IMG/VR virus record: IMGVR_UViG_3300042384_001374 | Location: 1-64,000 of that record | Strand: one strand, 5' to 3' | From: a virus | DNA: 64,000 bases | Part shown: positions 1 through 64,000 of the stretch, piece by piece | How positions within the stretch are numbered: position 1 is the stretch's first letter | How the letters are laid out: each line of letters starts with the position of its first letter | The notes under the pieces: model-generated | What the model was told of the DNA's origin: nothing | Database searches by the model: none | Seen by the model: the letters and a program-made list of their open reading frames with translations, nothing else | Made by a program: the position numbers and the translations under genes

Positions 1-1212
1 TCCTGCGGATAAAGTTGCACTAACGGTGGCGTTTCCAGTGGTGGTTGTGGCCCAAGTCCCAGCGCTAGGAACGCTGAATTGCGTCGCCCCCGCCCTCTGC
101 AAATTTGTAGGTCCATTCGCCGTAACCCCCGCAAATGTCGGACTCTGCTCGACGCCCAGCCCCAGTGCAGTCCGCGCCGCGCCCGGCGTAGCCCCGCCAG
201 TGCCGCCGCTCGCAATCGGCAGGGTGCCAGCGAAAGAATGAGCGACTCCCGCTAGTGTCGCGTAACCCACGATGAGGTTTTGGGCGTCTCCGGTGAGTCC
301 TGCCCCATTGCCGTTGTAGGCTCCAGCGATGGGGCTGGTTACAACGCCAAGAATTGCGCTGTTGAGATAGAGCGGCTGGGTAAAAGAGTTTGAAGTGCTA
401 GTGAAGGTGTTCGCACCTGCCAAGCTAGCATACTGCGGAAGGCGTCCTTGCAAATTGGTGACGATCACACCCGTGTTCGCATTCACCCGAGAAACAACCC
501 CCACCGATTGGATTTCCCCGGTGGTGGGCTTTGTCCCGGTCAGCACGCCGACACCCACAAAGAGTTCCTTATTGAGCAAAAAGGCATTCGTGTTTGCCGC
601 GTCGAGTTCGCCAACAATGATCCCGTCGCCGTCGCCATTGTTTGCGAGGTCTTGATCGAGCAAAGCCACCGCTGGCATTTTCGCCGGATTCGTGGAGTCG
701 GCTGCTGATACAGTGACGCGATCCGTATCACCGACGTTGCCCGTGATGTAAACCGGAGTTCCACGAGTCAATGGGCCACCGCTGGTGTTCCTGACGTGCA
801 GGTAGAGGTTGCCCGCGATACTGCCATGGATGTGGGGGAGAGTTGCTGTGCCAGTTGCTGAAAGCGTGGTGGCGCTCAGGGGGCCGAATGCGGCCTCGCC
901 TGATGCTCCTCGCAAGACGAGGGTGTTGGCGGTGGCGGCGGATGCCCCAGCCGTTGCCCCACTCACCGAGGTGCCATTCGCGGCGATGAAGCCCGTAAGG
1001 TTTGATAGGGTCGCAGTAGTAATGGACGAGCCAGAACCTCCGCCCTCGGTAGCAGACGACCATGCTTCCTCACTTAAAACCGGATCGTCATCGGTTGTGT
1101 CGAGGTAGGATTGATACTGGCTCTTCCCGGTCGCTCCGACAGCGCCAAGGCTGATAGGCGCGGAAATGGTGGTTGCGCCAATCGTGATCGGGGCGTTGAT
1201 GATGGTGCTCAT
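1..1212 (-). CDS. Tail fibre / receptor-binding protein (partial, runs off window start)
   Basis: Not in the ORF track because no stop lies in the window. ATG at 1212 (MSTIINAPITIGATTISAP...) is open to position 1. It is Gly/Thr/Ala-rich with a fibre motif (LPIASGGTGGATPGAARTALGLG) and abuts the upstream adaptor gene. Confidence 0.75.
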   Translation of the reverse strand, partial: MSTIINAPITIGATTISAPISLGAVGATGKSQYQSYLDTTDDDPVLSEEAWSSATEGGGSGSSITTATLSNLTGFIAANGTSVSGATAGASAATANTLVLRGASGEAAFGPLSATTLSATGTATLPHIHGSIAGNLYLHVRNTSGGPLTRGTPVYITGNVGDTDRVTVSAADSTNPAKMPAVALLDQDLANNGDGDGIIVGELDAANTNAFLLNKELFVGVGVLTGTKPTTGEIQSVGVVSRVNANTGVIVTNLQGRLPQYASLAGANTFTSTSNSFTQPLYLNSAILGVVTSPIAGAYNGNGAGLTGDAQNLIVGYATLAGVAHSFAGTLPIASGGTGGATPGAARTALGLGVEQSPTFAGVTANGPTNLQRAGATQFSVPSAGTWATTTTGNATVSATLSAG

Positions 1213-1213
1213 G

Positions 1214-1588
1214 TTATTTGGTCACGTCGTCTCCGACGGTCAGTTTGCCCTTGTAGAGCGTGAGCGGTGACTTTTTTCCGATTTGATAAAACTCCATGTC
1301 CCAGTCCCATTCGCCGTTTTTGGAAAGGAAGGACTGAGTTTCCGGGATGTTTACCGCCCAGGTTGTGGCATTGCTAATGACAATTGGGGCGTTTGGGACT
1401 TCACCAGCAGAAGAATCTAGCTGGTATCGCAAACCATCCTCGCGCCTGACGAAGTGCATTCGCACGCGACTGAGACTCGCCGTAGGTGGTGCTCCATTGA
1501 TCAGCACTGGTCCGATAGATGCGATGCCCGGCCAGCGGTCGCCCCGCTTGTGATCGGGGAGGTTGATTTCTACGGTGTAGTCAGCCAT
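1214..1588 (-). CDS. Tail-fibre adaptor / BppU N-terminal-like protein (paralog of 4720-5085)
   Basis: Shares [26 protein letters not shown] and PLT.Y.G.LTV with 4720-5085; lies directly upstream of a fibre gene. Confidence 0.6.
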   Translation of the reverse strand: MADYTVEINLPDHKRGDRWPGIASIGPVLINGAPPTASLSRVRMHFVRREDGLRYQLDSSAGEVPNAPIVISNATTWAVNIPETQSFLSKNGEWDWDMEFYQIGKKSPLTLYKGKLTVGDDVTK

Positions 1589-1592
1589 GTGA

Positions 1593-1973
1593 TTAGAGTG
1601 TTGCGGTGCCTTTGAAATGCCTCCACCCGGCGAGTCTGACAGCGCGATGAATCACACTGCGGATTGTCCATGGAACACCTGCGTTATACATAGCCTCCTT
1701 AAAGATGTCGTCGGCTTCGTAGCGGTCGAACTGGTCGTTGTGCGGAGAGTAGAGGTAGTCGTGAATGATCGCTGCGTGGAAGTAGCTGCCGAATGGCCCA
1801 AGGAAGGTGTGAAATGTGCGGGGAATCGAAGCGCCATCGGTGACGAAAAAAGCCGGGACTGAAATCGTTCCATAGCTCGACAAGTAGCGGAACGGTTCAA
1901 GCAGCATGAACAGGCGTGCGCCGTTTTTCATGCCGACGTCTTCAAACCGCAGCTTGTCGGGGAATGGATTCAT
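1593..1973 (-). CDS. DUF1353-family phage protein
   Basis: Motifs VPAFFVTDGASIPR, AAIIHDYLY and ADDIFKEAM are typical of DUF1353. Confidence 0.8.
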   Translation of the reverse strand: MNPFPDKLRFEDVGMKNGARLFMLLEPFRYLSSYGTISVPAFFVTDGASIPRTFHTFLGPFGSYFHAAIIHDYLYSPHNDQFDRYEADDIFKEAMYNAGVPWTIRSVIHRAVRLAGWRHFKGTATL

Positions 1974-2173
1974 GGTTGGCGGTTTCTATAGAGGCACGTC
2001 CCGAGTCCGCAGCCTTTGCTCAAGCGGTCCACATCGTCCTGTAGTTTGGAGACGATGCTGCGGAGGTTGGCAATCTCGGTAGCGAGCGAGCGGTAGATGA
2101 TTGCCGCCAGCGTCGAGATGGCGGTGGCGAGGGCGATGAGGACCATCAGGATCCATTCGGTCGGGATTGTCAT
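1970..2173 (-). CDS. Small membrane protein, holin-like candidate
   Basis: MTIPTEWILMVLIALATAISTLAAIIY gives one TM helix followed by a coiled coil. Likely start is ATG 2173. Confidence 0.45.
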   Translation of the reverse strand: MTIPTEWILMVLIALATAISTLAAIIYRSLATEIANLRSIVSKLQDDVDRLSKGCGLGTCLYRNRQP

Positions 2174-2207
2174 TGGGTGTGGGTGAGTGGGTGAATAGCT
2201 GCTGGGG

Positions 2208-2534
2208 TTAGCACCAGAAAGTATTAGGCACGGTTGGATCGTCTGTAGGGCGCGGGTCGCCAGATGTGGATGACCAATGGATGAACTGCTCGCCACCTTC
2301 AGGAATCGGGATGCCGATCAGGTCACGAAACAACACCCAGTATTGCCCGTCTCCGGTGGCTGGCGTGTCCTCGTCGCCGCCCGTGAAGTGCTCGCCGATG
2401 ACGCACAGCGCGTGCGTGTGACTGGCGAGGTTGGATTGCACCACGCCTGACTCGTCGGGCGAAGCGAAGCCGTTGTCCACACCGAATTGCTCGGCGTGGG
2501 CTTTGCTTGGGAATACTAGCAGGTAGTCGGTCAT
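2208..2534 (-). CDS. Tail-fibre-associated small protein
   Basis: 108 aa; start overlaps the stop of the fibre gene 2531-4723. Confidence 0.5.
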
Positions 2535-4723
2535 GACGTGAGGGATTGAAGTTTGAAGTTGGTGAGGCGTTTTTTGTAGTAGCGGACGGCAGCAATGTGC
2601 GAGCCAGACGATCCGATGCTCATCAAATCCGCCCCTGCGAGAATTTCTGACGGTGGGCTATCGGCTGCACTAAGGGTTCCGTTCAAAGCACCTCTGATGT
2701 CGTCCGTTTTATAGGCTAGCGCAGCCCGTGACTCTGGCGTAGGGGATGTTCCAACTGACTGATATTGCGTCACGGCTGCTTTGGTGCAAAAGAACTCAAT
2801 CGGGCTGGAGTCTCCGGTTTTGTTCCCGTTGGTTCCGATCTGAAATCTATTACTGCCTGAGTCAGATGAAACGGCAAACCTTACTATCGGGACATAAGCA
2901 ACCCCTCGGCGAAACTCTGATACCACTGCCACGACAGTCCCCTCGCTCTGATTATAAAACCCACTGAAGGCATACCCCGTAATCGAGCAAACATCCGCAC
3001 TGCGAACCACGGACGCTGTGGTGGTCGGGATGTAGCTGGTTGCAAAGGAGCCTGCTTCGAGTTGTGCTCCCCAGATAAAGATGCCGGATGTCCCGTCGCC
3101 AGTGTATTCTGTGGTAATGCCATCGGAAGACATGCGAATACTCCCCTGTGTTCCCGCAGCACTTGTTACTGTGCAGCGATACCATCCATTACCGAAATTA
3201 GTTATAGTAGGAGTGTTTACGCTTGTGAGTGCTACCCCTGTATCAATGTTAAAAAAAGCATCCAATCCGCCAAGTCTTAAAACAATAAAATTTCTTTCCC
3301 CCTTTTTAGCGAAAACACTAAGTGTATGCGAAGTTGCTGGAGGGGTTACAGTGGAACCAATAGTATGAGTATTTGAAGTGGATGTGTCTTCAACTAATTT
3401 GTCCGCAGTAAGCGCACCATCTGGTGCTGTTGTTGCGTTCGCTGTAATTGATGATCTTGTTTTTGTCCAAGTCGCATCTTCAAATGTTTCTGAGCGAGCA
3501 TATAAATTAGTCCTGCCCTCCTCGATCAGCAAGCCTTTGCACGCGAGGGTGACGGGATCGTGGTCGAAACGTGCAGCGTTAATAGCAGCAGATTGGATAA
3601 GTCCATTGCTTCCCACGAACGTCGCAGCCGAAGCACGGGTAAAAACCGGAGTCGGACCACGGCGGGCGATCAGGGTTTTGTCTCGGGAAAACTGGAGGTT
3701 GAGGCTCAGAAATTCATCGTCTGAGTCCAGCTCGCGGTCCACGTCGAGCGCGTAGGGGATAATCCATCGGCTTTGCGCTGAGCTGTAAAGGTAGAGGATT
3801 TCCGTGGTCGTCCGCATCCACAGCATCCCATCGGTCGGCGATGTCGGGGCGGCGTCGGCAATGGTTACCGGGCCGACGCCTTGGACTCCCTGAATGCCTT
3901 GGATGCCGATAGGTCCTTGCGCTCCGGTCGCTCCGGTCGCTCCGATCACTCCCTGCGGTCCTGTCGCTCCGGTTGCTCCGGTCGAGCCGGTTGCTCCGGT
4001 TGCGCCGATAGGTCCCTGTGGCACGGTCAGATTGAGCACCTGCGCCCCGGCCACTCCAGTAATAGCGACGGCGGCGGTTGATCCCGGCGCTCCGGTAGTA
4101 GTAGTCCCAGCGGTCAGGCGGGAAGCATTTGCGGCGGTGATGGCGCTGGCGGCGGCGTTTGTCGCTGAAGTGGCGGCATTGCTCGCGCTGGTCCCTGCTT
4201 CGCTGGCTTTAGTCGTGGCGGTGCTTGCCGATGCGGTGGCGTTGTCTGCCGAATCGGAGGCGGCGGCGGCTTCGGCGGTGGCGATTCCGGCTTGCGTGGT
4301 GGCCCCGGAATCCGCAGCCGACGCGGAGCTGGCGCTTGCTGCCGCTTCGCTTGCTTTTGTCGTCGCAATCCCGGCTTGCGTGGTGGCCGTGCTTGCCGAG
4401 GTGCTTGCGGATGCCGCAGAGGCGCTTGCTGCGGTCGCACTGCTTGTCGCCTCACCTGCTTTGGTGGTGGCGATGTTCGCTTTTGTGGTAGCAGTCGATG
4501 AGGATGTAGCGGCAGAGGTGGCGCTTGATGCGGCCTCAGCTGCTTTTGTAGTCGCAACCACTTTGGATGCTTCTGCGGCGGCGGCAAAGGTGGCGGCTTC
4601 GTTTTGCGAGTCTAGCCATTGGTTCAGCGTGCCATCAAAGCCATTGGCAAGCGCGAGCTGATAAGCATCTCGCGCCTGCGTGAACGGCGCGGTAATGTCG
4701 ATTTGTGTGATGTGGATGCTCAT
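2531..4723 (-). CDS. Tail/head fibre protein with Ala/Ser/Thr repeats, collagen-like G-X-Y stretch and C-terminal beta-sandwich domain
   Basis: ATTKASEA-type repeats, [10 protein letters not shown] collagen triplets, and [41 protein letters not shown], a motif common in phage fibre/spike proteins. Confidence 0.85.
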
Positions 4724-5085
4724 TTGGTGGTTTCGGGCATGACGGTTAGTGTTCCGCGATAAAATGTCAGAGGCGCGGCGTCAGTCCCGGCCCAGAACTC
4801 CATGTCCCACTGCCACACCCCGGCTTCGAGCGGAAGAGGTTGCGATTCGGGAATGTGTGCCAGCCATGTGGTGGCGTTGGAGATGACGATGGAAAAGCTG
4901 TTGCCTAGTTTGCTGTCGAAGGTCGCGCCAAGCCTGCCGTTGCGACGGAACTGCATCTTGACGCGGGTAAGTGGCAACGCTGGCTGCGCGTCGTCGATGA
5001 TTACCGGGCCAATGGAGGCGATTCCATGCCATTTGTCGCCAGCGGTAGTGGGCGATAGGTCGATTTGTATGGGAATGGCGCTCAT
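4720..5085 (-). CDS. Tail-fibre adaptor / BppU N-terminal-like protein (paralog of 1214-1588)
   Basis: Clear paralogy with 1214-1588; its stop overlaps the start of the fibre gene. Confidence 0.6.
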
Positions 5086-5086
5086 G

Positions 5087-5881
5087 TTATGCTAGGGCGA
5101 GTTCGGCCCAAGTGGAGCCGGTCCAGATATAAAGCGTGCCGGTGTCGATCACCGTAAGTGTTTGGCCGATGCGGGTGCCGACTGGGGGTGGAGTGAAATT
5201 GTAGGTGCCGGGAACGACGTTGCCTGTGCCGTTATTTCCTGGGGCAAAGCTCGCGGTAAAAGGTGAAGGTAATACGGCAACAGCCAAATTGATTAGCTCG
5301 CTTGCGGTCATGGTTCCCGGAACCGACCCACCCGGAGATCCGATCCCAATAGTCAAAACCGAATCGGCGTATCCTGCTGTTGTTGGTGTCGGATTAACAG
5401 AAGGTGCAGCTGTAATTACAAGCTGAAGTGCTCCGAGTCTTGATAAAATCACATCATTGTTTGTGCCCGCAAAAGCAGTTTGAATGAAATTGATATTCGG
5501 ATTCGCCCCGGCGAAGGTCAGCGCGGCGGTGATCGGGCTCTTGCGGCCGTGGGTCACCTCGCGCAGCAGGGTGAGGGTGCCAGTGCGCACGGTCCTCACT
5601 TCCTCGCTTTCGTAGCTCTCGGCCTGAATGTCCCAGTAGAGGGTGGCGGCGTCCAGATCGACGGTGAGGTCGCGGGTGAGGCTGACGGAGGCGAAGTGGT
5701 TGTTGGCGGTGAGGCCGTCGCCAAGTTCGAGTTGGATCGGGGCGGCGGGATCGCTGTACTGGGGATCGTATTTGGCAGTGAAGACCAGATGCCAGTCGTT
5801 GCCGGGGAGGAACGGACGGTTGCCCCACCGCAGCGGGATGCTGAAGGTGCGAGTGTCTCCAAGGCGTTGGACTAAAATCAT
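5087..5881 (-). CDS. Virion structural protein (BppU-like N-terminus plus short fibre-like C-terminus)
   Basis: LGDTRTFSIPL...LYWDIQ...GTLTLLREVT resembles the adaptor fold; lies in the structural block. Confidence 0.5.
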   Translation of the reverse strand: MILVQRLGDTRTFSIPLRWGNRPFLPGNDWHLVFTAKYDPQYSDPAAPIQLELGDGLTANNHFASVSLTRDLTVDLDAATLYWDIQAESYESEEVRTVRTGTLTLLREVTHGRKSPITAALTFAGANPNINFIQTAFAGTNNDVILSRLGALQLVITAAPSVNPTPTTAGYADSVLTIGIGSPGGSVPGTMTASELINLAVAVLPSPFTASFAPGNNGTGNVVPGTYNFTPPPVGTRIGQTLTVIDTGTLYIWTGSTWAELALA

Positions 5882-5900
5882 GACGGTTTAGCCGTGGCTA

Positions 5901-5938
5901 AAATAAAGCCCCGCCCCCACATGACGCGAGGACGGGAC
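5901..5938 (-). terminator. Probable intrinsic terminator
   Basis: On the minus strand, hairpin GTCCCGTCCTCGCG..TGTGGGGGCGGGGC followed by TTTATTT, after the 5947-6228 gene. Confidence 0.55.
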
Positions 5939-5946
5939 AAGTTAAA

Positions 5947-6228
5947 TTACGAAACGCGATACCACTTGTTGCCAAGCGCCCGAAAAGTCCCAGACGCGCC
6001 AACCGCAACTGCGGCCGTGCCAACAATGGTGTCAGGCGAGGTAACCGTTGCCGTGACAATATTGCCAATGGCGACGATGGTGAATTCCTTGCGACGGCCT
6101 TTGCTGGAAGGAAGTAGCAAGTTGACGGCAGCGGTGCAGGTCGAAACCTTGCGGCGCAAGCTGCCGGTAGCGGTAAATACTCCAACCGAATTATTGTAGG
6201 CGGGAAGATTGCGAGTGATGGCTTTCAT
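5947..6228 (-). CDS. Small virion protein, possible capsid decoration
   Basis: 93 aa, beta-rich, immediately downstream of the capsid gene. Confidence 0.45.
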   Translation of the reverse strand: MKAITRNLPAYNNSVGVFTATGSLRRKVSTCTAAVNLLLPSSKGRRKEFTIVAIGNIVTATVTSPDTIVGTAAVAVGASGTFRALGNKWYRVS

Positions 6229-6259
6229 GATGATTTGGAAAAAATGCCCGGTTTTAAGG

Positions 6260-6298
6260 AAAAAGCCCCGGCCCGGATGGGCGTCCGAACCGGGGCTT
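6260..6298 (-). terminator. Intrinsic terminator after the major capsid gene
   Basis: On the minus strand, AAGCCCCGGTTCGGA..TCCGGGCCGGGGCTTTTT. Confidence 0.7.
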
Positions 6299-6325
6299 GA
6301 AACAACACACTAATCAGCCTGAGAG

Positions 6326-7783
6326 TTAGCCGAGCGAACTGCCGTCGATGATGCGACCGTCAGGACGAGGCACCGCAAGGTGGCGGATGACAATTCCGTA
6401 TTCCGGATTGACCGGGCGGGTGCCGTTGGCCATCACCATCAGGAATTGACCCATGTTGCCAAGCGGGTTGTCTTGCTTGTCTTCGTAGTTTTTCCATTTT
6501 GGCGTTCCGATGTAGTCGGTAGCCATGAAGGTGGCGTCGTCCACCGAAGTGATCGGACGCGGAACCTCGCTGACGCAGACGCCTTGATGGAACACGTAGC
6601 TGTCTTCCCAAGTGGCGATGAGCCATTTCTGATTGGGCGTGCGCTTGAGGGCGAGACCGGAACCGGAATAGACAAACCGTGGCACCTTGAGCCATGCGGT
6701 GAACGCATTGGAGGCAGAGAACGCGGTGATGGCTGCGCCGTCGTCACGAACCACGAAACCGGTAGTGGTTGAAGTGGCGGTTTTGACGATGTACTTGATG
6801 CCACCGGCAATGATGGTCGAGCCTTTAGTGAGCTGTGCGGCATTGGTGGAAGTGGCACCCAACGCGGCCGACAGGGTGTAAGCACCCGTGGTGACAACAA
6901 TGGCGAGGGTTGGAGTGCCTGCGGTGGCGTAGGATTCCCAGCGGTCGCAAGTTTCGTCGAGTGTGTGAGCCCAGCCGTTGTAGCTCCATTTGGTGCGCAT
7001 CGAACCGAGCAGCTTTTCGTTTTGGCTCGAATAGCGGAAATCCTCGCGGACATCCGGGTCGTCCATGATCAGGCGGCGGCTTTGGCGTGGCGAAGTAATG
7101 AGCGAATAGACAGGACCGGCATTGGCTTCACCCAGCGAATCACCGCCAGCGCCTTGATGGTTGAGGTATTCGTAGAACTCATCCAAGAAGCCGTTGCTCA
7201 AAATTGAGCTTTCAGTGCCAGTGGCGGCCGGAAAGACAACGCGGTTGTAGTCGTCCAAACCAGTCAGGTTCATGCCGGAGTCAAGCACGACAAGGTTGCC
7301 TGCGATGCGTTTGTATTCGGAACGCTTGCGGTCAATCCAGTATTCGCGGCCTTGGTCGGCGAGCGCTTTGACGCACGCGCCCATCTGGGTGGCACGAACA
7401 AATTTGTCGCGCAATTGCTCGACGTTGACGTAAGGTCCCCAAATCGACTTCCACTGGAGGTTGTATTCACGCAGCGTCTGACCGAACACGACGTTGTCGG
7501 AAGGTGGGATGTGGCCGTCTGTTTTTTCCGCTTGATGGTTGGCGTGGGCGTCGTTGAACGAAACGTCAGGCACCATGTCAGTCCAGTCCACTTCATCGGC
7601 TCCACCAGCCACCATGGCGCGGTCGAACTGGAAGGTTTTCTGTTTGGACGATTTCTCGTCCTTCCAGAATTCCTGACGATAGAGAGTGATCCACGGGGTG
7701 GGTGCCGCCATCATCTTTTGGTTGATGTCGGTGGAGATTTGAGCTTCGCGCTCGACGAGGTAGTCTTGGATGGTCGTAGCCAT
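6326..7783 (-). CDS. Major capsid protein (putative)
   Basis: 485 aa, follows portal and scaffold, has a long leader and its own terminator. A central Thr/Ala-rich insertion suggests an extra surface domain. Confidence 0.7.
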   Translation of the reverse strand: MATTIQDYLVEREAQISTDINQKMMAAPTPWITLYRQEFWKDEKSSKQKTFQFDRAMVAGGADEVDWTDMVPDVSFNDAHANHQAEKTDGHIPPSDNVVFGQTLREYNLQWKSIWGPYVNVEQLRDKFVRATQMGACVKALADQGREYWIDRKRSEYKRIAGNLVVLDSGMNLTGLDDYNRVVFPAATGTESSILSNGFLDEFYEYLNHQGAGGDSLGEANAGPVYSLITSPRQSRRLIMDDPDVREDFRYSSQNEKLLGSMRTKWSYNGWAHTLDETCDRWESYATAGTPTLAIVVTTGAYTLSAALGATSTNAAQLTKGSTIIAGGIKYIVKTATSTTTGFVVRDDGAAITAFSASNAFTAWLKVPRFVYSGSGLALKRTPNQKWLIATWEDSYVFHQGVCVSEVPRPITSVDDATFMATDYIGTPKWKNYEDKQDNPLGNMGQFLMVMANGTRPVNPEYGIVIRHLAVPRPDGRIIDGSSLG

Positions 7784-8031
7784 GGGAGTGGTTTAGTTGA
7801 GAGTTGGTTTGGTTTTAGCCACGGCTAAAATGCGTGGCGGTTTGAAAGAAATGCCGGAAGCAGCGACGGGTCAGAAATGACTCGGTCGTTTGGTTTGCTT
7901 TAGGACCCAACGTGGGAACGGCGGCTTGAGAGTATTCAGTCCCCTCTCAAAGCTTCAGGGACGAACGGGGTTTACCTTTATTCCGCTTGATTGTCAACCG
8001 AAAAACTTACGCTTGGTTGATTTTTTTCAAA

Positions 8032-8067
8032 CCCAAACAAAAAGCCCCGCCTTTTCAGGGGCGGGGC
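8032..8067 (-). terminator. Intrinsic terminator after the scaffold-like gene
   Basis: On the minus strand, GCCCCGCC-CCTGAAAA-GGCGGGGC-TTTTGTTT. Confidence 0.7.
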
Positions 8068-8138
8068 AGAAGCGTCAACTTCCATCAAAAGTGGAAAGCT
8101 CCACAAAACTGCTCTTGTTCTCCAAGCAGAAAAACGGA

Positions 8139-9395
8139 TTAGAGAACCAAATCGGCTTCCATGAAATCATCCATAAACGAACGAGCTTTCTTGGCTCCGG
8201 CCGGTATCTGGACCACCGAACTGCCGGTGTCAGGCTTCGCCTTGAGGGCCTTTTTGTCGCCTGCGCGGTATTCGGACAGCTCGCGTTGCAACGAGATGAT
8301 TTGCTTCTGGGCAAATGGCAGCAAAGTTCCGGCGAGAGCCGCAAATGCCTGATCCGAAGCGCGGGCTTGGCTGAAGTCGAGCGACAGGCTTTCGTTCTTC
8401 ATCTTGGTGTATTCCAGAGTGGGTTCGCCGTCGTCGTCCAGCAAACCGGGGATCGCCTTTTCCCAGCGGCTCCATTTGTCCTTCTGGATGGTCTGCACCG
8501 CTTTGCGTTGATCGGCTAGCGACTTTTCGGTGGCTTCGATGCGCTTGGCTTCACGCTGGCCCATTTCCTTCTCGGCGTTCTCCATGAAGCCCGCATGCTT
8601 GTCGAGCAGGTCGGTCACTTTGCCGATGGCTTGAAACACCTCTTGTTTGCGGACTTCAGAAAACCCGGCAAGGTGGGTCTTGATCATCTCGTCCTGCACC
8701 CTCATGTCATCCTCGCGGACCAAGGAGCGCAGCACGGACGGGTCCATCTCGTAAACCTCGGACAACTTGTCGAGCTTGGCGTGGATTTGGCCCCACGGCT
8801 CGCGCACTTCCTTGATGTATTGGTCGTCGTTTTCGACCATCACCTTGGCGGAGACGCCGGAAAGTTCCTTGATGCGCTCGCGCAAACCTTCTGTTTCTTG
8901 GGCTTTGGTTTTGAGTTCTTCCAGCTCTTGAGTGAGCGCAGCGGGAGGAGCGGCTTGTTTGGCGGCTTTCAGCTCGGCTTTGAGAGCTTTAAACTTTTCT
9001 CCTGCCTTAGCGTCCATCCCTTTCACTTCCTCTTCCGTCTGCTTGTCGAAAGCGGCTTCGTCAAATGCGCCGGGGTCTTTGACGACTGGCTCAAGTTCGT
9101 CTGCCTTGCTGAATCCCTCGTCCAGTCCTTCGATAGCCTCCACAGGCTTCTCTGCGGGCTTAGAGACGACTTCCTTGACGGGCGTAGCAACAGGGGCCTC
9201 AGCAGCCTTCACGGGCTCCGCAGGAGTGGCATAAACAGGCTCTGCGGATTTCACCGGCTCGGCCTTGGCGATTGGTGCGGCTGGACCGTCAAAGAATTCA
9301 TCCATCCCCGCAATCAACCCCTTTCCGGTAGGATCGCCCCATGCTTGGGGTTGCATTTGTTCTGGCGCGGCAATCTGTGTTGTTTCGGTGCTCAT
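8139..9395 (-). CDS. Scaffolding-like protein
   Basis: Acidic Pro/Ala/Glu-rich N-terminus and coiled-coil body; located between portal and capsid. Confidence 0.55.
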   Translation of the reverse strand: MSTETTQIAAPEQMQPQAWGDPTGKGLIAGMDEFFDGPAAPIAKAEPVKSAEPVYATPAEPVKAAEAPVATPVKEVVSKPAEKPVEAIEGLDEGFSKADELEPVVKDPGAFDEAAFDKQTEEEVKGMDAKAGEKFKALKAELKAAKQAAPPAALTQELEELKTKAQETEGLRERIKELSGVSAKVMVENDDQYIKEVREPWGQIHAKLDKLSEVYEMDPSVLRSLVREDDMRVQDEMIKTHLAGFSEVRKQEVFQAIGKVTDLLDKHAGFMENAEKEMGQREAKRIEATEKSLADQRKAVQTIQKDKWSRWEKAIPGLLDDDGEPTLEYTKMKNESLSLDFSQARASDQAFAALAGTLLPFAQKQIISLQRELSEYRAGDKKALKAKPDTGSSVVQIPAGAKKARSFMDDFMEADLVL

Positions 9396-9652
9396 GTTAT
9401 TGGTGTTTCAGGCTTGAATCGGCGGTGGCTGGTGGTAACCGCCTTTTTGGCGTCCACGCTAGCGTAAAGAGTCGTGACAAGCAGCTTGGCCCCTTCCTGC
9501 ACCTTGTAGGCGAGGGCAGCGGACTCGACGGTCGCCATTCCGGAATGGTTGGTGATGACGCTGGAAAGTGCGTTCTCAAACGCCGCCTGCAACAGCGGGT
9601 TGGCAAGCATCTCCCGAAGTTCGGTTTTCTGGTGTTCGCTGAATGGGTCCAT
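9392..9652 (-). CDS. Hypothetical protein (portal-adjacent)
   Basis: 86-aa ORF translationally coupled to the scaffold gene. Confidence 0.6.
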   Translation of the reverse strand: MDPFSEHQKTELREMLANPLLQAAFENALSSVITNHSGMATVESAALAYKVQEGAKLLVTTLYASVDAKKAVTTSHRRFKPETPIT

Positions 9653-9684
9653 GGTGTGTGTTTTAGTTGTGGCTAAAGCAAATC

Positions 9685-12006
9685 TCAGATTGATCCGGCA
9701 CGCTTGCGCTGCTGAGTGGTTTGCAAGTCCGCGTCTTTCGCGGCAATCTTGCCCATTGCTTCCTGAGCTGACAAAACTTGTTTTTGCTCCGACGCTTGTT
9801 TTCCAAGCTGCATCTTAAGCACGCCTTCCTGCATGATGTGTTGCAACTTCTGACCCTGCTTGGCTTCAGCAATGGACATTTCATTTGCCGCTTTGCGTTG
9901 AGCAATGGCTTCGTCGCTTTCGCCTTCCGGGCCAGCAGCCTGTTTGCCCTCTTCTTGGCTTTGCGCGTTGAGCATTTTTAGTCCGTTGACAACCAACTCG
10001 CCGATCTGCTGGACTTGCTGGCGGTATCCATTCAATTCCGACTGCACCGATTCGTGAACGCTGGTCATTTCGATGGTAGCAACGCAATGCGTGTAAAGCA
10101 TGTTGTGCTCCATCGTCCACGACATCAAATCGAGCTGGCCTTGATTCACTTGTTCAAGTTCGCCAGCAAGCTCCGGAATGTGGATGGACAAATGCGCCAT
10201 GTGGTCTTGACCGTCGCGTGGTTCCAAGAAGTCTCCTTCGAGAAGCTGGAAGTTTTCGACGTAGGCAATTGAGTGGTCGTAGGTTTCGCGCTTTTCGTTC
10301 GGCTTTCCAGCGTAACGTTCAGCCTTTTCGGGCCCGACAATCTCGCACATGTAATCGTATTCAAAGTTGGCCCGGCCCACTGCGTCAAAAGTGGAATACA
10401 TCTGCTGCATCTGATCATAAATCATCATCCGCGAAGCTCTGGAGCCAGTGCCGATGATGCGAGTGGCGCGAACGCGGTCAAAGTCGATGAGCTTGAACAT
10501 CTCGGCCGGAACGCCGCGATCCATGCAGCGTTGTTTCATTTCTTTGATGCGCTTGGCCCATGTCGGGTCTTTTTGACGAACGGTGTAAATGCGTCTGACT
10601 TGCTCTCGGGTGATGTTGTCGAGTGGGCCGTAGAACAAGTTGATGGCAAACGAATTCATCTTGTTCATGAAATCGAGCTTAGCCGACACTTCGGTTGTGG
10701 TCTCCCGCGAGTCTCTGTCTTGAAGCATCATCCCTCCTCCTGACATGCCGCCTGTCGCACGGTTCATCACGCCACGCGCTTCATTGAGCGCCGGAATCAC
10801 GTTGTTGTTCAGGTTTTGCCCCATTGGCTTCTCCGGAATCTTCATGTTTGGCGGCAGCATGATGCCCCAGCCAGCGTCGATGCTCTGCATATCCTGCGCG
10901 TCGTCCATGGAAGCAGGCTGCAAAATCAAAGAACCTCCGACACGGGCGTTGTCGAAGGTCTTGCAAGTGAGGATGTCGATGGCGTTGCAAAGCTGGTAAA
11001 TGATGTAGCCCATGCCGCGAACGGTGTAAATCAAGCCGCCGTTGCCCACCGAGAAAGCCATGATTTGGAGGAATTGCCCCATTTCGTCGTAGCGACCTTC
11101 GCACTTGTAAATGAAGTCTTCCTTCCAATTGGTATGGCTTTCGGAAAGTGCCGTTTTAGCCGCAATGTAGTAACTTATTTTGCCGTTAAATTCCTTCACC
11201 CACAAATGAACCACCTCAATAGGCGGGCAAATGCAGTCGATGTAGACTTCGTTGGCCTTCATTTCCTGCTGCACTTTTTCCCAGTCGTTCCAGTCAGAAT
11301 TCCCGGATTTTTCGGTGCTTTGCAAGATGGCGAGGCGAATTGCTTTTTCGTTCCAGTCGGGGTCGGTGCCGATTTTGTTGAATAAGTCGGCCGCGCCGTA
11401 AGTTCCTCGTGCCGTGCAGAGTTGCACTTTGTTGGTGATGATCGGGGTGTTGCGGGGAAACTTGAAGTGGTCGAGCCCGGCTACTGAATAATACGGATTT
11501 TCGCGGTCGTCAAAGTAAGGAATGGCGACGCCATGGGTCGAATAGATGTCGCACATCAAGTTGAAGCTGGCCAGCGATTCGCCGCCGTCGTTACGGATCA
11601 GGTCGGTGTATTCTTCGGCCATCACCTTGCTCCACGTCTCGGCGTATTGCTGGTCCACCTCGCGTTTGAGCGGGATGGAGGCGAGCAACTTGGGAGTGGT
11701 GAAAATGTCCACCAGTCCGGCCGTCGCTTCGTTGGTAACAGTGGCGTTCTCCCCGGTGGTGATGTTGAAACGGTCGGACTGGCCTTTGTTCTCAAGTTCC
11801 TTTTCGTTGTGCGGGCCGTGGAAGTCCTTTTGCGCCTGCACCAGCGAGCGGTTGTAAGACCCAGCCTCGTCATCGAGCGCCAGCTTGCGGTGGATGGCCC
11901 TAACCGCCTCCGGCGTGCTGATCCGGCTTTTCGGTTCTTCGAGCGTTTCCGGGTCGAGGGTTCGCAACTCGTCCAATTGTTGTTCGCTTTGGGTGAAAAG
12001 TGACAT
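9685..12006 (-). CDS. Portal protein (putative)
   Basis: 773 aa, helical, with a long Gln-rich coiled-coil C-terminus as in P22-like portals; canonical position after the terminase. Confidence 0.7.
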   Translation of the reverse strand: MSLFTQSEQQLDELRTLDPETLEEPKSRISTPEAVRAIHRKLALDDEAGSYNRSLVQAQKDFHGPHNEKELENKGQSDRFNITTGENATVTNEATAGLVDIFTTPKLLASIPLKREVDQQYAETWSKVMAEEYTDLIRNDGGESLASFNLMCDIYSTHGVAIPYFDDRENPYYSVAGLDHFKFPRNTPIITNKVQLCTARGTYGAADLFNKIGTDPDWNEKAIRLAILQSTEKSGNSDWNDWEKVQQEMKANEVYIDCICPPIEVVHLWVKEFNGKISYYIAAKTALSESHTNWKEDFIYKCEGRYDEMGQFLQIMAFSVGNGGLIYTVRGMGYIIYQLCNAIDILTCKTFDNARVGGSLILQPASMDDAQDMQSIDAGWGIMLPPNMKIPEKPMGQNLNNNVIPALNEARGVMNRATGGMSGGGMMLQDRDSRETTTEVSAKLDFMNKMNSFAINLFYGPLDNITREQVRRIYTVRQKDPTWAKRIKEMKQRCMDRGVPAEMFKLIDFDRVRATRIIGTGSRASRMMIYDQMQQMYSTFDAVGRANFEYDYMCEIVGPEKAERYAGKPNEKRETYDHSIAYVENFQLLEGDFLEPRDGQDHMAHLSIHIPELAGELEQVNQGQLDLMSWTMEHNMLYTHCVATIEMTSVHESVQSELNGYRQQVQQIGELVVNGLKMLNAQSQEEGKQAAGPEGESDEAIAQRKAANEMSIAEAKQGQKLQHIMQEGVLKMQLGKQASEQKQVLSAQEAMGKIAAKDADLQTTQQRKRAGSI

Positions 12007-12036
12007 ATGGGTCGATTAACGGATCTGGCAAATAAT

Positions 12037-12294
12037 TTAGGCTGGATTGGCAATGACAATTGCCGTGCCGGTAACCGCTGTGACAACAATGGCAAGCTCG
12101 GAGTGGGCTCCATAATTGATCACGGCTTGCTCGGCAGTCAGGGTGACCGGGGTTGCAAATGCTTGGTAAGTACCCGGCGCGGTCAGATACTTGACGGTTG
12201 CCGTGATGGTGCCGGATGTGGCGAAATAGCATGTTTTTCCCGGCGCAATATCCACAAGATAAGTTCCGGTAGCGGTGATGGTGAGCTTTTGCAT
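12037..12294 (-). CDS. Small beta-rich hypothetical virion protein
   Basis: 85-aa ORF between terminase and portal. Confidence 0.5.
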   Translation of the reverse strand: MQKLTITATGTYLVDIAPGKTCYFATSGTITATVKYLTAPGTYQAFATPVTLTAEQAVINYGAHSELAIVVTAVTGTAIVIANPA

Positions 12295-12440
12295 AAAAGG
12301 GTGGGGTTACTACCCATTGACAGCGGGAGTGCCACTGTCTTGCTGAATCTACGGAGAATGTCAAGAAATCCTGCATAGATGACGGATTTCCATTCTGGTG
12401 TAATGGGTAACATCTGCCTGATTTTAGCCGCAGCTAAAAC

Positions 12441-15338
12441 TCAACGCCGCATTTTGCTGCCGCAAGTAGTCGTCAAACCGATCTTCTGCTTCACTTTTTC
12501 CCAGCCCCGGTTGGCCATCTTGCTGACCTTCTTCACTTCCTCTGAACGAAAGCGTCCCTTAGTGACAGCCTTCTCCACCAACAACAGGAAGGCGTCAGCG
12601 CGGTCGGGCGATTTTTTCAGCCGCTTCTTCGCTTCGTCCTTACCCTCCACCCGCACGGTGCGGCCTTCCTTGGCGTGATACTCGCGCTCCACCAGCTCGG
12701 CCATCGTCTCAATTGACAATCCGCTGATCTGGTTGGAACGGATGAACTCGGCCGGTTGAATCCACAACTCTGAGTTTTTGTTGTAATAGGTGCAGTCTTC
12801 GTTGCGAAAAAGCACGGTGCGGTCGGACGCCTTGCCTTGGAAATTGACCTTCTGCACCGCAGGCGACCACTCCACGTCCACGATGTGCCCAAACGGAGTG
12901 CCCGCTCCGGTGTTGTCGTGGATGGCGTCGCACGGTTTTACTCCCATTTGGATGCCCATGTCCCGCCACTTGCGAATAATCTGGTAGCTGAGCGGGGTGG
13001 TCTTGTCGGTGATGTCGTCCTCGATGGTGGTTTCAAGGCAAACGTGCAGATGATCGCGGCCGTTTACCTTCCCAAGCTTGCCGAAAGCCGCTTGCGAACG
13101 GTCGCCGCCGCGTGAAAACGACGGGTCCAGCGATTCGAGAATTTCCGGATGCGTGTCCCACGCTGGTTCGATTTGGCTCAGGGCGCACGAAATGAGAAAC
13201 TCAGTTTCGGAGTAGATCGAATTGGCGGAACCGTCCGGGCACCAGAACGCCTTGACGAACCGGTAGTAACCCCGCGACTTCTTGCCGCCTCGTTGACCCG
13301 CAATGCGGTCGCAATACGCCTGATCCGGCTGCCAATGAAACTTGTGTCCATCCGGGTGGGTAATGCGCGGGCTTTCTTCAGCATTAAAGCGCACGCATTT
13401 GCCGTATTTGGTGCGCCAACGCATCTGGGATTCGTTCACCGACTTCCAGCCCTCGTCAGGTTCGCAGAGGTCGCCGAATGGATCGGTGAGCTTGTCCGGG
13501 TTGGCCATGCCTGCAAATGTCAAAGTTTCGTTGGAAATCAAGTTTTCGGAAGCAGTCTTAAGGATACCCGGATGCAGCTCGTTGAACTCGTCCGCCGCCA
13601 CAACCACCACCGGGTTCTTGATTCCGAGCAGCTCTTTGGATGCTTCCTCCCCGTCTGCTTTGCCCGCCGCCTTAAGCACGATGCCCGAGTTGCGCCACAG
13701 TTTGCCGTTGGCATCCACTCCCTTAATGTAGCCGTCCGAGTCAATGAGCTTGCCGGGACAACCCATGATGGACGCCTGCCCCCACAATTGAGTGAGCGAC
13801 TTCCAAACCCGCATTCGAGCGTCTTGTTTGGTGGTAGACATGATGATGAACCAAGTCTCAGACGGGCGACCCCAGTAGGCCATCAACCCGTAAAGAGCCA
13901 CCGCGTCGCTCTTGCCCGAGTTGTGATGAATTACCCCTTCCGCAAAGTAGTGCCCCTGAATTGGCACGGTCACATCGTAGAACTCGCAAATCCCAAGATT
14001 GGTGATTGACTCCACCTGTGGAAGTGAGACCATCAAATACGATGAAACATCAGAATAAAGGCTGGAGCAAGCATGTGGAACGGAATCAAAAAATTGCGGA
14101 TCTGTTCCGAGAGATGAAAAGCACCCGTCTGGTTGCTGACGAGGTTGGAATGTCGGTGAAAATGATTGGCTATATCCTGAACCGGCAGGGCATTCCGACA
14201 CCAAGGACTGGAATGCGCTGTAACCCTTACGCAGCTTGCGACCGAAACTCAGCGCTAGTGCTAAAAATGTGCTCCGAAAGCTCCACTCTGAACGAGATGG
14301 CGGAGGCAGTTGGAACCGTAGGGCGGGAGGTGAAGAAATTCCTTCGTCGGAATGGCGTGACAAAAGAGTTTCCAAAAGCTCCGCACACCGGAGATCGTCA
14401 TCACCAATGGAAGGGCCGGACGGTGGACAAGGACGGCTACATTCTGATTCATCACAAAGGTCATCCGAATGCGCGGAAGCACAGCCACTTTGTTCTGGAA
14501 CATCGTCTGGTGATGGAAAGCGCTCTAGGCAGGCATCTATTGCCAACTGAAGTCGTTCATCACCGCGATGGAAATAAGCAGAACAACCAGATTGAAAATC
14601 TCCAGTTGTTTGCAAGCAATGGAGAGCATCTTGAAGTGGACCTTGCTGGACGGTGCCCGAAATGGAGCGAGGAAGGGAAGGCTCGTATCCTAGAAGCGAC
14701 GCGCCAACGCTGGCTTCGCGAGCACGCTTCCAGCCGTCCGGAGTCAGAATTAAGTGGTCTCCAGTGCATTTGAACGATTTTCCATTGCTGAGCCGAAATT
14801 CAAACATCTCGGCCTTTCCTTTGAGGTAAGGAGTTTCGGCCAGCTCCGGACCATTCAGCGTCATAACCCACGGTCGCTCACCCGCATCAGAGAGTTCTTT
14901 GATCGTCGGTTCCTCCCATGTGGTCGGATCAAAAATCCGGGTGTCTCCTGAAACGCAAGACGAGCACCCGGCATAGCCGACAAAATTCTTCTCTCCCTTA
15001 TCGGTGATGCACTCGCGCAAAATCGTCTCGGTCCATTCGTTCCAGATAATACGCCTGATCGAGCCGGGGCAGTTGAACGACAGGTCGATGGCTCGGCGTA
15101 GGTAACGCCAGCGGTCGTCCTTGGTCGGCGGTGCACCCGTGCGAGAGCCTCCACGCCACTCAGCTTGGAAGCACATGAACAGACAGGCCGTCAGCTCGGA
15201 CGTTCCATTCGGAAAACCAGCCCCGTCCAACCAAACCGAGCCATCGGCATCAACTGTGTAAGGCGCAGGTTCAAAGAGCCCTTGCGGGCTGGGCGCTATC
15301 GCTGTGGTCATGCCTTCCACTACCAGACATTCAACCAA
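12441..15338 (-). CDS. terL: Terminase large subunit containing an intein
   Basis: Walker A is split by the intein (YAGCSS|SGKS). Also has Walker B VVVAADE, nuclease motif SLDPSFSRGGD and C-terminal KSPDRADA. Confidence 0.9.
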   Translation of the reverse strand: MVECLVVEGMTTAIAPSPQGLFEPAPYTVDADGSVWLDGAGFPNGTSELTACLFMCFQAEWRGGSRTGAPPTKDDRWRYLRRAIDLSFNCPGSIRRIIWNEWTETILRECITDKGEKNFVGYAGCSSCVSGDTRIFDPTTWEEPTIKELSDAGERPWVMTLNGPELAETPYLKGKAEMFEFRLSNGKSFKCTGDHLILTPDGWKRAREASVGASLLGYEPSLPRSISGTVQQGPLQDALHCLQTTGDFQSGCSAYFHRGDERLQLAIDACLERFPSPDDVPEQSGCASAHSDDLCDESECSRPCPPSGPSIGDDDLRCAELLETLLSRHSDEGISSPPALRFQLPPPSRSEWSFRSTFLALALSFGRKLRKGYSAFQSLVSECPAGSGYSQSFSPTFQPRQQPDGCFSSLGTDPQFFDSVPHACSSLYSDVSSYLMVSLPQVESITNLGICEFYDVTVPIQGHYFAEGVIHHNSGKSDAVALYGLMAYWGRPSETWFIIMSTTKQDARMRVWKSLTQLWGQASIMGCPGKLIDSDGYIKGVDANGKLWRNSGIVLKAAGKADGEEASKELLGIKNPVVVVAADEFNELHPGILKTASENLISNETLTFAGMANPDKLTDPFGDLCEPDEGWKSVNESQMRWRTKYGKCVRFNAEESPRITHPDGHKFHWQPDQAYCDRIAGQRGGKKSRGYYRFVKAFWCPDGSANSIYSETEFLISCALSQIEPAWDTHPEILESLDPSFSRGGDRSQAAFGKLGKVNGRDHLHVCLETTIEDDITDKTTPLSYQIIRKWRDMGIQMGVKPCDAIHDNTGAGTPFGHIVDVEWSPAVQKVNFQGKASDRTVLFRNEDCTYYNKNSELWIQPAEFIRSNQISGLSIETMAELVEREYHAKEGRTVRVEGKDEAKKRLKKSPDRADAFLLLVEKAVTKGRFRSEEVKKVSKMANRGWEKVKQKIGLTTTCGSKMRR
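13920..14957 (-). mobile_element. Intein (346 aa) inserted in the terminase Walker A motif
   Basis: N-terminus CVSGDTRI, block B KCTGDHLILTPDGW, C-terminus FYDVTVPIQGHYFAEGVIHHN followed by Ser +1. Confidence 0.93.
14042..14773 (+). CDS. HNH homing endonuclease encoded antisense inside the intein
   Basis: HQWKGRTVDKDGYILI..HP..VLEHRLVMESALGRHLLPTEVVHHRDGNKQNNQIENLQL is an HNH_3-type motif, preceded by two HTH-like segments. ATG 14042, 243 aa. Confidence 0.9.
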   Translation: MKHQNKGWSKHVERNQKIADLFREMKSTRLVADEVGMSVKMIGYILNRQGIPTPRTGMRCNPYAACDRNSALVLKMCSESSTLNEMAEAVGTVGREVKKFLRRNGVTKEFPKAPHTGDRHHQWKGRTVDKDGYILIHHKGHPNARKHSHFVLEHRLVMESALGRHLLPTEVVHHRDGNKQNNQIENLQLFASNGEHLEVDLAGRCPKWSEEGKARILEATRQRWLREHASSRPESELSGLQCI

Positions 15339-15352
15339 CCGAAAAGACTTTT

Positions 15353-15607
15353 TTAGCCACGACTAAAATCGCACTTCGGCAACATAGACGCAAGTTTGTC
15401 AAATTCAGCTCGATTCCTTTCGATCCAGACGCGCTCCACTTCTTCTTGAAAGAATCGAATTACCTCACGCATCTGATTCCTCTTTATCTCACTCGTTGCA
15501 GCGACGCTAGGAGCCGCTTGAACTTCAACTGCGGCACATAGTGAGGGAGCGATAAACGGAGCGCTCACAGCGCCCGTCAGCAGGGTAAAGAAGGAACGTC
15601 TTTTCAT
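15353..15607 (-). CDS. Small protein with twin-arginine-like signal peptide
   Basis: MKRRSFFTLLTGAVSAPFIAPSLCAA. Confidence 0.5.
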   Translation of the reverse strand: MKRRSFFTLLTGAVSAPFIAPSLCAAVEVQAAPSVAATSEIKRNQMREVIRFFQEEVERVWIERNRAEFDKLASMLPKCDFSRG

Positions 15608-15656
15608 GGTGGTGGAAAAAAACCGGGCTGGCCGCAGTTCAACACATCCTCTCCAC

Positions 15657-16001
15657 CTAGTCAATCCCGCTTTCATCGTTCTCGTTTTCGTTTTGGCAGA
15701 CTTGGCAAATGCACGAATACCCGGTGTTTACGCCGCCTTTTTCAATCAACTCTTTCACCTCGGCGTCCGACAAATCCATTTCCTCTTTCATCTGATTCAG
15801 CAGCTCAACCGGGGCGTTCTCATATGACCCCGGCGCTTCCCCATGCCACGTTAAATCCTCCCCCTCCCAGTCCACCGCAAACCCGGTTTCAAGCATGCAT
15901 TCCGGATCAGCCGGGAACTCCGCTCCACACCAGTCACAAAGCCACAGCACGGGTTCAAGTTCCATAAACCGCATTCCAGACCCAGATATCTTGAATGTCA
16001 A
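15657..16001 (-). CDS. Hypothetical acidic Zn-binding protein
   Basis: CDWC and CICQVC motifs; true start uncertain. Confidence 0.5.
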   Translation of the reverse strand: MTFKISGSGMRFMELEPVLWLCDWCGAEFPADPECMLETGFAVDWEGEDLTWHGEAPGSYENAPVELLNQMKEEMDLSDAEVKELIEKGGVNTGYSCICQVCQNENENDESGID

Positions 16002-16529
16002 GCTGTCGGTAATTCTTTAGCCACGGCTAAAACCCAGTTGCCAATCACCCATGAACATCAAACCGCTTTGTCGCTCACCAAACGTCAATCCGCGTACATC
16101 AAACGAATTTTTTTAGCCGGGATTTTTTTATTTTTCGTGAGTGATTTTTTCTGAATCTGTCACATGGAACCCATGCTGTCATCCTCGTCCCTGTGACATC
16201 TCGCGCAACAGAGGAGACACCCGTCGCCCCTGCAAGCCACTGAGATACAACACAACACCAATAGAACGATACGACAATGAACAAGATCAACATCACCATC
16301 CAACAGTCAGCCTACCACGCACAGCTTCAGAACCTTGAGACACGAAGACTCAGCATCCTTGCGTTGGCGCGCACTGGCACACCTGATGTGCCTGCGGGTA
16401 ACGCTAATGGTCAGGGTCCACTCATTGATGCACTCAAGGAAGTAGAACGTGAGATGGCGCGGGTATTCACGCTGTCGATGACGAGCTGGCATTGACTGCA
16501 TCGCGGAGCCTGACCGCACAACAGGCAGT

Positions 16530-16832
16530 TTACCACTTGGCTTTGTCGGCCCAGTAGGCTGCACTCATCTTGCCCTTGGCGATGTTCTTGCCGTGGCGTG
16601 ACTTGAAGCTCGCACGCTTGTCCTTCATCGCTTGGGATTCACCCTTCTTCGGAGCGCCTGCGGTCTTTGCGCCTTGCTCGCCAAAGCGGATGGTCTTCAC
16701 CTTCTCACCCACCTTGGCCACTACGATGTGGCTCTTTTTCGGGTGGGCGGGTGTGCGCTTCGGTTTGTTGACGCCGCTGACTCCGGCTCTCTTGACTGCG
16801 GATGCGGCTTTACTGGTTGGCTTTGCGCTCAT
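16530..16832 (-). CDS. Conserved basic phage protein
   Basis: KTIRFGEQG...RASFKSRHGKNIAKGKMSAAYWADKAKW, a Lys-rich motif recurrent in aquatic phages. Confidence 0.65.
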   Translation of the reverse strand: MSAKPTSKAASAVKRAGVSGVNKPKRTPAHPKKSHIVVAKVGEKVKTIRFGEQGAKTAGAPKKGESQAMKDKRASFKSRHGKNIAKGKMSAAYWADKAKW

Positions 16833-17465
16833 GCAGCAAGCGTAAAACAAAGCGCCAATCGCATGCAATCCTTTTCCCTCGCTCGGTGGACACCACTGAG
16901 CCCTCTAGGGAATCTAGAGACACGCACCAGCCGTGAACCTACGCTGGCTTTACACGTATGAAAGACATCATCTATGAACTGGGTCAAGTGGCCCTGAAGA
17001 CCATTTGGCTCGCCTTGGCGGTTGCAGCCGTCATCGGTGTGCTCAAGGCAATGTCTTGGGCCGACACTGGTATGCGCACCCTTGGCATCGAGGAGGTGCA
17101 GCCATGATCCACTATTCGTCGCCCGATTGGGTAGGTGAGATGCTGGTCATGCTTTACGGCGGTGAGCAGTTGGAGTTTGAGTTTTAGCCACGGCTAAACG
17201 AGTTGGAGCGCCAGTCAATTGGCTGGTGTCTCCTTCTCCTTTCGGGTGCGCGGGTCGAGAGCTAGGCTCTCCCTGCGGTGGTTGGTTTGGGCTGGGCCCT
17301 GAATCCCCAGTCGTGATCCCATCCCATCCCGTATTGTATTTACGATATCAATCATTCTGAGAGGTAAGAGGCTGCTGCTTATTGTCTTTATTGGTCGTCT
17401 GAGGGTTCTCAGGCACTTCGCGCTATTGCGAAGGCAAGACCAATGCGACACAACCACACACGTCC

Positions 17466-17711
17466 ATGAGCCGATACATCACCACCACCAAGTCAGGTCA
17501 GTCCTTCAGCTACGGATTCGACGACTGCGGCATTCCCGGATACTTCCTGTCCAACGACGAGTCTGATTACGACACACGCGCCTTCATGGCTGACGAGGAT
17601 TGCTGCCTCTCACGCGGCCAAATTCTCGACATGATGAACTTCATCAACGAGATTGGCGGCTTTATCCCACAAGCTCACATCGACGCCATTGCGCTCGATC
17701 TGCCTTTTTAA
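17466..17711 (+). CDS. Hypothetical acidic protein
   Basis: 81-aa ORF with an AC-rich leader like other genes in this genome. Confidence 0.55.
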   Translation: MSRYITTTKSGQSFSYGFDDCGIPGYFLSNDESDYDTRAFMADEDCCLSRGQILDMMNFINEIGGFIPQAHIDAIALDLPF

Positions 17712-18059
17712 ACGACTGTTTGACACTTCGCAGAGTGGCCCTTCGGGGTTAATGCGGCAGTCAGGTCACACTGGCTCTGGTCACAAGCCCAGACAACAAA
17801 AATAGTTTTGAAGTGGTTTCATTGATAACACAGTCACTTGTGAATCCTTAGTAAACCACTCAAGTTACTATTGTCTTGATCTAACGCTGACCCTCCCACT
17901 ATCCTTGGTACAGCGCTAAGCGGGTGTGCACCTCGCCTAATCTCCTCGCTTCAACTCAAATTCATCACACAGGGAAGGCTTAAGAGTCTTATTTGAACCC
18001 CTGATTACTTCAGTATTCCGAATGGTTCGCCTGATTTGCAGCTTGGCTAAAACGTACAC

Positions 18060-18533
18060 TCAGTCATCAGACACGCGAGGGGAGAAGCCGACAGCGGTAA
18101 GGATGGCAAGGTTGACGTTACCGGACGATTGGTTTTCCTCGGGAGGGGTGATGGCTTCGTTCATGAGCTTGGCGGCTATTGCGGCCTCGCCGAACGACTG
18201 CGGGACGGGAGCCATAGCGAAGAAGCGTTCAAGCGACTTCTTGGCCCCTTGGAAAACGGTTTCTCGTGCCTGTTCCTTGCGAGCGACCCACACGGTGGCT
18301 GCTGCGGCTGCGGGATCGTCCTTAGAGAGTTCGCCGCGCACGCCACGTTGGATGCGTGCAGGGGTGCACCATTGCTCTTGTGAGGCGCGGTCCTTGATGG
18401 TTTGCACGACCACGGGATACTGCGATGCAATGGCTTCGTAGGCTTCGCCGGATTCGGCGCGGGCCTTAACTTCGAGCCACTGCGTCTTGCTCATCTTCGG
18501 TTTAGCCTCTGGCTGTGGTGTGCTGTCATCCAT
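18060..18533 (-). CDS. Terminase small subunit-like HTH protein
   Basis: WLEVKARAESGEAYEAIASQYPVVVQTIKDRASQEQW is an N-terminal HTH; same strand as and upstream of terL. Confidence 0.55.
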   Translation of the reverse strand: MDDSTPQPEAKPKMSKTQWLEVKARAESGEAYEAIASQYPVVVQTIKDRASQEQWCTPARIQRGVRGELSKDDPAAAAATVWVARKEQARETVFQGAKKSLERFFAMAPVPQSFGEAAIAAKLMNEAITPPEENQSSGNVNLAILTAVGFSPRVSDD

Positions 18534-18994
18534 GCGCGATGCTTACCATTCTCTCTCATCCGCTGCAATGCTCTTTCCTTGCCCTGCTGCAATGCCTGTG
18601 GCGCGTTTAAATGCGCGTCCGGGCACTGTGTCCCCAAACCACTCTCCAAACCATAGAATCCACACGTATGACCACACAACAAGCCATCCAAACCAATGCC
18701 AACATCTCCTACATCGAACCCGGTGATGACGGCATTACACCAGTAACCATTACTGTCAGCGCATGGGAAGCCATCGCTCTCACCGCACCATCGTATGCAC
18801 GCGCCAACCTCAAACTCCGAACCAATGGGCAGGACATTCTCCAACCCACATTCGAGCAAATGCTTGACGACTACCTCGTCGTTCACTGGGCAACCATCCA
18901 GCCTTTTAGCCGTGGCTAAAATCAAACGCCTCTCATAGCCCTTCGGGCGTGAGAAGCAACCACTCTCCCAAACAAAGAAAGACACACGCACCAA

Positions 18995-20842
18995 ATGAAG
19001 ACTACATCAGCTAGCACTTATGCCTCCGCGTTCATCGACACGATGGCGTATTCCGACATCAACGGCAACGTCGCCGAGTCAATCGAAGACGCGCTTGCCG
19101 CCAACTTCAGCCGTGACTTGTTCACGCCCACCCACAACCTGCCTGCCGACATCTTCAAATCAGACGAACTGGTTCACGTCATCAAGCCATCGTTGGTCAG
19201 GACAATGGCCCAAGAACTCGCCGCGTTCCACGACCGCCGCCGCTTGGCAGACGCGCGCTGGACCCAAAAATCCACGTTGTTCTCAAACTTCGGCCGCTGG
19301 CTGCAAGCGGACGAGAAGGCCATCGTAGCCAATGCCAAGGAAGGCTTGGAATCAGTTGAGGACCGCTTGGGCGTCCTGCCCTACGTAGTCGAAAAGATCC
19401 GCTCACGCAAAGCGTGGAAAGACGAGCAAAACGTCGCGCAAGACCCAACGAATTATGCGGACACCTCGCTCGACTACGATCTGCCGCCACGCACCAAAGG
19501 ACGCTCGCACGCTCCGGCGTATTACAGCATCACCGGACCAAGCGGTCGCACCATCGACCTGAGCCAACCGCACAACGCGTTCAAGCCGATCCTCTCATCC
19601 AATCCAAACGATGCGTTCCGACGCTTCATCACCCGCTTGGGTGTGGACCGCAAAGGCGGCGAGACCGAGTTGCTAAACCTGTTGCTCAAGGCCGACAAAG
19701 TGACTTGGGTCAATGCCAACGGCGAACCGTGCAGCGACTACAAGTGGCTGCCGAGCTACGTCAGCTCAATGCGCAACGGTGTGTGGTTCGTGATGGTCGG
19801 CTGGAAGCTCAACCCAAAGTGCCAATACGGCCAGTTCCACCGCGAGCTGCCTGACGGTTCGATGGTGATGCCGTTCATCGAGAACGCATCCGGCGAGCTT
19901 GAGCCATTCATCCCCGGCGTCCACATGGAGTCGGACATCCTCACCACTTCGCAACTCGACTACAAGCTGCTCTGCGAAGACAGCGGCATGGCAATCGTGG
20001 ATAAGAACGAGGACATCGTCGATTACATGAACGAGTCGGAAGAACTCGTCATGGAAGGCTTCATCCGCGACGACGACCACGCCGAAGAGGAGGTTGACAA
20101 CTGGCTGCTAATTCAAGCTGCGTCCGAAATGGACCGGATGATCGACCTACGAGTCGGTTCGGCAGTGTGGCTGATCGACGGCTTCGACGATCAGGTGTTC
20201 ACGCACACCCGCAGTGTAGGTGCAGAGTGCCACAAGCTAAAGATGCTCATCCGCGACAAAAAAGCTCAAATTGCCGCATTCGTCACATCAACGCCACCTG
20301 ATGGTTTCGATGCTGAGTCGCGCAATGCCGAAGGCAAAGACCTCGCCTATGCCTTGGAAGCACTCCAGAGCAAGCTCACGTCCACCCGCGCCAACTACCG
20401 CTTGGCCAGTGAGGATTTGAAAGCGCAAACGCGTCAAACACTCTGGGAAGATCGCCTGCCACGCGAATGCGTAGGCACACCACGCTCGTCAGCTCCGGAT
20501 GCCTTCAGCGCACCATTGCCAACAAGTGTGAATGTGCTGGGCGGGCATCCCATGGCAGGTGCGAACGTGACGGTCATTCAAGGTGCGTCTAACGAGCCGC
20601 GCAACATCGCGATTTTAGCCAAGGCTAAAGTAAACGCGGTCGAACGCATCGTCCCAACCGCCAATCCGATGCGCTTGTTGCAAAACGGCCTCACACGCCT
20701 CTGCACCACACCTACGGGCAATGTATCCACCCGGATGGCTGCAAAGCCTCCTGTGCGTCACACAACACCCGCAAACGCATCACCAAAGCTCAAGCGCACA
20801 TTGCTGCGCATGATGCTCGGTGGCAAGCCGCTGAATGCATAA
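18995..20842 (+). CDS. Hypothetical early protein (615 aa)
   Basis: Long ORF with phage-like codon use; no family recognised. Confidence 0.7.
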   Translation: MKTTSASTYASAFIDTMAYSDINGNVAESIEDALAANFSRDLFTPTHNLPADIFKSDELVHVIKPSLVRTMAQELAAFHDRRRLADARWTQKSTLFSNFGRWLQADEKAIVANAKEGLESVEDRLGVLPYVVEKIRSRKAWKDEQNVAQDPTNYADTSLDYDLPPRTKGRSHAPAYYSITGPSGRTIDLSQPHNAFKPILSSNPNDAFRRFITRLGVDRKGGETELLNLLLKADKVTWVNANGEPCSDYKWLPSYVSSMRNGVWFVMVGWKLNPKCQYGQFHRELPDGSMVMPFIENASGELEPFIPGVHMESDILTTSQLDYKLLCEDSGMAIVDKNEDIVDYMNESEELVMEGFIRDDDHAEEEVDNWLLIQAASEMDRMIDLRVGSAVWLIDGFDDQVFTHTRSVGAECHKLKMLIRDKKAQIAAFVTSTPPDGFDAESRNAEGKDLAYALEALQSKLTSTRANYRLASEDLKAQTRQTLWEDRLPRECVGTPRSSAPDAFSAPLPTSVNVLGGHPMAGANVTVIQGASNEPRNIAILAKAKVNAVERIVPTANPMRLLQNGLTRLCTTPTGNVSTRMAAKPPVRHTTPANASPKLKRTLLRMMLGGKPLNA

Positions 20843-21039
20843 GCCCTTCGGGCGGGAGATGAAAATGTCAGGAGAGAGTGGCGGGTTCGCAAGGACTTGC
20901 CGCTCTCTTGTCTGAAAGGGGCCTTGCGACATCGGGCCTGCAATAGCAAATCGACACGCAATACGAATACAGACAAACAGGGGGCGCGACCTGAACGCGC
21001 AACACAACAACCAAACTAGAATCGAACCTACCAAACATC

Positions 21040-21516
21040 ATGAATTCAGAAACCAACATCGAAAACACTGAGGCCCAAATCGAATTCCCAACCGCCGAGC
21101 TGACCGTCAACACGGGCTACATCAAACTGGAAGAGTCGCAAGACACTCCGGCCACCGTCATCACCGCCGAGCCACGCGTCAATGCAGGCGGCAAGCCATT
21201 CATCGCCCTCACGCTTCAACTCGCCGAAGGCCGCACCAGTCACAAAATGTGGGTTAGCACCCCGGCAGCCGCTGCAAATACACTGCGCCAACTCAACCGC
21301 GCATTCGGCATCAAGGCGTTCACCGAGTTGCCATCCATCGTCGATCAAAAGTGCAGCATTAGCTCGCGCTTCGACGACTACTCGCAGCGCATCACGGTGG
21401 CATACATCAACCGCTACAACGAACACGCCAACGACGTAGTGGACCTGTCCAGCCTTGACGCGCTTGCCGCATCCGTGCCAGAAACCACAACCGACCTCGC
21501 AAGCGTCGAATTCTGA
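21040..21516 (+). CDS. OB-fold/DUF669-like ssDNA-binding candidate
   Basis: ATVITAEPRVNAGGKPFIALTLQ beta-barrel pattern with an acidic tail ending in F. Confidence 0.4.
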   Translation: MNSETNIENTEAQIEFPTAELTVNTGYIKLEESQDTPATVITAEPRVNAGGKPFIALTLQLAEGRTSHKMWVSTPAAAANTLRQLNRAFGIKAFTELPSIVDQKCSISSRFDDYSQRITVAYINRYNEHANDVVDLSSLDALAASVPETTTDLASVEF

Positions 21517-21537
21517 TTCCCCCCCCCAACCCCCCCA

Positions 21538-21578
21538 GCCCGCCTGTGCTTAACCGCGCAGGCGGGTTTTCTTTTTGT
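21538..21578 (+). terminator. Intrinsic terminator
   Basis: GCCCGCCTGTGC-TTAACC-GCGCAGGCGGGT-TTTCTTTTT. Confidence 0.75.
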
Positions 21579-22318
21579 GACACTTCAATCATGAAAACCA
21601 CCAAAATCAGATCAATCTTCACACGCAGCCACGCGCAACTCCGCAAAGCCCGACGTGAATACATCAACACGCAGCGCCACGCCATCCTGCAATCCGCCGG
21701 AAACGACGTAATGCACGCTGCCATCTTGGAGATGATCGACTCGGGGCTCTATGCCAAGCCTGCGTCACGGCCCAAATCCGAGCGCTCGTTCCACGACTTC
21801 CGGTTCTCAGTCGCCAGAGCCATCTGGCAAATCGAAAAAGAAATTTGGGGAGCTGAACTCGTTGGGCAATGGCATTTCTGGACCACCCGCAATGGGTTCG
21901 ACATGCAGTTTGGCCGCAACCTCAAACAGCAAAAAATCGCATGAAAACCCGCATCTTGCTCCACCTTGGCTGCCTATTACGCCGTCCGTCCCACCTTGTT
22001 TGGCATTTACGCGGCATCTTACGTGAGTTTGCGCATTGACTCGACGTTTAGCCACGGCTAAAACTTTTCACACATCAATCATTCTATGAAAACAGAAACC
22101 TCCACCTACGTTCCCGGCTACTGGGTGCGCCGCTAAACCAACATGACAACAATCCCCACACCCCCTGAAGAATCCGGCACTGCACGCCGCGACCGTCATC
22201 AAGTCCATCAAACGTTGATGGAGGAACAAAAAGCCCGCATCGTCACCGCCCGCGAGCGGCACAAGCGCGACCACGGCCGCATCCGCTCGTATTCAGGGAA
22301 TTTCTACTAATTTTCCAA

Positions 22319-22657
22319 GCGGCTGTAATGGTTTCGACGTAACTGGAAGACATCAAATAGCATGCAGGGGTTGATCGACTGGCCCCTTTAACAAGTCGAT
22401 CACAGACCAACTGGCAAATTGGAACTCGCGGCCTAAGCCGCAAAACGGTTGGTGAAGCGCCCGCTCCGCACCAACTACAAACCGGGCAACCAAACGCAAC
22501 TCAGCGGCGTAAAGACTGAGTGGTGGAGGATGAAAGGAGCTGCACCACAGCGCCAATCGTCCCTCGGACTGGCCCACCGTGAAGGGCCAACCCATAAGCA
22601 TGTTTGAAGTTTGATAAAAAACAGTTGCGGACGCGGGTTCGACTCCCGCCAGCTGCA
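22319..22657 (+). ncRNA. ssrA: tmRNA (phage-encoded)
   Basis: 5' GCGGCTGTAATGGTTTCGAC and 3' GCGGGTTCGACTCCCGCCAGCTGCA. The acceptor stem has a G3-U pair. Predicted tag ORF GKLELAA* at 22413-22436 follows the AACT resume context. Confidence 0.9.
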
Positions 22658-22706
22658 TTATCTTGGGTTGCGCCATATACGCACGATTCACCGACGTAAT
22701 CGGTGA

Positions 22707-22874
22707 CCCCATATCCATCCATCGACGTGGGCGCGCAAAGTCGCGTTGTTTGAAGTAAAAGGCGAAATGCTGCCAGCTTCATTAAAACTACCTTGGCACA
22801 CAAGCTAGCTACTTGTCACAGCATGTGGAAAATTGCGATGAAGTGTGAGCGACCTGCGGTGGATGGACATGGGG
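22707..22874 (+). ncRNA. Rod-shaped structured RNA, 6S-like candidate
   Basis: 18-bp closing helix CCCCATATCCATCCATCG/CGGTGGATGGACATGGGG; inner helices TCGCG/TGCGA and ATGCTG/CAGCAT flank an unpaired A-rich bubble. Confidence 0.45.
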
Positions 22875-23157
22875 TTAAAGTTTGAAATGTAGCTTTCTCC
22901 CCACGGGACTTAATGACAACTCGCCCGATACCATGTGTTCCTTTGTCCGCTTCGCCCTCGTAAGGGGCCATTCAATAATCTGCGTCTGAAAACTGGACAG
23001 GAGCCGAAGGACCAAGGAGCACCTTGATAATCCTTCCCTGCCTGGTTCATAACGACGATCATGACAGGCCACCATTTTCTCAATGCCATGCTGCCCTTGG
23101 AACGGAATGCGTATCCTAGGAACGTCGCGTCCCTCTCGGGGCGGTGTGGCACCTCAT

Positions 23158-23247
23158 GAAGCAGCTAGTGTATGTGACGTTCCGACAAGACAGTGACACG
23201 CCCTCAGTAGGAAGGAATGCGTCGGTGCAATTCCGGCCTGCTTCACC
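23158..23247 (+). tRNA. Atypical tRNA-like RNA (enlarged D arm, imperfect anticodon arm)
   Basis: Acceptor GAAGCAG/CTGCTTC-ACC and T-arm GTCGG-TGCAATT-CCGGC. Confidence 0.5.
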
Positions 23248-23466
23248 TTTCTTTTTAGCCACAACTAAAATTCACACCATGAGCCAACTCATCGAAGGTC
23301 ATTCGTTTCTGACACACCGACCCAAAGCCACTTGCCGCGTGCTGTGGCGCGTCGCAAACAAGTTTGGAACAAGATACCGCTGGGATAAACAAACCTGCCT
23401 TCACGCCACACAAGCGGACGCGTATAAAGCCGTTGGCCTAGATCCAAACCAAGCTCCAAAAAAACC

Positions 23467-23769
23467 ATGACACCTGAAAAACAACGTGTAGCCATCGCGG
23501 AAGCGTGTGGGTGGAAGTGGGAAAGGCTTTGGACAGGAGAATTACATGGAAAACCTGTCGGAGAACAAGGGCCATTCCGTGAATTGCCCGACTACCTAAA
23601 CGACCTGAACGCGATGCACGAAGCGGAAGAATCACTGCATGGAAATCAATATGTGGAATACACAAATTTGCTTATTGAAATCGAAGGCAGCTTATTTGGA
23701 ATCAGGGCAACTGCCGCAGAACGCGCCGAAGCTTTTTTAAAAACTCTCAATCTCTGGATTAAATCATGA
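23467..23769 (+). CDS. Conserved phage protein (ABA-sandwich-like)
   Basis: AIAEACGW...PDYLNDLNAMHEAE...ATAAERAEAFLKTL pattern. Confidence 0.55.
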   Translation: MTPEKQRVAIAEACGWKWERLWTGELHGKPVGEQGPFRELPDYLNDLNAMHEAEESLHGNQYVEYTNLLIEIEGSLFGIRATAAERAEAFLKTLNLWIKS

Positions 23770-24350
23770 AAACCATCAACACTCTCGGGGAAAACTTTGA
23801 GAAACGGCATCAATTTTTGCTGCAAATTGCCAAGTTAAACGAGGTGGCCATCTGCGGAGGCTGCGCTGCAGCCATTTCGAAAGACCGTCAGGATTACATC
23901 CCAGCCGATCTCGATCTGGTTACCACCAAGGCCAACGCGCTGCGGTTTGTCGATGCGCTCAACCACTTCCTTTTGGACAAGCAGGTCCACTACCGAATCT
24001 ATGCCAACTGCCACAACGACTTTGTGCCAACACCAGCGACAGCACACTTCCGCATCCAATGCCCGTTCTGGGTGCCGGTTTGCTTGTTTATCATCCCGCA
24101 CGACAAGTTCCGCTATTACCGCATCCAAGGCGGGCATCTACTCCAGTTGCCGCAAGACGTGAAACAAGCAGCGGACGCCCTCACCGAGCGGGACGAAAAG
24201 CCGCGCCTCGCCAACGAACTGGCCGAAAAATTTGAAAACAACACCGAACAAATGGATTTGAACGACGACTACCACGACGTGTTCTTCGATCAGGAACCTG
24301 TCGAGTCTAATCCTTTCAACGGCCCCCAATCTTACACCCAATCTTTATGA
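23766..24350 (+). CDS. Nucleotidyltransferase-fold protein (putative)
   Basis: AICGGCAAA...PADLDLV matches the hhGG..DxD motif of the Pol-beta superfamily. Confidence 0.5.
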   Translation: MKTINTLGENFEKRHQFLLQIAKLNEVAICGGCAAAISKDRQDYIPADLDLVTTKANALRFVDALNHFLLDKQVHYRIYANCHNDFVPTPATAHFRIQCPFWVPVCLFIIPHDKFRYYRIQGGHLLQLPQDVKQAADALTERDEKPRLANELAEKFENNTEQMDLNDDYHDVFFDQEPVESNPFNGPQSYTQSL

Positions 24351-25195
24351 ACCGCCAAGAAGCCGTCGAATTGCTCCCGCTCATCGAAGCGTTCATCGCC
24401 GGAGAGACGATCCAATATCTGCAACACGCTGAAAAAAATCAAGCCCTTAGCGTGTGGCGGGACATAGATGACGTGCTCTTCACGGACGTTCCGCAGAACT
24501 ACCGAGTCAAGCCCACGCCTAGAGAGTGGGACATGTGGATAACTCCCAAAGGGGAGCTGACCACTAACAGCGACATGCTAATGCGCGAGTCAGTGCGGGT
24601 CCGTGAAATTCTTGACTAAATCTCTCGTTGAACGCCGCGACGAGCCAACAACGCGCTAGGCCGTGCTGATCGCCTGCCTGTCCGTGAAGCCGGGCAGCCA
24701 CCCAACCCGAACCGGATACGCTTCCTGCTTGCAGCTCCGGGTTCATTTCCCATCATCCGTCCCATGAGCGAACCATCCAAACCTGAGCCGGGCACTAAAG
24801 CGTCGCGACTCGCAGCCGCCAACGAACGCGTCATCTTCTGGAAAATCTGGGCAGAAGAAAGCATCGCGCCTGAATCCAAGGCCTATTTCAAATCACGTTT
24901 AAATCACTGGGAACGGACAGTGCAGCACATTGAAAACGAACCTGTTTAGCCACAACTAAAATCCCATGAAAGTTACCATTGCCGTCATCATACTGCTTTT
25001 GATTGCCGGGCGTTGCACAAGAAGCGCACGCAAAAGCGCTCTTGACGCGTCTAAGCCCATGTATGGCACCAAGTGTCAGCCAGATGCTTCAAAGCCTTTC
25101 TGACCTGCCTACAGCATCCACAAATCCCGCTTAAGCGCGTTGCGCGTGGGAAATAATCGTCTCCAGTCTCAAAACCAAGAAAGAACCACAAAATC

Positions 25196-26380
25196 ATGAC
25201 CTCAAACATCCCCATCCAAACCAAAAAAGCCATCTTCTGGAACTCGTCCATCATTGAGCCCGCCGCTTGGGAGCTTCATGGCGTTTCCAGCAAAGATAAC
25301 CCGGACACCGCCATTGGCAGATTCGGGACTGGTGCTTGTTACTACATTGCCGTGCTGCTGCGCACCGGTCACAAGGTTTCCATCAAGGCCGCTGAGCAAT
25401 GGTATCATTTCGGGTTGATTGACATGGAGTTTCGCGGCAAGGAATTCCAGCGCGTCACTTGCAATGGCAAGGAGTTGTCGTTCACCACCCACTACGGCGT
25501 CAACTGGACCGTAGATCAAGCATACCGCGAAGTTTACGCCAACTGCGCGGATGAAGGCGGCATTCACTTTGTCGGAGAGCCGATGGATGACGGCACTTCC
25601 ATCATCATCGAAGGTGAAGGCGTCCTTGATTCGATGGGCCGACACGAAGAAATCTTTGTCGGCAACCGCGAGCCGTTGGCCGAAACCAAAATTGCCCGAA
25701 TCTACGAAGGCTCCGGCACCATCTACTTTCGCGGCGTCAAAGTGGGCGAGATTGAAAACGCGATGTTTTCTTACGAAATCCTCAACGATTTGGAGCTGAC
25801 CGAAGATCGCTCGATCAAACATCAATATCGGATTCCACAAGAAATCGGCAGAATGGTCTGCACCCAATTGAAAGACAAGAATTTGATTCGCCTCACTCTG
25901 GTTGCGAACGAATCCCGGTGGGAACACAAAATCGACTTTGACTGGACCACATGGAGTTCGGAATTCACCGAGGTTGCCACCGATTTGTGGAAAAACTCGC
26001 CGACCAAGCTGAACAAGCATGTTTTTAAAATGCTTCGAAAAAAAGTCAAAGACATCGGTTGGGAGGCCCGCGATATGGATGAGGACAAGGAAATCATGCT
26101 CGAAAAAGCCAAGGACTTCTTGAAACGCGCCGGATATGAAGTGACCGTCCCCATCAAGCTGGTGAGCAATGAAGACCAAAACAATATCGCGTTCTACTTC
26201 AACGACACCATCCACTTGACCGACAAGTCATTCGAGGAAGGCATGTTCCAATTGGTCCGCACGTTGATGGAAGAGAATTTTCATGCGTGGGGACACCTCG
26301 ATTGCTGCCGCTCATTTGAAGATTTCCTTCAAAAAGAACTCATCAAGCAGGCGTCAAAACGTCTGCGTGACCCACTTTAA
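25196..26380 (+). CDS. GHKL-type ATPase domain protein
   Basis: GVSSK...AIGRFGTG and REVYANCADEG GHKL-like motifs. Confidence 0.65.
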   Translation: MTSNIPIQTKKAIFWNSSIIEPAAWELHGVSSKDNPDTAIGRFGTGACYYIAVLLRTGHKVSIKAAEQWYHFGLIDMEFRGKEFQRVTCNGKELSFTTHYGVNWTVDQAYREVYANCADEGGIHFVGEPMDDGTSIIIEGEGVLDSMGRHEEIFVGNREPLAETKIARIYEGSGTIYFRGVKVGEIENAMFSYEILNDLELTEDRSIKHQYRIPQEIGRMVCTQLKDKNLIRLTLVANESRWEHKIDFDWTTWSSEFTEVATDLWKNSPTKLNKHVFKMLRKKVKDIGWEARDMDEDKEIMLEKAKDFLKRAGYEVTVPIKLVSNEDQNNIAFYFNDTIHLTDKSFEEGMFQLVRTLMEENFHAWGHLDCCRSFEDFLQKELIKQASKRLRDPL

Positions 26381-27044
26381 AAAAATACAGCTATCATCAT
26401 GACCGACATCAACACGTCACGCCCCAAAGGACTTCCAGAAGAATTTTCCAATCCACCACCAGCTCCAGAAGGAATGCGCTGGAAATATCGAGGAATTGGA
26501 TGGGAAGCACCTTCTGAAACAATCTCGGCCAATTACAAAGACGGAAATTGGCACATCGCTCGCGCGTTCGGAAGCATCCTCCATCATTATCTCGAAGCGA
26601 TTCCCATCAAGCCAAAACCACAAGTGTGGACGTTTGAAAGCAAAGGTTGGCAAGAAATCAACAACTTGCGCAAGCAAATCAAAGATTTGACCACAATGCA
26701 TTTTTACCAGCGCGATCAAATCAACGAGCTTGAAGCACGCTTGAACGAAGCACTTTGTTTGCTCAATTCCATTGCTGAAATCGCCGAACAACGCGAACTT
26801 TAGCCGCGACTAAAATGACTCTTGATTCAAATGGCAAACAAGTAAAAGCGGGCGACTTCATCACCAGTGCGTATGGCATCCCCCCTAAGGCCATCCGGGG
26901 CGAAGTGTTCCGCAAAAATGGAAGACTGCGCGTGCTGACGCCCGGTCACAATCCGGCGGAATGTTCGTTGGTAACTTTCAGGAAATGTCTCGGCGATTTC
27001 TGGAAAGAAGAAATAGGATAAAACCCTACCTTTGCCAAAATCCT

Positions 27045-27073
27045 TTGACAAAATCCGACAAAAACCATATAGC
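27045..27073 (+). promoter_or_regulatory. Sigma70-like promoter
   Basis: TTGACA-17 nt-TATAGC. Confidence 0.55.
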
Positions 27074-28601
27074 CGGGTGAACTACGAAGTTCACAGGGCA
27101 GCGCCCGCCGCAGCAAGTAGTCGGATCAGCGTCAAGATCCATCAAATCAAGTCCCCGTGCGAGAGTAAGAATGTTTTCCCCGAACATCGACTCCCACGGG
27201 GCTTCTTGCGTACATTCATCACCAGAAAACCGAACATGAACCTAATCTGTCAAAACACCATGACCGGCATCAAAAACATCTCAACTTTCTACTTTGACAC
27301 AGGTGTCCGTCCTGAAAACCGATTGCACTTGCCGGACAAAGCTGTGTGGCGAGGCACCATGCAATTTCCATTCGAGTGCGAAAATGTCCCGCAAAACGCC
27401 ACTTTGATGTTTCTTTGCGACAATCCAAAGTCTTTTGAATCTGAAGCAGATAACGTCATCGTACGTAAACTTTTGCCGGGTTCCGGAATGATTTCCAAAT
27501 ACGCTTATTTCCGTCTTTCTTTGCAGCTATGAGCTTCAAGCTACAAATCCTTGCCAATCTGTGCCAATGTGGCTCTGGTGAGCCTTGGTGGCGTCTCTAC
27601 GACGCTTCCGCAATCTATGTAGCAAGAGTGTGCGACGTGTGTGAAGCAGCCGTAAAAAGCAAATACAGGCCCGAAATTTTCTCAGATCCGAACTACGAAA
27701 CCGATGAACCGAAAGAACCTGAAGAATTTTAGCCACGACTAAACCCCAACCTTAACCAAAACACCACCATGGGATCAAGAGGAAACACCTACCTGACACA
27801 TCGCAACGACAAGTCGCAAGCCATCACCGATCACATCGACCTTTACTGGCACTCTGACGGCCACAACAACGAAAATTACACCCGCATTGGCCTCAAGGCT
27901 TGCAAGCCACGCTGGAACGATCCTTCTTACGGCACCGCGATGTTTCTCGGCGCTTTGGATGCCGCTAAAAAATGGCCGTCCGGAATCAGCATCGGTTCGT
28001 TCGATGACAACGAGCATGATTTGTTCGAAGTGTGCTGGACCGATAGAAAAGTCCGCAAGTGGCCAAGGAATGCGCACGCTAAAAGCGATATTCTCAATGA
28101 TTTGTCAAAAGCCCTTGAATCTTGGACGTTTCAAGAATTTGTTGATTTTGTGGTTGCTTTACCCGATTTAGAGTAGTAATTCCTTGCCCGTCGAGAGGTT
28201 GCCACTAATCGACAAAGGCTTTGGAGTTGTAGTTGAAAGACCGATTCCAGAAGAACCCGCCCGGTAATGGCAACCTCCCGGTGCGGGTTTTTCATTTTCC
28301 TTCGATCACACGGGTTCGCCGACAGTGTGAGGAGCAGGTAAAAAGTTCGCGACATCGTCCGGTAACGCGGGCTTCGTGGGCAAAGGGGGCAACCTCATGC
28401 TTGAAACAATCTTCAAAACAGGGTGGCGATTCACGCGTTCTTAGCCACCCGCAAGACAAAATGAAAGACGGGACACCTCAGGGGGCCTATACGGATGACG
28501 ACCGATTGAGAGAAGATTGGGAGGGAAGGGGTAAGAGCCAGACTTCTCCGCCAAGCGACCAAGTAATCCTAGGAGCCTTAAGGTGTCCCTAAGAACGCGC
28601 T

Positions 28602-29042
28602 TTGCCCAGTTTCCTTGAAAGCCTGCCGGATGACGACAAAAGAAAACACACCACCAACCCGACAACAGCACTAAACGCCACGCCCACCGTGAGACAGCAC
28701 TTCACAACTTCAGGCAAGCTGACTTTCGGAAAACACCGTGGGAAGTCGTACAAGGAAGTGTTGTTCAAAGATCCTTCGTGGATCAAGTGGGCCGGCCTCA
28801 ACATCGACGGCTTCAAAGAAGCGGTGGCGGCACTTAACAAGCCGGTCAAGCCGAAGCCAAAGCCCAAGCGCCAAACTAAAGAACAAGCGGCCGCAACCGC
28901 CGCCTTCAATAAACTCACCCACAACGAACGCTTGGCCATGATAGCTGAGCGCGTTCGCGCTAGGGAATGGATGGACGAACCGCTCGTTCACGGTTTTCTT
29001 GATTCGTTCACAGCTTTTGACCCTAAAACCGCTCCTTATTAA
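28602..29042 (+). CDS. Protein with FGKH motif (exonuclease X C-terminal/DUF3820-like)
   Basis: LTFGKHRGKSYKEVLFKDPSWIKWA; start uncertain. Confidence 0.55.
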   Translation: MPSFLESLPDDDKRKHTTNPTTALNATPTVRQHFTTSGKLTFGKHRGKSYKEVLFKDPSWIKWAGLNIDGFKEAVAALNKPVKPKPKPKRQTKEQAAATAAFNKLTHNERLAMIAERVRAREWMDEPLVHGFLDSFTAFDPKTAPY

Positions 29043-31288
29043 ATCATGCCATCCTTCTCTCTAGACTTTGAAGTTTACTGCGGCACTTGCGGCGCGGGAC
29101 TTTGCAATCAATCCAATACCCGAACATCGCGTCATCGAGGCGAGCCCCAAGTGACGGTGGAAGTGTGTCAAGACTGCGTACAAAAAGCACTTGCTCCGCT
29201 AGAAGACAAAATTGAGCTGCTTGAGTCGCAACTGGAAGACGCTCAAGAGCAAATCAGCCAACTCGAAGAACTCGTTTCTTGAGCCCTCCGGGCGTGGGGA
29301 ATAAATGTTCACCATCAAACAAACAACATGACACTAGCCCAACTCATCGAAGCCTGCGGAGACGACGTGACTTTTCAAGTCCTTAACGCCTGTCTGCACG
29401 GCAACCAAAAACTGACCAAACACGGCACCCAAATCACCTTTATTGCACCGGGCATCGAATTAGTAGATTTAGTGCGCAAAGAACCCGATCAAATGGGATT
29501 TGTAGTGTGGTTGCCAGGATCTAAGGTCAGGGAAATTCAAAATTCGTTGGAATGATTGTGCTCGCCTTCTTTTTCTCAGGCATGGCCGTATTGCTCTTCC
29601 AGCAGGCCGTAGAAGCCTTCAAAAGAGTTTACTGCGACTGGACAGCCATCCTTACTTACAAGCCCGTCAAATGCCGCTACAAGCCCCACAAATCTTACTC
29701 CGTCATTTTCAAAGCATGAAGCTTTTCAAACTCCGGCTTCGTTTGAAGTCCGCCCGCAAAAAACTCGCCGAGCAAAAAGAAATAAATCGCAAGCTCTACG
29801 AGCAACTTTCCGTTTCTACCGCCAAGAACAAAACTCTTTACGCCGACAACGTCACACTCAGATGGAACGCACGCAACCCATGAATCCAATCAACTTGGCA
29901 CTTGTTTCAAATGGCTGGAAAATATGGCCCAATCCATTTGGTGAAAAACAAACGACTTTTTTGGCTAAAAGCTTTGAAGGTCACGCTAAATGTCGATGTA
30001 ACGAAACAAAAAACAAACAAATTGAAATCTACCACCACCACCCGCAAACAATCAGCGGTCACCATCTCTACGCTACATGGAGCATTGAATGCAATGGAGA
30101 GCTTCCTGATGGTGAATGGCTAAGAATAAAAGTTGGTGGGCTTACAGATTTAAAAACCATTGAAGAAATGGTCGAAAGACTGCTTTTTATTTGGGATCAC
30201 GCTGTTTCCATCACCCCAAAAATCCCTAAACATGACCGATAACTCGCCTATCAACATCTCCAAACAGCCGGTGCCTGAAGGTTGGATTCTCATCGCAGGC
30301 AAAAACCTCACCAACATCGCTCGCCCCGCCAAAATTGCGTTCCGCATTGCAGAGTCATCACCCGCAAAATGCGGCCACCCAATTTCCGCAGGCATTATTA
30401 TCCAAACACAGGACAAAGAAGCGTGGGATGCGGCACAAGCCAAAAGCGAAGCCCGCAGAATCAGAGAGTCTGTTTATCCATCCCGCACCAAAAAAACCTC
30501 TAGCAAACCATGAACACGTCCGTCATCATCCCCGCCAAGATCCAAAACACCGCTCCGAAACCGACAAAATCCCAGCTTGCCGAAGCTTTGTTGGATCGCG
30601 CTTTCAAAGCACATGTAGCCAATGAAGCTGAAAAAGAACTCAAGCGTTCCGCATTGGAAGAAGAAGGATTCAAATTGGTCATTGAGGAGTTCAAAAAAGT
30701 CATTCCAAAATCGGAAAACATCAATTTTTACAACCAATGGAGACCCGGTTGCGAAGCAAGCGTGACTGTTTCCGTAACGTCGGCCAAAATCAAAGCCATC
30801 CAAATCAAACTATCCAAGCTTCACGAATGCAGCTTCGACCGGGACGGAACCAAAAAGCGCATCACCGATGGCCTCAAAACCCCCAATCCGTTGCTTGGCA
30901 ATGAAGACACGGCCAAAGCTCTGGACGCGCTCCTTGCCACTTTGATGGCTCCGCAAACACCCGCTTTGATTACCGTAGATGTATGAGCGCGTTGCGCTTG
31001 AAAAAAATTTGTCATGATTATCCAACCCAAACTCAACTTTGCCTTGCTCGGCACGGGATACGACAAGCAAAGGCTTGATAACACCCGCACCTACACCGCT
31101 CGACTAGCTATCAACCAGCCCGACTGGCAAAAAATGGGCAAGGTTTTCGTTTCGTTCGACAACGATGACGAAGAGCCATCCATACTGCTTAAACGCAACG
31201 ACTACGACATCATCGAAGCTTAATTTTAGCCGTGGCTAAAAAACCGCTTTCAAAGCCTGCCTCATCCCGCCACGTTCCCAACTATTCC

Positions 31289-32140
31289 ATGACCGATCAA
31301 TTCAAAAAACAACTCCAAAGCTTTCCAAGTCCGTTTTTACGGGCAATGCAGAACAACGTTTACACCAAAGGTGATTCGCAGTTTAGCGTCACCCAGTTGA
31401 TCGGCCCTCCGCAGCGAACATGGCTGGCGACACTACACGAGAAGCAGGAGACGCCTTACAGCTCGTTCGCCGCCTTCCTCGGCACCGCAATGCACGCTGT
31501 CTTGGAAGCCAACGTAGACCCATCACAAGGCGAAATCGCGGAAGAGCGCATGTTCGCCACCATCTGTGGAGCCAAAGTGAGTGGCCAGCTCGACCATCTT
31601 GAGAAAAAAACGTTGTTCGATTATAAGACGACACGCGGAGCGCAAGACGCGATGAAGCCAGACCACCGAACACAGGTAAATGCGAACGGCTACCTTGCCA
31701 CCCTCAACGGACACGAAGTGGAGCATGTCGCCATCGTTTACATCCAAATGGATTGGTCCTACATGCAGAGTAGTTTAAACCCTCTGTATCCTCAAAGCCC
31801 TTACAAAATCTTTGTTGAAGACTACGACCAGCAAAGCGCTATTGATTTTTTCAACCGCGCCATCCCCGAACACCTCGCCGCGCTCGAAGGAAAGCCCCGC
31901 GAATGCACACGAGACGAAAAATGGCAAAAAGACGACAGCTACGCTCTGATGAAAACCGGAGCCAAGCGGGCATCCAAAGTTTGCTCTACACGCGCCGAAG
32001 CCGAATCTTTGATCAAGCCCGGCCAGTTCATTCAAGAACGTCCCGGCGAACGCACTTTTTGCTCTTCGTTCTGTGGATTCAATCAATGCCCTCAAAAAAA
32101 GCGTGAAGACGCGAAATCTGTAAAACCAGAAGAACCATAA
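31289..32140 (+). CDS. PD-(D/E)XK (Cas4/RecB-like) exonuclease
   Basis: FSVTQL, GTAMHAVLE, SGQLD, DYKTT and a C-terminal Cys cluster. Confidence 0.8.
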   Translation: MTDQFKKQLQSFPSPFLRAMQNNVYTKGDSQFSVTQLIGPPQRTWLATLHEKQETPYSSFAAFLGTAMHAVLEANVDPSQGEIAEERMFATICGAKVSGQLDHLEKKTLFDYKTTRGAQDAMKPDHRTQVNANGYLATLNGHEVEHVAIVYIQMDWSYMQSSLNPLYPQSPYKIFVEDYDQQSAIDFFNRAIPEHLAALEGKPRECTRDEKWQKDDSYALMKTGAKRASKVCSTRAEAESLIKPGQFIQERPGERTFCSSFCGFNQCPQKKREDAKSVKPEEP

Positions 32141-32830
32141 ACTCCGATACCTGCTTTTGTTTGATGTTTATCGTCTTAATCGGTGGTTGCTCGTTTACCG
32201 CACATTCATGGCACAATGTCCTCAAAGAAGAAAAACGAACCCAATCGGTCGAACGCCTCGAAATCCTCAAAACCACCGGAAAAATTCCTGAACGATGAAA
32301 AAGAAATTGATCAAGCCCGTGTTGAAGCGTGAAGAACGCTGGAAACTTGGCAAGCTGACCTGTGCCGAGCTTGCCGAGTTGGTGGTCGCCGCGCTGGAAA
32401 CCGACATCAAGCGCAATGACACGAACGAAGCGCTGCGCCTGCGCTACGCCCACGCGCGCAACCTCGAACTGCTCAAGCTGTGCGGCACGCTTAAGGCGTC
32501 CTACCATGCCGCCCACTGCCGCACGGCCGTCCACTTCACCAAGGTGCCTACGTTGGTGCTGACGGCCACCGGAGGCAAGCCTAAGGCGTCTTCGATGCCG
32601 CCGTTCACCGCGTCACTCAAAAAGCTGGCCGCTCAACACGGGGTTGTCATCCATCGTTTTGGTAAAGGCGCTTTCATCCTCGCCAAAAATCCCCCAAAGC
32701 CTAAACCCGTCACTACTGGCCTTTGTGACAAATCATTCAGTCTTGTCCGTTAAGCGCGTTGCGCTTGGGAATTAAGAGCTTTCCAATTTGTTTTAGTTTC
32801 GGCTAAAATCCACACCAACCACACACATTC

Positions 32831-33439
32831 ATGCAAACCTCAGAATCCATTTCAGAAATCGCCGGAGCCATGGTGCTCGCCCAGCAGGCGATGCTTCCGC
32901 TCATCAAGGACAGCAACAACCCGTTTTTCAAATCCAAGTATGCCGACCTCCAAGCAGTCACCGAGGCGTGTTACCCGGCGCTTCAGGCCAACAGCATCTG
33001 CGTGATGCAGTCGGCGGAGTCGCTTGGAGCACTCGGAATCAACATCAAGACCCGCCTGATCCACAAGAGCGGCCAGTTCATCGAGACCGAGTGCGCCATC
33101 CCGCCTGCTGGCCAAGACCCACAGAAATACGGCTCAGCCGTCACTTACGGCCGCCGTTACGGACTCCAAGCTGCCGTGGGACTCGCCGCGATTGACGACG
33201 ATGGGGAAAGCGCCATGAACCGCAACGCCACCAAGCCAGCCGCACAACCCGAAACCACACCCACCCCGTCCGCCACCAACAACGACCCGGCAGTCGTGGA
33301 AAAAATCACCTCGGTGTTTTGGCAGCAGACCACATTGGCCGGGCTTAACGAAATGATGGCGTTGGCCAAAACCAAAGGCTACGGCACGCACAAGGACGTG
33401 GTGTCCGCCTACGACGAGCTAAAGGTCAAGCTCGCCTGA
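32831..33439 (+). CDS. erf: ERF-family single-strand annealing protein
   Basis: KDSNNPFFKSKYADL, LIHKSGQFIE and QKYGSAVTYGRRYGLQAAVGLAAIDDDG. Confidence 0.9.
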   Translation: MQTSESISEIAGAMVLAQQAMLPLIKDSNNPFFKSKYADLQAVTEACYPALQANSICVMQSAESLGALGINIKTRLIHKSGQFIETECAIPPAGQDPQKYGSAVTYGRRYGLQAAVGLAAIDDDGESAMNRNATKPAAQPETTPTPSATNNDPAVVEKITSVFWQQTTLAGLNEMMALAKTKGYGTHKDVVSAYDELKVKLA

Positions 33440-33455
33440 TTCCCCCCCCACCAAT

Positions 33456-33556
33456 GAAGCGGCGGCGTGAAGAAGTCCTAAGCACGCAGTCTGTGAAAGG
33501 CTGGAGGGAATTCACTCAACCTCGGCTTGCCGGTTTAAGGCCCGGCCCGCTTCACC
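33456..33556 (+). tRNA. Atypical tRNA-like RNA with long variable arm
   Basis: Acceptor GAAGCGG/CCGCTTC-ACC, D stem CGTG/CACG, anticodon stem CAGTC/GGCTG (loop TGTGAAA), variable arm GAGG/CCTC, T-arm GCCGG/CCGGC. Confidence 0.55.
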
Positions 33557-33584
33557 CACTCTCACCACACACAAAACAAACGAA

Positions 33585-33866
33585 ATGTCAGAACAATACC
33601 AAATCAAAGGAACCGTCAAGCTGGTCGGTCAAACCGAACAAGTCAGCGACAAGTTCAAGAAGCGCCAAGTCGTCATCACCACGCCGGATGAAAAATACCC
33701 GCAGGATCTGGCGGTTGAATTCACGCAAGACAAATGCTCTTTGCTCGACGCCATCAACGTCGGCGACGAAGTGACCGCTTCCATCAACCTGCGCGGCAGC
33801 GAATACAAAGGTCGCTATTACGTCAACCTGACCGGCTGGAAGATCGAGACCGACCAACCATTCTGA
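33585..33866 (+). CDS. DUF3127-family OB-fold (SSB-like) protein
   Basis: FKKRQVVITT.DEKYPQ...EFTQDKC...NLRGSEY.GRYYVNLTGWKI. Confidence 0.85.
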   Translation: MSEQYQIKGTVKLVGQTEQVSDKFKKRQVVITTPDEKYPQDLAVEFTQDKCSLLDAINVGDEVTASINLRGSEYKGRYYVNLTGWKIETDQPF

Positions 33867-33870
33867 TCCA

Positions 33871-34338
33871 TTGGCCAGCATCCACCAACTCACGACGGCG
33901 GTAAACGGCCAAGACTTCATGACCATCGACAAGGTCACGGTGTCGCGCCAGATGCCGCCGAAAACGGCTCGAAACAACAAGCTGTATTCGTTCGTCGTGC
34001 TGAAAAGCGCGGGGTCTGAAATCACGCTGTCGTTGTGGGACGATGCCGCCAAGTGGAAGTTGCCAGAAGGCGAGATGACCCTGCGCGGTAAGTTCGTCAA
34101 AGAAGACTACCAAGGCAAGCCGTCGTTGCGTTGCGAAGACCTGAGCCCGCCTGAAGGAGCCACGGAGTTCGCCGCGTCCGAGATTGTCGCGGCAGTCACC
34201 AAGCCCTCCATCAAGGATTGCCTTGACGCAGGGATTCGATGCGCCGACTACATGGTCACCAAAAAGCGGCCGGAACTTGCACCTACGGCTTTCACCTTCG
34301 GAGCCAACGCCCTGCTTGCAGGACATCGGCTTGAATGA
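33871..34338 (+). CDS. OB-fold-like hypothetical protein
   Basis: VLKSAGSEITLSLWD...GKFVKEDYQGKPSL pattern. Confidence 0.45.
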   Translation: MASIHQLTTAVNGQDFMTIDKVTVSRQMPPKTARNNKLYSFVVLKSAGSEITLSLWDDAAKWKLPEGEMTLRGKFVKEDYQGKPSLRCEDLSPPEGATEFAASEIVAAVTKPSIKDCLDAGIRCADYMVTKKRPELAPTAFTFGANALLAGHRLE

Positions 34339-34341
34339 CTT

Positions 34342-34391
34342 GGAGACGCCGAGCTAGGAGCAAGAGGGTTCGAGTCCCTCCGGTGTTCTCC
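34342..34391 (+). ncRNA. Minimal tRNA-like element (acceptor plus T arm)
   Basis: Canonical T arm GAGGG-TTCGAGT-CCCTC; closing helix GGAGACGCCG/CGGTGTTCTCC; only a tiny hairpin between them. Confidence 0.45.
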
Positions 34392-34447
34392 CTCACCTTC
34401 CCCTGCTGCGTTCACCGTGCAGACAGACAGACCGGGAAGACACGGTG

Positions 34448-34500
34448 CTCGTTGCAGGTTTGCGTTCTTTGTCGTTTGTGACCTGCAACGAGTTTTCTTT
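34448..34500 (+). terminator. Intrinsic terminator
   Basis: Perfect 12-bp stem CTCGTTGCAGGT/ACCTGCAACGAG followed by TTTTCTTT. Confidence 0.65.
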
Positions 34501-36629
34501 CTGCCGTTTCAGCATGCTTGACACCGCCAAAAATTTTCAACAAAAACGGGCATGGCAAAAACCAAAGCAAAACCCACCAAAGGCGGTGGCAAAGGCATGG
34601 GCAAAGGTTGCAAAACCTGCTAATGCGTCAGAGTTGCCGGTCTCTTCAAAACCGGATTATTTTCTACTGCTCCAGCAGCAAGCGGCTTGCCGCGACCTGT
34701 AAAGCATGGCCAACAACACTGGAGGAAGAAGGCCCCAAAAAACGTTTTGGTAAATGCGGTGAACCATCACCAATAGCGTGAAATCGGTGACACATCGGAA
34801 AGACGGTGCCTTAGGCATGGAGTGGCGCGGTCGTAAGCCGCAGTTCACACCCATAAAACCGACAGTAGCGTCAAGCTGTCACCGGATACGGTCACCGGAC
34901 TTTTTTTAGCCACGACTAAACCAGCGCTCGGGATGACTCAGATAATCCTACTATGAGCTGCGGAGTGCGCGCCCTGAAACTCCCGGCAAGCAAATGTAGA
35001 CATATCCTCTGATGACCAGTCCGGGAAAGTAGCGGACACACCTTCCTCCGTGACCATGGATAGCATGGAACGAAGCGCCAGCAAGTGGGCGAGCCACAAG
35101 AGAGGTCCGTGCTTAGGCGGAACCCTGATCCAGACCGGGAATTATCTAGACGCACATGACAGCGGAGCGATACGCGCTGTCACTTCAATGGTCGGCGTCT
35201 GAGAAGGGTATCGAGTTTGGGGCACGGCCCACGCGCAAGCGGTCATAACAGTCCTCAATAACGACGAGCTAGCCCGGCCACCCCTTTCCTTTCACATCTT
35301 TTGATATTGCACAAATCCTGATTTTCACCTACATCCAACCATCAACGGGAAGGACGTTGCCACTAATGAGCTTAGCCGGGGGGCAAGCTTGGTGCGGTGG
35401 TAGCATCCTTCCCGCCTTTTTTTATGACAATCTACCTCTACAAAACCGCGAAAACTGGAAATGCGCTTCAACAGGCCAAATTGCATCGCGTCCATGAAGA
35501 TTCGGCGATTCAAGCATTGCTGGGACTGATGGTTTTAGAGGAAGAAAATAATCTCGTATTGGTTTTGCTGGACGGGGCCAAATTGGATCGACAAATGATC
35601 ATCGAAAATCTTTGTTTCAACCGCGTTCCGGTCATTCTCATCGTGGCTTCCTCTTTCATCCAGTTCAAATGATCCTATCCGACAAAGCCTTAAAGCTGCT
35701 CCGACTCGCACTCAGCGAAGTGAATCCACATGAGGCAGCCAGCGCGGCCGTTATGTTCATGGCTGAACTCAGGCGTGAAGGAATTACAGCGGAACGGTTC
35801 GAAGGATCGCCAGTGCCGAAAGGCTTCACCCGTGTGAAACGTGAGGATGCTCGTCCTGCGGCTTCAATGCCTCATGCGGGACAAAGCGCCAGCCAAGACA
35901 TTCAAACGCCTTCTAGGACATCTCAAGCACCAAAGAACAACTCTTACGGAGCCTACGAGGGAGAACAGTTGCAGTGGGTATATGAAAACCGTCACCGACT
36001 CTCGAAAAAGATGGCTGCTGCCGTCGTCGAGGAGATGGAGGCGCGTGGATTAATCTAAATTTTAGCCATGACTAAAAAACAACATCCACTTTGCGACATG
36101 TCCAAACCATGGGGCGTGATCAAGTTTGTCCACTTTCGTGACGGCTCCGAAAGGAAATTTTACTCCATGGTCAACAAAATGACAGGCAACCGCATGACGG
36201 CGTTTGATAACGATCCTCCGGGAATTAATGACCCGATGCCATGGATCAAATCGGTGTTCAAGGACATCAGCAAGAAAGCCACCAAAGTTATCGAATACCA
36301 AGGCACCAAGCACTTCCAATGAAAAACTACATGCTCGATGTTGCCTTCACGGTTGAAGGTCCGTGGGACGAAATGGAAGATATTCCTACCGAACAAATTC
36401 TTCTCGGTCTTCAACGCCGACTCACTTCGCTTCTTGAGGCACACACCAACAAAACCGAAGACGTTACCGAAGCTTTCGGTTTTTGCGATTCCTACGAAAT
36501 TGGCGACCCTCCAATTAGTTCCTTTCGTGAAGTGTTGCAACCCAACCCGATGAGAGGTAAGTGGGGAACTGTAATTGAAGCTGATGGGACAGAACGTCCT
36601 GCTGAACCTAATCCCAACTGGAAAACTCC

Positions 36630-37109
36630 ATGAAAATCATTCTCGCAATCGACCCCGGCAATAAACAAAGCGGATGGGCGTGTGTTCAAGACGGCAAGTT
36701 GGTCGGAAGCGGCGTGCTCCCGAACAACGAATTGCTGCATCTCAGCGCTTTCCAGACGGCCGACGTGCTGGCTATCGAGTGGATACAGGCGATGGGCATG
36801 GCGGTAGGTCAAGAGGTGTTTCAAACATGCATGTGGGTCGGGCGGTTTGTTCAGGTCGCAAAAACTTTACAAAACCGTCCAGAAATCCGTTTAGTGCCAC
36901 GCGGAGTCATCAAGCATCACCACTGCGGAAAAACAACCGCTAAAGACGCAAACGTCACTCAAGCACTGCGCGACAAGTATGGCGAAAAAGGAACCAAGAA
37001 AGCTCCCGGCTACTTCTTCGGAGTTTCGTCTCACGCATGGCAGGCGTTCGCCGTCGCCGCTTATATCATCGAAGGCGGAACCCACGCCAACGAAATACAC
37101 CCTCTATGA
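36630..37109 (+). CDS. RuvC-like Holliday junction resolvase
   Basis: ILAIDPGNKQSGW, LAIE, VGRF and HAWQAFAVA. Confidence 0.8.
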   Translation: MKIILAIDPGNKQSGWACVQDGKLVGSGVLPNNELLHLSAFQTADVLAIEWIQAMGMAVGQEVFQTCMWVGRFVQVAKTLQNRPEIRLVPRGVIKHHHCGKTTAKDANVTQALRDKYGEKGTKKAPGYFFGVSSHAWQAFAVAAYIIEGGTHANEIHPL

Positions 37110-37450
37110 TAACGTCCAAACAAGAAAAAGCCGCCGCCATTTATCAAGCCACACTTGCTGTCGCTTCATTTTACAACATCCAAGCCTCTTTGTTGTTGTC
37201 TGAATCCTCATCCAAAAGCAAGCAGCTCAACCGAGGACGAGGTTTGCTGATGAGCCATTTGTTTCGTCAAGGAATGTCGCACGTTTCCATTGGCCGCATC
37301 GTGCAACGATCCACTGACACCGTGCGCACTGGAATTACCCGAGCCGATCTCGATGTCACCGCAGACGAACGCCAGTTAATGGCGGTGTTGCCATTCATTC
37401 CCCATACCATTTTAGCCACAATTAAAAAGCCCTCCGGGCTTGAGAAGTGA
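37106..37450 (+). CDS. HTH DNA-binding protein (DnaA C-terminal-like)
   Basis: RGLLMSHLFRQGMSHVSIGRIVQRSTDTVRTG. Confidence 0.5.
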   Translation: MITSKQEKAAAIYQATLAVASFYNIQASLLLSESSSKSKQLNRGRGLLMSHLFRQGMSHVSIGRIVQRSTDTVRTGITRADLDVTADERQLMAVLPFIPHTILATIKKPSGLEK

Positions 37451-37493
37451 TTGTATCCTCTCCCAAAACAAACAACCCCAAAACACCAGAAAC

Positions 37494-38498
37494 ATGTCTC
37501 ATTTAATTCAATCCCGCGACCGACAATCCGCAAAAACACAAGCTTGGCACGGCTTGACGACCATCGTTGACGATGTCAATCAATCCTCTGCCTTTGGCTG
37601 GGATGTCGTTGAAACGCCAATTCTCTACCGGGTTCCAAATCCAGAGCAGCCCGGTCAGGAAAAAATCATTGAGCACCCGAAATACATGCAGCTTGTCGCC
37701 AACGACGATTACCTGCCCATCGGTGAGCCATACAACAAGGACACCTACACCCCGTCGTCGATCAAGATGCTATGGGAGATCGTGCGCCTCGGTATGGGCG
37801 ATACGCCGCACACCATCGAAAGCGCTGGGTCTGTCGACGACCGTCGCAAAACGTTCATCAGCCTCAAGGTGAGTGACGGCTTTACCATCGGTGACCGTGA
37901 GTTCAAGGACTACATCACGTTGCTCGACAGCTTCGACAAATCGTGCTCGCTCACCTGCCTTTATTCGTCGATCTGCGTGGTTTGTGCCAATACCTACGGG
38001 GCCGCGATGCGGACTGGTAAGGAAGTGGGCAAAGCTAAGCACACCAAGATGATCGACCTGAACGTGCAGCGCTTAATCGACGCCATTGACGCGTTTTCCG
38101 GCACAAGCGCCCATTTCAAGGGTTTGATGCAGGAAGCGTTTGTAACCCCGTGCTCACGAGACGAAGCCCGCGCATGGCTCACCGGCATCGAAGGTCGCAA
38201 CATGGACCGCCCAACCAACGGGTTGCTCCAAAAGTCGGCTCGGATGGCTGATTTGTTCGAGCGCGGCAAGGGCAACGAAGGACGCACCCGTCTGGACGCG
38301 TTTTCGGCGCTCACCGACTTTCACAGTCATGAGTCTTCCAACCGCAAGGGCGAGGACGCGCAATACATGTCCAGCGAGTTCGGCGCGTCGGCTGTCATCA
38401 AGACGCTCGCAGCCAGCCGCTTCAAAGAGGACTGGGAGAAAAATACGCGTCACGGCAACGCGCTGCTCGAACAAGACCGCGTAGCTCTCACCAACTGA
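37494..38498 (+). CDS. DUF932-family protein
   Basis: AWHGL, IESAGSV, YITLLDSFDKS and VVCANT. Confidence 0.8.
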   Translation: MSHLIQSRDRQSAKTQAWHGLTTIVDDVNQSSAFGWDVVETPILYRVPNPEQPGQEKIIEHPKYMQLVANDDYLPIGEPYNKDTYTPSSIKMLWEIVRLGMGDTPHTIESAGSVDDRRKTFISLKVSDGFTIGDREFKDYITLLDSFDKSCSLTCLYSSICVVCANTYGAAMRTGKEVGKAKHTKMIDLNVQRLIDAIDAFSGTSAHFKGLMQEAFVTPCSRDEARAWLTGIEGRNMDRPTNGLLQKSARMADLFERGKGNEGRTRLDAFSALTDFHSHESSNRKGEDAQYMSSEFGASAVIKTLAASRFKEDWEKNTRHGNALLEQDRVALTN

Positions 38499-38886
38499 CT
38501 TTTAGCCACAACTAAAATACAATGCCACACTACGAAATCGAAATCACAGCCAAAAAAATGATCTGCGTCGAAGCCGACGATGAAGATGAAGCTCTGGAAA
38601 TCGCAGAAGAAAATGTTGGTATGGGTTGGGACACGTCAAATGTCCAAACCGAAGACGAATACGACGAAAGCAACCCGCACCACGCTAAGTGGATTGCAGA
38701 ATACAAACGCAACGGTGAGTTTTATTCAAATTAAATCTTCCTTGATGGCCGCATAGCGGAGTCAGGAAACGTGCATACGGACAAAGGCCCGGAAAATGGC
38801 ATTGATGTCGTCTCAAGGCTTCGGACGGAACCGCTACAACGTCATGGTAGCGCCGCAAACGGTAAGCGGCCCTAGCTTTCAAAACA

Positions 38887-39219
38887 ATGAACACCTCATT
38901 CACTCCCGGTTCTTGGAGCGTCTTCAATCCAAGGCTTCGAACCAATCCTTCGTCAGAGCATCGACTTCTTGTCGTTCATCCTGACGGAGAGCGCATCATA
39001 GCCCGCATGGACGAAGGCTTCGTTAATGGGAAAGGAACTATGACGCTGAAAGAAAGAGAGGCCAACGCCCGCCTTATAGCGGCCAGCCCAGACCTTCTTT
39101 CGGCGATTCAGGAAATGTATTCCATGTTCTACGCCCACGAACAATACGACGACAACTCCGCAGCCGCAGTCAAGCTCGCCCGCGCCTCCATTAACCTAGC
39201 CACTGGACAAGAGCCATGA
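38887..39219 (+). CDS. Small phage protein (TPGPW...ANARLIAA family)
   Basis: FTPGSW...EANARLIAASPDLL; paralog at 39988-40326. Confidence 0.65.
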   Translation: MNTSFTPGSWSVFNPRLRTNPSSEHRLLVVHPDGERIIARMDEGFVNGKGTMTLKEREANARLIAASPDLLSAIQEMYSMFYAHEQYDDNSAAAVKLARASINLATGQEP

Positions 39220-39987
39220 AAGTGTGCCACAGCCAAATCACCCCCCGTCTCGACCATTTCAAGGCGGAAGAGCGCGGCGCGATGGTTTCCATCATGGCGG
39301 TAGGACATCTCGTCTCTATCAAAGTCCAAGACAAAAACGGCAAGGGGTTTGATCGGATGATTTCCTTCAACGATCTAAACCGCTTGCTTTTCACCATCCC
39401 AGAACAACCCGACCGAGGATACAACCGAATCCCATGAACCAAGAAACCATAGCCCTTGTCTTCATGGCGGACGACACAAGATCCTTTTTCATTGAAGGGC
39501 CTCCTTTTGGGCCTCCTGAAAAGTGGATTAAGCAGTTTGTTGCTCACGTCGCAGAAGTGGAATATGTCGAAGTGTTCGAACTGGGTTCACGGGCTCATTT
39601 TTGGTGCAATCCAAACGTCTGTCCAGAAAATGAATTTTAATTTATGAATCCGCCCGCACCCGATCAACCCACAAAAGACCAGCTCATTGAATTATTTTCA
39701 GTTTTCAATACAGTCTCCGGAGCATTGCAGCTCGACATCAGCCGGGTAATGGCTACCAAACCAGATGTCGCTGCACAGCTCAAAAAACAATTCGAAAGCA
39801 ACGAGCAAGACCAAACGTGGGCGATGGATCAAGCCGCTTACCAATACCTGAAAATCTTCCCTCTCGCCCAAATGAACCGCACCAACATGTTTTGCCGACT
39901 TGCCGCACTGCATTCCGGGTTGACCGGCGACCCGCTGATGCGCGAGGTGTTTGAGGAAGTCAACCGGAGGGTCATCGACAAAGATTT

Positions 39988-40326
39988 ATGATCAAAACAC
40001 CATTTACTTCCGGGCCTTGGACATATGATCCTTTCATTGATACTTTCAGCATCGGAATGATTGCAGTAGGCCCTGATCCAGACAATTATCCAGTTGCCCA
40101 TGTTGAATCGTGGAATGGAGACGGTCCTGACTGTGAAGAAGCCAAGCGTGCTCTTGCCAATGCTCGTCTAATTTCCTCCGCGCCACGCATATTTCACGCT
40201 CTGCAAAATCTCGTTGCTTCATTTGACGGGGGCGGAGCCTTCGGCGGGAAAGAATGGGGATACAACCGAAAGTTTGCCATCGAAGCCCGCGCCGCGCTTG
40301 CTGAAGCTCTCGGTGAATCCGCTTGA
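39988..40326 (+). CDS. Small phage protein (TPGPW...ANARLIAA family)
   Basis: FTSGPW...ANARLISSAP. Confidence 0.65.
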   Translation: MIKTPFTSGPWTYDPFIDTFSIGMIAVGPDPDNYPVAHVESWNGDGPDCEEAKRALANARLISSAPRIFHALQNLVASFDGGGAFGGKEWGYNRKFAIEARAALAEALGESA

Positions 40327-40363
40327 ATTCCATTTTAGCCACGAATAAAACAACCACTCAATC

Positions 40364-41560
40364 ATGACCACCACACCAACTCCGCTCTACTACGACAACT
40401 GCCTGCTCACCGAAGACGATTTGCCCAATCTCGCCGCCGAGCACAAAATTCCATTCACTGATCTGCAAAAAGCCTGCGAGCAAATCCGCAGCAAAGGCGA
40501 AGTGCTTTACAGTCTGTATCCAAACACCACGCGAGAGCGGCTGCGGACGTTCGCAGCGTCCATCACCTTTGAGCCTGATGAAGCTTTGGATTACACCCCC
40601 GGAGAAGACCCCACTCCATGCCTTGTTGTAAATAGTCCGCAGGAGGCAGCCACAACGTCTTTGGTCACCGTTGAGGCACATACTGACGCCGAAGCAGTTC
40701 AAAGCCCGCTAAAGCCGCGCAGCAAAGCAAAGAAAAGCAAACTGGAAGAATCCGTGTTCGATCTCGCAGCCGAACTTTACGATGAAGAAGAAAATGATGA
40801 ATCCACCGAACCTGCCCCGGTCACCCAGCGCGACGAAGTGGTGGAAAGCGCTTCCGTTGCGCTAATGCAGGCAATGGTCGGTGACAGCGCCTCGTTCATC
40901 ATCACCGAGGAAGGCATCTGCTCCATCAACCCGGCGCACCCGCCTACCTTGGTGCATTCCTACCAAGTCGTCTCGTCTGTCCTACGCTTGTCTGACCTGT
41001 CTGACAAAGTAAACGACAAAGGCTGCTGGATGCTTGGCTCAATCCTTGCTGCGTTGGAAGACTACCACGGAGAAAACTTCAACGTCGGACAGGTGTGCGA
41101 GCAAACTGAAAAAGCAGAAAACACCATCCGCACTGCACTGTCTGTGTTCAAAGCGTTCAAAGACAAACGTTACAACCTGTCATTCAGTTCGCACAAGGAA
41201 GGATTTCACATGAAAGCCCCGCTGGAAGTGAAAAAGCTCATCCTGCACAAAGCCGAAACTTACGAACTGACCACCAAGCAAATTCGGGCGCTCGGCAGCG
41301 TGTATCGAGCGATGGAAGACGACACCACCATTCGCAACATCCGCAGCAAACAGCAGGCTTTGGATTTGGTTTCGGCGGTGGAAAGCGTCAAAGTGAAGTG
41401 GTTGGTCTATGAAGACGGCAGGATGGTCGAGCTAACTCGCACAGACGGCTCAACCCCAGACGGTCAGATGGCCATCAATCTAAAAGACAAAGTGTTCTTC
41501 ATCAACGGCGAAAAAGCCGGAGAGGTGGAACGCATCGGCGTCAAAAAAGCCGTGAAGTAA
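40364..41560 (+). CDS. Hypothetical protein upstream of the helicase
   Basis: 398-aa ORF; no family recognised. Confidence 0.65.
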   Translation: MTTTPTPLYYDNCLLTEDDLPNLAAEHKIPFTDLQKACEQIRSKGEVLYSLYPNTTRERLRTFAASITFEPDEALDYTPGEDPTPCLVVNSPQEAATTSLVTVEAHTDAEAVQSPLKPRSKAKKSKLEESVFDLAAELYDEEENDESTEPAPVTQRDEVVESASVALMQAMVGDSASFIITEEGICSINPAHPPTLVHSYQVVSSVLRLSDLSDKVNDKGCWMLGSILAALEDYHGENFNVGQVCEQTEKAENTIRTALSVFKAFKDKRYNLSFSSHKEGFHMKAPLEVKKLILHKAETYELTTKQIRALGSVYRAMEDDTTIRNIRSKQQALDLVSAVESVKVKWLVYEDGRMVELTRTDGSTPDGQMAINLKDKVFFINGEKAGEVERIGVKKAVK

Positions 41561-41604
41561 AATTGATTTTAGCCGCAACTAAAACTGAAAGGAGCACCCG
41601 ACCC

Positions 41605-43029
41605 ATGAGCAAAATAAAGAATCTCAGCGAAGACATCACCAAAGCGCCACCACATGCAATAGGACCTGAAAAATCCACTCTTTCATCTATGTTGCAAGAA
41701 CCCGGACGATTTATCCGGCAAGCGCTCAATGAAAATCTAGTTGTTGACGACTATTACATTCCAGCCCATCGCCATCTTTATCAATTTTTGCTCAAACTTC
41801 ACGAACAAGGAGAGCAAATCGAATTGGTGTCACTGGTCCAGCGGCTACTTGACAACGGGCAGCTTGATCGAATTGGAGGCGCGTCGACACTTGCCGAGCT
41901 GCATAACTACGCTATCGGACACAGCCATTTCTCTCTTCATTTGTCTCAAGTGAAAGACAAAGCGGTGCTGCGGGAAATCATCCGAAAAGCAAACGCACAA
42001 ATCCGTGCGGCTTACGAACAGCCCGATGAAGTCAAAGAGCTGGTCAACCAGCTTGCTTCGGACGCCGCTGAAATGGCGGTGAAGACCGAAAACCGGGCGT
42101 CCGATTTCAAAAAGTATCGCGAACAAATTGTCACTCCGGATTCGATGAAAGAACAAGTGGTCAGCTACCTCAACGGCGACCGGGTGCTTGGTGGAGACGG
42201 CTTTTTCCTTTCCCCGTTCGATCTCGCATTCCGCAAGCACGAGTGGACGGTGTGGTGCGGAACGAGCACCCACGGCAAATCGCAAGCCGTGCAGAATCAG
42301 CTCGCTTGGCTTGCATCGCTCGGCCGCAAGTCGATCATCGCTTCGCTGGAGCAGCCGCCCGAAATCACGCTTGGTCAAATCCTCAAGGCAATGACCGCCT
42401 ACAAGGACATCGCAAGAAGCGAGGAATTCGAACCGGCGTGGGGCTACATAAACACCCAGATCCAGATGTATCGCGGGCAACGCAAGACCAGCCCGAAGCA
42501 TCTCATCGAAACCTTTCGTCAAGCCTATCTGAACAACGGCACGGACACCGGGGTGATTGACAACCTGATGTGCCTGCAAGTGGATAGAGGCGACAACTCG
42601 GCCTTGGCGAACGCCATCGACATGTTCCGGGTGTTTGTTTCGGAGTATCCATTTCACCTTCATCTTGTCGTCCACCCCCGCAAACCGGGAGGCAACGAAT
42701 CACCCAACCGCGCACCCACCCAAGCCGACATCCGTGGACCGGCAGAAATCGGCGATCAACCGAACAACGTCATCGTCATTTCCCGAGACTTGGACAAGAG
42801 CCGAAAGCTCGCCGAGATGGAAGCGGGGCATTTCTCCAAGCTCGAACGCGAAGCCTTCTGGCAAAGCACTCCCTGCGGCAAGATTGCGGTTGAAAAGCAG
42901 CGCATGACCGGCTCGATGCCCATCAAGCACACTTGGTTTGACCCGGTTTGCAACCAGTTCATGGATCACCCCGGCAAAGCCAGACCGATGTTCTTGATTC
43001 CACCGTGGGAGGTTGAGCCTTTGGCTTGA
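41605..43029 (+). CDS. dnaB: DnaB/SF4 replicative helicase
   Basis: DnaB N-domain PPHAIGPEKSTLSSML, Walker A GTSTHGKS, ASLE, VIDNL, VVHPRK and EKQR. Confidence 0.85.
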   Translation: MSKIKNLSEDITKAPPHAIGPEKSTLSSMLQEPGRFIRQALNENLVVDDYYIPAHRHLYQFLLKLHEQGEQIELVSLVQRLLDNGQLDRIGGASTLAELHNYAIGHSHFSLHLSQVKDKAVLREIIRKANAQIRAAYEQPDEVKELVNQLASDAAEMAVKTENRASDFKKYREQIVTPDSMKEQVVSYLNGDRVLGGDGFFLSPFDLAFRKHEWTVWCGTSTHGKSQAVQNQLAWLASLGRKSIIASLEQPPEITLGQILKAMTAYKDIARSEEFEPAWGYINTQIQMYRGQRKTSPKHLIETFRQAYLNNGTDTGVIDNLMCLQVDRGDNSALANAIDMFRVFVSEYPFHLHLVVHPRKPGGNESPNRAPTQADIRGPAEIGDQPNNVIVISRDLDKSRKLAEMEAGHFSKLEREAFWQSTPCGKIAVEKQRMTGSMPIKHTWFDPVCNQFMDHPGKARPMFLIPPWEVEPLA

Positions 43030-43584
43030 GAGCTTAGTATGAACGATTCAGTCACTCTTTGTTCTTTCTGCAACAAACCAGCAACCACCTATCACATTCC
43101 GCCCAATGTAAACAGCAAAACCTTCGCTGCCATCCCACTTTGCGGCGGCGATCATCGCGGCGGCGTCCGAACCAAAAAGAAGTCTAAAAAATGCGCGACA
43201 TAGCCATGATGGAAATTCACCGGAGGACCAAAGGGGTGGGCCGCAGCAAGCCGGGCGACATCTCTGGTTGTTTCGACATTGCGATGGGCCACAACCGCTA
43301 CGCAGGCCCGAGAACAGCCGTGTGCAAGGTGATGGTGAAGCAAGGTTGGGAGTGCTTGACCATCGCAATCAAATACCGGGTCAGGAGCCGCCTCTACGAA
43401 CGGGCTCCCAATCCGTCTGAAGAAGCTCGCCTGTTGCCGCTGTTCTTCCACGAATGGGAGCTGCCCATCCGGGTGTTTGTGATGCCAATCGACATCGACG
43501 CACCCGCAAGATATTTGCTTTCTGAACGCAGCAACCAACTTATGGATCATTTACCCCAATTTTAGCCAAAACCAAAAACATTTC

Positions 43585-43854
43585 ATGTCATCCACCGAAC
43601 AAATCCTTGCCGAGCGTCCAGCGACTCACGGCCGCTTTGAGGACAACTCGCGCATCACCTGCGACATCATGCAGGTGCTTCAACAATCTCCAAACTGGAA
43701 ATTGACTTCTCCAACCATCAAAGTTGGAACCATCATGATCGTCCACAAATTAGCCCGCGCTTTCTCCGGTGATTTGAACTATTCCGATCATTGGCTTGAC
43801 GTGGCAGGTTATGCCAGTCTGATTTTCGACACCAACCAACAACCAACCAACTGA
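43585..43854 (+). CDS. DUF6378-like protein
   Basis: ILAERPATHGRF...KLARAFSGD..YSDHWLDVAGYA. Confidence 0.75.
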   Translation: MSSTEQILAERPATHGRFEDNSRITCDIMQVLQQSPNWKLTSPTIKVGTIMIVHKLARAFSGDLNYSDHWLDVAGYASLIFDTNQQPTN

Positions 43855-44045
43855 CATCATGCTCTCACGAATCCACGTTCTCACTGAAAAGCTCACTGCC
43901 GCCACCGCTCCGATTTTCATGGAGCACAAAACCTACGATGACATTCTTGCCGCCATGTGTTTGTTGATGGCGCGTATTGTGCAGTCAACTCCGGAAAAAG
44001 GTCAGGAACTTCAAGTTTTAGACAACGCTCAAAACCAAATTTCCC

Positions 44046-44750
44046 ATGCTCTCACGCAATTCCTCAAGCTTGAAGAACAAATTATCAACGCCCGTGCGGC
44101 CGAAAGGGACCGGGCTCGGAAACTCGTTGAAGACGGCATTGCTGGTTTTGGAGATCTTACCGTCGTCAACGGAAATGAGTTTGGACCCGCTTTTGTCGGA
44201 AAGCCAGTTGCCATTGAAGCAGAAACCATTTTGCAAATTGACGACAGGCTCCCAGAAGATGATGAATTTCCCGATTCATTCGAAGCGACCAGTTCCAAAG
44301 ATCAAAACGACATGGCCAGCGACATTGAAGACGGCTACAACCCGGACGGCCCGAGAAGTTACGCACAAGGCATTTAAAAAAGCCCGCAAGCAGTCCGCTG
44401 GCGCTCAGCGTCGCAAAGCCCTAGAAGCCTCTTACAAAGCTGCCTGTGAGGAAATACATCCTGAAGCCGTTTGTGCCGTCTGCGGCGTCCGTAGCGAAAG
44501 CGCAGGCATGGAGCGCCATCACGTCGCGGGCCGCCGTAAAGCCAGCATGTGCTTCTTCGTTCTGCTCCACACCCCGTGTCATCACGAAAGGGTCCACGCC
44601 AATCCCAAATGGGCCGAAGCAAACGGTTTGCTCTGGAGTGGTCGCAACTCTAAAACCCTTACTCTTGCCGACGCAAACCGACTTCTGGCTTTAATGCCGC
44701 ACCCGCCAAGCGATTGCATTCCTCGCTGGATCAAGCACACGCCTCAATAA
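44046..44750 (+). CDS. HNH-like/Zn-finger nuclease candidate (true start probably near 44320)
   Basis: CAVCG...ERHHVAGRR...LHTPCHHERVH. Confidence 0.55.
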   Translation: MLSRNSSSLKNKLSTPVRPKGTGLGNSLKTALLVLEILPSSTEMSLDPLLSESQLPLKQKPFCKLTTGSQKMMNFPIHSKRPVPKIKTTWPATLKTATTRTAREVTHKAFKKARKQSAGAQRRKALEASYKAACEEIHPEAVCAVCGVRSESAGMERHHVAGRRKASMCFFVLLHTPCHHERVHANPKWAEANGLLWSGRNSKTLTLADANRLLALMPHPPSDCIPRWIKHTPQ

Positions 44751-44754
44751 ATTT

Positions 44755-45150
44755 ATGACCAACACACCTACACTCGACCAACTCGAAGCCCTTGTCCTAG
44801 AATGGGGAAAAGCCAAAGGCATTCTCGAACACGCTACGCCAGAATCCCAGTTTCGCAAAACTCTGGAAGAGGTTCAAGAAATTGCAGACGGACTTGAATT
44901 TGGAATTGATGAAGAAATTCTGGATGGTATCGGAGACACGGGGGTAACTCTAATCTTGCTTGCCGCCCTTAAAGGCTGGACGTTCCGTCAGTGTCTTGCG
45001 CACGCCTACGGCATTATTTCCAAACGCACCGGACGAATGGTTGATGGAATGTTCGTGAAAGATGTTCCGTCAAGCGATGATGACCTTGGTGAACTAGACG
45101 CGTCCAAAGCTTGTCGTGTGGGTGATGAACCCTGCGAAAGCTGCCAATAA
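44755..45150 (+). CDS. MazG-like nucleotide pyrophosphohydrolase
   Basis: QFRKTLEEVQE...DGIGDTGVTL...AYGIISKRTGRMVDGMFVKD. Confidence 0.85.
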   Translation: MTNTPTLDQLEALVLEWGKAKGILEHATPESQFRKTLEEVQEIADGLEFGIDEEILDGIGDTGVTLILLAALKGWTFRQCLAHAYGIISKRTGRMVDGMFVKDVPSSDDDLGELDASKACRVGDEPCESCQ

Positions 45151-47268
45151 TTTTAGCCACGGCTAAACAAATCCCGTCCGTAAACAATCGGACAAATGAC
45201 CGAAGCGTGATTGCAAGCGCGTGACGGCAAGAAGCCTATATGGTAAGTGGCTCCCCATCTGCTCGGCGTGGTAACAACTGACCGGGCGCATTCTCCAGCC
45301 AACCCAACTCATAAGCGAACATTACATCGGCCGCGCCGCCGAAGCTGCCGCCCGAGCCCGTCACAACCGAATCCACAAACCAATGAAAAAGACCGCCAAG
45401 AAAAAGACCGCCGCCAAGAAAGTTCCAAGCAAGCAGGCCCGCGCCTTCTCGCAAGCCTTGGAGACATTCAAGAAGCCTGAGTCCCCAATCGAACTTCAGC
45501 ACGCGGAACACCTGCTTGTTCGTAAAATTGGTCAGGTGATAAAAGAACCGGCTGACAGCTTTGTGGATTTGCCTAATTCCGATCCAGTTCCAGAGCATGC
45601 CGAAAATTGGGAATCCGTGCCCAACTACGGCCCTTCCACCGAAGTGGACGAAGAAGCGATGGCTCGCGAGGTGTTGTTTGGCGAGATGCCAGTTTCTGAT
45701 GCTCATGCAGCAGCCGTAGAAGCGTCGCCGCCTAACCTTGGCCACATAGTGCCACAAACCACACCCGACGCGCCACAAACGCCCCTACACGACGAAAAGC
45801 TCGGACAAAACCTTAAACCATCCGAAACCACCGACGATCAACTCGACCCAGAGCAACTCGCCAACAACATTGAGCTGCTGATCGACTCGCTCAACTTCAT
45901 CCACGACCGGGGATGGCTGCGCAAAATGCAGGAAAAAGACATCCAAATCGTCAAAGCCCGCATTAAGTGCGGACGCAAAATTATCAGTCAACTCCGCAAC
46001 TAATTTTAGCCACGACTAAAATGGAAGAGATCAACCTTGCCGCGCCTAACCAGCAAAAAAAAAGCGGCTTTATTCTGCGTCCAACCCCGGACCCGGAACC
46101 TCCCGTCGTCGTTCCGTGCTGCCAATACGTTCTTACCGATACCCAAGAATACTCAGTATTCTGGAATCCTTTCAACAAAGTAGTGCAATGTCACAACTGT
46201 GGACACATCTGGACCCCGGAATCCATCAAGTGAGCAAAAAACCCAAAACCAAAAAAATCGGAGTCAAGGAACTGCTTGCGCTTTTAGGTGCTGATCCAAA
46301 CGAAGCTATCCCAACCGGACTGCGCGAAGCGGAATGGGCCACGCAATTAGAAGGCTGTGAACATGAGCCCGTCGGGCTTGGGAAATGCTCAACAACCAGC
46401 AAGGTAATGTTCTTGTCATTCTCTCAAGCCAAAGCCGCCAGCAAGCGCCGTCTCAAGCGCGGATCAAATGCCAACGCTTTCCGGATTTATCTGTGCCCGG
46501 ATTGTTCGCACTTTCACATGACCAGCCAAGTCAAACGCTCATGACTGAAACCCTACCACATAAAAAAGACGACCAAGACTTCATCGACAAACACGGCCGC
46601 AACCACACTTGCGAATGCGGTTTGACCAACATTTGGAGCCCACGTTTCGACATGTGGATGTGTTCCGGTAACCTCGCCAAATACAAAGCACTCTACAAAA
46701 ATTCCCTTGAAGTATGAATTCCATCTGCCACTACAAAGAAAACGAACAAGGATATTGGAATTCCGATTGCGGCAAAACATTTGACTCGATCACTTGGCAC
46801 GATTATGCCCGCGATTTTATTTGGTGTCCCTATTGCGGATCTGAAATGAATTCTGAAATGCACATGTCAAAACAAGACCTTAAAGAAGATCGCGGCGACC
46901 GGGCGCATCAAGAAAGGAAAGATGACGAAGAGTGAGCGCAAAAAAGAAAACAGCCCAGCACGTTTATGCGCTAAAAGTCAGCGAGATCCTAAAAAAGCTG
47001 GGAATCCCTGAGGCCAAACAAGACAAATTCGGAAATCCTTATATCAACCCGGAATATTTGACGCGCCTTCCAGTTACGGTAAAATCTGATTACCAGTCAA
47101 AAGATTGCCACCGGGTAATTTTCAAGCTTTATAAGCAATAGAAACAACCAAAAAACCCAAAATCATGACTACCATTGACATTGTAATTTTAATTTGGTCC
47201 GCCGTCATCGGCGTAATTTTCATTTTTTGGCATGTTTTTATCAGCGGGAGAAGGGGACGATAACTTTT

Positions 47269-47676
47269 ATGGAAAATACAATACAAAGCGAAGTAACGTT
47301 GCCATGCACGCCTAGTGATGCATTTAAAATGGTGGAATTCATTCGCCGATACAATAGGTGGAGGCGCGGCGACGAATCGCTTGAGATGGAATCACCGAAA
47401 GCCATTGGAGATGCCCTTGATGCTGTTTGCAGCTTTATAGAAACTCTAGAACGCGAGCAAGACGAATGGGTCGCCAAAGCGGTAGAGCTATGCGCCGAGC
47501 GGGAATCCAATGCCATGCAGGCGTTGGCGTATAAAGCCGAGCGGGACGAGGCGCGTGCAATGGCGCGTGACATGCGGAACCAGCTCGAAAAGGCATCAAC
47601 GGCCCGACTGCTCTTTCCTTCCGAGAACGCTGGGGGCCATGCGCCCGGAGTAAAAGATCAAGCCAATGAAAAGTAA
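47269..47676 (+). CDS. Hypothetical protein ending inside attC A
   Basis: Coiled-coil ORF; stop lies in the attC loop. Confidence 0.6.
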   Translation: MENTIQSEVTLPCTPSDAFKMVEFIRRYNRWRRGDESLEMESPKAIGDALDAVCSFIETLEREQDEWVAKAVELCAERESNAMQALAYKAERDEARAMARDMRNQLEKASTARLLFPSENAGGHAPGVKDQANEK

Positions 47677-48001
47677 CAGAAAAGCTTCTCCGGGTCGTAT
47701 GCGCTCCCTTGTTCGTCCGTGGCAGGAACTCGCGACCCATGCTGACAAAACAATCACGCCGACCGTGGGTGAGACGCTGGAATACCTCTGGGATGGCTAC
47801 CGTGGAGAGGGGCAATGGAGGTCATGCACGATCACACGGATTGATGAGGGGCAATCATGGACGCGACTCCATGCCCGAATGTATTGGGGTTTCGATCACG
47901 CGGATCGCCACCCACGCGAACAAATACTGCACCCACGGGCATTCCGTCGGACGAACGCTAGGGCTATGACGCCAGCAACTGAATCAGACCATGGAAAGTA
48001 A
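47666..48001 (+). CDS. Cassette ORF (hypothetical)
   Basis: Starts in attC A and ends in attC B. Confidence 0.6.
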   Translation: MKSNRKASPGRMRSLVRPWQELATHADKTITPTVGETLEYLWDGYRGEGQWRSCTITRIDEGQSWTRLHARMYWGFDHADRHPREQILHPRAFRRTNARAMTPATESDHGK

Positions 48002-48350
48002 CAGAAAAGCTATTGAGGGTCGGGCATCAGCCCCTTGTTCTCGGTCTTTTGATGACCTACTGGAGAGCTTGGACGCATGGATCGAGGACGCGCTAAAAGG
48101 CTCGAAGCCTATCGGACTAACGCTATCCCGCGCCCGCACCACCATCACCGATCAAAGGGATAGGATCGGGGAAATCTTCGATGCGTTGGAATGCCAGAAT
48201 AAGGAAGTGGAAAAGCTCCGCGCCGCCATCCGAAACCTCCGCGATGTAAAGGGACGCCATCATACGCAAATCGCCACGGAACAACTCTTCGCCCTTCTTC
48301 CCGAGAACGATGAGCCCATGCGCGGCGAAAATGGAACGAATATGAAATGA
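47991..48350 (+). CDS. Cassette ORF (hypothetical, coiled coil)
   Basis: Starts in attC B and ends in attC C. Confidence 0.6.
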   Translation: MESNRKAIEGRASAPCSRSFDDLLESLDAWIEDALKGSKPIGLTLSRARTTITDQRDRIGEIFDALECQNKEVEKLRAAIRNLRDVKGRHHTQIATEQLFALLPENDEPMRGENGTNMK

Positions 48351-48427
48351 AATTGAGGAGCTTCTGGCCGTCGAATGCGGCGGCTTGTTCTCTGAATCAG
48401 CCCGAATAACACGAACGACGACGATCA

Positions 48428-48637
48428 ATGAAAGACGAAGATATAGCCGATGCCGAAGCGCAAGGATTTGCTTCCCTCAAGTGGGACGCCGCCGAAAATC
48501 GAGATATCAAAACCGCCCTTGAAATGCAAAAGGCGGAAACGGAATCACTTTGCCGTCTGGCGAAGATGATTGAACAACCCGACCCGGAAGATCCAACGAA
48601 AGCCGCCGACTGGTGGAAACCTGAAACCGACCAATGA
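48428..48637 (+). CDS. Cassette ORF (hypothetical)
   Basis: 69 aa, coupled to the next ORF. Confidence 0.5.
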   Translation: MKDEDIADAEAQGFASLKWDAAENRDIKTALEMQKAETESLCRLAKMIEQPDPEDPTKAADWWKPETDQ

Positions 48638-49047
48638 AAAACAACCGCACGCAAAAAGAAGTGATCCAAGAACGCCAACGAAATGCCGGGTCCAATATCG
48701 CGGCGTATCTGCCAAAACCTCCTGGATCGTATGGAAACCCTTACGAACGGCAACAGACCGCAAACAAGCCGCAGCATCTACGTCCTGATTCGGAAGGCTG
48801 GTGGTGGAGGCTTTGTAAGGGCGAGTGGGAATGCGGCAAGGCTGAATACATCCAGTGGGAAGACGCTGGAGAACCCGAACAAGAGCGAGTATTAGCGTGG
48901 TCCCGTGGAGGATGTTACACGCGATGCGACCAAATCAACCTTCGCTTGGACTCTGGGACACGCTGGTTCAAAGCAACTCCGCCCATCTTGGATTCAGAGA
49001 ACACAACCAGCCCATCTACGGGCGCAACTGAAAAAGATCATGAGTGA
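48634..49047 (+). CDS. Cassette ORF (hypothetical)
   Basis: Ends in attC D. Confidence 0.55.
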   Translation: MKNNRTQKEVIQERQRNAGSNIAAYLPKPPGSYGNPYERQQTANKPQHLRPDSEGWWWRLCKGEWECGKAEYIQWEDAGEPEQERVLAWSRGGCYTRCDQINLRLDSGTRWFKATPPILDSENTTSPSTGATEKDHE

Positions 49048-49405
49048 GAAAATGGAAAGCGATAGCCCGTTAGATGCGGCGACTTGTTCGGCTCTTCTTG
49101 ATGCCTCGCTCGACCTGCTCGCCGGATGGTGCGATGCCGTGAAAAACGGCGGCACTGGGTGGGATGATTGGGACGGATGGTATAAAGACGCCTGCTATCG
49201 CCCCGGCCCGCTGCGCGAACTGATCGATGCTCGCATAGCGAAGATCGCCGCCGATGAATCTGAATGTCCGAGATGCCATGCAACGCGCACATATTACGAC
49301 GGGTGGAACTGTCCGACTGAAGGATGTGATTCTTTGCCGAACGCATCAGCGATGGCACCGCCGCCCCAGCGGCTGCCATCCACGAAGGACGTTCCCGGCG
49401 GTTGA
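49040..49405 (+). CDS. Cassette ORF with C-terminal Zn ribbon
   Basis: ATG 49040 lies in attC D; CPRC..CPTEGC; stop lies in attC E. Confidence 0.6.
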   Translation: MSEKMESDSPLDAATCSALLDASLDLLAGWCDAVKNGGTGWDDWDGWYKDACYRPGPLRELIDARIAKIAADESECPRCHATRTYYDGWNCPTEGCDSLPNASAMAPPPQRLPSTKDVPGG

Positions 49406-49448
49406 CCATCCGCGTCTTGTTCTGGGTCTTTTTGGGGGCGCGAAAAAA

Positions 49449-49500
49449 TATGAGAATCTCATAAAATAAATGTTGACCTTGTGCGAGAATCTCGTAATGT
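49449..49500 (+). promoter_or_regulatory. Sigma70 promoter overlapped by two palindromic operators
   Basis: TTGACC(49473)-16 nt-TAATGT; operators TATGAGA-A-TCTCATA (49449-49463) and CGAGA-A-TCTCG (49484-49494). Confidence 0.7.
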
Positions 49501-49546
49501 CTCCCCAGTTGCACGACGCAACGCCAACACCAAACCAAACACGAAA

Positions 49547-49819
49547 ATGAAAATCACCATCAGCCACGACCAAGACAGCATCGACCCATCCGCCACCTAC
49601 TCCGACGAGCAATTCGTGGAAGTCCGCAAGGCTCTCGAAGCCGAATACGAAAAGGCCATCCTCGCCGAATACCCCGAAGCCGAAATCGACTTCAGCGGCA
49701 CTGACACCACCTACGCGATCCGCGTAACCGGAACCGAAATGGATGACCCGAGCGAGATTGAGGAGAACGTGCAAAGCATCTGCGAAAGCGTCTTCGAAAC
49801 CGGAAACTTCTGGATCTAA
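49547..49819 (+). CDS. Small highly acidic protein (anti-defence/DNA-mimic candidate)
   Basis: 90 aa with 22 D/E versus 5 K/R. Confidence 0.6.
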   Translation: MKITISHDQDSIDPSATYSDEQFVEVRKALEAEYEKAILAEYPEAEIDFSGTDTTYAIRVTGTEMDDPSEIEENVQSICESVFETGNFWI

Positions 49820-50004
49820 TGTTCGCCGATCAACTCAAAGATGAGCGCAAACGCCTCGGCCTGACACAGGCCGGGGCGGATGCCGTCCTCGATACCTGTC
49901 GGGGACAGGTAGCCGCATGGGAAAGCGGACGCAACACGCCGCACGTCCTCACTCAGGAGGGAGCCTTGGCACGCCTCCGCAACCGGAAGACTCCGCGCAA
50001 ATGA
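49819..50004 (+). CDS. XRE/Cro-type HTH regulator (Aca-like context)
   Basis: LKDERKRLGLTQAGADAVLDTCRGQVAAWESGRNTP. Confidence 0.85.
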   Translation: MFADQLKDERKRLGLTQAGADAVLDTCRGQVAAWESGRNTPHVLTQEGALARLRNRKTPRK

Positions 50005-50079
50005 TTCTTCCCCAGAACGCAATAGGTGAGGCACGGGCGGACAACGCCAGCCCGCCACAAGATCAAAATCTCTAATCAC

Positions 50080-50379
50080 ATGGAAACTCCGAATCAAACC
50101 GACCCGCCCGTTGACCTCGACCGCCTTGTTCGTCCTTCTTGGTTCAAGGGGGACGCGGCTTGCGACTGGCATGAAGATGCTGGCCACGAGAACGGCAGCT
50201 ACTACTGCAAGTGCCTCGACTGCGATGCTGACTTCGTGGGGCATAAACGCCGCCACATCTGCCGCAAATGCCACTACGAAGCCAAGGCCAGATATGACGC
50301 TCTGACCCCCGAAAAACGGGCGGCATTTGATGAAAAACGAAACGCCGAAATCAGGGCATTCTTTGAGACGAACGCCTAG
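50080..50379 (+). CDS. Cassette ORF with Zn finger
   Basis: ATG lies in attC F; GSYYCKCLDCDADFVGHKRRHICRKC. Confidence 0.65.
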   Translation: METPNQTDPPVDLDRLVRPSWFKGDAACDWHEDAGHENGSYYCKCLDCDADFVGHKRRHICRKCHYEAKARYDALTPEKRAAFDEKRNAEIRAFFETNA

Positions 50380-50394
50380 CTCATGCACCCGCCC

Positions 50395-50640
50395 ATGAAA
50401 GACTCCGAATCAAACAAAGACGCTCCGGCGGGTTGCATGAAGCGACTTGTTCGTCCTCTTTATTCGATGCAGCGATGCAGGAAGGATAATTCCAGATACG
50501 GGAAAATCCACTTCGCGCATCATGAATTCGAAACGCTTTGTGGGCTGACTACGGATTCCGACTGGTGGGTTCTCACAAACAGGCATGACGGCGATGCGAC
50601 ATGCGCAAAATGTATTAAGACGAACAGCAGTTGTTCGTAG
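50395..50640 (+). CDS. Cassette ORF with His/Cys Zn-binding motif
   Basis: ATG lies in attC G; IHF...TLCG...ATCAKC. Confidence 0.6.
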   Translation: MKDSESNKDAPAGCMKRLVRPLYSMQRCRKDNSRYGKIHFAHHEFETLCGLTTDSDWWVLTNRHDGDATCAKCIKTNSSCS

Positions 50641-50699
50641 TGCCCGACCGCACGAATAATCAGCGAAGCAAATAATGAAATTTTAGTTGAGGCTAAAAC

Positions 50700-53600
50700 C
50701 TATTTGTTTTCTTTGCGAATCACCTCGCGCATTTCGGCGCGCTTTTCCGCTCTCGGCTCTCTGGCAAACGGAATAGCTTCAAATGTCAAATAGGTGGCCG
50801 CGTCCAGCAACGAAGCCGCCCGGTTGCGTTGCGCTTCCCTGCTCATCAAATATTGCGAAGTAAGGACGCCCGCTTCCAGCGCGTCGTGAGCCATAGCGGT
50901 AGGTGCGGTCAAGTCAGCCAGTGAACCGTGCCACGAGTCTTTGTAAGAGCGAATGGTAACACCGTTCTTGTCGTAGCTTCCAAAGCCTGCTTTAAGCTGT
51001 TTGCGATTAAACGTGTTGTTTAATCCAGCGGCTCCGGCAATTGCCATCGGGTTAGTGACGGTTTTCTGCACCAACCCGGAGACCGGTGCGTAACCCGCCA
51101 TTACCCCCAGCACTGGCACTGCTGTGGTTAGTTCCAGCAAGCTTCTGGAAGCAATTTCAGCAAATGCCGACGCCTGCGCCGCGTCTGCTTTTTTGGTCTG
51201 GTCAAACAATTCCCGTTTGTTGCCAAACGTGATGGTTTTAATGACTTCGCCGAGCATAGAGCTTTTTTTGTCCACGAACATCCACTCGTTGGCGAGTTTC
51301 TGAGCTTTTTTCTGGGCCTTGTCATCATCGTCGCCGCCTGCCAAAAAAAACAAATAAGACACCATTGGCACCAGCATTTGAAGCTTAAACGGGTAAAACA
51401 AAATGTTTTGGGTCAGTGAGGTGACCACGTTCTCCAGCGCCTCTTTCTTGGTTTCCGCGTCAGCCTTTTCATCAAACAAAATGGGCACCAAAACCGAAGT
51501 GTTGGACGCCATGCTCGACGTGTGATTGCTGAAGCGCACCATCGAACGCCACAGCGCGTTGCGGCCGGGCGAAGATGTCCGGTTCTGAAACATCCACGAT
51601 TTCTTGCTTTGGTCCGACTGAGCCATCACATCGTTCACCTTGCGCCGGGCGTTGCTCTTTGCCATCGCGGTGGGCTCGACGTTCGATTTGACCACGTCGG
51701 CCGGTTCCATCTTCATCTGGTCAGCCAGCTCGACAATGAACATCGCCGTGGACAAGTAGGACTCACCCTTGCCAATAGTCCAATGAAGCGCCTTCTCGCC
51801 GAGCTTTTCGTATTCCCGAAGCCCTTTGCCAGCAAGGTTCTTGGCCGTGCTTTTCCCAAACCTGACTTGGCTGTGCATGATGTCACGCGCCACATCCGCG
51901 CCGTCCGCCGAGCGGTAATACACCGAACGGTCGGTCTTGCGGACAAACTCCCGAGCCTGTTCATTGAATTTTCGGTCGGTGATCAGCTTTTGCAGGATGC
52001 TGAAGTATTGCGCTGCTTGCTTGCCCTTTCCAACCGCAATCTTGCCAGCGGCATACCCTACTGAAGGGCCTGTCGTCTGGTTCCAAACTTGTTGAAGGCT
52101 CGCCAAAGCCCGGACTATGTACAACGATCCGAGAAAGCGCATTGCTTCCGCGCCACCCGTGTTGCTCACTCCGTTGGCAGCGTCGTTTTGGAGGATCGTC
52201 TCGTTTTCTTCCGCGATGGCGGAAAGAGCTTGGCGAAACTTTTTAATCTCGTCCTCAGCTTCCTGCTTGGCTTTGCGCTGGGCCGGATCGTTCCAGTCGA
52301 TGTCGTCAGGAATCATCTCGTTCGCTTTATTGAGAAAGTCACCGTCTTTGATGGTGTTCACGCCGTGCTCATCCTGCACCACGCGGCCGAGTGAACGCCG
52401 CAGCACCTCGTAAGTCGGAGTGACGTTCAGCTTATAGATAGCGTCGTCCAAAAGCGAAAGCGGCGCGGTAAGTCCGTTCAATGAAATCGGACGGAACGGA
52501 TTGCGGGAGTTGAAGTAGCCACCCTTGCCGTAGCCGCCGAAGAACGACGAGTCCTTCAACGACACCATGTCGATGGGGTCGGCGATGAAGCGGTCGGAAC
52601 TGACCTGCTGCTCTGCCGGGTCGGGGCGTGCCGCGTAACCAACACGCAGCGGCACGGACGAATAGGTAATCTTGAATGCCTCCTTAGCGTCGTCCCGCCA
52701 CGACTCGCCCGTCACCATGCGCTCGCCCTTCAGCAACTCGCCCGGCTGCTTGTCCACCGCCGCATCCTGCGACAACATCGCCATGGTAAGCTGCATCGCG
52801 CTACTGATGTCGGCAAACGACCTGTTGAGCTGCTGGGCATATCCTTCGACCGCAGCCTCGTTACCCAGAGTGACTTTCGATTCAAGCAGTGCAATGAATT
52901 TGTCCGTCAGCTCTTTCGCTATTTCCGGCGAGCTAATGATGGTATTCGAAATGCCGGATTCCAGCATCCATCCGCGAACTTCCCGAGCCAGTTCCAAATC
53001 ACGGATCATGTCGAGATTATCCGCGTTCCAGTAGCGGTTCAGTTTTGGAATTACTTTGCCGGTCGGAATAGGATTTTTGTTCGCATCCAAAACAGCCTTG
53101 CCATCCGGGCCTTTTACCAGCTCGCCAAAATACAATCCTTGCGCCCGATTCAGGTTTTCCAACTCGTTCAGTCCACGCCCGATGTCGGTAACCAAGCGGT
53201 TGGTCGCCGTCTCGCGGTGCATTCCGAATGCTGTGTCGATGCCTCGGAACACCGAAATGAGGTAGCCGATGGTTTGGTCTTTGGCGTTATTACCAATCGG
53301 CTTGGCCGCCTTGACGATCTTTTCCTCCTCCGCTTTTTTGGAAGTCTCATAGCCTTGGCGTCCGCTGGTGCCGTCGATGCCATATTCGATGAAGTCTTGC
53401 AAATGGATAGCGGCTTGGCGGGCAGCGAAGTTGCGGCGGAACTTGCTACGAATGCGAGCGTCTTGGTGATGCAAGAATTTCAAGGCTCCCAATTCCAGAG
53501 CATGCTTCTTGCCGTCAAACGATACAAAATCAGTAATCAGGCACTTCTGGATTTCTATTGCTTCAATTTCGGCGAACGCCAGCGAAAACACCGGCTCCAC

Positions 53601-56600
53601 CCGGAAAGCAAGCATCCGGCTGACATCCATGTCCTTGACTGAAGATCCGCCCACTTTGGCGAACTCGCCCGAATCAATCGACTTCAACAAGGTTTTGATC
53701 TTAGCCTTGGTGCTGTCGCTAAGCCGGGTGTCGCCGTGCGCGATGACCAACCGTTCGATCATGTAACCAAATTGGTCGAGCTGCTTCTTAGACACGTCGC
53801 CAGTCAGGTCGGCGGTGCGTTTTGCACCAGTAACCGAACTCATCGCGTCGTCCAGCCATGTCTGCATGCCTTTCCGCCAGTCGTCCGAAAATGCCTTAGC
53901 GGCTTCACCTTTTTTCAGGTTTTGTTTAGCCGGACTAAAATCAGCGCCGTCAAAATCCTTGCCAACTTCTTTTTCAGTTCCGGCAAGGAAGTAAGAATAA
54001 GACCCTTGCGCTGGCACACCTTGATTGACTGGCAGTGCATCAAGGATAATGCGCTCCATCTCACGGTTGACGTTGCGCTTGGTAATCTTTGGAAAGTGCT
54101 GCATCAACAACTCGCGGGCGTTGAGCGGCATCATGATCACCTTCTCGCCCTCTTGGTTGATGAGAACACCCAGCTTTTCCTTCCGGAGCTGGTGACTCTT
54201 TGGCAGGTTGATTTGTTTGACGCGGTTTTGGGCGGTGCGGGTCAGGGTGAGTGCCTCTTCCGGGTCGGACAGGTAGGCTGCGGCGTCGGCCGTCATGCCC
54301 TTGTATTGCGCTTCCTGCGCGTCGGAGTGGGCGTCCTGCATCACCTCTTTGACAATTTGCTCCTCAAGCTGCACCAAGTCCACCGCTTGGTTGATGGCTT
54401 TGAGTGGGTCAAAGTTCATGAATTGGTCGCGAGAGCCCCGAACAAACTTGTAGGCGTCCTCAATGCGGTTTTCAGACTGCTCAGTAAGAGCTGTAATGAC
54501 GGCTTTCTGTCGTATCCAGTAGTCTCTGCGGGACATAGTGCCAGACGGCTCGCTTGAAGCGCTTGCAGGTGCCTGAACGTCGTCAGAAACAGGCGGCAAG
54601 GGGTTTGTCAGTGTCAGCTGTGCTTTGTATGTCACTTTTTCGTCGATTGCCTTGGTCAATAAACCTCCAGACTGATCGTTTTTTTGACCCTGCGACGCCC
54701 GCCCCGAATAATAACCCATCCCCACTGGCACTTTGCCTTTGTTGCTGTCGATGACGGACAGTTCGTTGCGAGTCTGCTCCAGTTCGCGCTCCACCCGTCC
54801 GAGGTAAATGGCAGCTTCCTTACGGCCCTGTTCCTGCTCCACGCTGCGGGCCTTACTGGAAAGCAGCGCCCGTGCTTGGTTGGTAGTCAAAGCGATGTCT
54901 TGAAGGGCTCTTTGAAGATCCACTCCAATCAAAACCTGTTGTTTTTGAGTGGATAAATTCTCAAAATTGCGAGCAGCACGAAAGATTTCATCAATTGATT
55001 GTTCAGGATCAGAAACAAAACCTTCGTTACTATCCAGCAACTTGTTAATTTCCTCGTCGATAAACGCGGGCAAGTCAATGGTTTCGTTCTTCATCAACTC
55101 CTCTGACACCATCCGCATGAACGCGTTGGTCTGCATCTTTGGTTTAGCCCCGGCCGTCACCCCTTGGGTAATCTCACGGACCATGTTGTCCATAAACCCT
55201 TGGGCAAACTTGCGGCCGTTGAGCATTCCAGACAGCGAGTTCATTACGTCGGTTTGTTCCTGACGCGTGAAATCGTCGGTTTCCTTGAATGTTTTTAAAC
55301 GGAACCCGCTCAGATTCGCTTTTTTCGGGTCCACCCCGGTCCAGCGCATCACTTGACGGGCGTGCATCTCGGCGTGCGAGTTGAAGATGGAAACGTGCAG
55401 GTTGAACAAACGGGCAGCGTCGCTGATGCGGCTGTTGATGCCTTGCGTGTCGCCCTGTGGCAGCTCGTTGTTCTCGTCCGGAGTGAGCAGGGTGTTGCGT
55501 TCGCGGACCAGCGCGCCGATGGCGTTGGCTTGTTTGTAAAGCCCGTCCACCGCCGCTTTGAGCTGCGGGTTGTTTTCCATGCCCTCGGTGAGCATCAAAT
55601 GCACGACATGCCCAAGATTCGCCGCATTACCGGAATCATCTTTCATCATTTCCGCAAAACGGGTGACGTGCGCCACCACCATGTCCCGAGTCTCCGCTTT
55701 CAGAGATTCGGACCAGTCTTTAGCCGTGGCTAAAAGGTTTGCACCTTCCGGGCTGTTGTCCAACAACTCCTGAAACGCCTGACCATTATCCGCTTCGTAA
55801 GCGCCGATCTCCGCCAGCAGCGCCTCGCGCAGCTCGTTCAGGCGAGTTTGGTTCTTTTCCAGCGTGTCGAGCGACAGCTTGGCTTCCAGCTCCGCTGCAT
55901 CCAGCACGCCAGCAGGCAGCGCCATCCGAATCGACTCCATCATCGCGTCGTCCAACGGCAAATTTACATCCACAAGCCCAAACCCGGACGCATCGGCATC
56001 CTTTGAAAACTTAGAAATGGCCTTTTTCACAACCGCAGCACCCACCAGCGTCCGCACCGCAGGCGCACGCAGCAACAATGAACTGTTGGTCGAGTCGATG
56101 TTTCTTTTTTGAAACGCGATGTTCTGTGACGTGCGACCGCTCACCTTTGGGATAGTCAGGTTGCGCATCTCACCGACATACATTTTGGTTGCCGCTTTCA
56201 GTCCTTTTTCAACGTTGCCTTGCAATGCTGGTCCCGCTACCGCAATGCGGAGCTTGTCAGTGCTGATGCCTTGGCCGGTCGGGTCAAGCGGGGCGCTCAG
56301 GATGTCGCTGGTCGTGCGTTCGTTGGAAGGAGCCATCGGGAATACCCCGCCAGCCGCTTTGCCCTGCTCTATGATGCGGGCAAGCCCGTTGAACAGGAAC
56401 GCGTCGGACGGATTGAGCCCGTTGCCTTGAAGCTCCTTGGCCAAGCGCTTGTTGATGCGCGGCGCGTCAGGACCAAAGCGGTTGGCTTTGCGGTCGTCGT
56501 CAAATTTTGTAGACTGGCGTCGGCCTTCCATTATTTCCTGAAGTTCTTCAAATGTCTTCGCTTCTTTGAGTGCTTCAATCTCCGGAGCGTCCGGGGTGCT

Positions 56601-59600
56601 ATCATACCAGTTATAATTGTCGGATTCCTCCTCGTCCAACGTGACCGATTCTTCGGTGGCGCGGTCCACATGATCTTGATCGTGCTCTTGAGCGCCTGTG
56701 TTGGCCCGCAGGATGTTGCGGATGCCTTCCTGAAGCGCCAGCTCTACCGGCTCGGCCAGCAAAGTGTCGGCAAAGCCGTCCACTCCGATGTAAACCTTGT
56801 CGAACAACTCTTTGGCTTTCGGGTTAGTCAGCACTTCGGCGACAATCAGAATGTCAGACGCCGTCGATTGGTCGTCGCCAAACATGTTGATGAGAGCCCC
56901 GCCGTCACCATCCAAGCGCAGCGTGCGTCCAAGCTCAGCCACGTCAGACAAGTGTCCAGACGGGTCCGCCGCAATCGACTCGGGGAAGACGGCCGGGTCA
57001 AGCGACAGCCGGATGATCCGCGCCATCTCCGCAACCTGCCCGCGCACCGCTTCGTTCTTCGACGCGATCTTGAGCGACTGGGCGATGCCGCCGAAGCTCT
57101 CGGTGGCGTTTTTGTCCGGATTCTTCTGGCTACTTGGCGAATACACCACGTTTGGTCCGCCATCCGTTCCGGGGAAAATTTTGAAGCCAACATCATCCAA
57201 CCCGTAGCGAGTCACTTGGCTGTCCTTCGGCGACACGACCAACGTCTCGCCCGGAAACGTCTGGATGAGCTGTGACAAAATCGGGTTGCCGATGCCGTCG
57301 ATGCCGTGGACCAGCATCGAGGCGTCATACACCATCACCTCGTCGTTGCTGGTCATGCTGCCCTTCAACATCCGGGCAATGGCATCAGACTCTTCTGGCG
57401 AAGCCATTGAATTGGTCTGCAAAGAACTTTTTGCCACTTTGCGATATTTTTTAACATCGCGTTTGACGGGTTTTTTCGGTGTTCCCTGCTTGACCTGCTC
57501 CAAGTAATGTTTTGAGTCAAAACGCTCACCCGCGCCATTTTCCAATGACCAGAATTTACTTCCCGATCCTTCAACGTAAGAAAGAATGGTATTGGATGAC
57601 TTTCCTTGCCATCCCTCACCACGATACGCCCATTGATAACCATTTTTGGCATTCGGAATTTTAGGCAGTCGGGAAAATAACAATTCCTCATCAACCGTTT
57701 CATTCACAATGAACTCTTCATCCGTTTCCACGTTTCCGCCAGAATACTTGGGAGGGTTTACACCCGGATTGTTAATGGTTCCGTTCGTATCCACGATTTC
57801 CTCAACCCGGCCAGCAGCCAGTTTAACCACAGCAAGCGCTCGGCCGATCTTGTGGCCCGCCTTAGCTTCTTCAACGATGGTCGCCTCAAACGACTGCTTA
57901 AGTTCCAACAAGCTCACTAGCACCGTCTCAACCGATGGGGTTTGCCCAGTCAAGTTGGATAGCTCTTTTTCCATTTCATCGTAGAACGCTTCCGGATTGC
58001 TCATGCTTTTGGCCAGCGGGAATGTGCCCCGGATGCCCTTGCGGACGAGCTGGCGTTGTTCGTCGCGGCTTTTGTGGTCGTTCTCCATTGCCCACAGGTC
58101 AAACAGGAAGGCACGTCCAGCGTCGATGTCGAGCGTGTCGCCGTTGCTCTGCGAACCAATCATCAAAGCGGCTCCGGTAAGCGCCATGCGGCGTTGGTTT
58201 TCGGGTCCAGCAGCTTGGTCGATGGCCACTTCGGCAGCCGTCTTCACGCGGTCACCGTCCAACGACTCCATCATGGATTGAACCGTTTCCGAACGATTAG
58301 TGCGCTTGTCGTCATCAAACACATTCGGGTCAGTAATGTTGCCCGTTTTGTTGTAGATCATCGGCATAACGCCTTCGCCCCGATTGGAACGGTTGATCAT
58401 CTCCAGAAGCTCAAAGGCGAAGTTGGAACCAAACACGTAGTCGCGCTGTTTTTCGTGGAACTTCATCAGCCACGAGAGGTTCGACAGGATGCGAGCGTCA
58501 ATCGGAGCATCGCGCAGGCGCTCAAGCTCCGCATTGTCTCCCGTGTAGGAAGCTTCCCGCTGCCAGCGTGATCCCTCGAACGCCACGTTGTCACGCCATT
58601 GCTGGTCGCGAAATTCTATCAGTGCCTTGTTGGTGAGGCGGGCCGCGTCGTTCGCACCATCCAAACGGGCACGCACGTTTACGATCATCCCGTCGAACAA
58701 CTCGGCTGCCACCACTCCGTGGTCTTTTGTAAGAACCATCTGCAAGTCGTCCAGCAAGCGGATCAGGCCGTTGGTTTCCGTCTCCCCGCCGATCTGACGC
58801 AGGAATGCCTTGTTGTTGAACTGACTTTCAATGAGCCCCTTCACCCGGCCCGCCAGTGTCTGTTTGCCGCCAAGCTCGGTGATAAGCGGCGCGAAGCCAT
58901 CGGCAATATCCTCCTTCGGCTGGCTGACCAATGCGACAGTTTCCTTGGCCCATGCTTCCATTTGGGAGACGTGCGCGATAAGCGCTTTGCGGGCTGGCTG
59001 GTTCTTGTCACCCTTGCCCTTGGCGAGCTTCTGCGCTTCGTTGGACGCTTTGAACACAAGGTCGTTGAACATCTTTACGTCCGCCGTGCGGAACGCGTTG
59101 GCGGCGCGATAGCGGTCAGCCCCGATCTCCGAATTAGTGTCCTTGGGCAAGGCAAAGCCCCCGGTGTGCCAGTAGGTGTCCGCTTCCTTGGTGTCACCAA
59201 TCTTGCCGTCCACCCAGTCCACGAAGAATTGGAGCCACTGCATGCGCCCGGCATAGGCGGCGTTGCTGTTGCCAGCAATTTCAATAACGGCACGCTCTTG
59301 GTTGTCCATCACCTGATCCGGAGTCAACGGGTCCATCCCCTTGCCTTCTTCATACCAATGCAGCTTTGGACGGAATCCGAGATAGCGGCCGGTGTCTTCA
59401 AAGCGCACGCCAAACGTATCGTTCTTGTTGCTAGACGGCGCGATGCTCGGTGCGGACAAGTTGTCCAATGCGGACGGGCTTGAGATGCTAGTCGGGAAGC
59501 TCAGGCCCTCACCGCGCCCTGTGCGAGCTTCGCGGTTCAGGTCGCGCATGCCCAAGCCAAATTCTTTCGGCCGCGTCCACACGTCCCCAAACGCAAGACG

Positions 59601-62600
59601 CTGAAGGTTCTGGATCGAGCCGTTGTAAGTGTCCAGCGCTTCCTTAAACTGCATAAATTTTGACATCCGTTGAGACGACAAAGGAACTTCCGGGACATCC
59701 CATTGAACCGAAAAAGATTTGGCTTCAGCCTCCGAAGCGCTGCGACGTGCATCCGCAAGTTCAGTTTCGAGAATTTGTAATTGGTCGGCAACTTTAACCA
59801 TAGGCAACATCACATCATCAGATGTTGAAATAAGCGGCTCTGCCGTTCGTCCCATGTATGATGAATGCTGCTCCAAGTTGACAGAGCGTTCCAAAACCCG
59901 AGCTTTCAAACGCTTCATGATGGTCGTCACGTCATTCGGGTTGATGCCTTCACGGTCAAATGGATTCTCCAATCGAAACCTTTTAGCCGTGGCTAAAATC
60001 GAACGACGCCCAATGTTCGTGCGCGGGTCCATCGCATTGATCAAAGTTTGATCGCGTCCAGCTTGCTTCAAGCGAAGCATCGCCATCTTTCCTTCAATCG
60101 CCCGGACACGTTGTTTGTGCATGACGGAAAGCTGGCGGTAATCTTCAGCCTGCTGTTCTTTCGGCACCGTGTTGTCGATGTGCTGACGGATGCGGGACAG
60201 CGTCTTGCCCGCATCAGGACCACCCAGCTCCAATGCCGGTGTGATGTCAAAGTCCATTGCCGCCATCCGTGCCTCCATTACCTGACGGTTGAGAAACACC
60301 AAAGTCTTGGCCCGCTCAAAACCAGTTTGATCAGCTGACAAATCCGATTTTTCGTCGTTGATGTCGGCCAACAGCGCGTCAATGCGCTGCATCGCGGCGG
60401 ACGTTCCCGAGTCGTCCAAAGCAAAATCGGCGACGTACTTCTCAAGGTAGTCTTTGATGATCGGTTTCAGGCTCATCGCCAGCGTCTCGCCGTCGATGTC
60501 GAACACGCTCTCGAACTTGGTGTTGGGGAACTGGTCCACGATTTGGCGCAACTCCGTCACCGCTTGGAAGTGCTCGGCGGTGATTTTGTTGCCCCACTTC
60601 AAGTGGGCCTCGGTGCCTTCGCGCTGCATCTCCAGCGTGCGCTCCAAAGCATCTTCCCGAGCGAAGTTCACGTCCCCTTGCACGCCAGCCTGACGGTATG
60701 CTTGATCCAAGCGGAACAACATCTGTTGCTGGCTTTGCGGGAGCTGACCGATGGTCCAGCGCATCGCGAGGATGTTCTTAATCCGGTCGGAGTAGCGTTT
60801 CACCAACGCGGCCACCGTGTTAACCAGCTTGCCGATCTTGCCAGTCTCGTCCGCGTCCATGTTGATGGACCCTTGCAGCCACTGGCTTTCGTTGCGCACC
60901 GCACGTTCAGTGTAAGAGCCGCTATGACGAAGCTGGTGCAGTTTGCGGATCAGTTCCGCCGCTACCGCGTAGTCTGCGCCCTTGACGAATTTCAGACCCT
61001 TAGCCTTGTCTTTTTCCTTCGGGTCCACTGAACGGCCGGGGTAGCGTTCCGCAGCCGTCTCAACCAGCAGTTTGTAAAATGGATGTTCCGGATTCTTGGC
61101 GATGTCCTTGTAGAGCTGTTCCAGTTCGGCGTCCTCAAAAACGTCCTTGGTGAGCAGGTGGAGCGTTTCTTCGTCCACCCAGTAAGCCAAGACCCGCGCC
61201 ACATCGGCGGCAAGGATGTTTTTGGCCAAATCAGACGACATGTTCACCCCGGCGTATTGTTGGCGAAGTTGCTCCTTCAACTTACTGAAGTCCACCTCGA
61301 TGCGGTTGGTCTGCAAATTGGCCCTTAAGAAAGAAGCTCCTTCTTTAGACAAATCCAGCTCTGCCACTTTGTTTTTAAAGTTGGGCGATACCACATCCAT
61401 CACGCCGCTCAATGCCGAACGAACTTGTGAGACAGTAACGCTTCCATTGGCGATACCGGGAAGCAGCGGCTTGATCAGTTTCGCCGCTTCCGTAAGCCGG
61501 GTCTTGTTCCACTGGATGTTGCGCACCCCTTGGTTAAGCGTGCGCAGCGAAAGTCCTTCCGGCGACAGGCTGACTTTGCGGAACGTCCACTTGCCGTTCT
61601 TCGCAGAGTCGAGCACGAGAATGGAATCGGGCTCACCTTGGATCAGGACAGTCTGCCCCACTTTCACCGAGAGCGTCTGGCCCTTTGGGGCCTTGTAGGT
61701 GTAAACGATCTTCTCCCCCATGCCGTCCTGCACCGCGTTCTCCTTGGCGCGTTCCTGCTCGCTCTGCTCCTGCATGTTGACCCGCTCCCACTTGCCGCCA
61801 GCCTCGTCGGTCTGGCTCTGCTCGATGGTGTCGGACGCGACGATCAGAGCGCCCTCCGGGTCTACTGCGTCAATCGCGGAGCCCTCAAATTTTTCATCAG
61901 ACACTTTGAGCGCATCCAGTTTGGCAATGGATGAATTGTTCTTCCTTTTCCTTCTTGGAAGACGCCGTTTGCCTTGACTTCTGTTTTGCGCTAACTGGCC
62001 ATTCATTCCAAACGACCTGTATCCAAGCACCCGAGTTTTTGGAAACGCAGCGACATTTACCGAATCTTCGGAATTACCACTAAGCAAAATGACGTGGGTT
62101 GATGTTTCGCCAAGAACAAAGCCCGTATGTCCGCCCCAACCATTTTTCCCGCCAGTGGCCGGATTGTTGTTCCAAAGGACCGCAACGTCACCGTAAGATG
62201 GAGATGTGGTTTTTTCACCCATATTCAAAAACGCTCTGGCTGAGAAGTTTTTAACGGACGACCCACCCTGTCTCAGTGACCATGATGTGAATGCGGTGCA
62301 CCATGGGAAAGTGGAAGGGCTCTGAGAAACGCCCAAGCTGACCAGCATCGACTTAATTCGAGATGAACTTTTCTCTTTTTCGTTAAGCAATGCGGCCCCG
62401 GCATTCACCGAAGGATCACTTCCCTGACGCAACCACCACTTGCTGATTTTTCCGGGCAAGACAATCGCGTCATCCGGCCCGAATTCATTGCTTGATGCGA
62501 TAAAGTTCTCGGTGGATTCAAGACTTGGCCCCACATTAGTCGTCTTTGTCTCCACCTCAACCAATGGCGCGGGAATATCAATGCTGACGATGGACGGAAA

Positions 62601-64000
62601 AGGAAGCGTCGACTCGTCAAGAATCGCTACGTTGTCTTTCGCCACCAACGGCAATTCATTGGAACTTGAATCAAACTCGGCATCTTCAAATTCATCCTTC
62701 GATTCAAAGACTGGAGCTTCATAAGAAACTTCCAAACTCGCCACCATTGGAGACAGCTCGGCCACCGAAGCGATTTCCTGATTGGTCGAGTTCGGAGCGA
62801 TAGAGATTCCGGCAATGGCAATGGCCATCATCTTGGCCGAAGTCCAAATCTTATCTCCAAAACGAGAAAGCTCTTTTGAAAATCCGCGAAGCCAAACAAG
62901 GAACTTGTCTTTGCTGCCAAACTTCAAAGCCTCCACCACGGCTGTATCAACCAACGTCGGAGCAGCTTTCCTGATTTCCTCCAAAGGAGCCTCATCAGGA
63001 AGTGTTTCAAGGCTCTCTGATTCTTTTTTAGTTTCAGCGATTTCCTTCAAATCCTTTTCGGAAACAGGCTCTTCAGCTTTTACTTCCGCTTTCGGTTCAA
63101 CCGGAGCAGTTGTTGCAGCCGGAACCTGAGGTAATGATTCTCTAAACCGTTGTAAAGCAGTAGCTAGTTTAGTGGCGCTCAAATTGTCCCTCATCGTTTT
63201 CACACGAATGTCGATGTCGGAGGCAATCAACTCCGAGTCGTCGTCATGCTTTTCCTGAAGCTCGCGCAGCAAACGCGGCTCCACCGTCACCTTGCCATCA
63301 CGCCCGACCCACAACCCGGTTTCTTTGATGCCGTCCATTTCGGCTTGGTGGCTGGATACGGTAAATCCTCCCGACGAAATGGTTTTGACCTTTGGCTTGG
63401 GCGCGACCGTCGCCTTATTGGTCGAATCAATCCGAACGGCATTGGCGGTGGCTTCTTCGTCTTTGGTAAGTGTGTCGGTAGACGATACTTCTGGTTTAGC
63501 CGTGGCTAAAGCCGGGTCAGATCCCGCAGGTTTTGCTCCACCACTTCCGGTGGGAGCAGATTCCACCCCTTTGCCTGCATCCGTTCCCGCATTGCTCGGG
63601 CTTTTTGCCACAGGCGTTTCCGCTGTACTGGTGTTGTTTTCATTAGATGGTGATGATCGAAGAAGAGAGGCTATCATTTCCGAGGCATCAACGCGACTCT
63701 TCTCGTCGCTCATTGATTCAGTGATACGTCCAAGTCTGGAAACTTGACTCTTCATTCGAGATAGCTCCGCTCCTTTTTGAGAATCATCCAAGCTCGCCAT
63801 TTTCTTGTAAGCCGTCGCAACCAACTTTTTAAGTTCAGGAGACGCTTCTTTCCATTCTTGAGCCCATGCTTTTTCCGCTGACTCTTGGCCTCCTCTAGCC
63901 AAAATGTCTTGGTGATGAAACACCTCTTCATCAATAACTATGTCAAGAACGGCCTCCCACGTATCTTTGAACTTTTTCTTGATCCGTGAAAGAAATCCGG
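50700..64000 (-). CDS. Giant (>4430 aa) virion/ejection polyvalent-type protein with a TIGR02594/CHAP-like peptidoglycan hydrolase domain; partial at the 5' end
   Basis: The frame is open from the window end (GFLSRIKKKFKDTWEAVLDIVIDEEVFHHQD...). PWCTAFTSWSL..SARAF..GDVAVL..GHTGFV..LLSGN..V lies at about 62010-62370. Two EExxH zincin-like motifs are present. Confidence 0.8.
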   Translation of the reverse strand, partial: GFLSRIKKKFKDTWEAVLDIVIDEEVFHHQDILARGGQESAEKAWAQEWKEASPELKKLVATAYKKMASLDDSQKGAELSRMKSQVSRLGRITESMSDEKSRVDASEMIASLLRSSPSNENNTSTAETPVAKSPSNAGTDAGKGVESAPTGSGGAKPAGSDPALATAKPEVSSTDTLTKDEEATANAVRIDSTNKATVAPKPKVKTISSGGFTVSSHQAEMDGIKETGLWVGRDGKVTVEPRLLRELQEKHDDDSELIASDIDIRVKTMRDNLSATKLATALQRFRESLPQVPAATTAPVEPKAEVKAEEPVSEKDLKEIAETKKESESLETLPDEAPLEEIRKAAPTLVDTAVVEALKFGSKDKFLVWLRGFSKELSRFGDKIWTSAKMMAIAIAGISIAPNSTNQEIASVAELSPMVASLEVSYEAPVFESKDEFEDAEFDSSSNELPLVAKDNVAILDESTLPFPSIVSIDIPAPLVEVETKTTNVGPSLESTENFIASSNEFGPDDAIVLPGKISKWWLRQGSDPSVNAGAALLNEKEKSSSRIKSMLVSLGVSQSPSTFPWCTAFTSWSLRQGGSSVKNFSARAFLNMGEKTTSPSYGDVAVLWNNNPATGGKNGWGGHTGFVLGETSTHVILLSGNSEDSVNVAAFPKTRVLGYRSFGMNGQLAQNRSQGKRRLPRRKRKNNSSIAKLDALKVSDEKFEGSAIDAVDPEGALIVASDTIEQSQTDEAGGKWERVNMQEQSEQERAKENAVQDGMGEKIVYTYKAPKGQTLSVKVGQTVLIQGEPDSILVLDSAKNGKWTFRKVSLSPEGLSLRTLNQGVRNIQWNKTRLTEAAKLIKPLLPGIANGSVTVSQVRSALSGVMDVVSPNFKNKVAELDLSKEGASFLRANLQTNRIEVDFSKLKEQLRQQYAGVNMSSDLAKNILAADVARVLAYWVDEETLHLLTKDVFEDAELEQLYKDIAKNPEHPFYKLLVETAAERYPGRSVDPKEKDKAKGLKFVKGADYAVAAELIRKLHQLRHSGSYTERAVRNESQWLQGSINMDADETGKIGKLVNTVAALVKRYSDRIKNILAMRWTIGQLPQSQQQMLFRLDQAYRQAGVQGDVNFAREDALERTLEMQREGTEAHLKWGNKITAEHFQAVTELRQIVDQFPNTKFESVFDIDGETLAMSLKPIIKDYLEKYVADFALDDSGTSAAMQRIDALLADINDEKSDLSADQTGFERAKTLVFLNRQVMEARMAAMDFDITPALELGGPDAGKTLSRIRQHIDNTVPKEQQAEDYRQLSVMHKQRVRAIEGKMAMLRLKQAGRDQTLINAMDPRTNIGRRSILATAKRFRLENPFDREGINPNDVTTIMKRLKARVLERSVNLEQHSSYMGRTAEPLISTSDDVMLPMVKVADQLQILETELADARRSASEAEAKSFSVQWDVPEVPLSSQRMSKFMQFKEALDTYNGSIQNLQRLAFGDVWTRPKEFGLGMRDLNREARTGRGEGLSFPTSISSPSALDNLSAPSIAPSSNKNDTFGVRFEDTGRYLGFRPKLHWYEEGKGMDPLTPDQVMDNQERAVIEIAGNSNAAYAGRMQWLQFFVDWVDGKIGDTKEADTYWHTGGFALPKDTNSEIGADRYRAANAFRTADVKMFNDLVFKASNEAQKLAKGKGDKNQPARKALIAHVSQMEAWAKETVALVSQPKEDIADGFAPLITELGGKQTLAGRVKGLIESQFNNKAFLRQIGGETETNGLIRLLDDLQMVLTKDHGVVAAELFDGMIVNVRARLDGANDAARLTNKALIEFRDQQWRDNVAFEGSRWQREASYTGDNAELERLRDAPIDARILSNLSWLMKFHEKQRDYVFGSNFAFELLEMINRSNRGEGVMPMIYNKTGNITDPNVFDDDKRTNRSETVQSMMESLDGDRVKTAAEVAIDQAAGPENQRRMALTGAALMIGSQSNGDTLDIDAGRAFLFDLWAMENDHKSRDEQRQLVRKGIRGTFPLAKSMSNPEAFYDEMEKELSNLTGQTPSVETVLVSLLELKQSFEATIVEEAKAGHKIGRALAVVKLAAGRVEEIVDTNGTINNPGVNPPKYSGGNVETDEEFIVNETVDEELLFSRLPKIPNAKNGYQWAYRGEGWQGKSSNTILSYVEGSGSKFWSLENGAGERFDSKHYLEQVKQGTPKKPVKRDVKKYRKVAKSSLQTNSMASPEESDAIARMLKGSMTSNDEVMVYDASMLVHGIDGIGNPILSQLIQTFPGETLVVSPKDSQVTRYGLDDVGFKIFPGTDGGPNVVYSPSSQKNPDKNATESFGGIAQSLKIASKNEAVRGQVAEMARIIRLSLDPAVFPESIAADPSGHLSDVAELGRTLRLDGDGGALINMFGDDQSTASDILIVAEVLTNPKAKELFDKVYIGVDGFADTLLAEPVELALQEGIRNILRANTGAQEHDQDHVDRATEESVTLDEEESDNYNWYDSTPDAPEIEALKEAKTFEELQEIMEGRRQSTKFDDDRKANRFGPDAPRINKRLAKELQGNGLNPSDAFLFNGLARIIEQGKAAGGVFPMAPSNERTTSDILSAPLDPTGQGISTDKLRIAVAGPALQGNVEKGLKAATKMYVGEMRNLTIPKVSGRTSQNIAFQKRNIDSTNSSLLLRAPAVRTLVGAAVVKKAISKFSKDADASGFGLVDVNLPLDDAMMESIRMALPAGVLDAAELEAKLSLDTLEKNQTRLNELREALLAEIGAYEADNGQAFQELLDNSPEGANLLATAKDWSESLKAETRDMVVAHVTRFAEMMKDDSGNAANLGHVVHLMLTEGMENNPQLKAAVDGLYKQANAIGALVRERNTLLTPDENNELPQGDTQGINSRISDAARLFNLHVSIFNSHAEMHARQVMRWTGVDPKKANLSGFRLKTFKETDDFTRQEQTDVMNSLSGMLNGRKFAQGFMDNMVREITQGVTAGAKPKMQTNAFMRMVSEELMKNETIDLPAFIDEEINKLLDSNEGFVSDPEQSIDEIFRAARNFENLSTQKQQVLIGVDLQRALQDIALTTNQARALLSSKARSVEQEQGRKEAAIYLGRVERELEQTRNELSVIDSNKGKVPVGMGYYSGRASQGQKNDQSGGLLTKAIDEKVTYKAQLTLTNPLPPVSDDVQAPASASSEPSGTMSRRDYWIRQKAVITALTEQSENRIEDAYKFVRGSRDQFMNFDPLKAINQAVDLVQLEEQIVKEVMQDAHSDAQEAQYKGMTADAAAYLSDPEEALTLTRTAQNRVKQINLPKSHQLRKEKLGVLINQEGEKVIMMPLNARELLMQHFPKITKRNVNREMERIILDALPVNQGVPAQGSYSYFLAGTEKEVGKDFDGADFSPAKQNLKKGEAAKAFSDDWRKGMQTWLDDAMSSVTGAKRTADLTGDVSKKQLDQFGYMIERLVIAHGDTRLSDSTKAKIKTLLKSIDSGEFAKVGGSSVKDMDVSRMLAFRVEPVFSLAFAEIEAIEIQKCLITDFVSFDGKKHALELGALKFLHHQDARIRSKFRRNFAARQAAIHLQDFIEYGIDGTSGRQGYETSKKAEEEKIVKAAKPIGNNAKDQTIGYLISVFRGIDTAFGMHRETATNRLVTDIGRGLNELENLNRAQGLYFGELVKGPDGKAVLDANKNPIPTGKVIPKLNRYWNADNLDMIRDLELAREVRGWMLESGISNTIISSPEIAKELTDKFIALLESKVTLGNEAAVEGYAQQLNRSFADISSAMQLTMAMLSQDAAVDKQPGELLKGERMVTGESWRDDAKEAFKITYSSVPLRVGYAARPDPAEQQVSSDRFIADPIDMVSLKDSSFFGGYGKGGYFNSRNPFRPISLNGLTAPLSLLDDAIYKLNVTPTYEVLRRSLGRVVQDEHGVNTIKDGDFLNKANEMIPDDIDWNDPAQRKAKQEAEDEIKKFRQALSAIAEENETILQNDAANGVSNTGGAEAMRFLGSLYIVRALASLQQVWNQTTGPSVGYAAGKIAVGKGKQAAQYFSILQKLITDRKFNEQAREFVRKTDRSVYYRSADGADVARDIMHSQVRFGKSTAKNLAGKGLREYEKLGEKALHWTIGKGESYLSTAMFIVELADQMKMEPADVVKSNVEPTAMAKSNARRKVNDVMAQSDQSKKSWMFQNRTSSPGRNALWRSMVRFSNHTSSMASNTSVLVPILFDEKADAETKKEALENVVTSLTQNILFYPFKLQMLVPMVSYLFFLAGGDDDDKAQKKAQKLANEWMFVDKKSSMLGEVIKTITFGNKRELFDQTKKADAAQASAFAEIASRSLLELTTAVPVLGVMAGYAPVSGLVQKTVTNPMAIAGAAGLNNTFNRKQLKAGFGSYDKNGVTIRSYKDSWHGSLADLTAPTAMAHDALEAGVLTSQYLMSREAQRNRAASLLDAATYLTFEAIPFAREPRAEKRAEMREVIRKENK

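Follow-up and report, generated by a model that had tools for sequence, protein, structure and literature searches.

Why should the genes of a phage begin and end inside the very hairpins that stand between them? The question is raised by positions 47622-50455 of the window, the 64-kb stretch of viral DNA analysed here, where seven structured repeats (A to G) of one common architecture lie on the + strand. We consider it probable that these repeats are integron-type attC sites for which the + strand is the recombinogenic bottom strand, and that they serve mirrored cassettes as start and stop modules. Each repeat has a GAAC/TGTTC box, an unpaired spacer of 4-6 nt and a 3-bp stem; its 3′ arm then shows one extrahelical base, which a 6-bp stem separates from an extrahelical T that does not vary, and the inner part is a GC stem closing a loop of 32-63 nt. 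This is the published geometry of the attC bottom strand (PMC5027507), whose rules place AAC in one arm and extrahelical bases in the other (the first at position 16, a conserved T at 23/24), put a 6-bp stem between them and give the UCS a length of about 5 nt. In the phage sites the AAC and GTT triplets pair as an R box, the extrahelical bases lie opposite AAC at positions 16 and 23/24 when a 7-nt R″ box is counted, the spacer takes up 4-6 nt of the 5′ arm and 4 nt, together with the T, of the 3′ arm, and the terminal structure is variable, with loops of 29-83 nt across the sites. The stem between the extrahelical bases is 6 bp long, in E and F with a third bulge in addition. As first extrahelical base, 28 sites have C, three have G and two have A; the extrahelical T, which our structural descriptor demands, occurs in all 33 sites that pass it, and its column is also invariant when the seven sites of the window are aligned with MAFFT without filtering (A1). 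The 5′ boxes read GAGAAC, ACGAAC or CCGAAC and the 3′ boxes GTTCGTC or GTTCTCN (GTTCKNN); of the extended consensus RYYYAAC/GTTRRRY, only AAC/GTT fits.

The repeats go beyond what chance would give. Applied to both strands of the 76-kb genome, the strict descriptor returned A and C to G with no other match, missing the degenerate site B. A covariance model (R1) trained without B, E and F was run on the 64-kb window and gave exactly A to G, every one of them on the + strand and the three held-out sites included, plus one marginal match at E=0.09. Stem positions are paired in 96.3% of cells, against 76.7% after shuffling and 27-46% after sliding, and compensatory changes in 11 of the 13 stem pairs lend the stems covariation support. 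GAAC and GTTC are invariant across 18 aligned sites, the R box being paired in 100% of cells. The stem pairs are almost entirely Watson-Crick (497/512), as would be expected of a DNA hairpin able to form from either strand. A scan for GAAC...GTTC hairpins by energy alone was unspecific, with about equal numbers of matches per strand, and was superseded by the descriptor and the covariance model; when the raw MAFFT alignment was folded with RNAalifold, misaligned loops led to a poor consensus. A blastn search of 47000-51000 against GenBank phages returned no match.

All features of the array are on the + strand. ORF1 (47269-47676, 135 aa) passes through the 5′ box of A as SEN and terminates within the loop of this site. 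Site A (47622-47717; 63.7 bits with the covariance model) has its 5′ box GAACG at 47625, its loop at 47651-47687 and its 3′ box TGTTC at 47710, and contains the ORF1 stop (47674-47676) and the ATG of ORF2 (47666). ORF2 (47666-48001, 111 aa) crosses the 5′ box of B as RTN and terminates in the loop of that site (47950-48043; 28.3 bits, outside the training set), which is a degenerate copy whose middle stem is weak and which holds the ORF2 stop (47999-48001) and the ORF3 ATG (47991). ORF3 (47991-48350, 119 aa) runs from there to the loop (48327-48366) of site C (48302-48393; 80 bits), where its stop (48348-48350) overlaps the ORF4 ATG (48347) as ATGA. The cassette that follows is almost empty: ORF4 (48347-48409) has 20 codons, as the earlier note had reported, and 3 nt downstream of it an orphan 5′ box, ACGAACG (48412-48418), read directly from the sequence, leads into a loop-like region, GATCAATG, where ORF5 starts, hairpin arms being absent; the region 48412-48430 may be the remnant of a site. 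ORF5 (69 aa) and ORF6 (137 aa) together occupy 48428-49047 and overlap as ATGA at 48634; ORF6 runs through the 5′ box of D as SEN and stops (49045-49047) in the loop (49024-49064) of this site (48996-49092; 74.8 bits), which also holds the ORF7 ATG (49040). ORF7 (49040-49405, 121 aa) takes its 20-residue tail from site E (49336-49425; three extrahelical bases; 29.8 bits, held out), stopping at 49403-49405 in the 3′ arm; E has a C-rich loop and no start codon. The next cassette, with ORF8 (DinI-like, 90 aa) and ORF9 (XRE-type HTH, 61 aa) at 49547-50004, is the exception of the array in having its own start and stop codons, the stop of ORF9 (49819-50004) lying 10 nt ahead of the GAAC box of F. 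Site F (50012-50134; three extrahelical bases, 63-nt loop at 50041-50103; 27.8 bits, held out) contains the ATG (50080) of ORF10 (50080-50379, 99 aa, zinc-ribbon, phrog_10481), whose stop (50377-50379) falls just past the 5′ box of G (50367-50455, loop 50394-50426; 73.1 bits). ORF11 (50395-50640, 81 aa) has its ATG in the loop of G and runs as far as a terminal box pair.

All coordinates given in the earlier note proved correct. Its six ATGs lie in the loops of A to D, F and G, and the frames that they open give LVR at the 3′ box of A, F and G and CS at that of B, C and D. Its further claim, that upstream ORFs end inside the attC, held as well: at A to D the stops are in the loops, at E the stop ending at 49405 is in the 3′ arm and not the loop, and at G the one ending at 50379 is 4 nt beyond the 5′ box. 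The upstream ORF, said usually to lack a stop of its own, has one before F. The loop strings said to be shared are present, 21 nt in A and B and 14 nt in F and G, and since the latter is read in two different frames its conservation is at the level of DNA and not of peptide. In the wider set of sites, the upstream ORF crosses AAC as an in-frame Asn codon at 24 of the 26 sites with a long upstream ORF, whereas the frame at the 3′ box splits 13/8/6. When stops were counted in all three frames, as had been proposed, the AAC frame was found to stop inside the site in every case (33/33), and the other frames in 26/33 and 15/33. The downstream ATG is in the loop at 16 of 27 non-redundant sites, and eight of the 27 have no ATG in the site. 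The upstream stop falls between -7 and +8 nt of the loop ATG in 12 of these 16, overlapping or directly following it (+1 to +8 nt) in 10, and is 18-49 nt away in four. The start-bearing loops of the window contain 40-54% A, against 24% for the genome; the start-less loop of E has 19%. Such an arrangement suggests that the loop ATGs are used, that they mark the true N-termini and that translation of neighbouring genes is coupled.

The homologue alignments that the earlier note had called for end where it predicted. For ORF10 (27 proteins) and ORF7 (14 proteins), similarity sets in at the 3′ box of the upstream site and goes no further than the ...N(AAC) codon of the downstream one (alignments A2 and A4), for ORF7 from CS↓ALLD through LPN↓ (arrows mark the boundary). 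Leaders and C-terminal tails outside that span are unrelated even where the bodies are 85-94% identical, and one and the same 20-residue tail, N↓ASAMAPPPQRLPSTKDVPGG, encoded by site E, is found on three unrelated proteins. From the loss of homology at N and from this tail it follows that a cassette brings its start and borrows its stop and tail, as had been suggested. At the DNA level, homology to the relatives L012-L017 covers 50013-50377, with the 5′ boxes of F and G as its limits, and L018 and L019 diverge exactly ahead of TAACG. Breaks were also seen at the 3′ box (L018 and L019 compared with the window) and at the loop edge (L012 compared with L014). A boundary at AA↓C would fit the two comparisons that break at the 5′ box and the two protein families that end at N; the breaks elsewhere imply that exchange is not purely at AA↓C.

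A PF00589 search of the complete 76,099-bp phage genome gave no match; the phage has no tyrosine recombinase, and its 79.5-kb relative (G001) has none either. An array without an integrase in a phage is a CALIN, defined by at least two attC sites and no nearby integron integrase; here there are seven sites. The same type of site occurs 0.1-2 kb from tyrosine recombinases in six of 15 phage contigs. The integrases of two contigs, L090 and L067, score 344 and 281 bits against TIGR02249 (cut-off 265), with sites upstream of intI; the site strand is the intI coding strand, a polarity as in canonical integrons, genes start in the loops there too, and the methyltransferase cassettes of both are on that same strand. 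L067 is a complete integron in a phage contig, its intI adjoining the array. The covariance model also matches canonical cassette arrays in Bacteroidota genomes, the matches reading TCTAAC...GTTAGC, and one such locus (L098) has the canonical cassette layout. In the window, by contrast with the canonical top-strand ORFs, all ORFs are on the bottom strand with the attC at their 5′ end. Any recombination at the sites of this phage would have to rely on an enzyme provided in trans, which may be an IntI from the host or from a co-infecting IntI-carrying phage. ORF10 relatives in bacterial genomes matched the zinc-ribbon core only and indicated no host, and the four MAGs holding such relatives have no site of this type. 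The C-terminal 500 aa of a 4407-aa protein, used as bait for syntenic loci, found no match, nor did a phmmer search of this protein against PDB sequences.

Three other explanations have to be weighed. The one we take most seriously, while judging it unlikely, accepts real attC sites and mirrored cassettes and regards the placement of starts and stops as a passive by-product. Neither coupling nor a module would then have been selected: within a site, pairing constrains everything but the loop, which is A/T-rich, so that stops and ATGs gather there. By a rough estimate, some 70% of random frames would meet a stop within about 27 codons; the eight sites without a site-borne ATG and the four stop-ATG distances of 18-49 nt fit this explanation, as does the lack of amino acid conservation in the leader peptides between the window and L012. 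Drift alone, however, would not be expected to fix the crossing frame at 24 of 26 sites or to place a stop in that frame so much more consistently than in the others, and the 10 stops at +1 to +8 nt of an ATG and the start-less loop of E, which is not A-rich, speak against it as well.

It seems very improbable, in turn, that the hairpins act at the RNA level only (in processing, attenuation or start presentation), with modularity arising by homologous recombination at short boxes of conserved sequence, in a PeSL-like manner. The phage has no integrase, every site is on the coding strand and certain breakpoints lie away from AAC, all of which would be in keeping with such a role, but the attC geometry is matched position for position, sites of the same type adjoin TIGR02249 integron integrases in canonical polarity, and the model reaches the canonical arrays of Bacteroidota. 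An Rfam search of 45000-51000 matched no family, which together with the Watson-Crick bias of the stems also argues against RNA function alone; a sigma-70 promoter scan gave promoter-like sites at the level of shuffles and none within a site, and a terminator scan nothing above shuffles, the sites having no T-run terminator. RNase III-type processing sites were rejected as a candidate, since cutting in the 3′ arm would leave the ATG detached from the ORF that it starts, and since the association with IntI accounts better for the structure; a Y1 (IS200-type) transposase as partner of the hairpins was rejected too, being absent. We give equally little credence to a mis-calling of the + strand ORFs or of their starts, by which the genes would be on the opposite strand or would begin downstream of the 3′ box. 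Long antisense ORFs do exist (e.g. 49816-50388 and 49038-49538), and in some distant ORF10 relatives the called protein begins at an internal Met just past the box (MTG...). Yet between ORF10 and its L012 copy the third codon positions hold 21 of the 25 differences, the ORF10 body being under purifying selection in the + frame, and there is no in-frame ATG, GTG or TTG from its loop ATG to the conserved body. The DinI-like, HTH and zinc-ribbon matches are likewise all on the + strand, and the same strand is used by the methyltransferase cassettes of L067 and L090.

If A to G are attC sites with mirrored cassettes, as we favour, a cassette would comprise, along the + strand, the C of AAC, the 5′ arm of the hairpin, an A-rich loop with its own ATG, the 3′ arm with the extrahelical bases, the GTTC box and the ORF body, ending in ...GAA. 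The crossover would fall in an in-frame Asn codon, with AA from the cassette itself and C from its neighbour, and the ORF would continue into the neighbour's 5′ arm or loop up to the stop in that frame. Since each site has a stop in the crossing frame, any order of cassettes should yield terminated proteins, the last 1-20 residues of each depending on the neighbour. As the stop and the following ATG are mostly only a few bases apart, a ribosome ending the upstream gene would have melted the hairpin and could restart at the loop ATG. We lean, with rather less confidence, towards the wider view that an environmental phage lineage, probably of Bacteroidota, carries a mirror-image integron, some members encoding IntI, in which the site works as a translation plug frame-locked by Asn. 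Such a plug would supply the neighbour's stop, the gene's own start and re-initiation, and would make genes swappable without intergenic signals.

Integron cassettes are promoterless genes downstream of Pc, with the attC behind them. The phage sites resemble integron attC sites (PMC5027507) in the folded single strand, the AAC/GTT R box, the unpaired spacer, the L box, the variable terminal loop, the extrahelical bases opposite AAC, the 6-bp stem to a conserved T and a length of 83-117 nt. Both kinds of array are made of small genes, mostly of unknown function, with cassette limits that in the phage would lie, at least in part, at AAC, and a genuine IntI adjoins sites of the phage type in other contigs. 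The phage sites differ in having GAGAAC/ACGAAC boxes with GTTC and mostly C instead of G as first extrahelical base, and the phage cassettes in the mirrored orientation of their genes, on the attC bottom strand, and in a crossover triplet that is an in-frame Asn codon. With the genes on that strand, the attC precedes the gene, is translated and holds the gene's own start and the neighbour's stop. Cassettes in opposite orientation have never been observed according to PMC5027507. CALINs of virulent phages (Qi et al. 2023, PMC9892861), as far as the excerpts of that account drawn on here describe them, share a virulent-type genome, at least two attC sites without intI and cassettes of unknown or anti-defence-like function, DNA methyltransferase cassettes being found in arrays related to ours; these excerpts do not speak of starts and stops within attC, of a crossing frame that is fixed or of genes in reversed polarity, and our family of sites differs from those described in them by including the complete integron of L067. 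The PeSL of T4-like phages (Arbiol et al. 2010, PMC2839356; Comeau et al. 2014, PMC4122927) are, in the parts of these papers used here, likewise short structured elements that flank small ORFans in a plastic genome region and combine an expression signal with gene shuffling, but they consist of an early promoter and a terminator-type stem-loop and shuffle by homologous recombination. The phage sites have neither signal; they are translated and have attC geometry and IntI partners. Fused integron cassettes also have frames across junctions and initiation dependent on recombination-site sequence, and are presented in the relevant passages of PMC4670013 as rare accidents of canonical arrays through attC loss; in the phage arrays junction crossing is the rule and is frame-locked. 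Full-text searching of the literature found no paper describing this layout.

There would thus be a whole family of phage arrays, some with their own IntI, in a polarity opposite to the integron rule. The opposite polarity turns a recombination site into coding sequence, with the reading frame fixed at the crossover, and would explain how tiny accessory genes, among them DinI-like, HTH and methyltransferase genes, are shuffled within a tightly packed, translationally linked operon. Cassette swapping without breaking protein synthesis should follow from a site that both ends and starts genes. The layout predicts protein C-termini that vary with the neighbour, and amounts to a natural design for modular gene assembly. 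At its downstream end, the array closes at 50620-50638 (+ strand) with ACGAACA-GCAGT-TGTTCGT, a box pair without an interior, whose junction GAAC↓AG seems similar to the intI-adjacent junction in L067 and L092.

The seven elements A to G (window 47622-50455), all attC-type repeats on the + strand, follow one common plan. Each opens with a 5' box GAAC(G/A) and 4-6 unpaired nt, from which stems of 3 bp and 6 bp and a GC stem of 4-7 bp lead to a loop of 32-63 nt. On the return arm two bases are extrahelical, an invariant T that follows the GC stem and a C, G or A that follows the 6-bp stem, and 4 unpaired nt precede the 3' box TGTTC; E and F have in addition a third bulged A. A strict structural descriptor applied to both strands of the whole genome matched A and C-G and nothing else, missing the degenerate B. 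Among 18 sites from the window phage and other phages, 96.3% of cells in the structure were paired, against 76.7% in shuffles and 27-46% with the partner columns slid, and compensatory double changes were present in 11 of the 13 stem pairs. A covariance model trained on these 18 sites, with B, E and F left out, recovered exactly A-G in the window, the held-out sites included, along with one marginal match elsewhere (E=0.09). An Rfam search of the repeat region gave no match.

According to Nivina et al. (2016; PMC5027507), the bottom strand of an attC site carries the triplet AAC in R', with crossover between A and C, while its extrahelical bases are in the arm that faces AAC, where position 16 is the first of them and the T at 23/24 is conserved; a 6-bp stem lies between the extrahelical bases, and the central spacer measures 5-6 nt. 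The phage sites satisfy every structural rule in that description, their extrahelical bases falling at 16 and 23/24 when a 7-nt R'' box is counted, but they differ from it in that their boxes lack the RYYY/RRRY extension and most of them have C instead of G as their first extrahelical base. Judged from sequence, the repeats are attC sites, with the + strand as the bottom strand.

The earlier note had located the starts of the cassette ORFs in or next to the loops, and the stops of the preceding ORFs inside the sites. The positions it gave in the window are correct, with some nuances: E has no start and its stop is located in the 3' arm, the stop before G follows the box by 4 nt, and ORF9 (the HTH ORF before F) stops 10 nt 5' of the GAAC box of F. 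We extended the layout counts to 33 non-redundant sites from the window phage and the fetched loci, and the count of crossing frames to 26 sites preceded by an open frame of 60 codons or more. AAC is read as a codon by the upstream ORF in 24 of these 26, the two exceptions having TAAC boxes in which TAA itself is the stop. When stops were counted in all three frames of each site, the AAC frame was found to stop inside the site in 33/33, compared with 26/33 and 15/33 for the other frames. At the 3' box, the downstream ORFs are distributed 13/8/6 over the three frames. The cassette model predicts such a frame, constant where two cassettes meet and free at the junction within one, and we could think of no other cause for this pattern. 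Of 27 sites scored for an in-frame ATG, 16 have it in the loop, 3 have it in the 5' arm and 8 have none; the upstream stop is found -7 to +8 nt from the loop ATG in 12 of the 16, four of them with an ATGA overlap. The start-bearing loops of the window contain 40-54% A, the start-less loop of E 19% and the genome as a whole 24%, and no Shine-Dalgarno motif was seen before the window loop ATGs when the sequence was read directly.

Comparison with other phages points to modular exchange. Similarity among the homologues of ORF10, the zinc-ribbon ORF between F and G (n=27), extends from ...RLVRP, in the 3' box of F, to ...F(E/R/Q)TN, in the 5' box of G, and the leaders and tails outside those limits are unrelated, even at 85-94% body identity. 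For the homologues of ORF7, between D and E, the limits are CS|ALLD and ...PN|. At the DNA level, the phage loci L012-L017 match the window over 50013-50377, a stretch that covers hairpin F and continues through the ORF body as far as the following 5' box, and the divergence of loci L018 and L019 falls exactly before TAACG. Three otherwise unrelated proteins (P0040-P0042) have the common C-terminal end N|ASAMAPPPQRLPSTKDVPGG, the tail encoded by attC E. Since unrelated proteins bear this tail, it belongs to the downstream cassette, and the earlier note's prediction that each ORF borrows its C-terminal tail from its neighbour was borne out. Some breaks are found away from AAC: in L018 and L019 the match to the window does not begin until the 3' box of F, and L012 and L014 diverge at a loop edge. 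At 1755-1849, L012 has the F-type loop and 3' arm a second time, with 82% identity to window 50038-50132; this copy precedes a different ORF, and its 5' arm has decayed so that hairpin formation is lost. Because of these breaks and this decayed copy, decay and other kinds of recombination also occur.

Every one of these phage arrays has its genes on the bottom strand, the mirror of the canonical polarity. Between ORF10 and its L012 copy, 21 of the 25 nucleotide differences are at third codon positions, and the domain matches are likewise on the + strand. The covariance model also had matches in 9 of 151 sampled Bacteroidota genomes. In one of these (L098; genome G084, contig 18) the matches at 621-692 and 1501-1572 are on the strand opposite the ORFs, with a site after each ORF as in the canonical layout, boxes TCTAAC...GTTAGC and short loops, giving what from its sequence is a canonical-looking cassette array. 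The main rival to a coupling role is that the start and stop layout of the phage arrays is a passive consequence of this mirror polarity, with no selected coupling role; we regard this as rather unlikely. We consider it probable that the repeats are attC sites and that each cassette has a start of its own in the loop of its site and takes its stop and tail from its neighbour, the AAC frame being kept standard so that any cassette order terminates properly. The loop ATGs would then be real starts, a ribosome terminating in the loop would re-initiate at the adjacent ATG, and IntI would work in trans. The cassette of site C is nearly empty, consisting of the hairpin and 26 nt; its 20-codon ORF has an ATGA overlap with the ORF3 stop and terminates 18 nt short of the ORF5 ATG. 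In front of ORF5 are an orphan 5' box and a start region that resembles a loop, with the arms absent. As a guess, the 20-codon ORF may carry ribosomes over the empty cassette. A full-text literature search, with matches judged largely by title and abstract, yielded no account of attC loops that carry start codons, of cassettes on the bottom strand or of a crossover with a locked frame.

A search of the window phage found neither a tyrosine recombinase nor a Y1 transposase. Further viral contigs were retrieved with a pattern derived from the phage sites, and a tyrosine recombinase is close to the sites in 6 of 15 site-bearing contigs. Against the integron integrase model TIGR02249 (cut-off 265), proteins of loci L090 and L067 scored 344 and 281 bits. 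L067 (L067:9601-14003, on the 36.7-kb contig IMGVR_UViG_3300020048_000345) is a complete integron, its intI being above that cut-off; along the site strand, the site array (five seen) leads into a methyltransferase cassette, after which come a GAAC|AGT junction and intI, also on that strand. In a canonical integron, attI and intI stand in this same relation to the attC bottom strand. The nuclease-like and helicase-like genes 3' of intI in L067 are those found directly 3' of the intI-less arrays in L012-L017. The window array is therefore a CALIN (an attC cluster without integrase), and its site family forms complete integrons in other phages. CALINs in virulent phages had been described before by Qi et al. 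(2023; PMC9892861).

The source record is 76,099 bp long, has direct terminal repeats and is rated complete, the window being its first 64 kb. The region at 47.2-50.6 kb is the end of a + strand gene block and contains eleven small ORFs, mostly ORFans, apart from those for a DinI-like protein, an XRE-type HTH protein and a zinc-ribbon protein of phrog_10481. Next to this region lies the 3' end of a - strand ORF of 4407 aa (50700-63923), for which neither a sequence match to PDB chains nor, in viral contigs, close relatives of its C-terminal 500 aa were found; our guess is that it might be a virion RNA polymerase. A tail-fibre-like gene with a collagen repeat (window 1976-3731; ORF 2531-4723, - strand) has segments with up to 88% amino-acid identity to the IntI-encoding phage contig G009, the two genomes being otherwise unrelated. 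This common gene hints at a common host, in which the two phages may meet. Inside ORF 45383-46003 there is a 15-nt inverted repeat (45423-45525) whose 3' arm ends CCTGCTTGTTCG, read as LLVR; it has a single 3'-box-like motif, with the GAAC partner absent and no match from the covariance model. Just 3' of attC E and 5' of the DinI-like and HTH genes, whose cassette has its own start and stop signals, a direct repeat GAGAATCTC(A/G)TAA occurs twice, 33 nt apart (49452-49497), and may be an operator pair for the HTH protein. A 965-aa ORF (12444-15338, - strand) has an intein splicing domain (PF14890) at residues 144-473.
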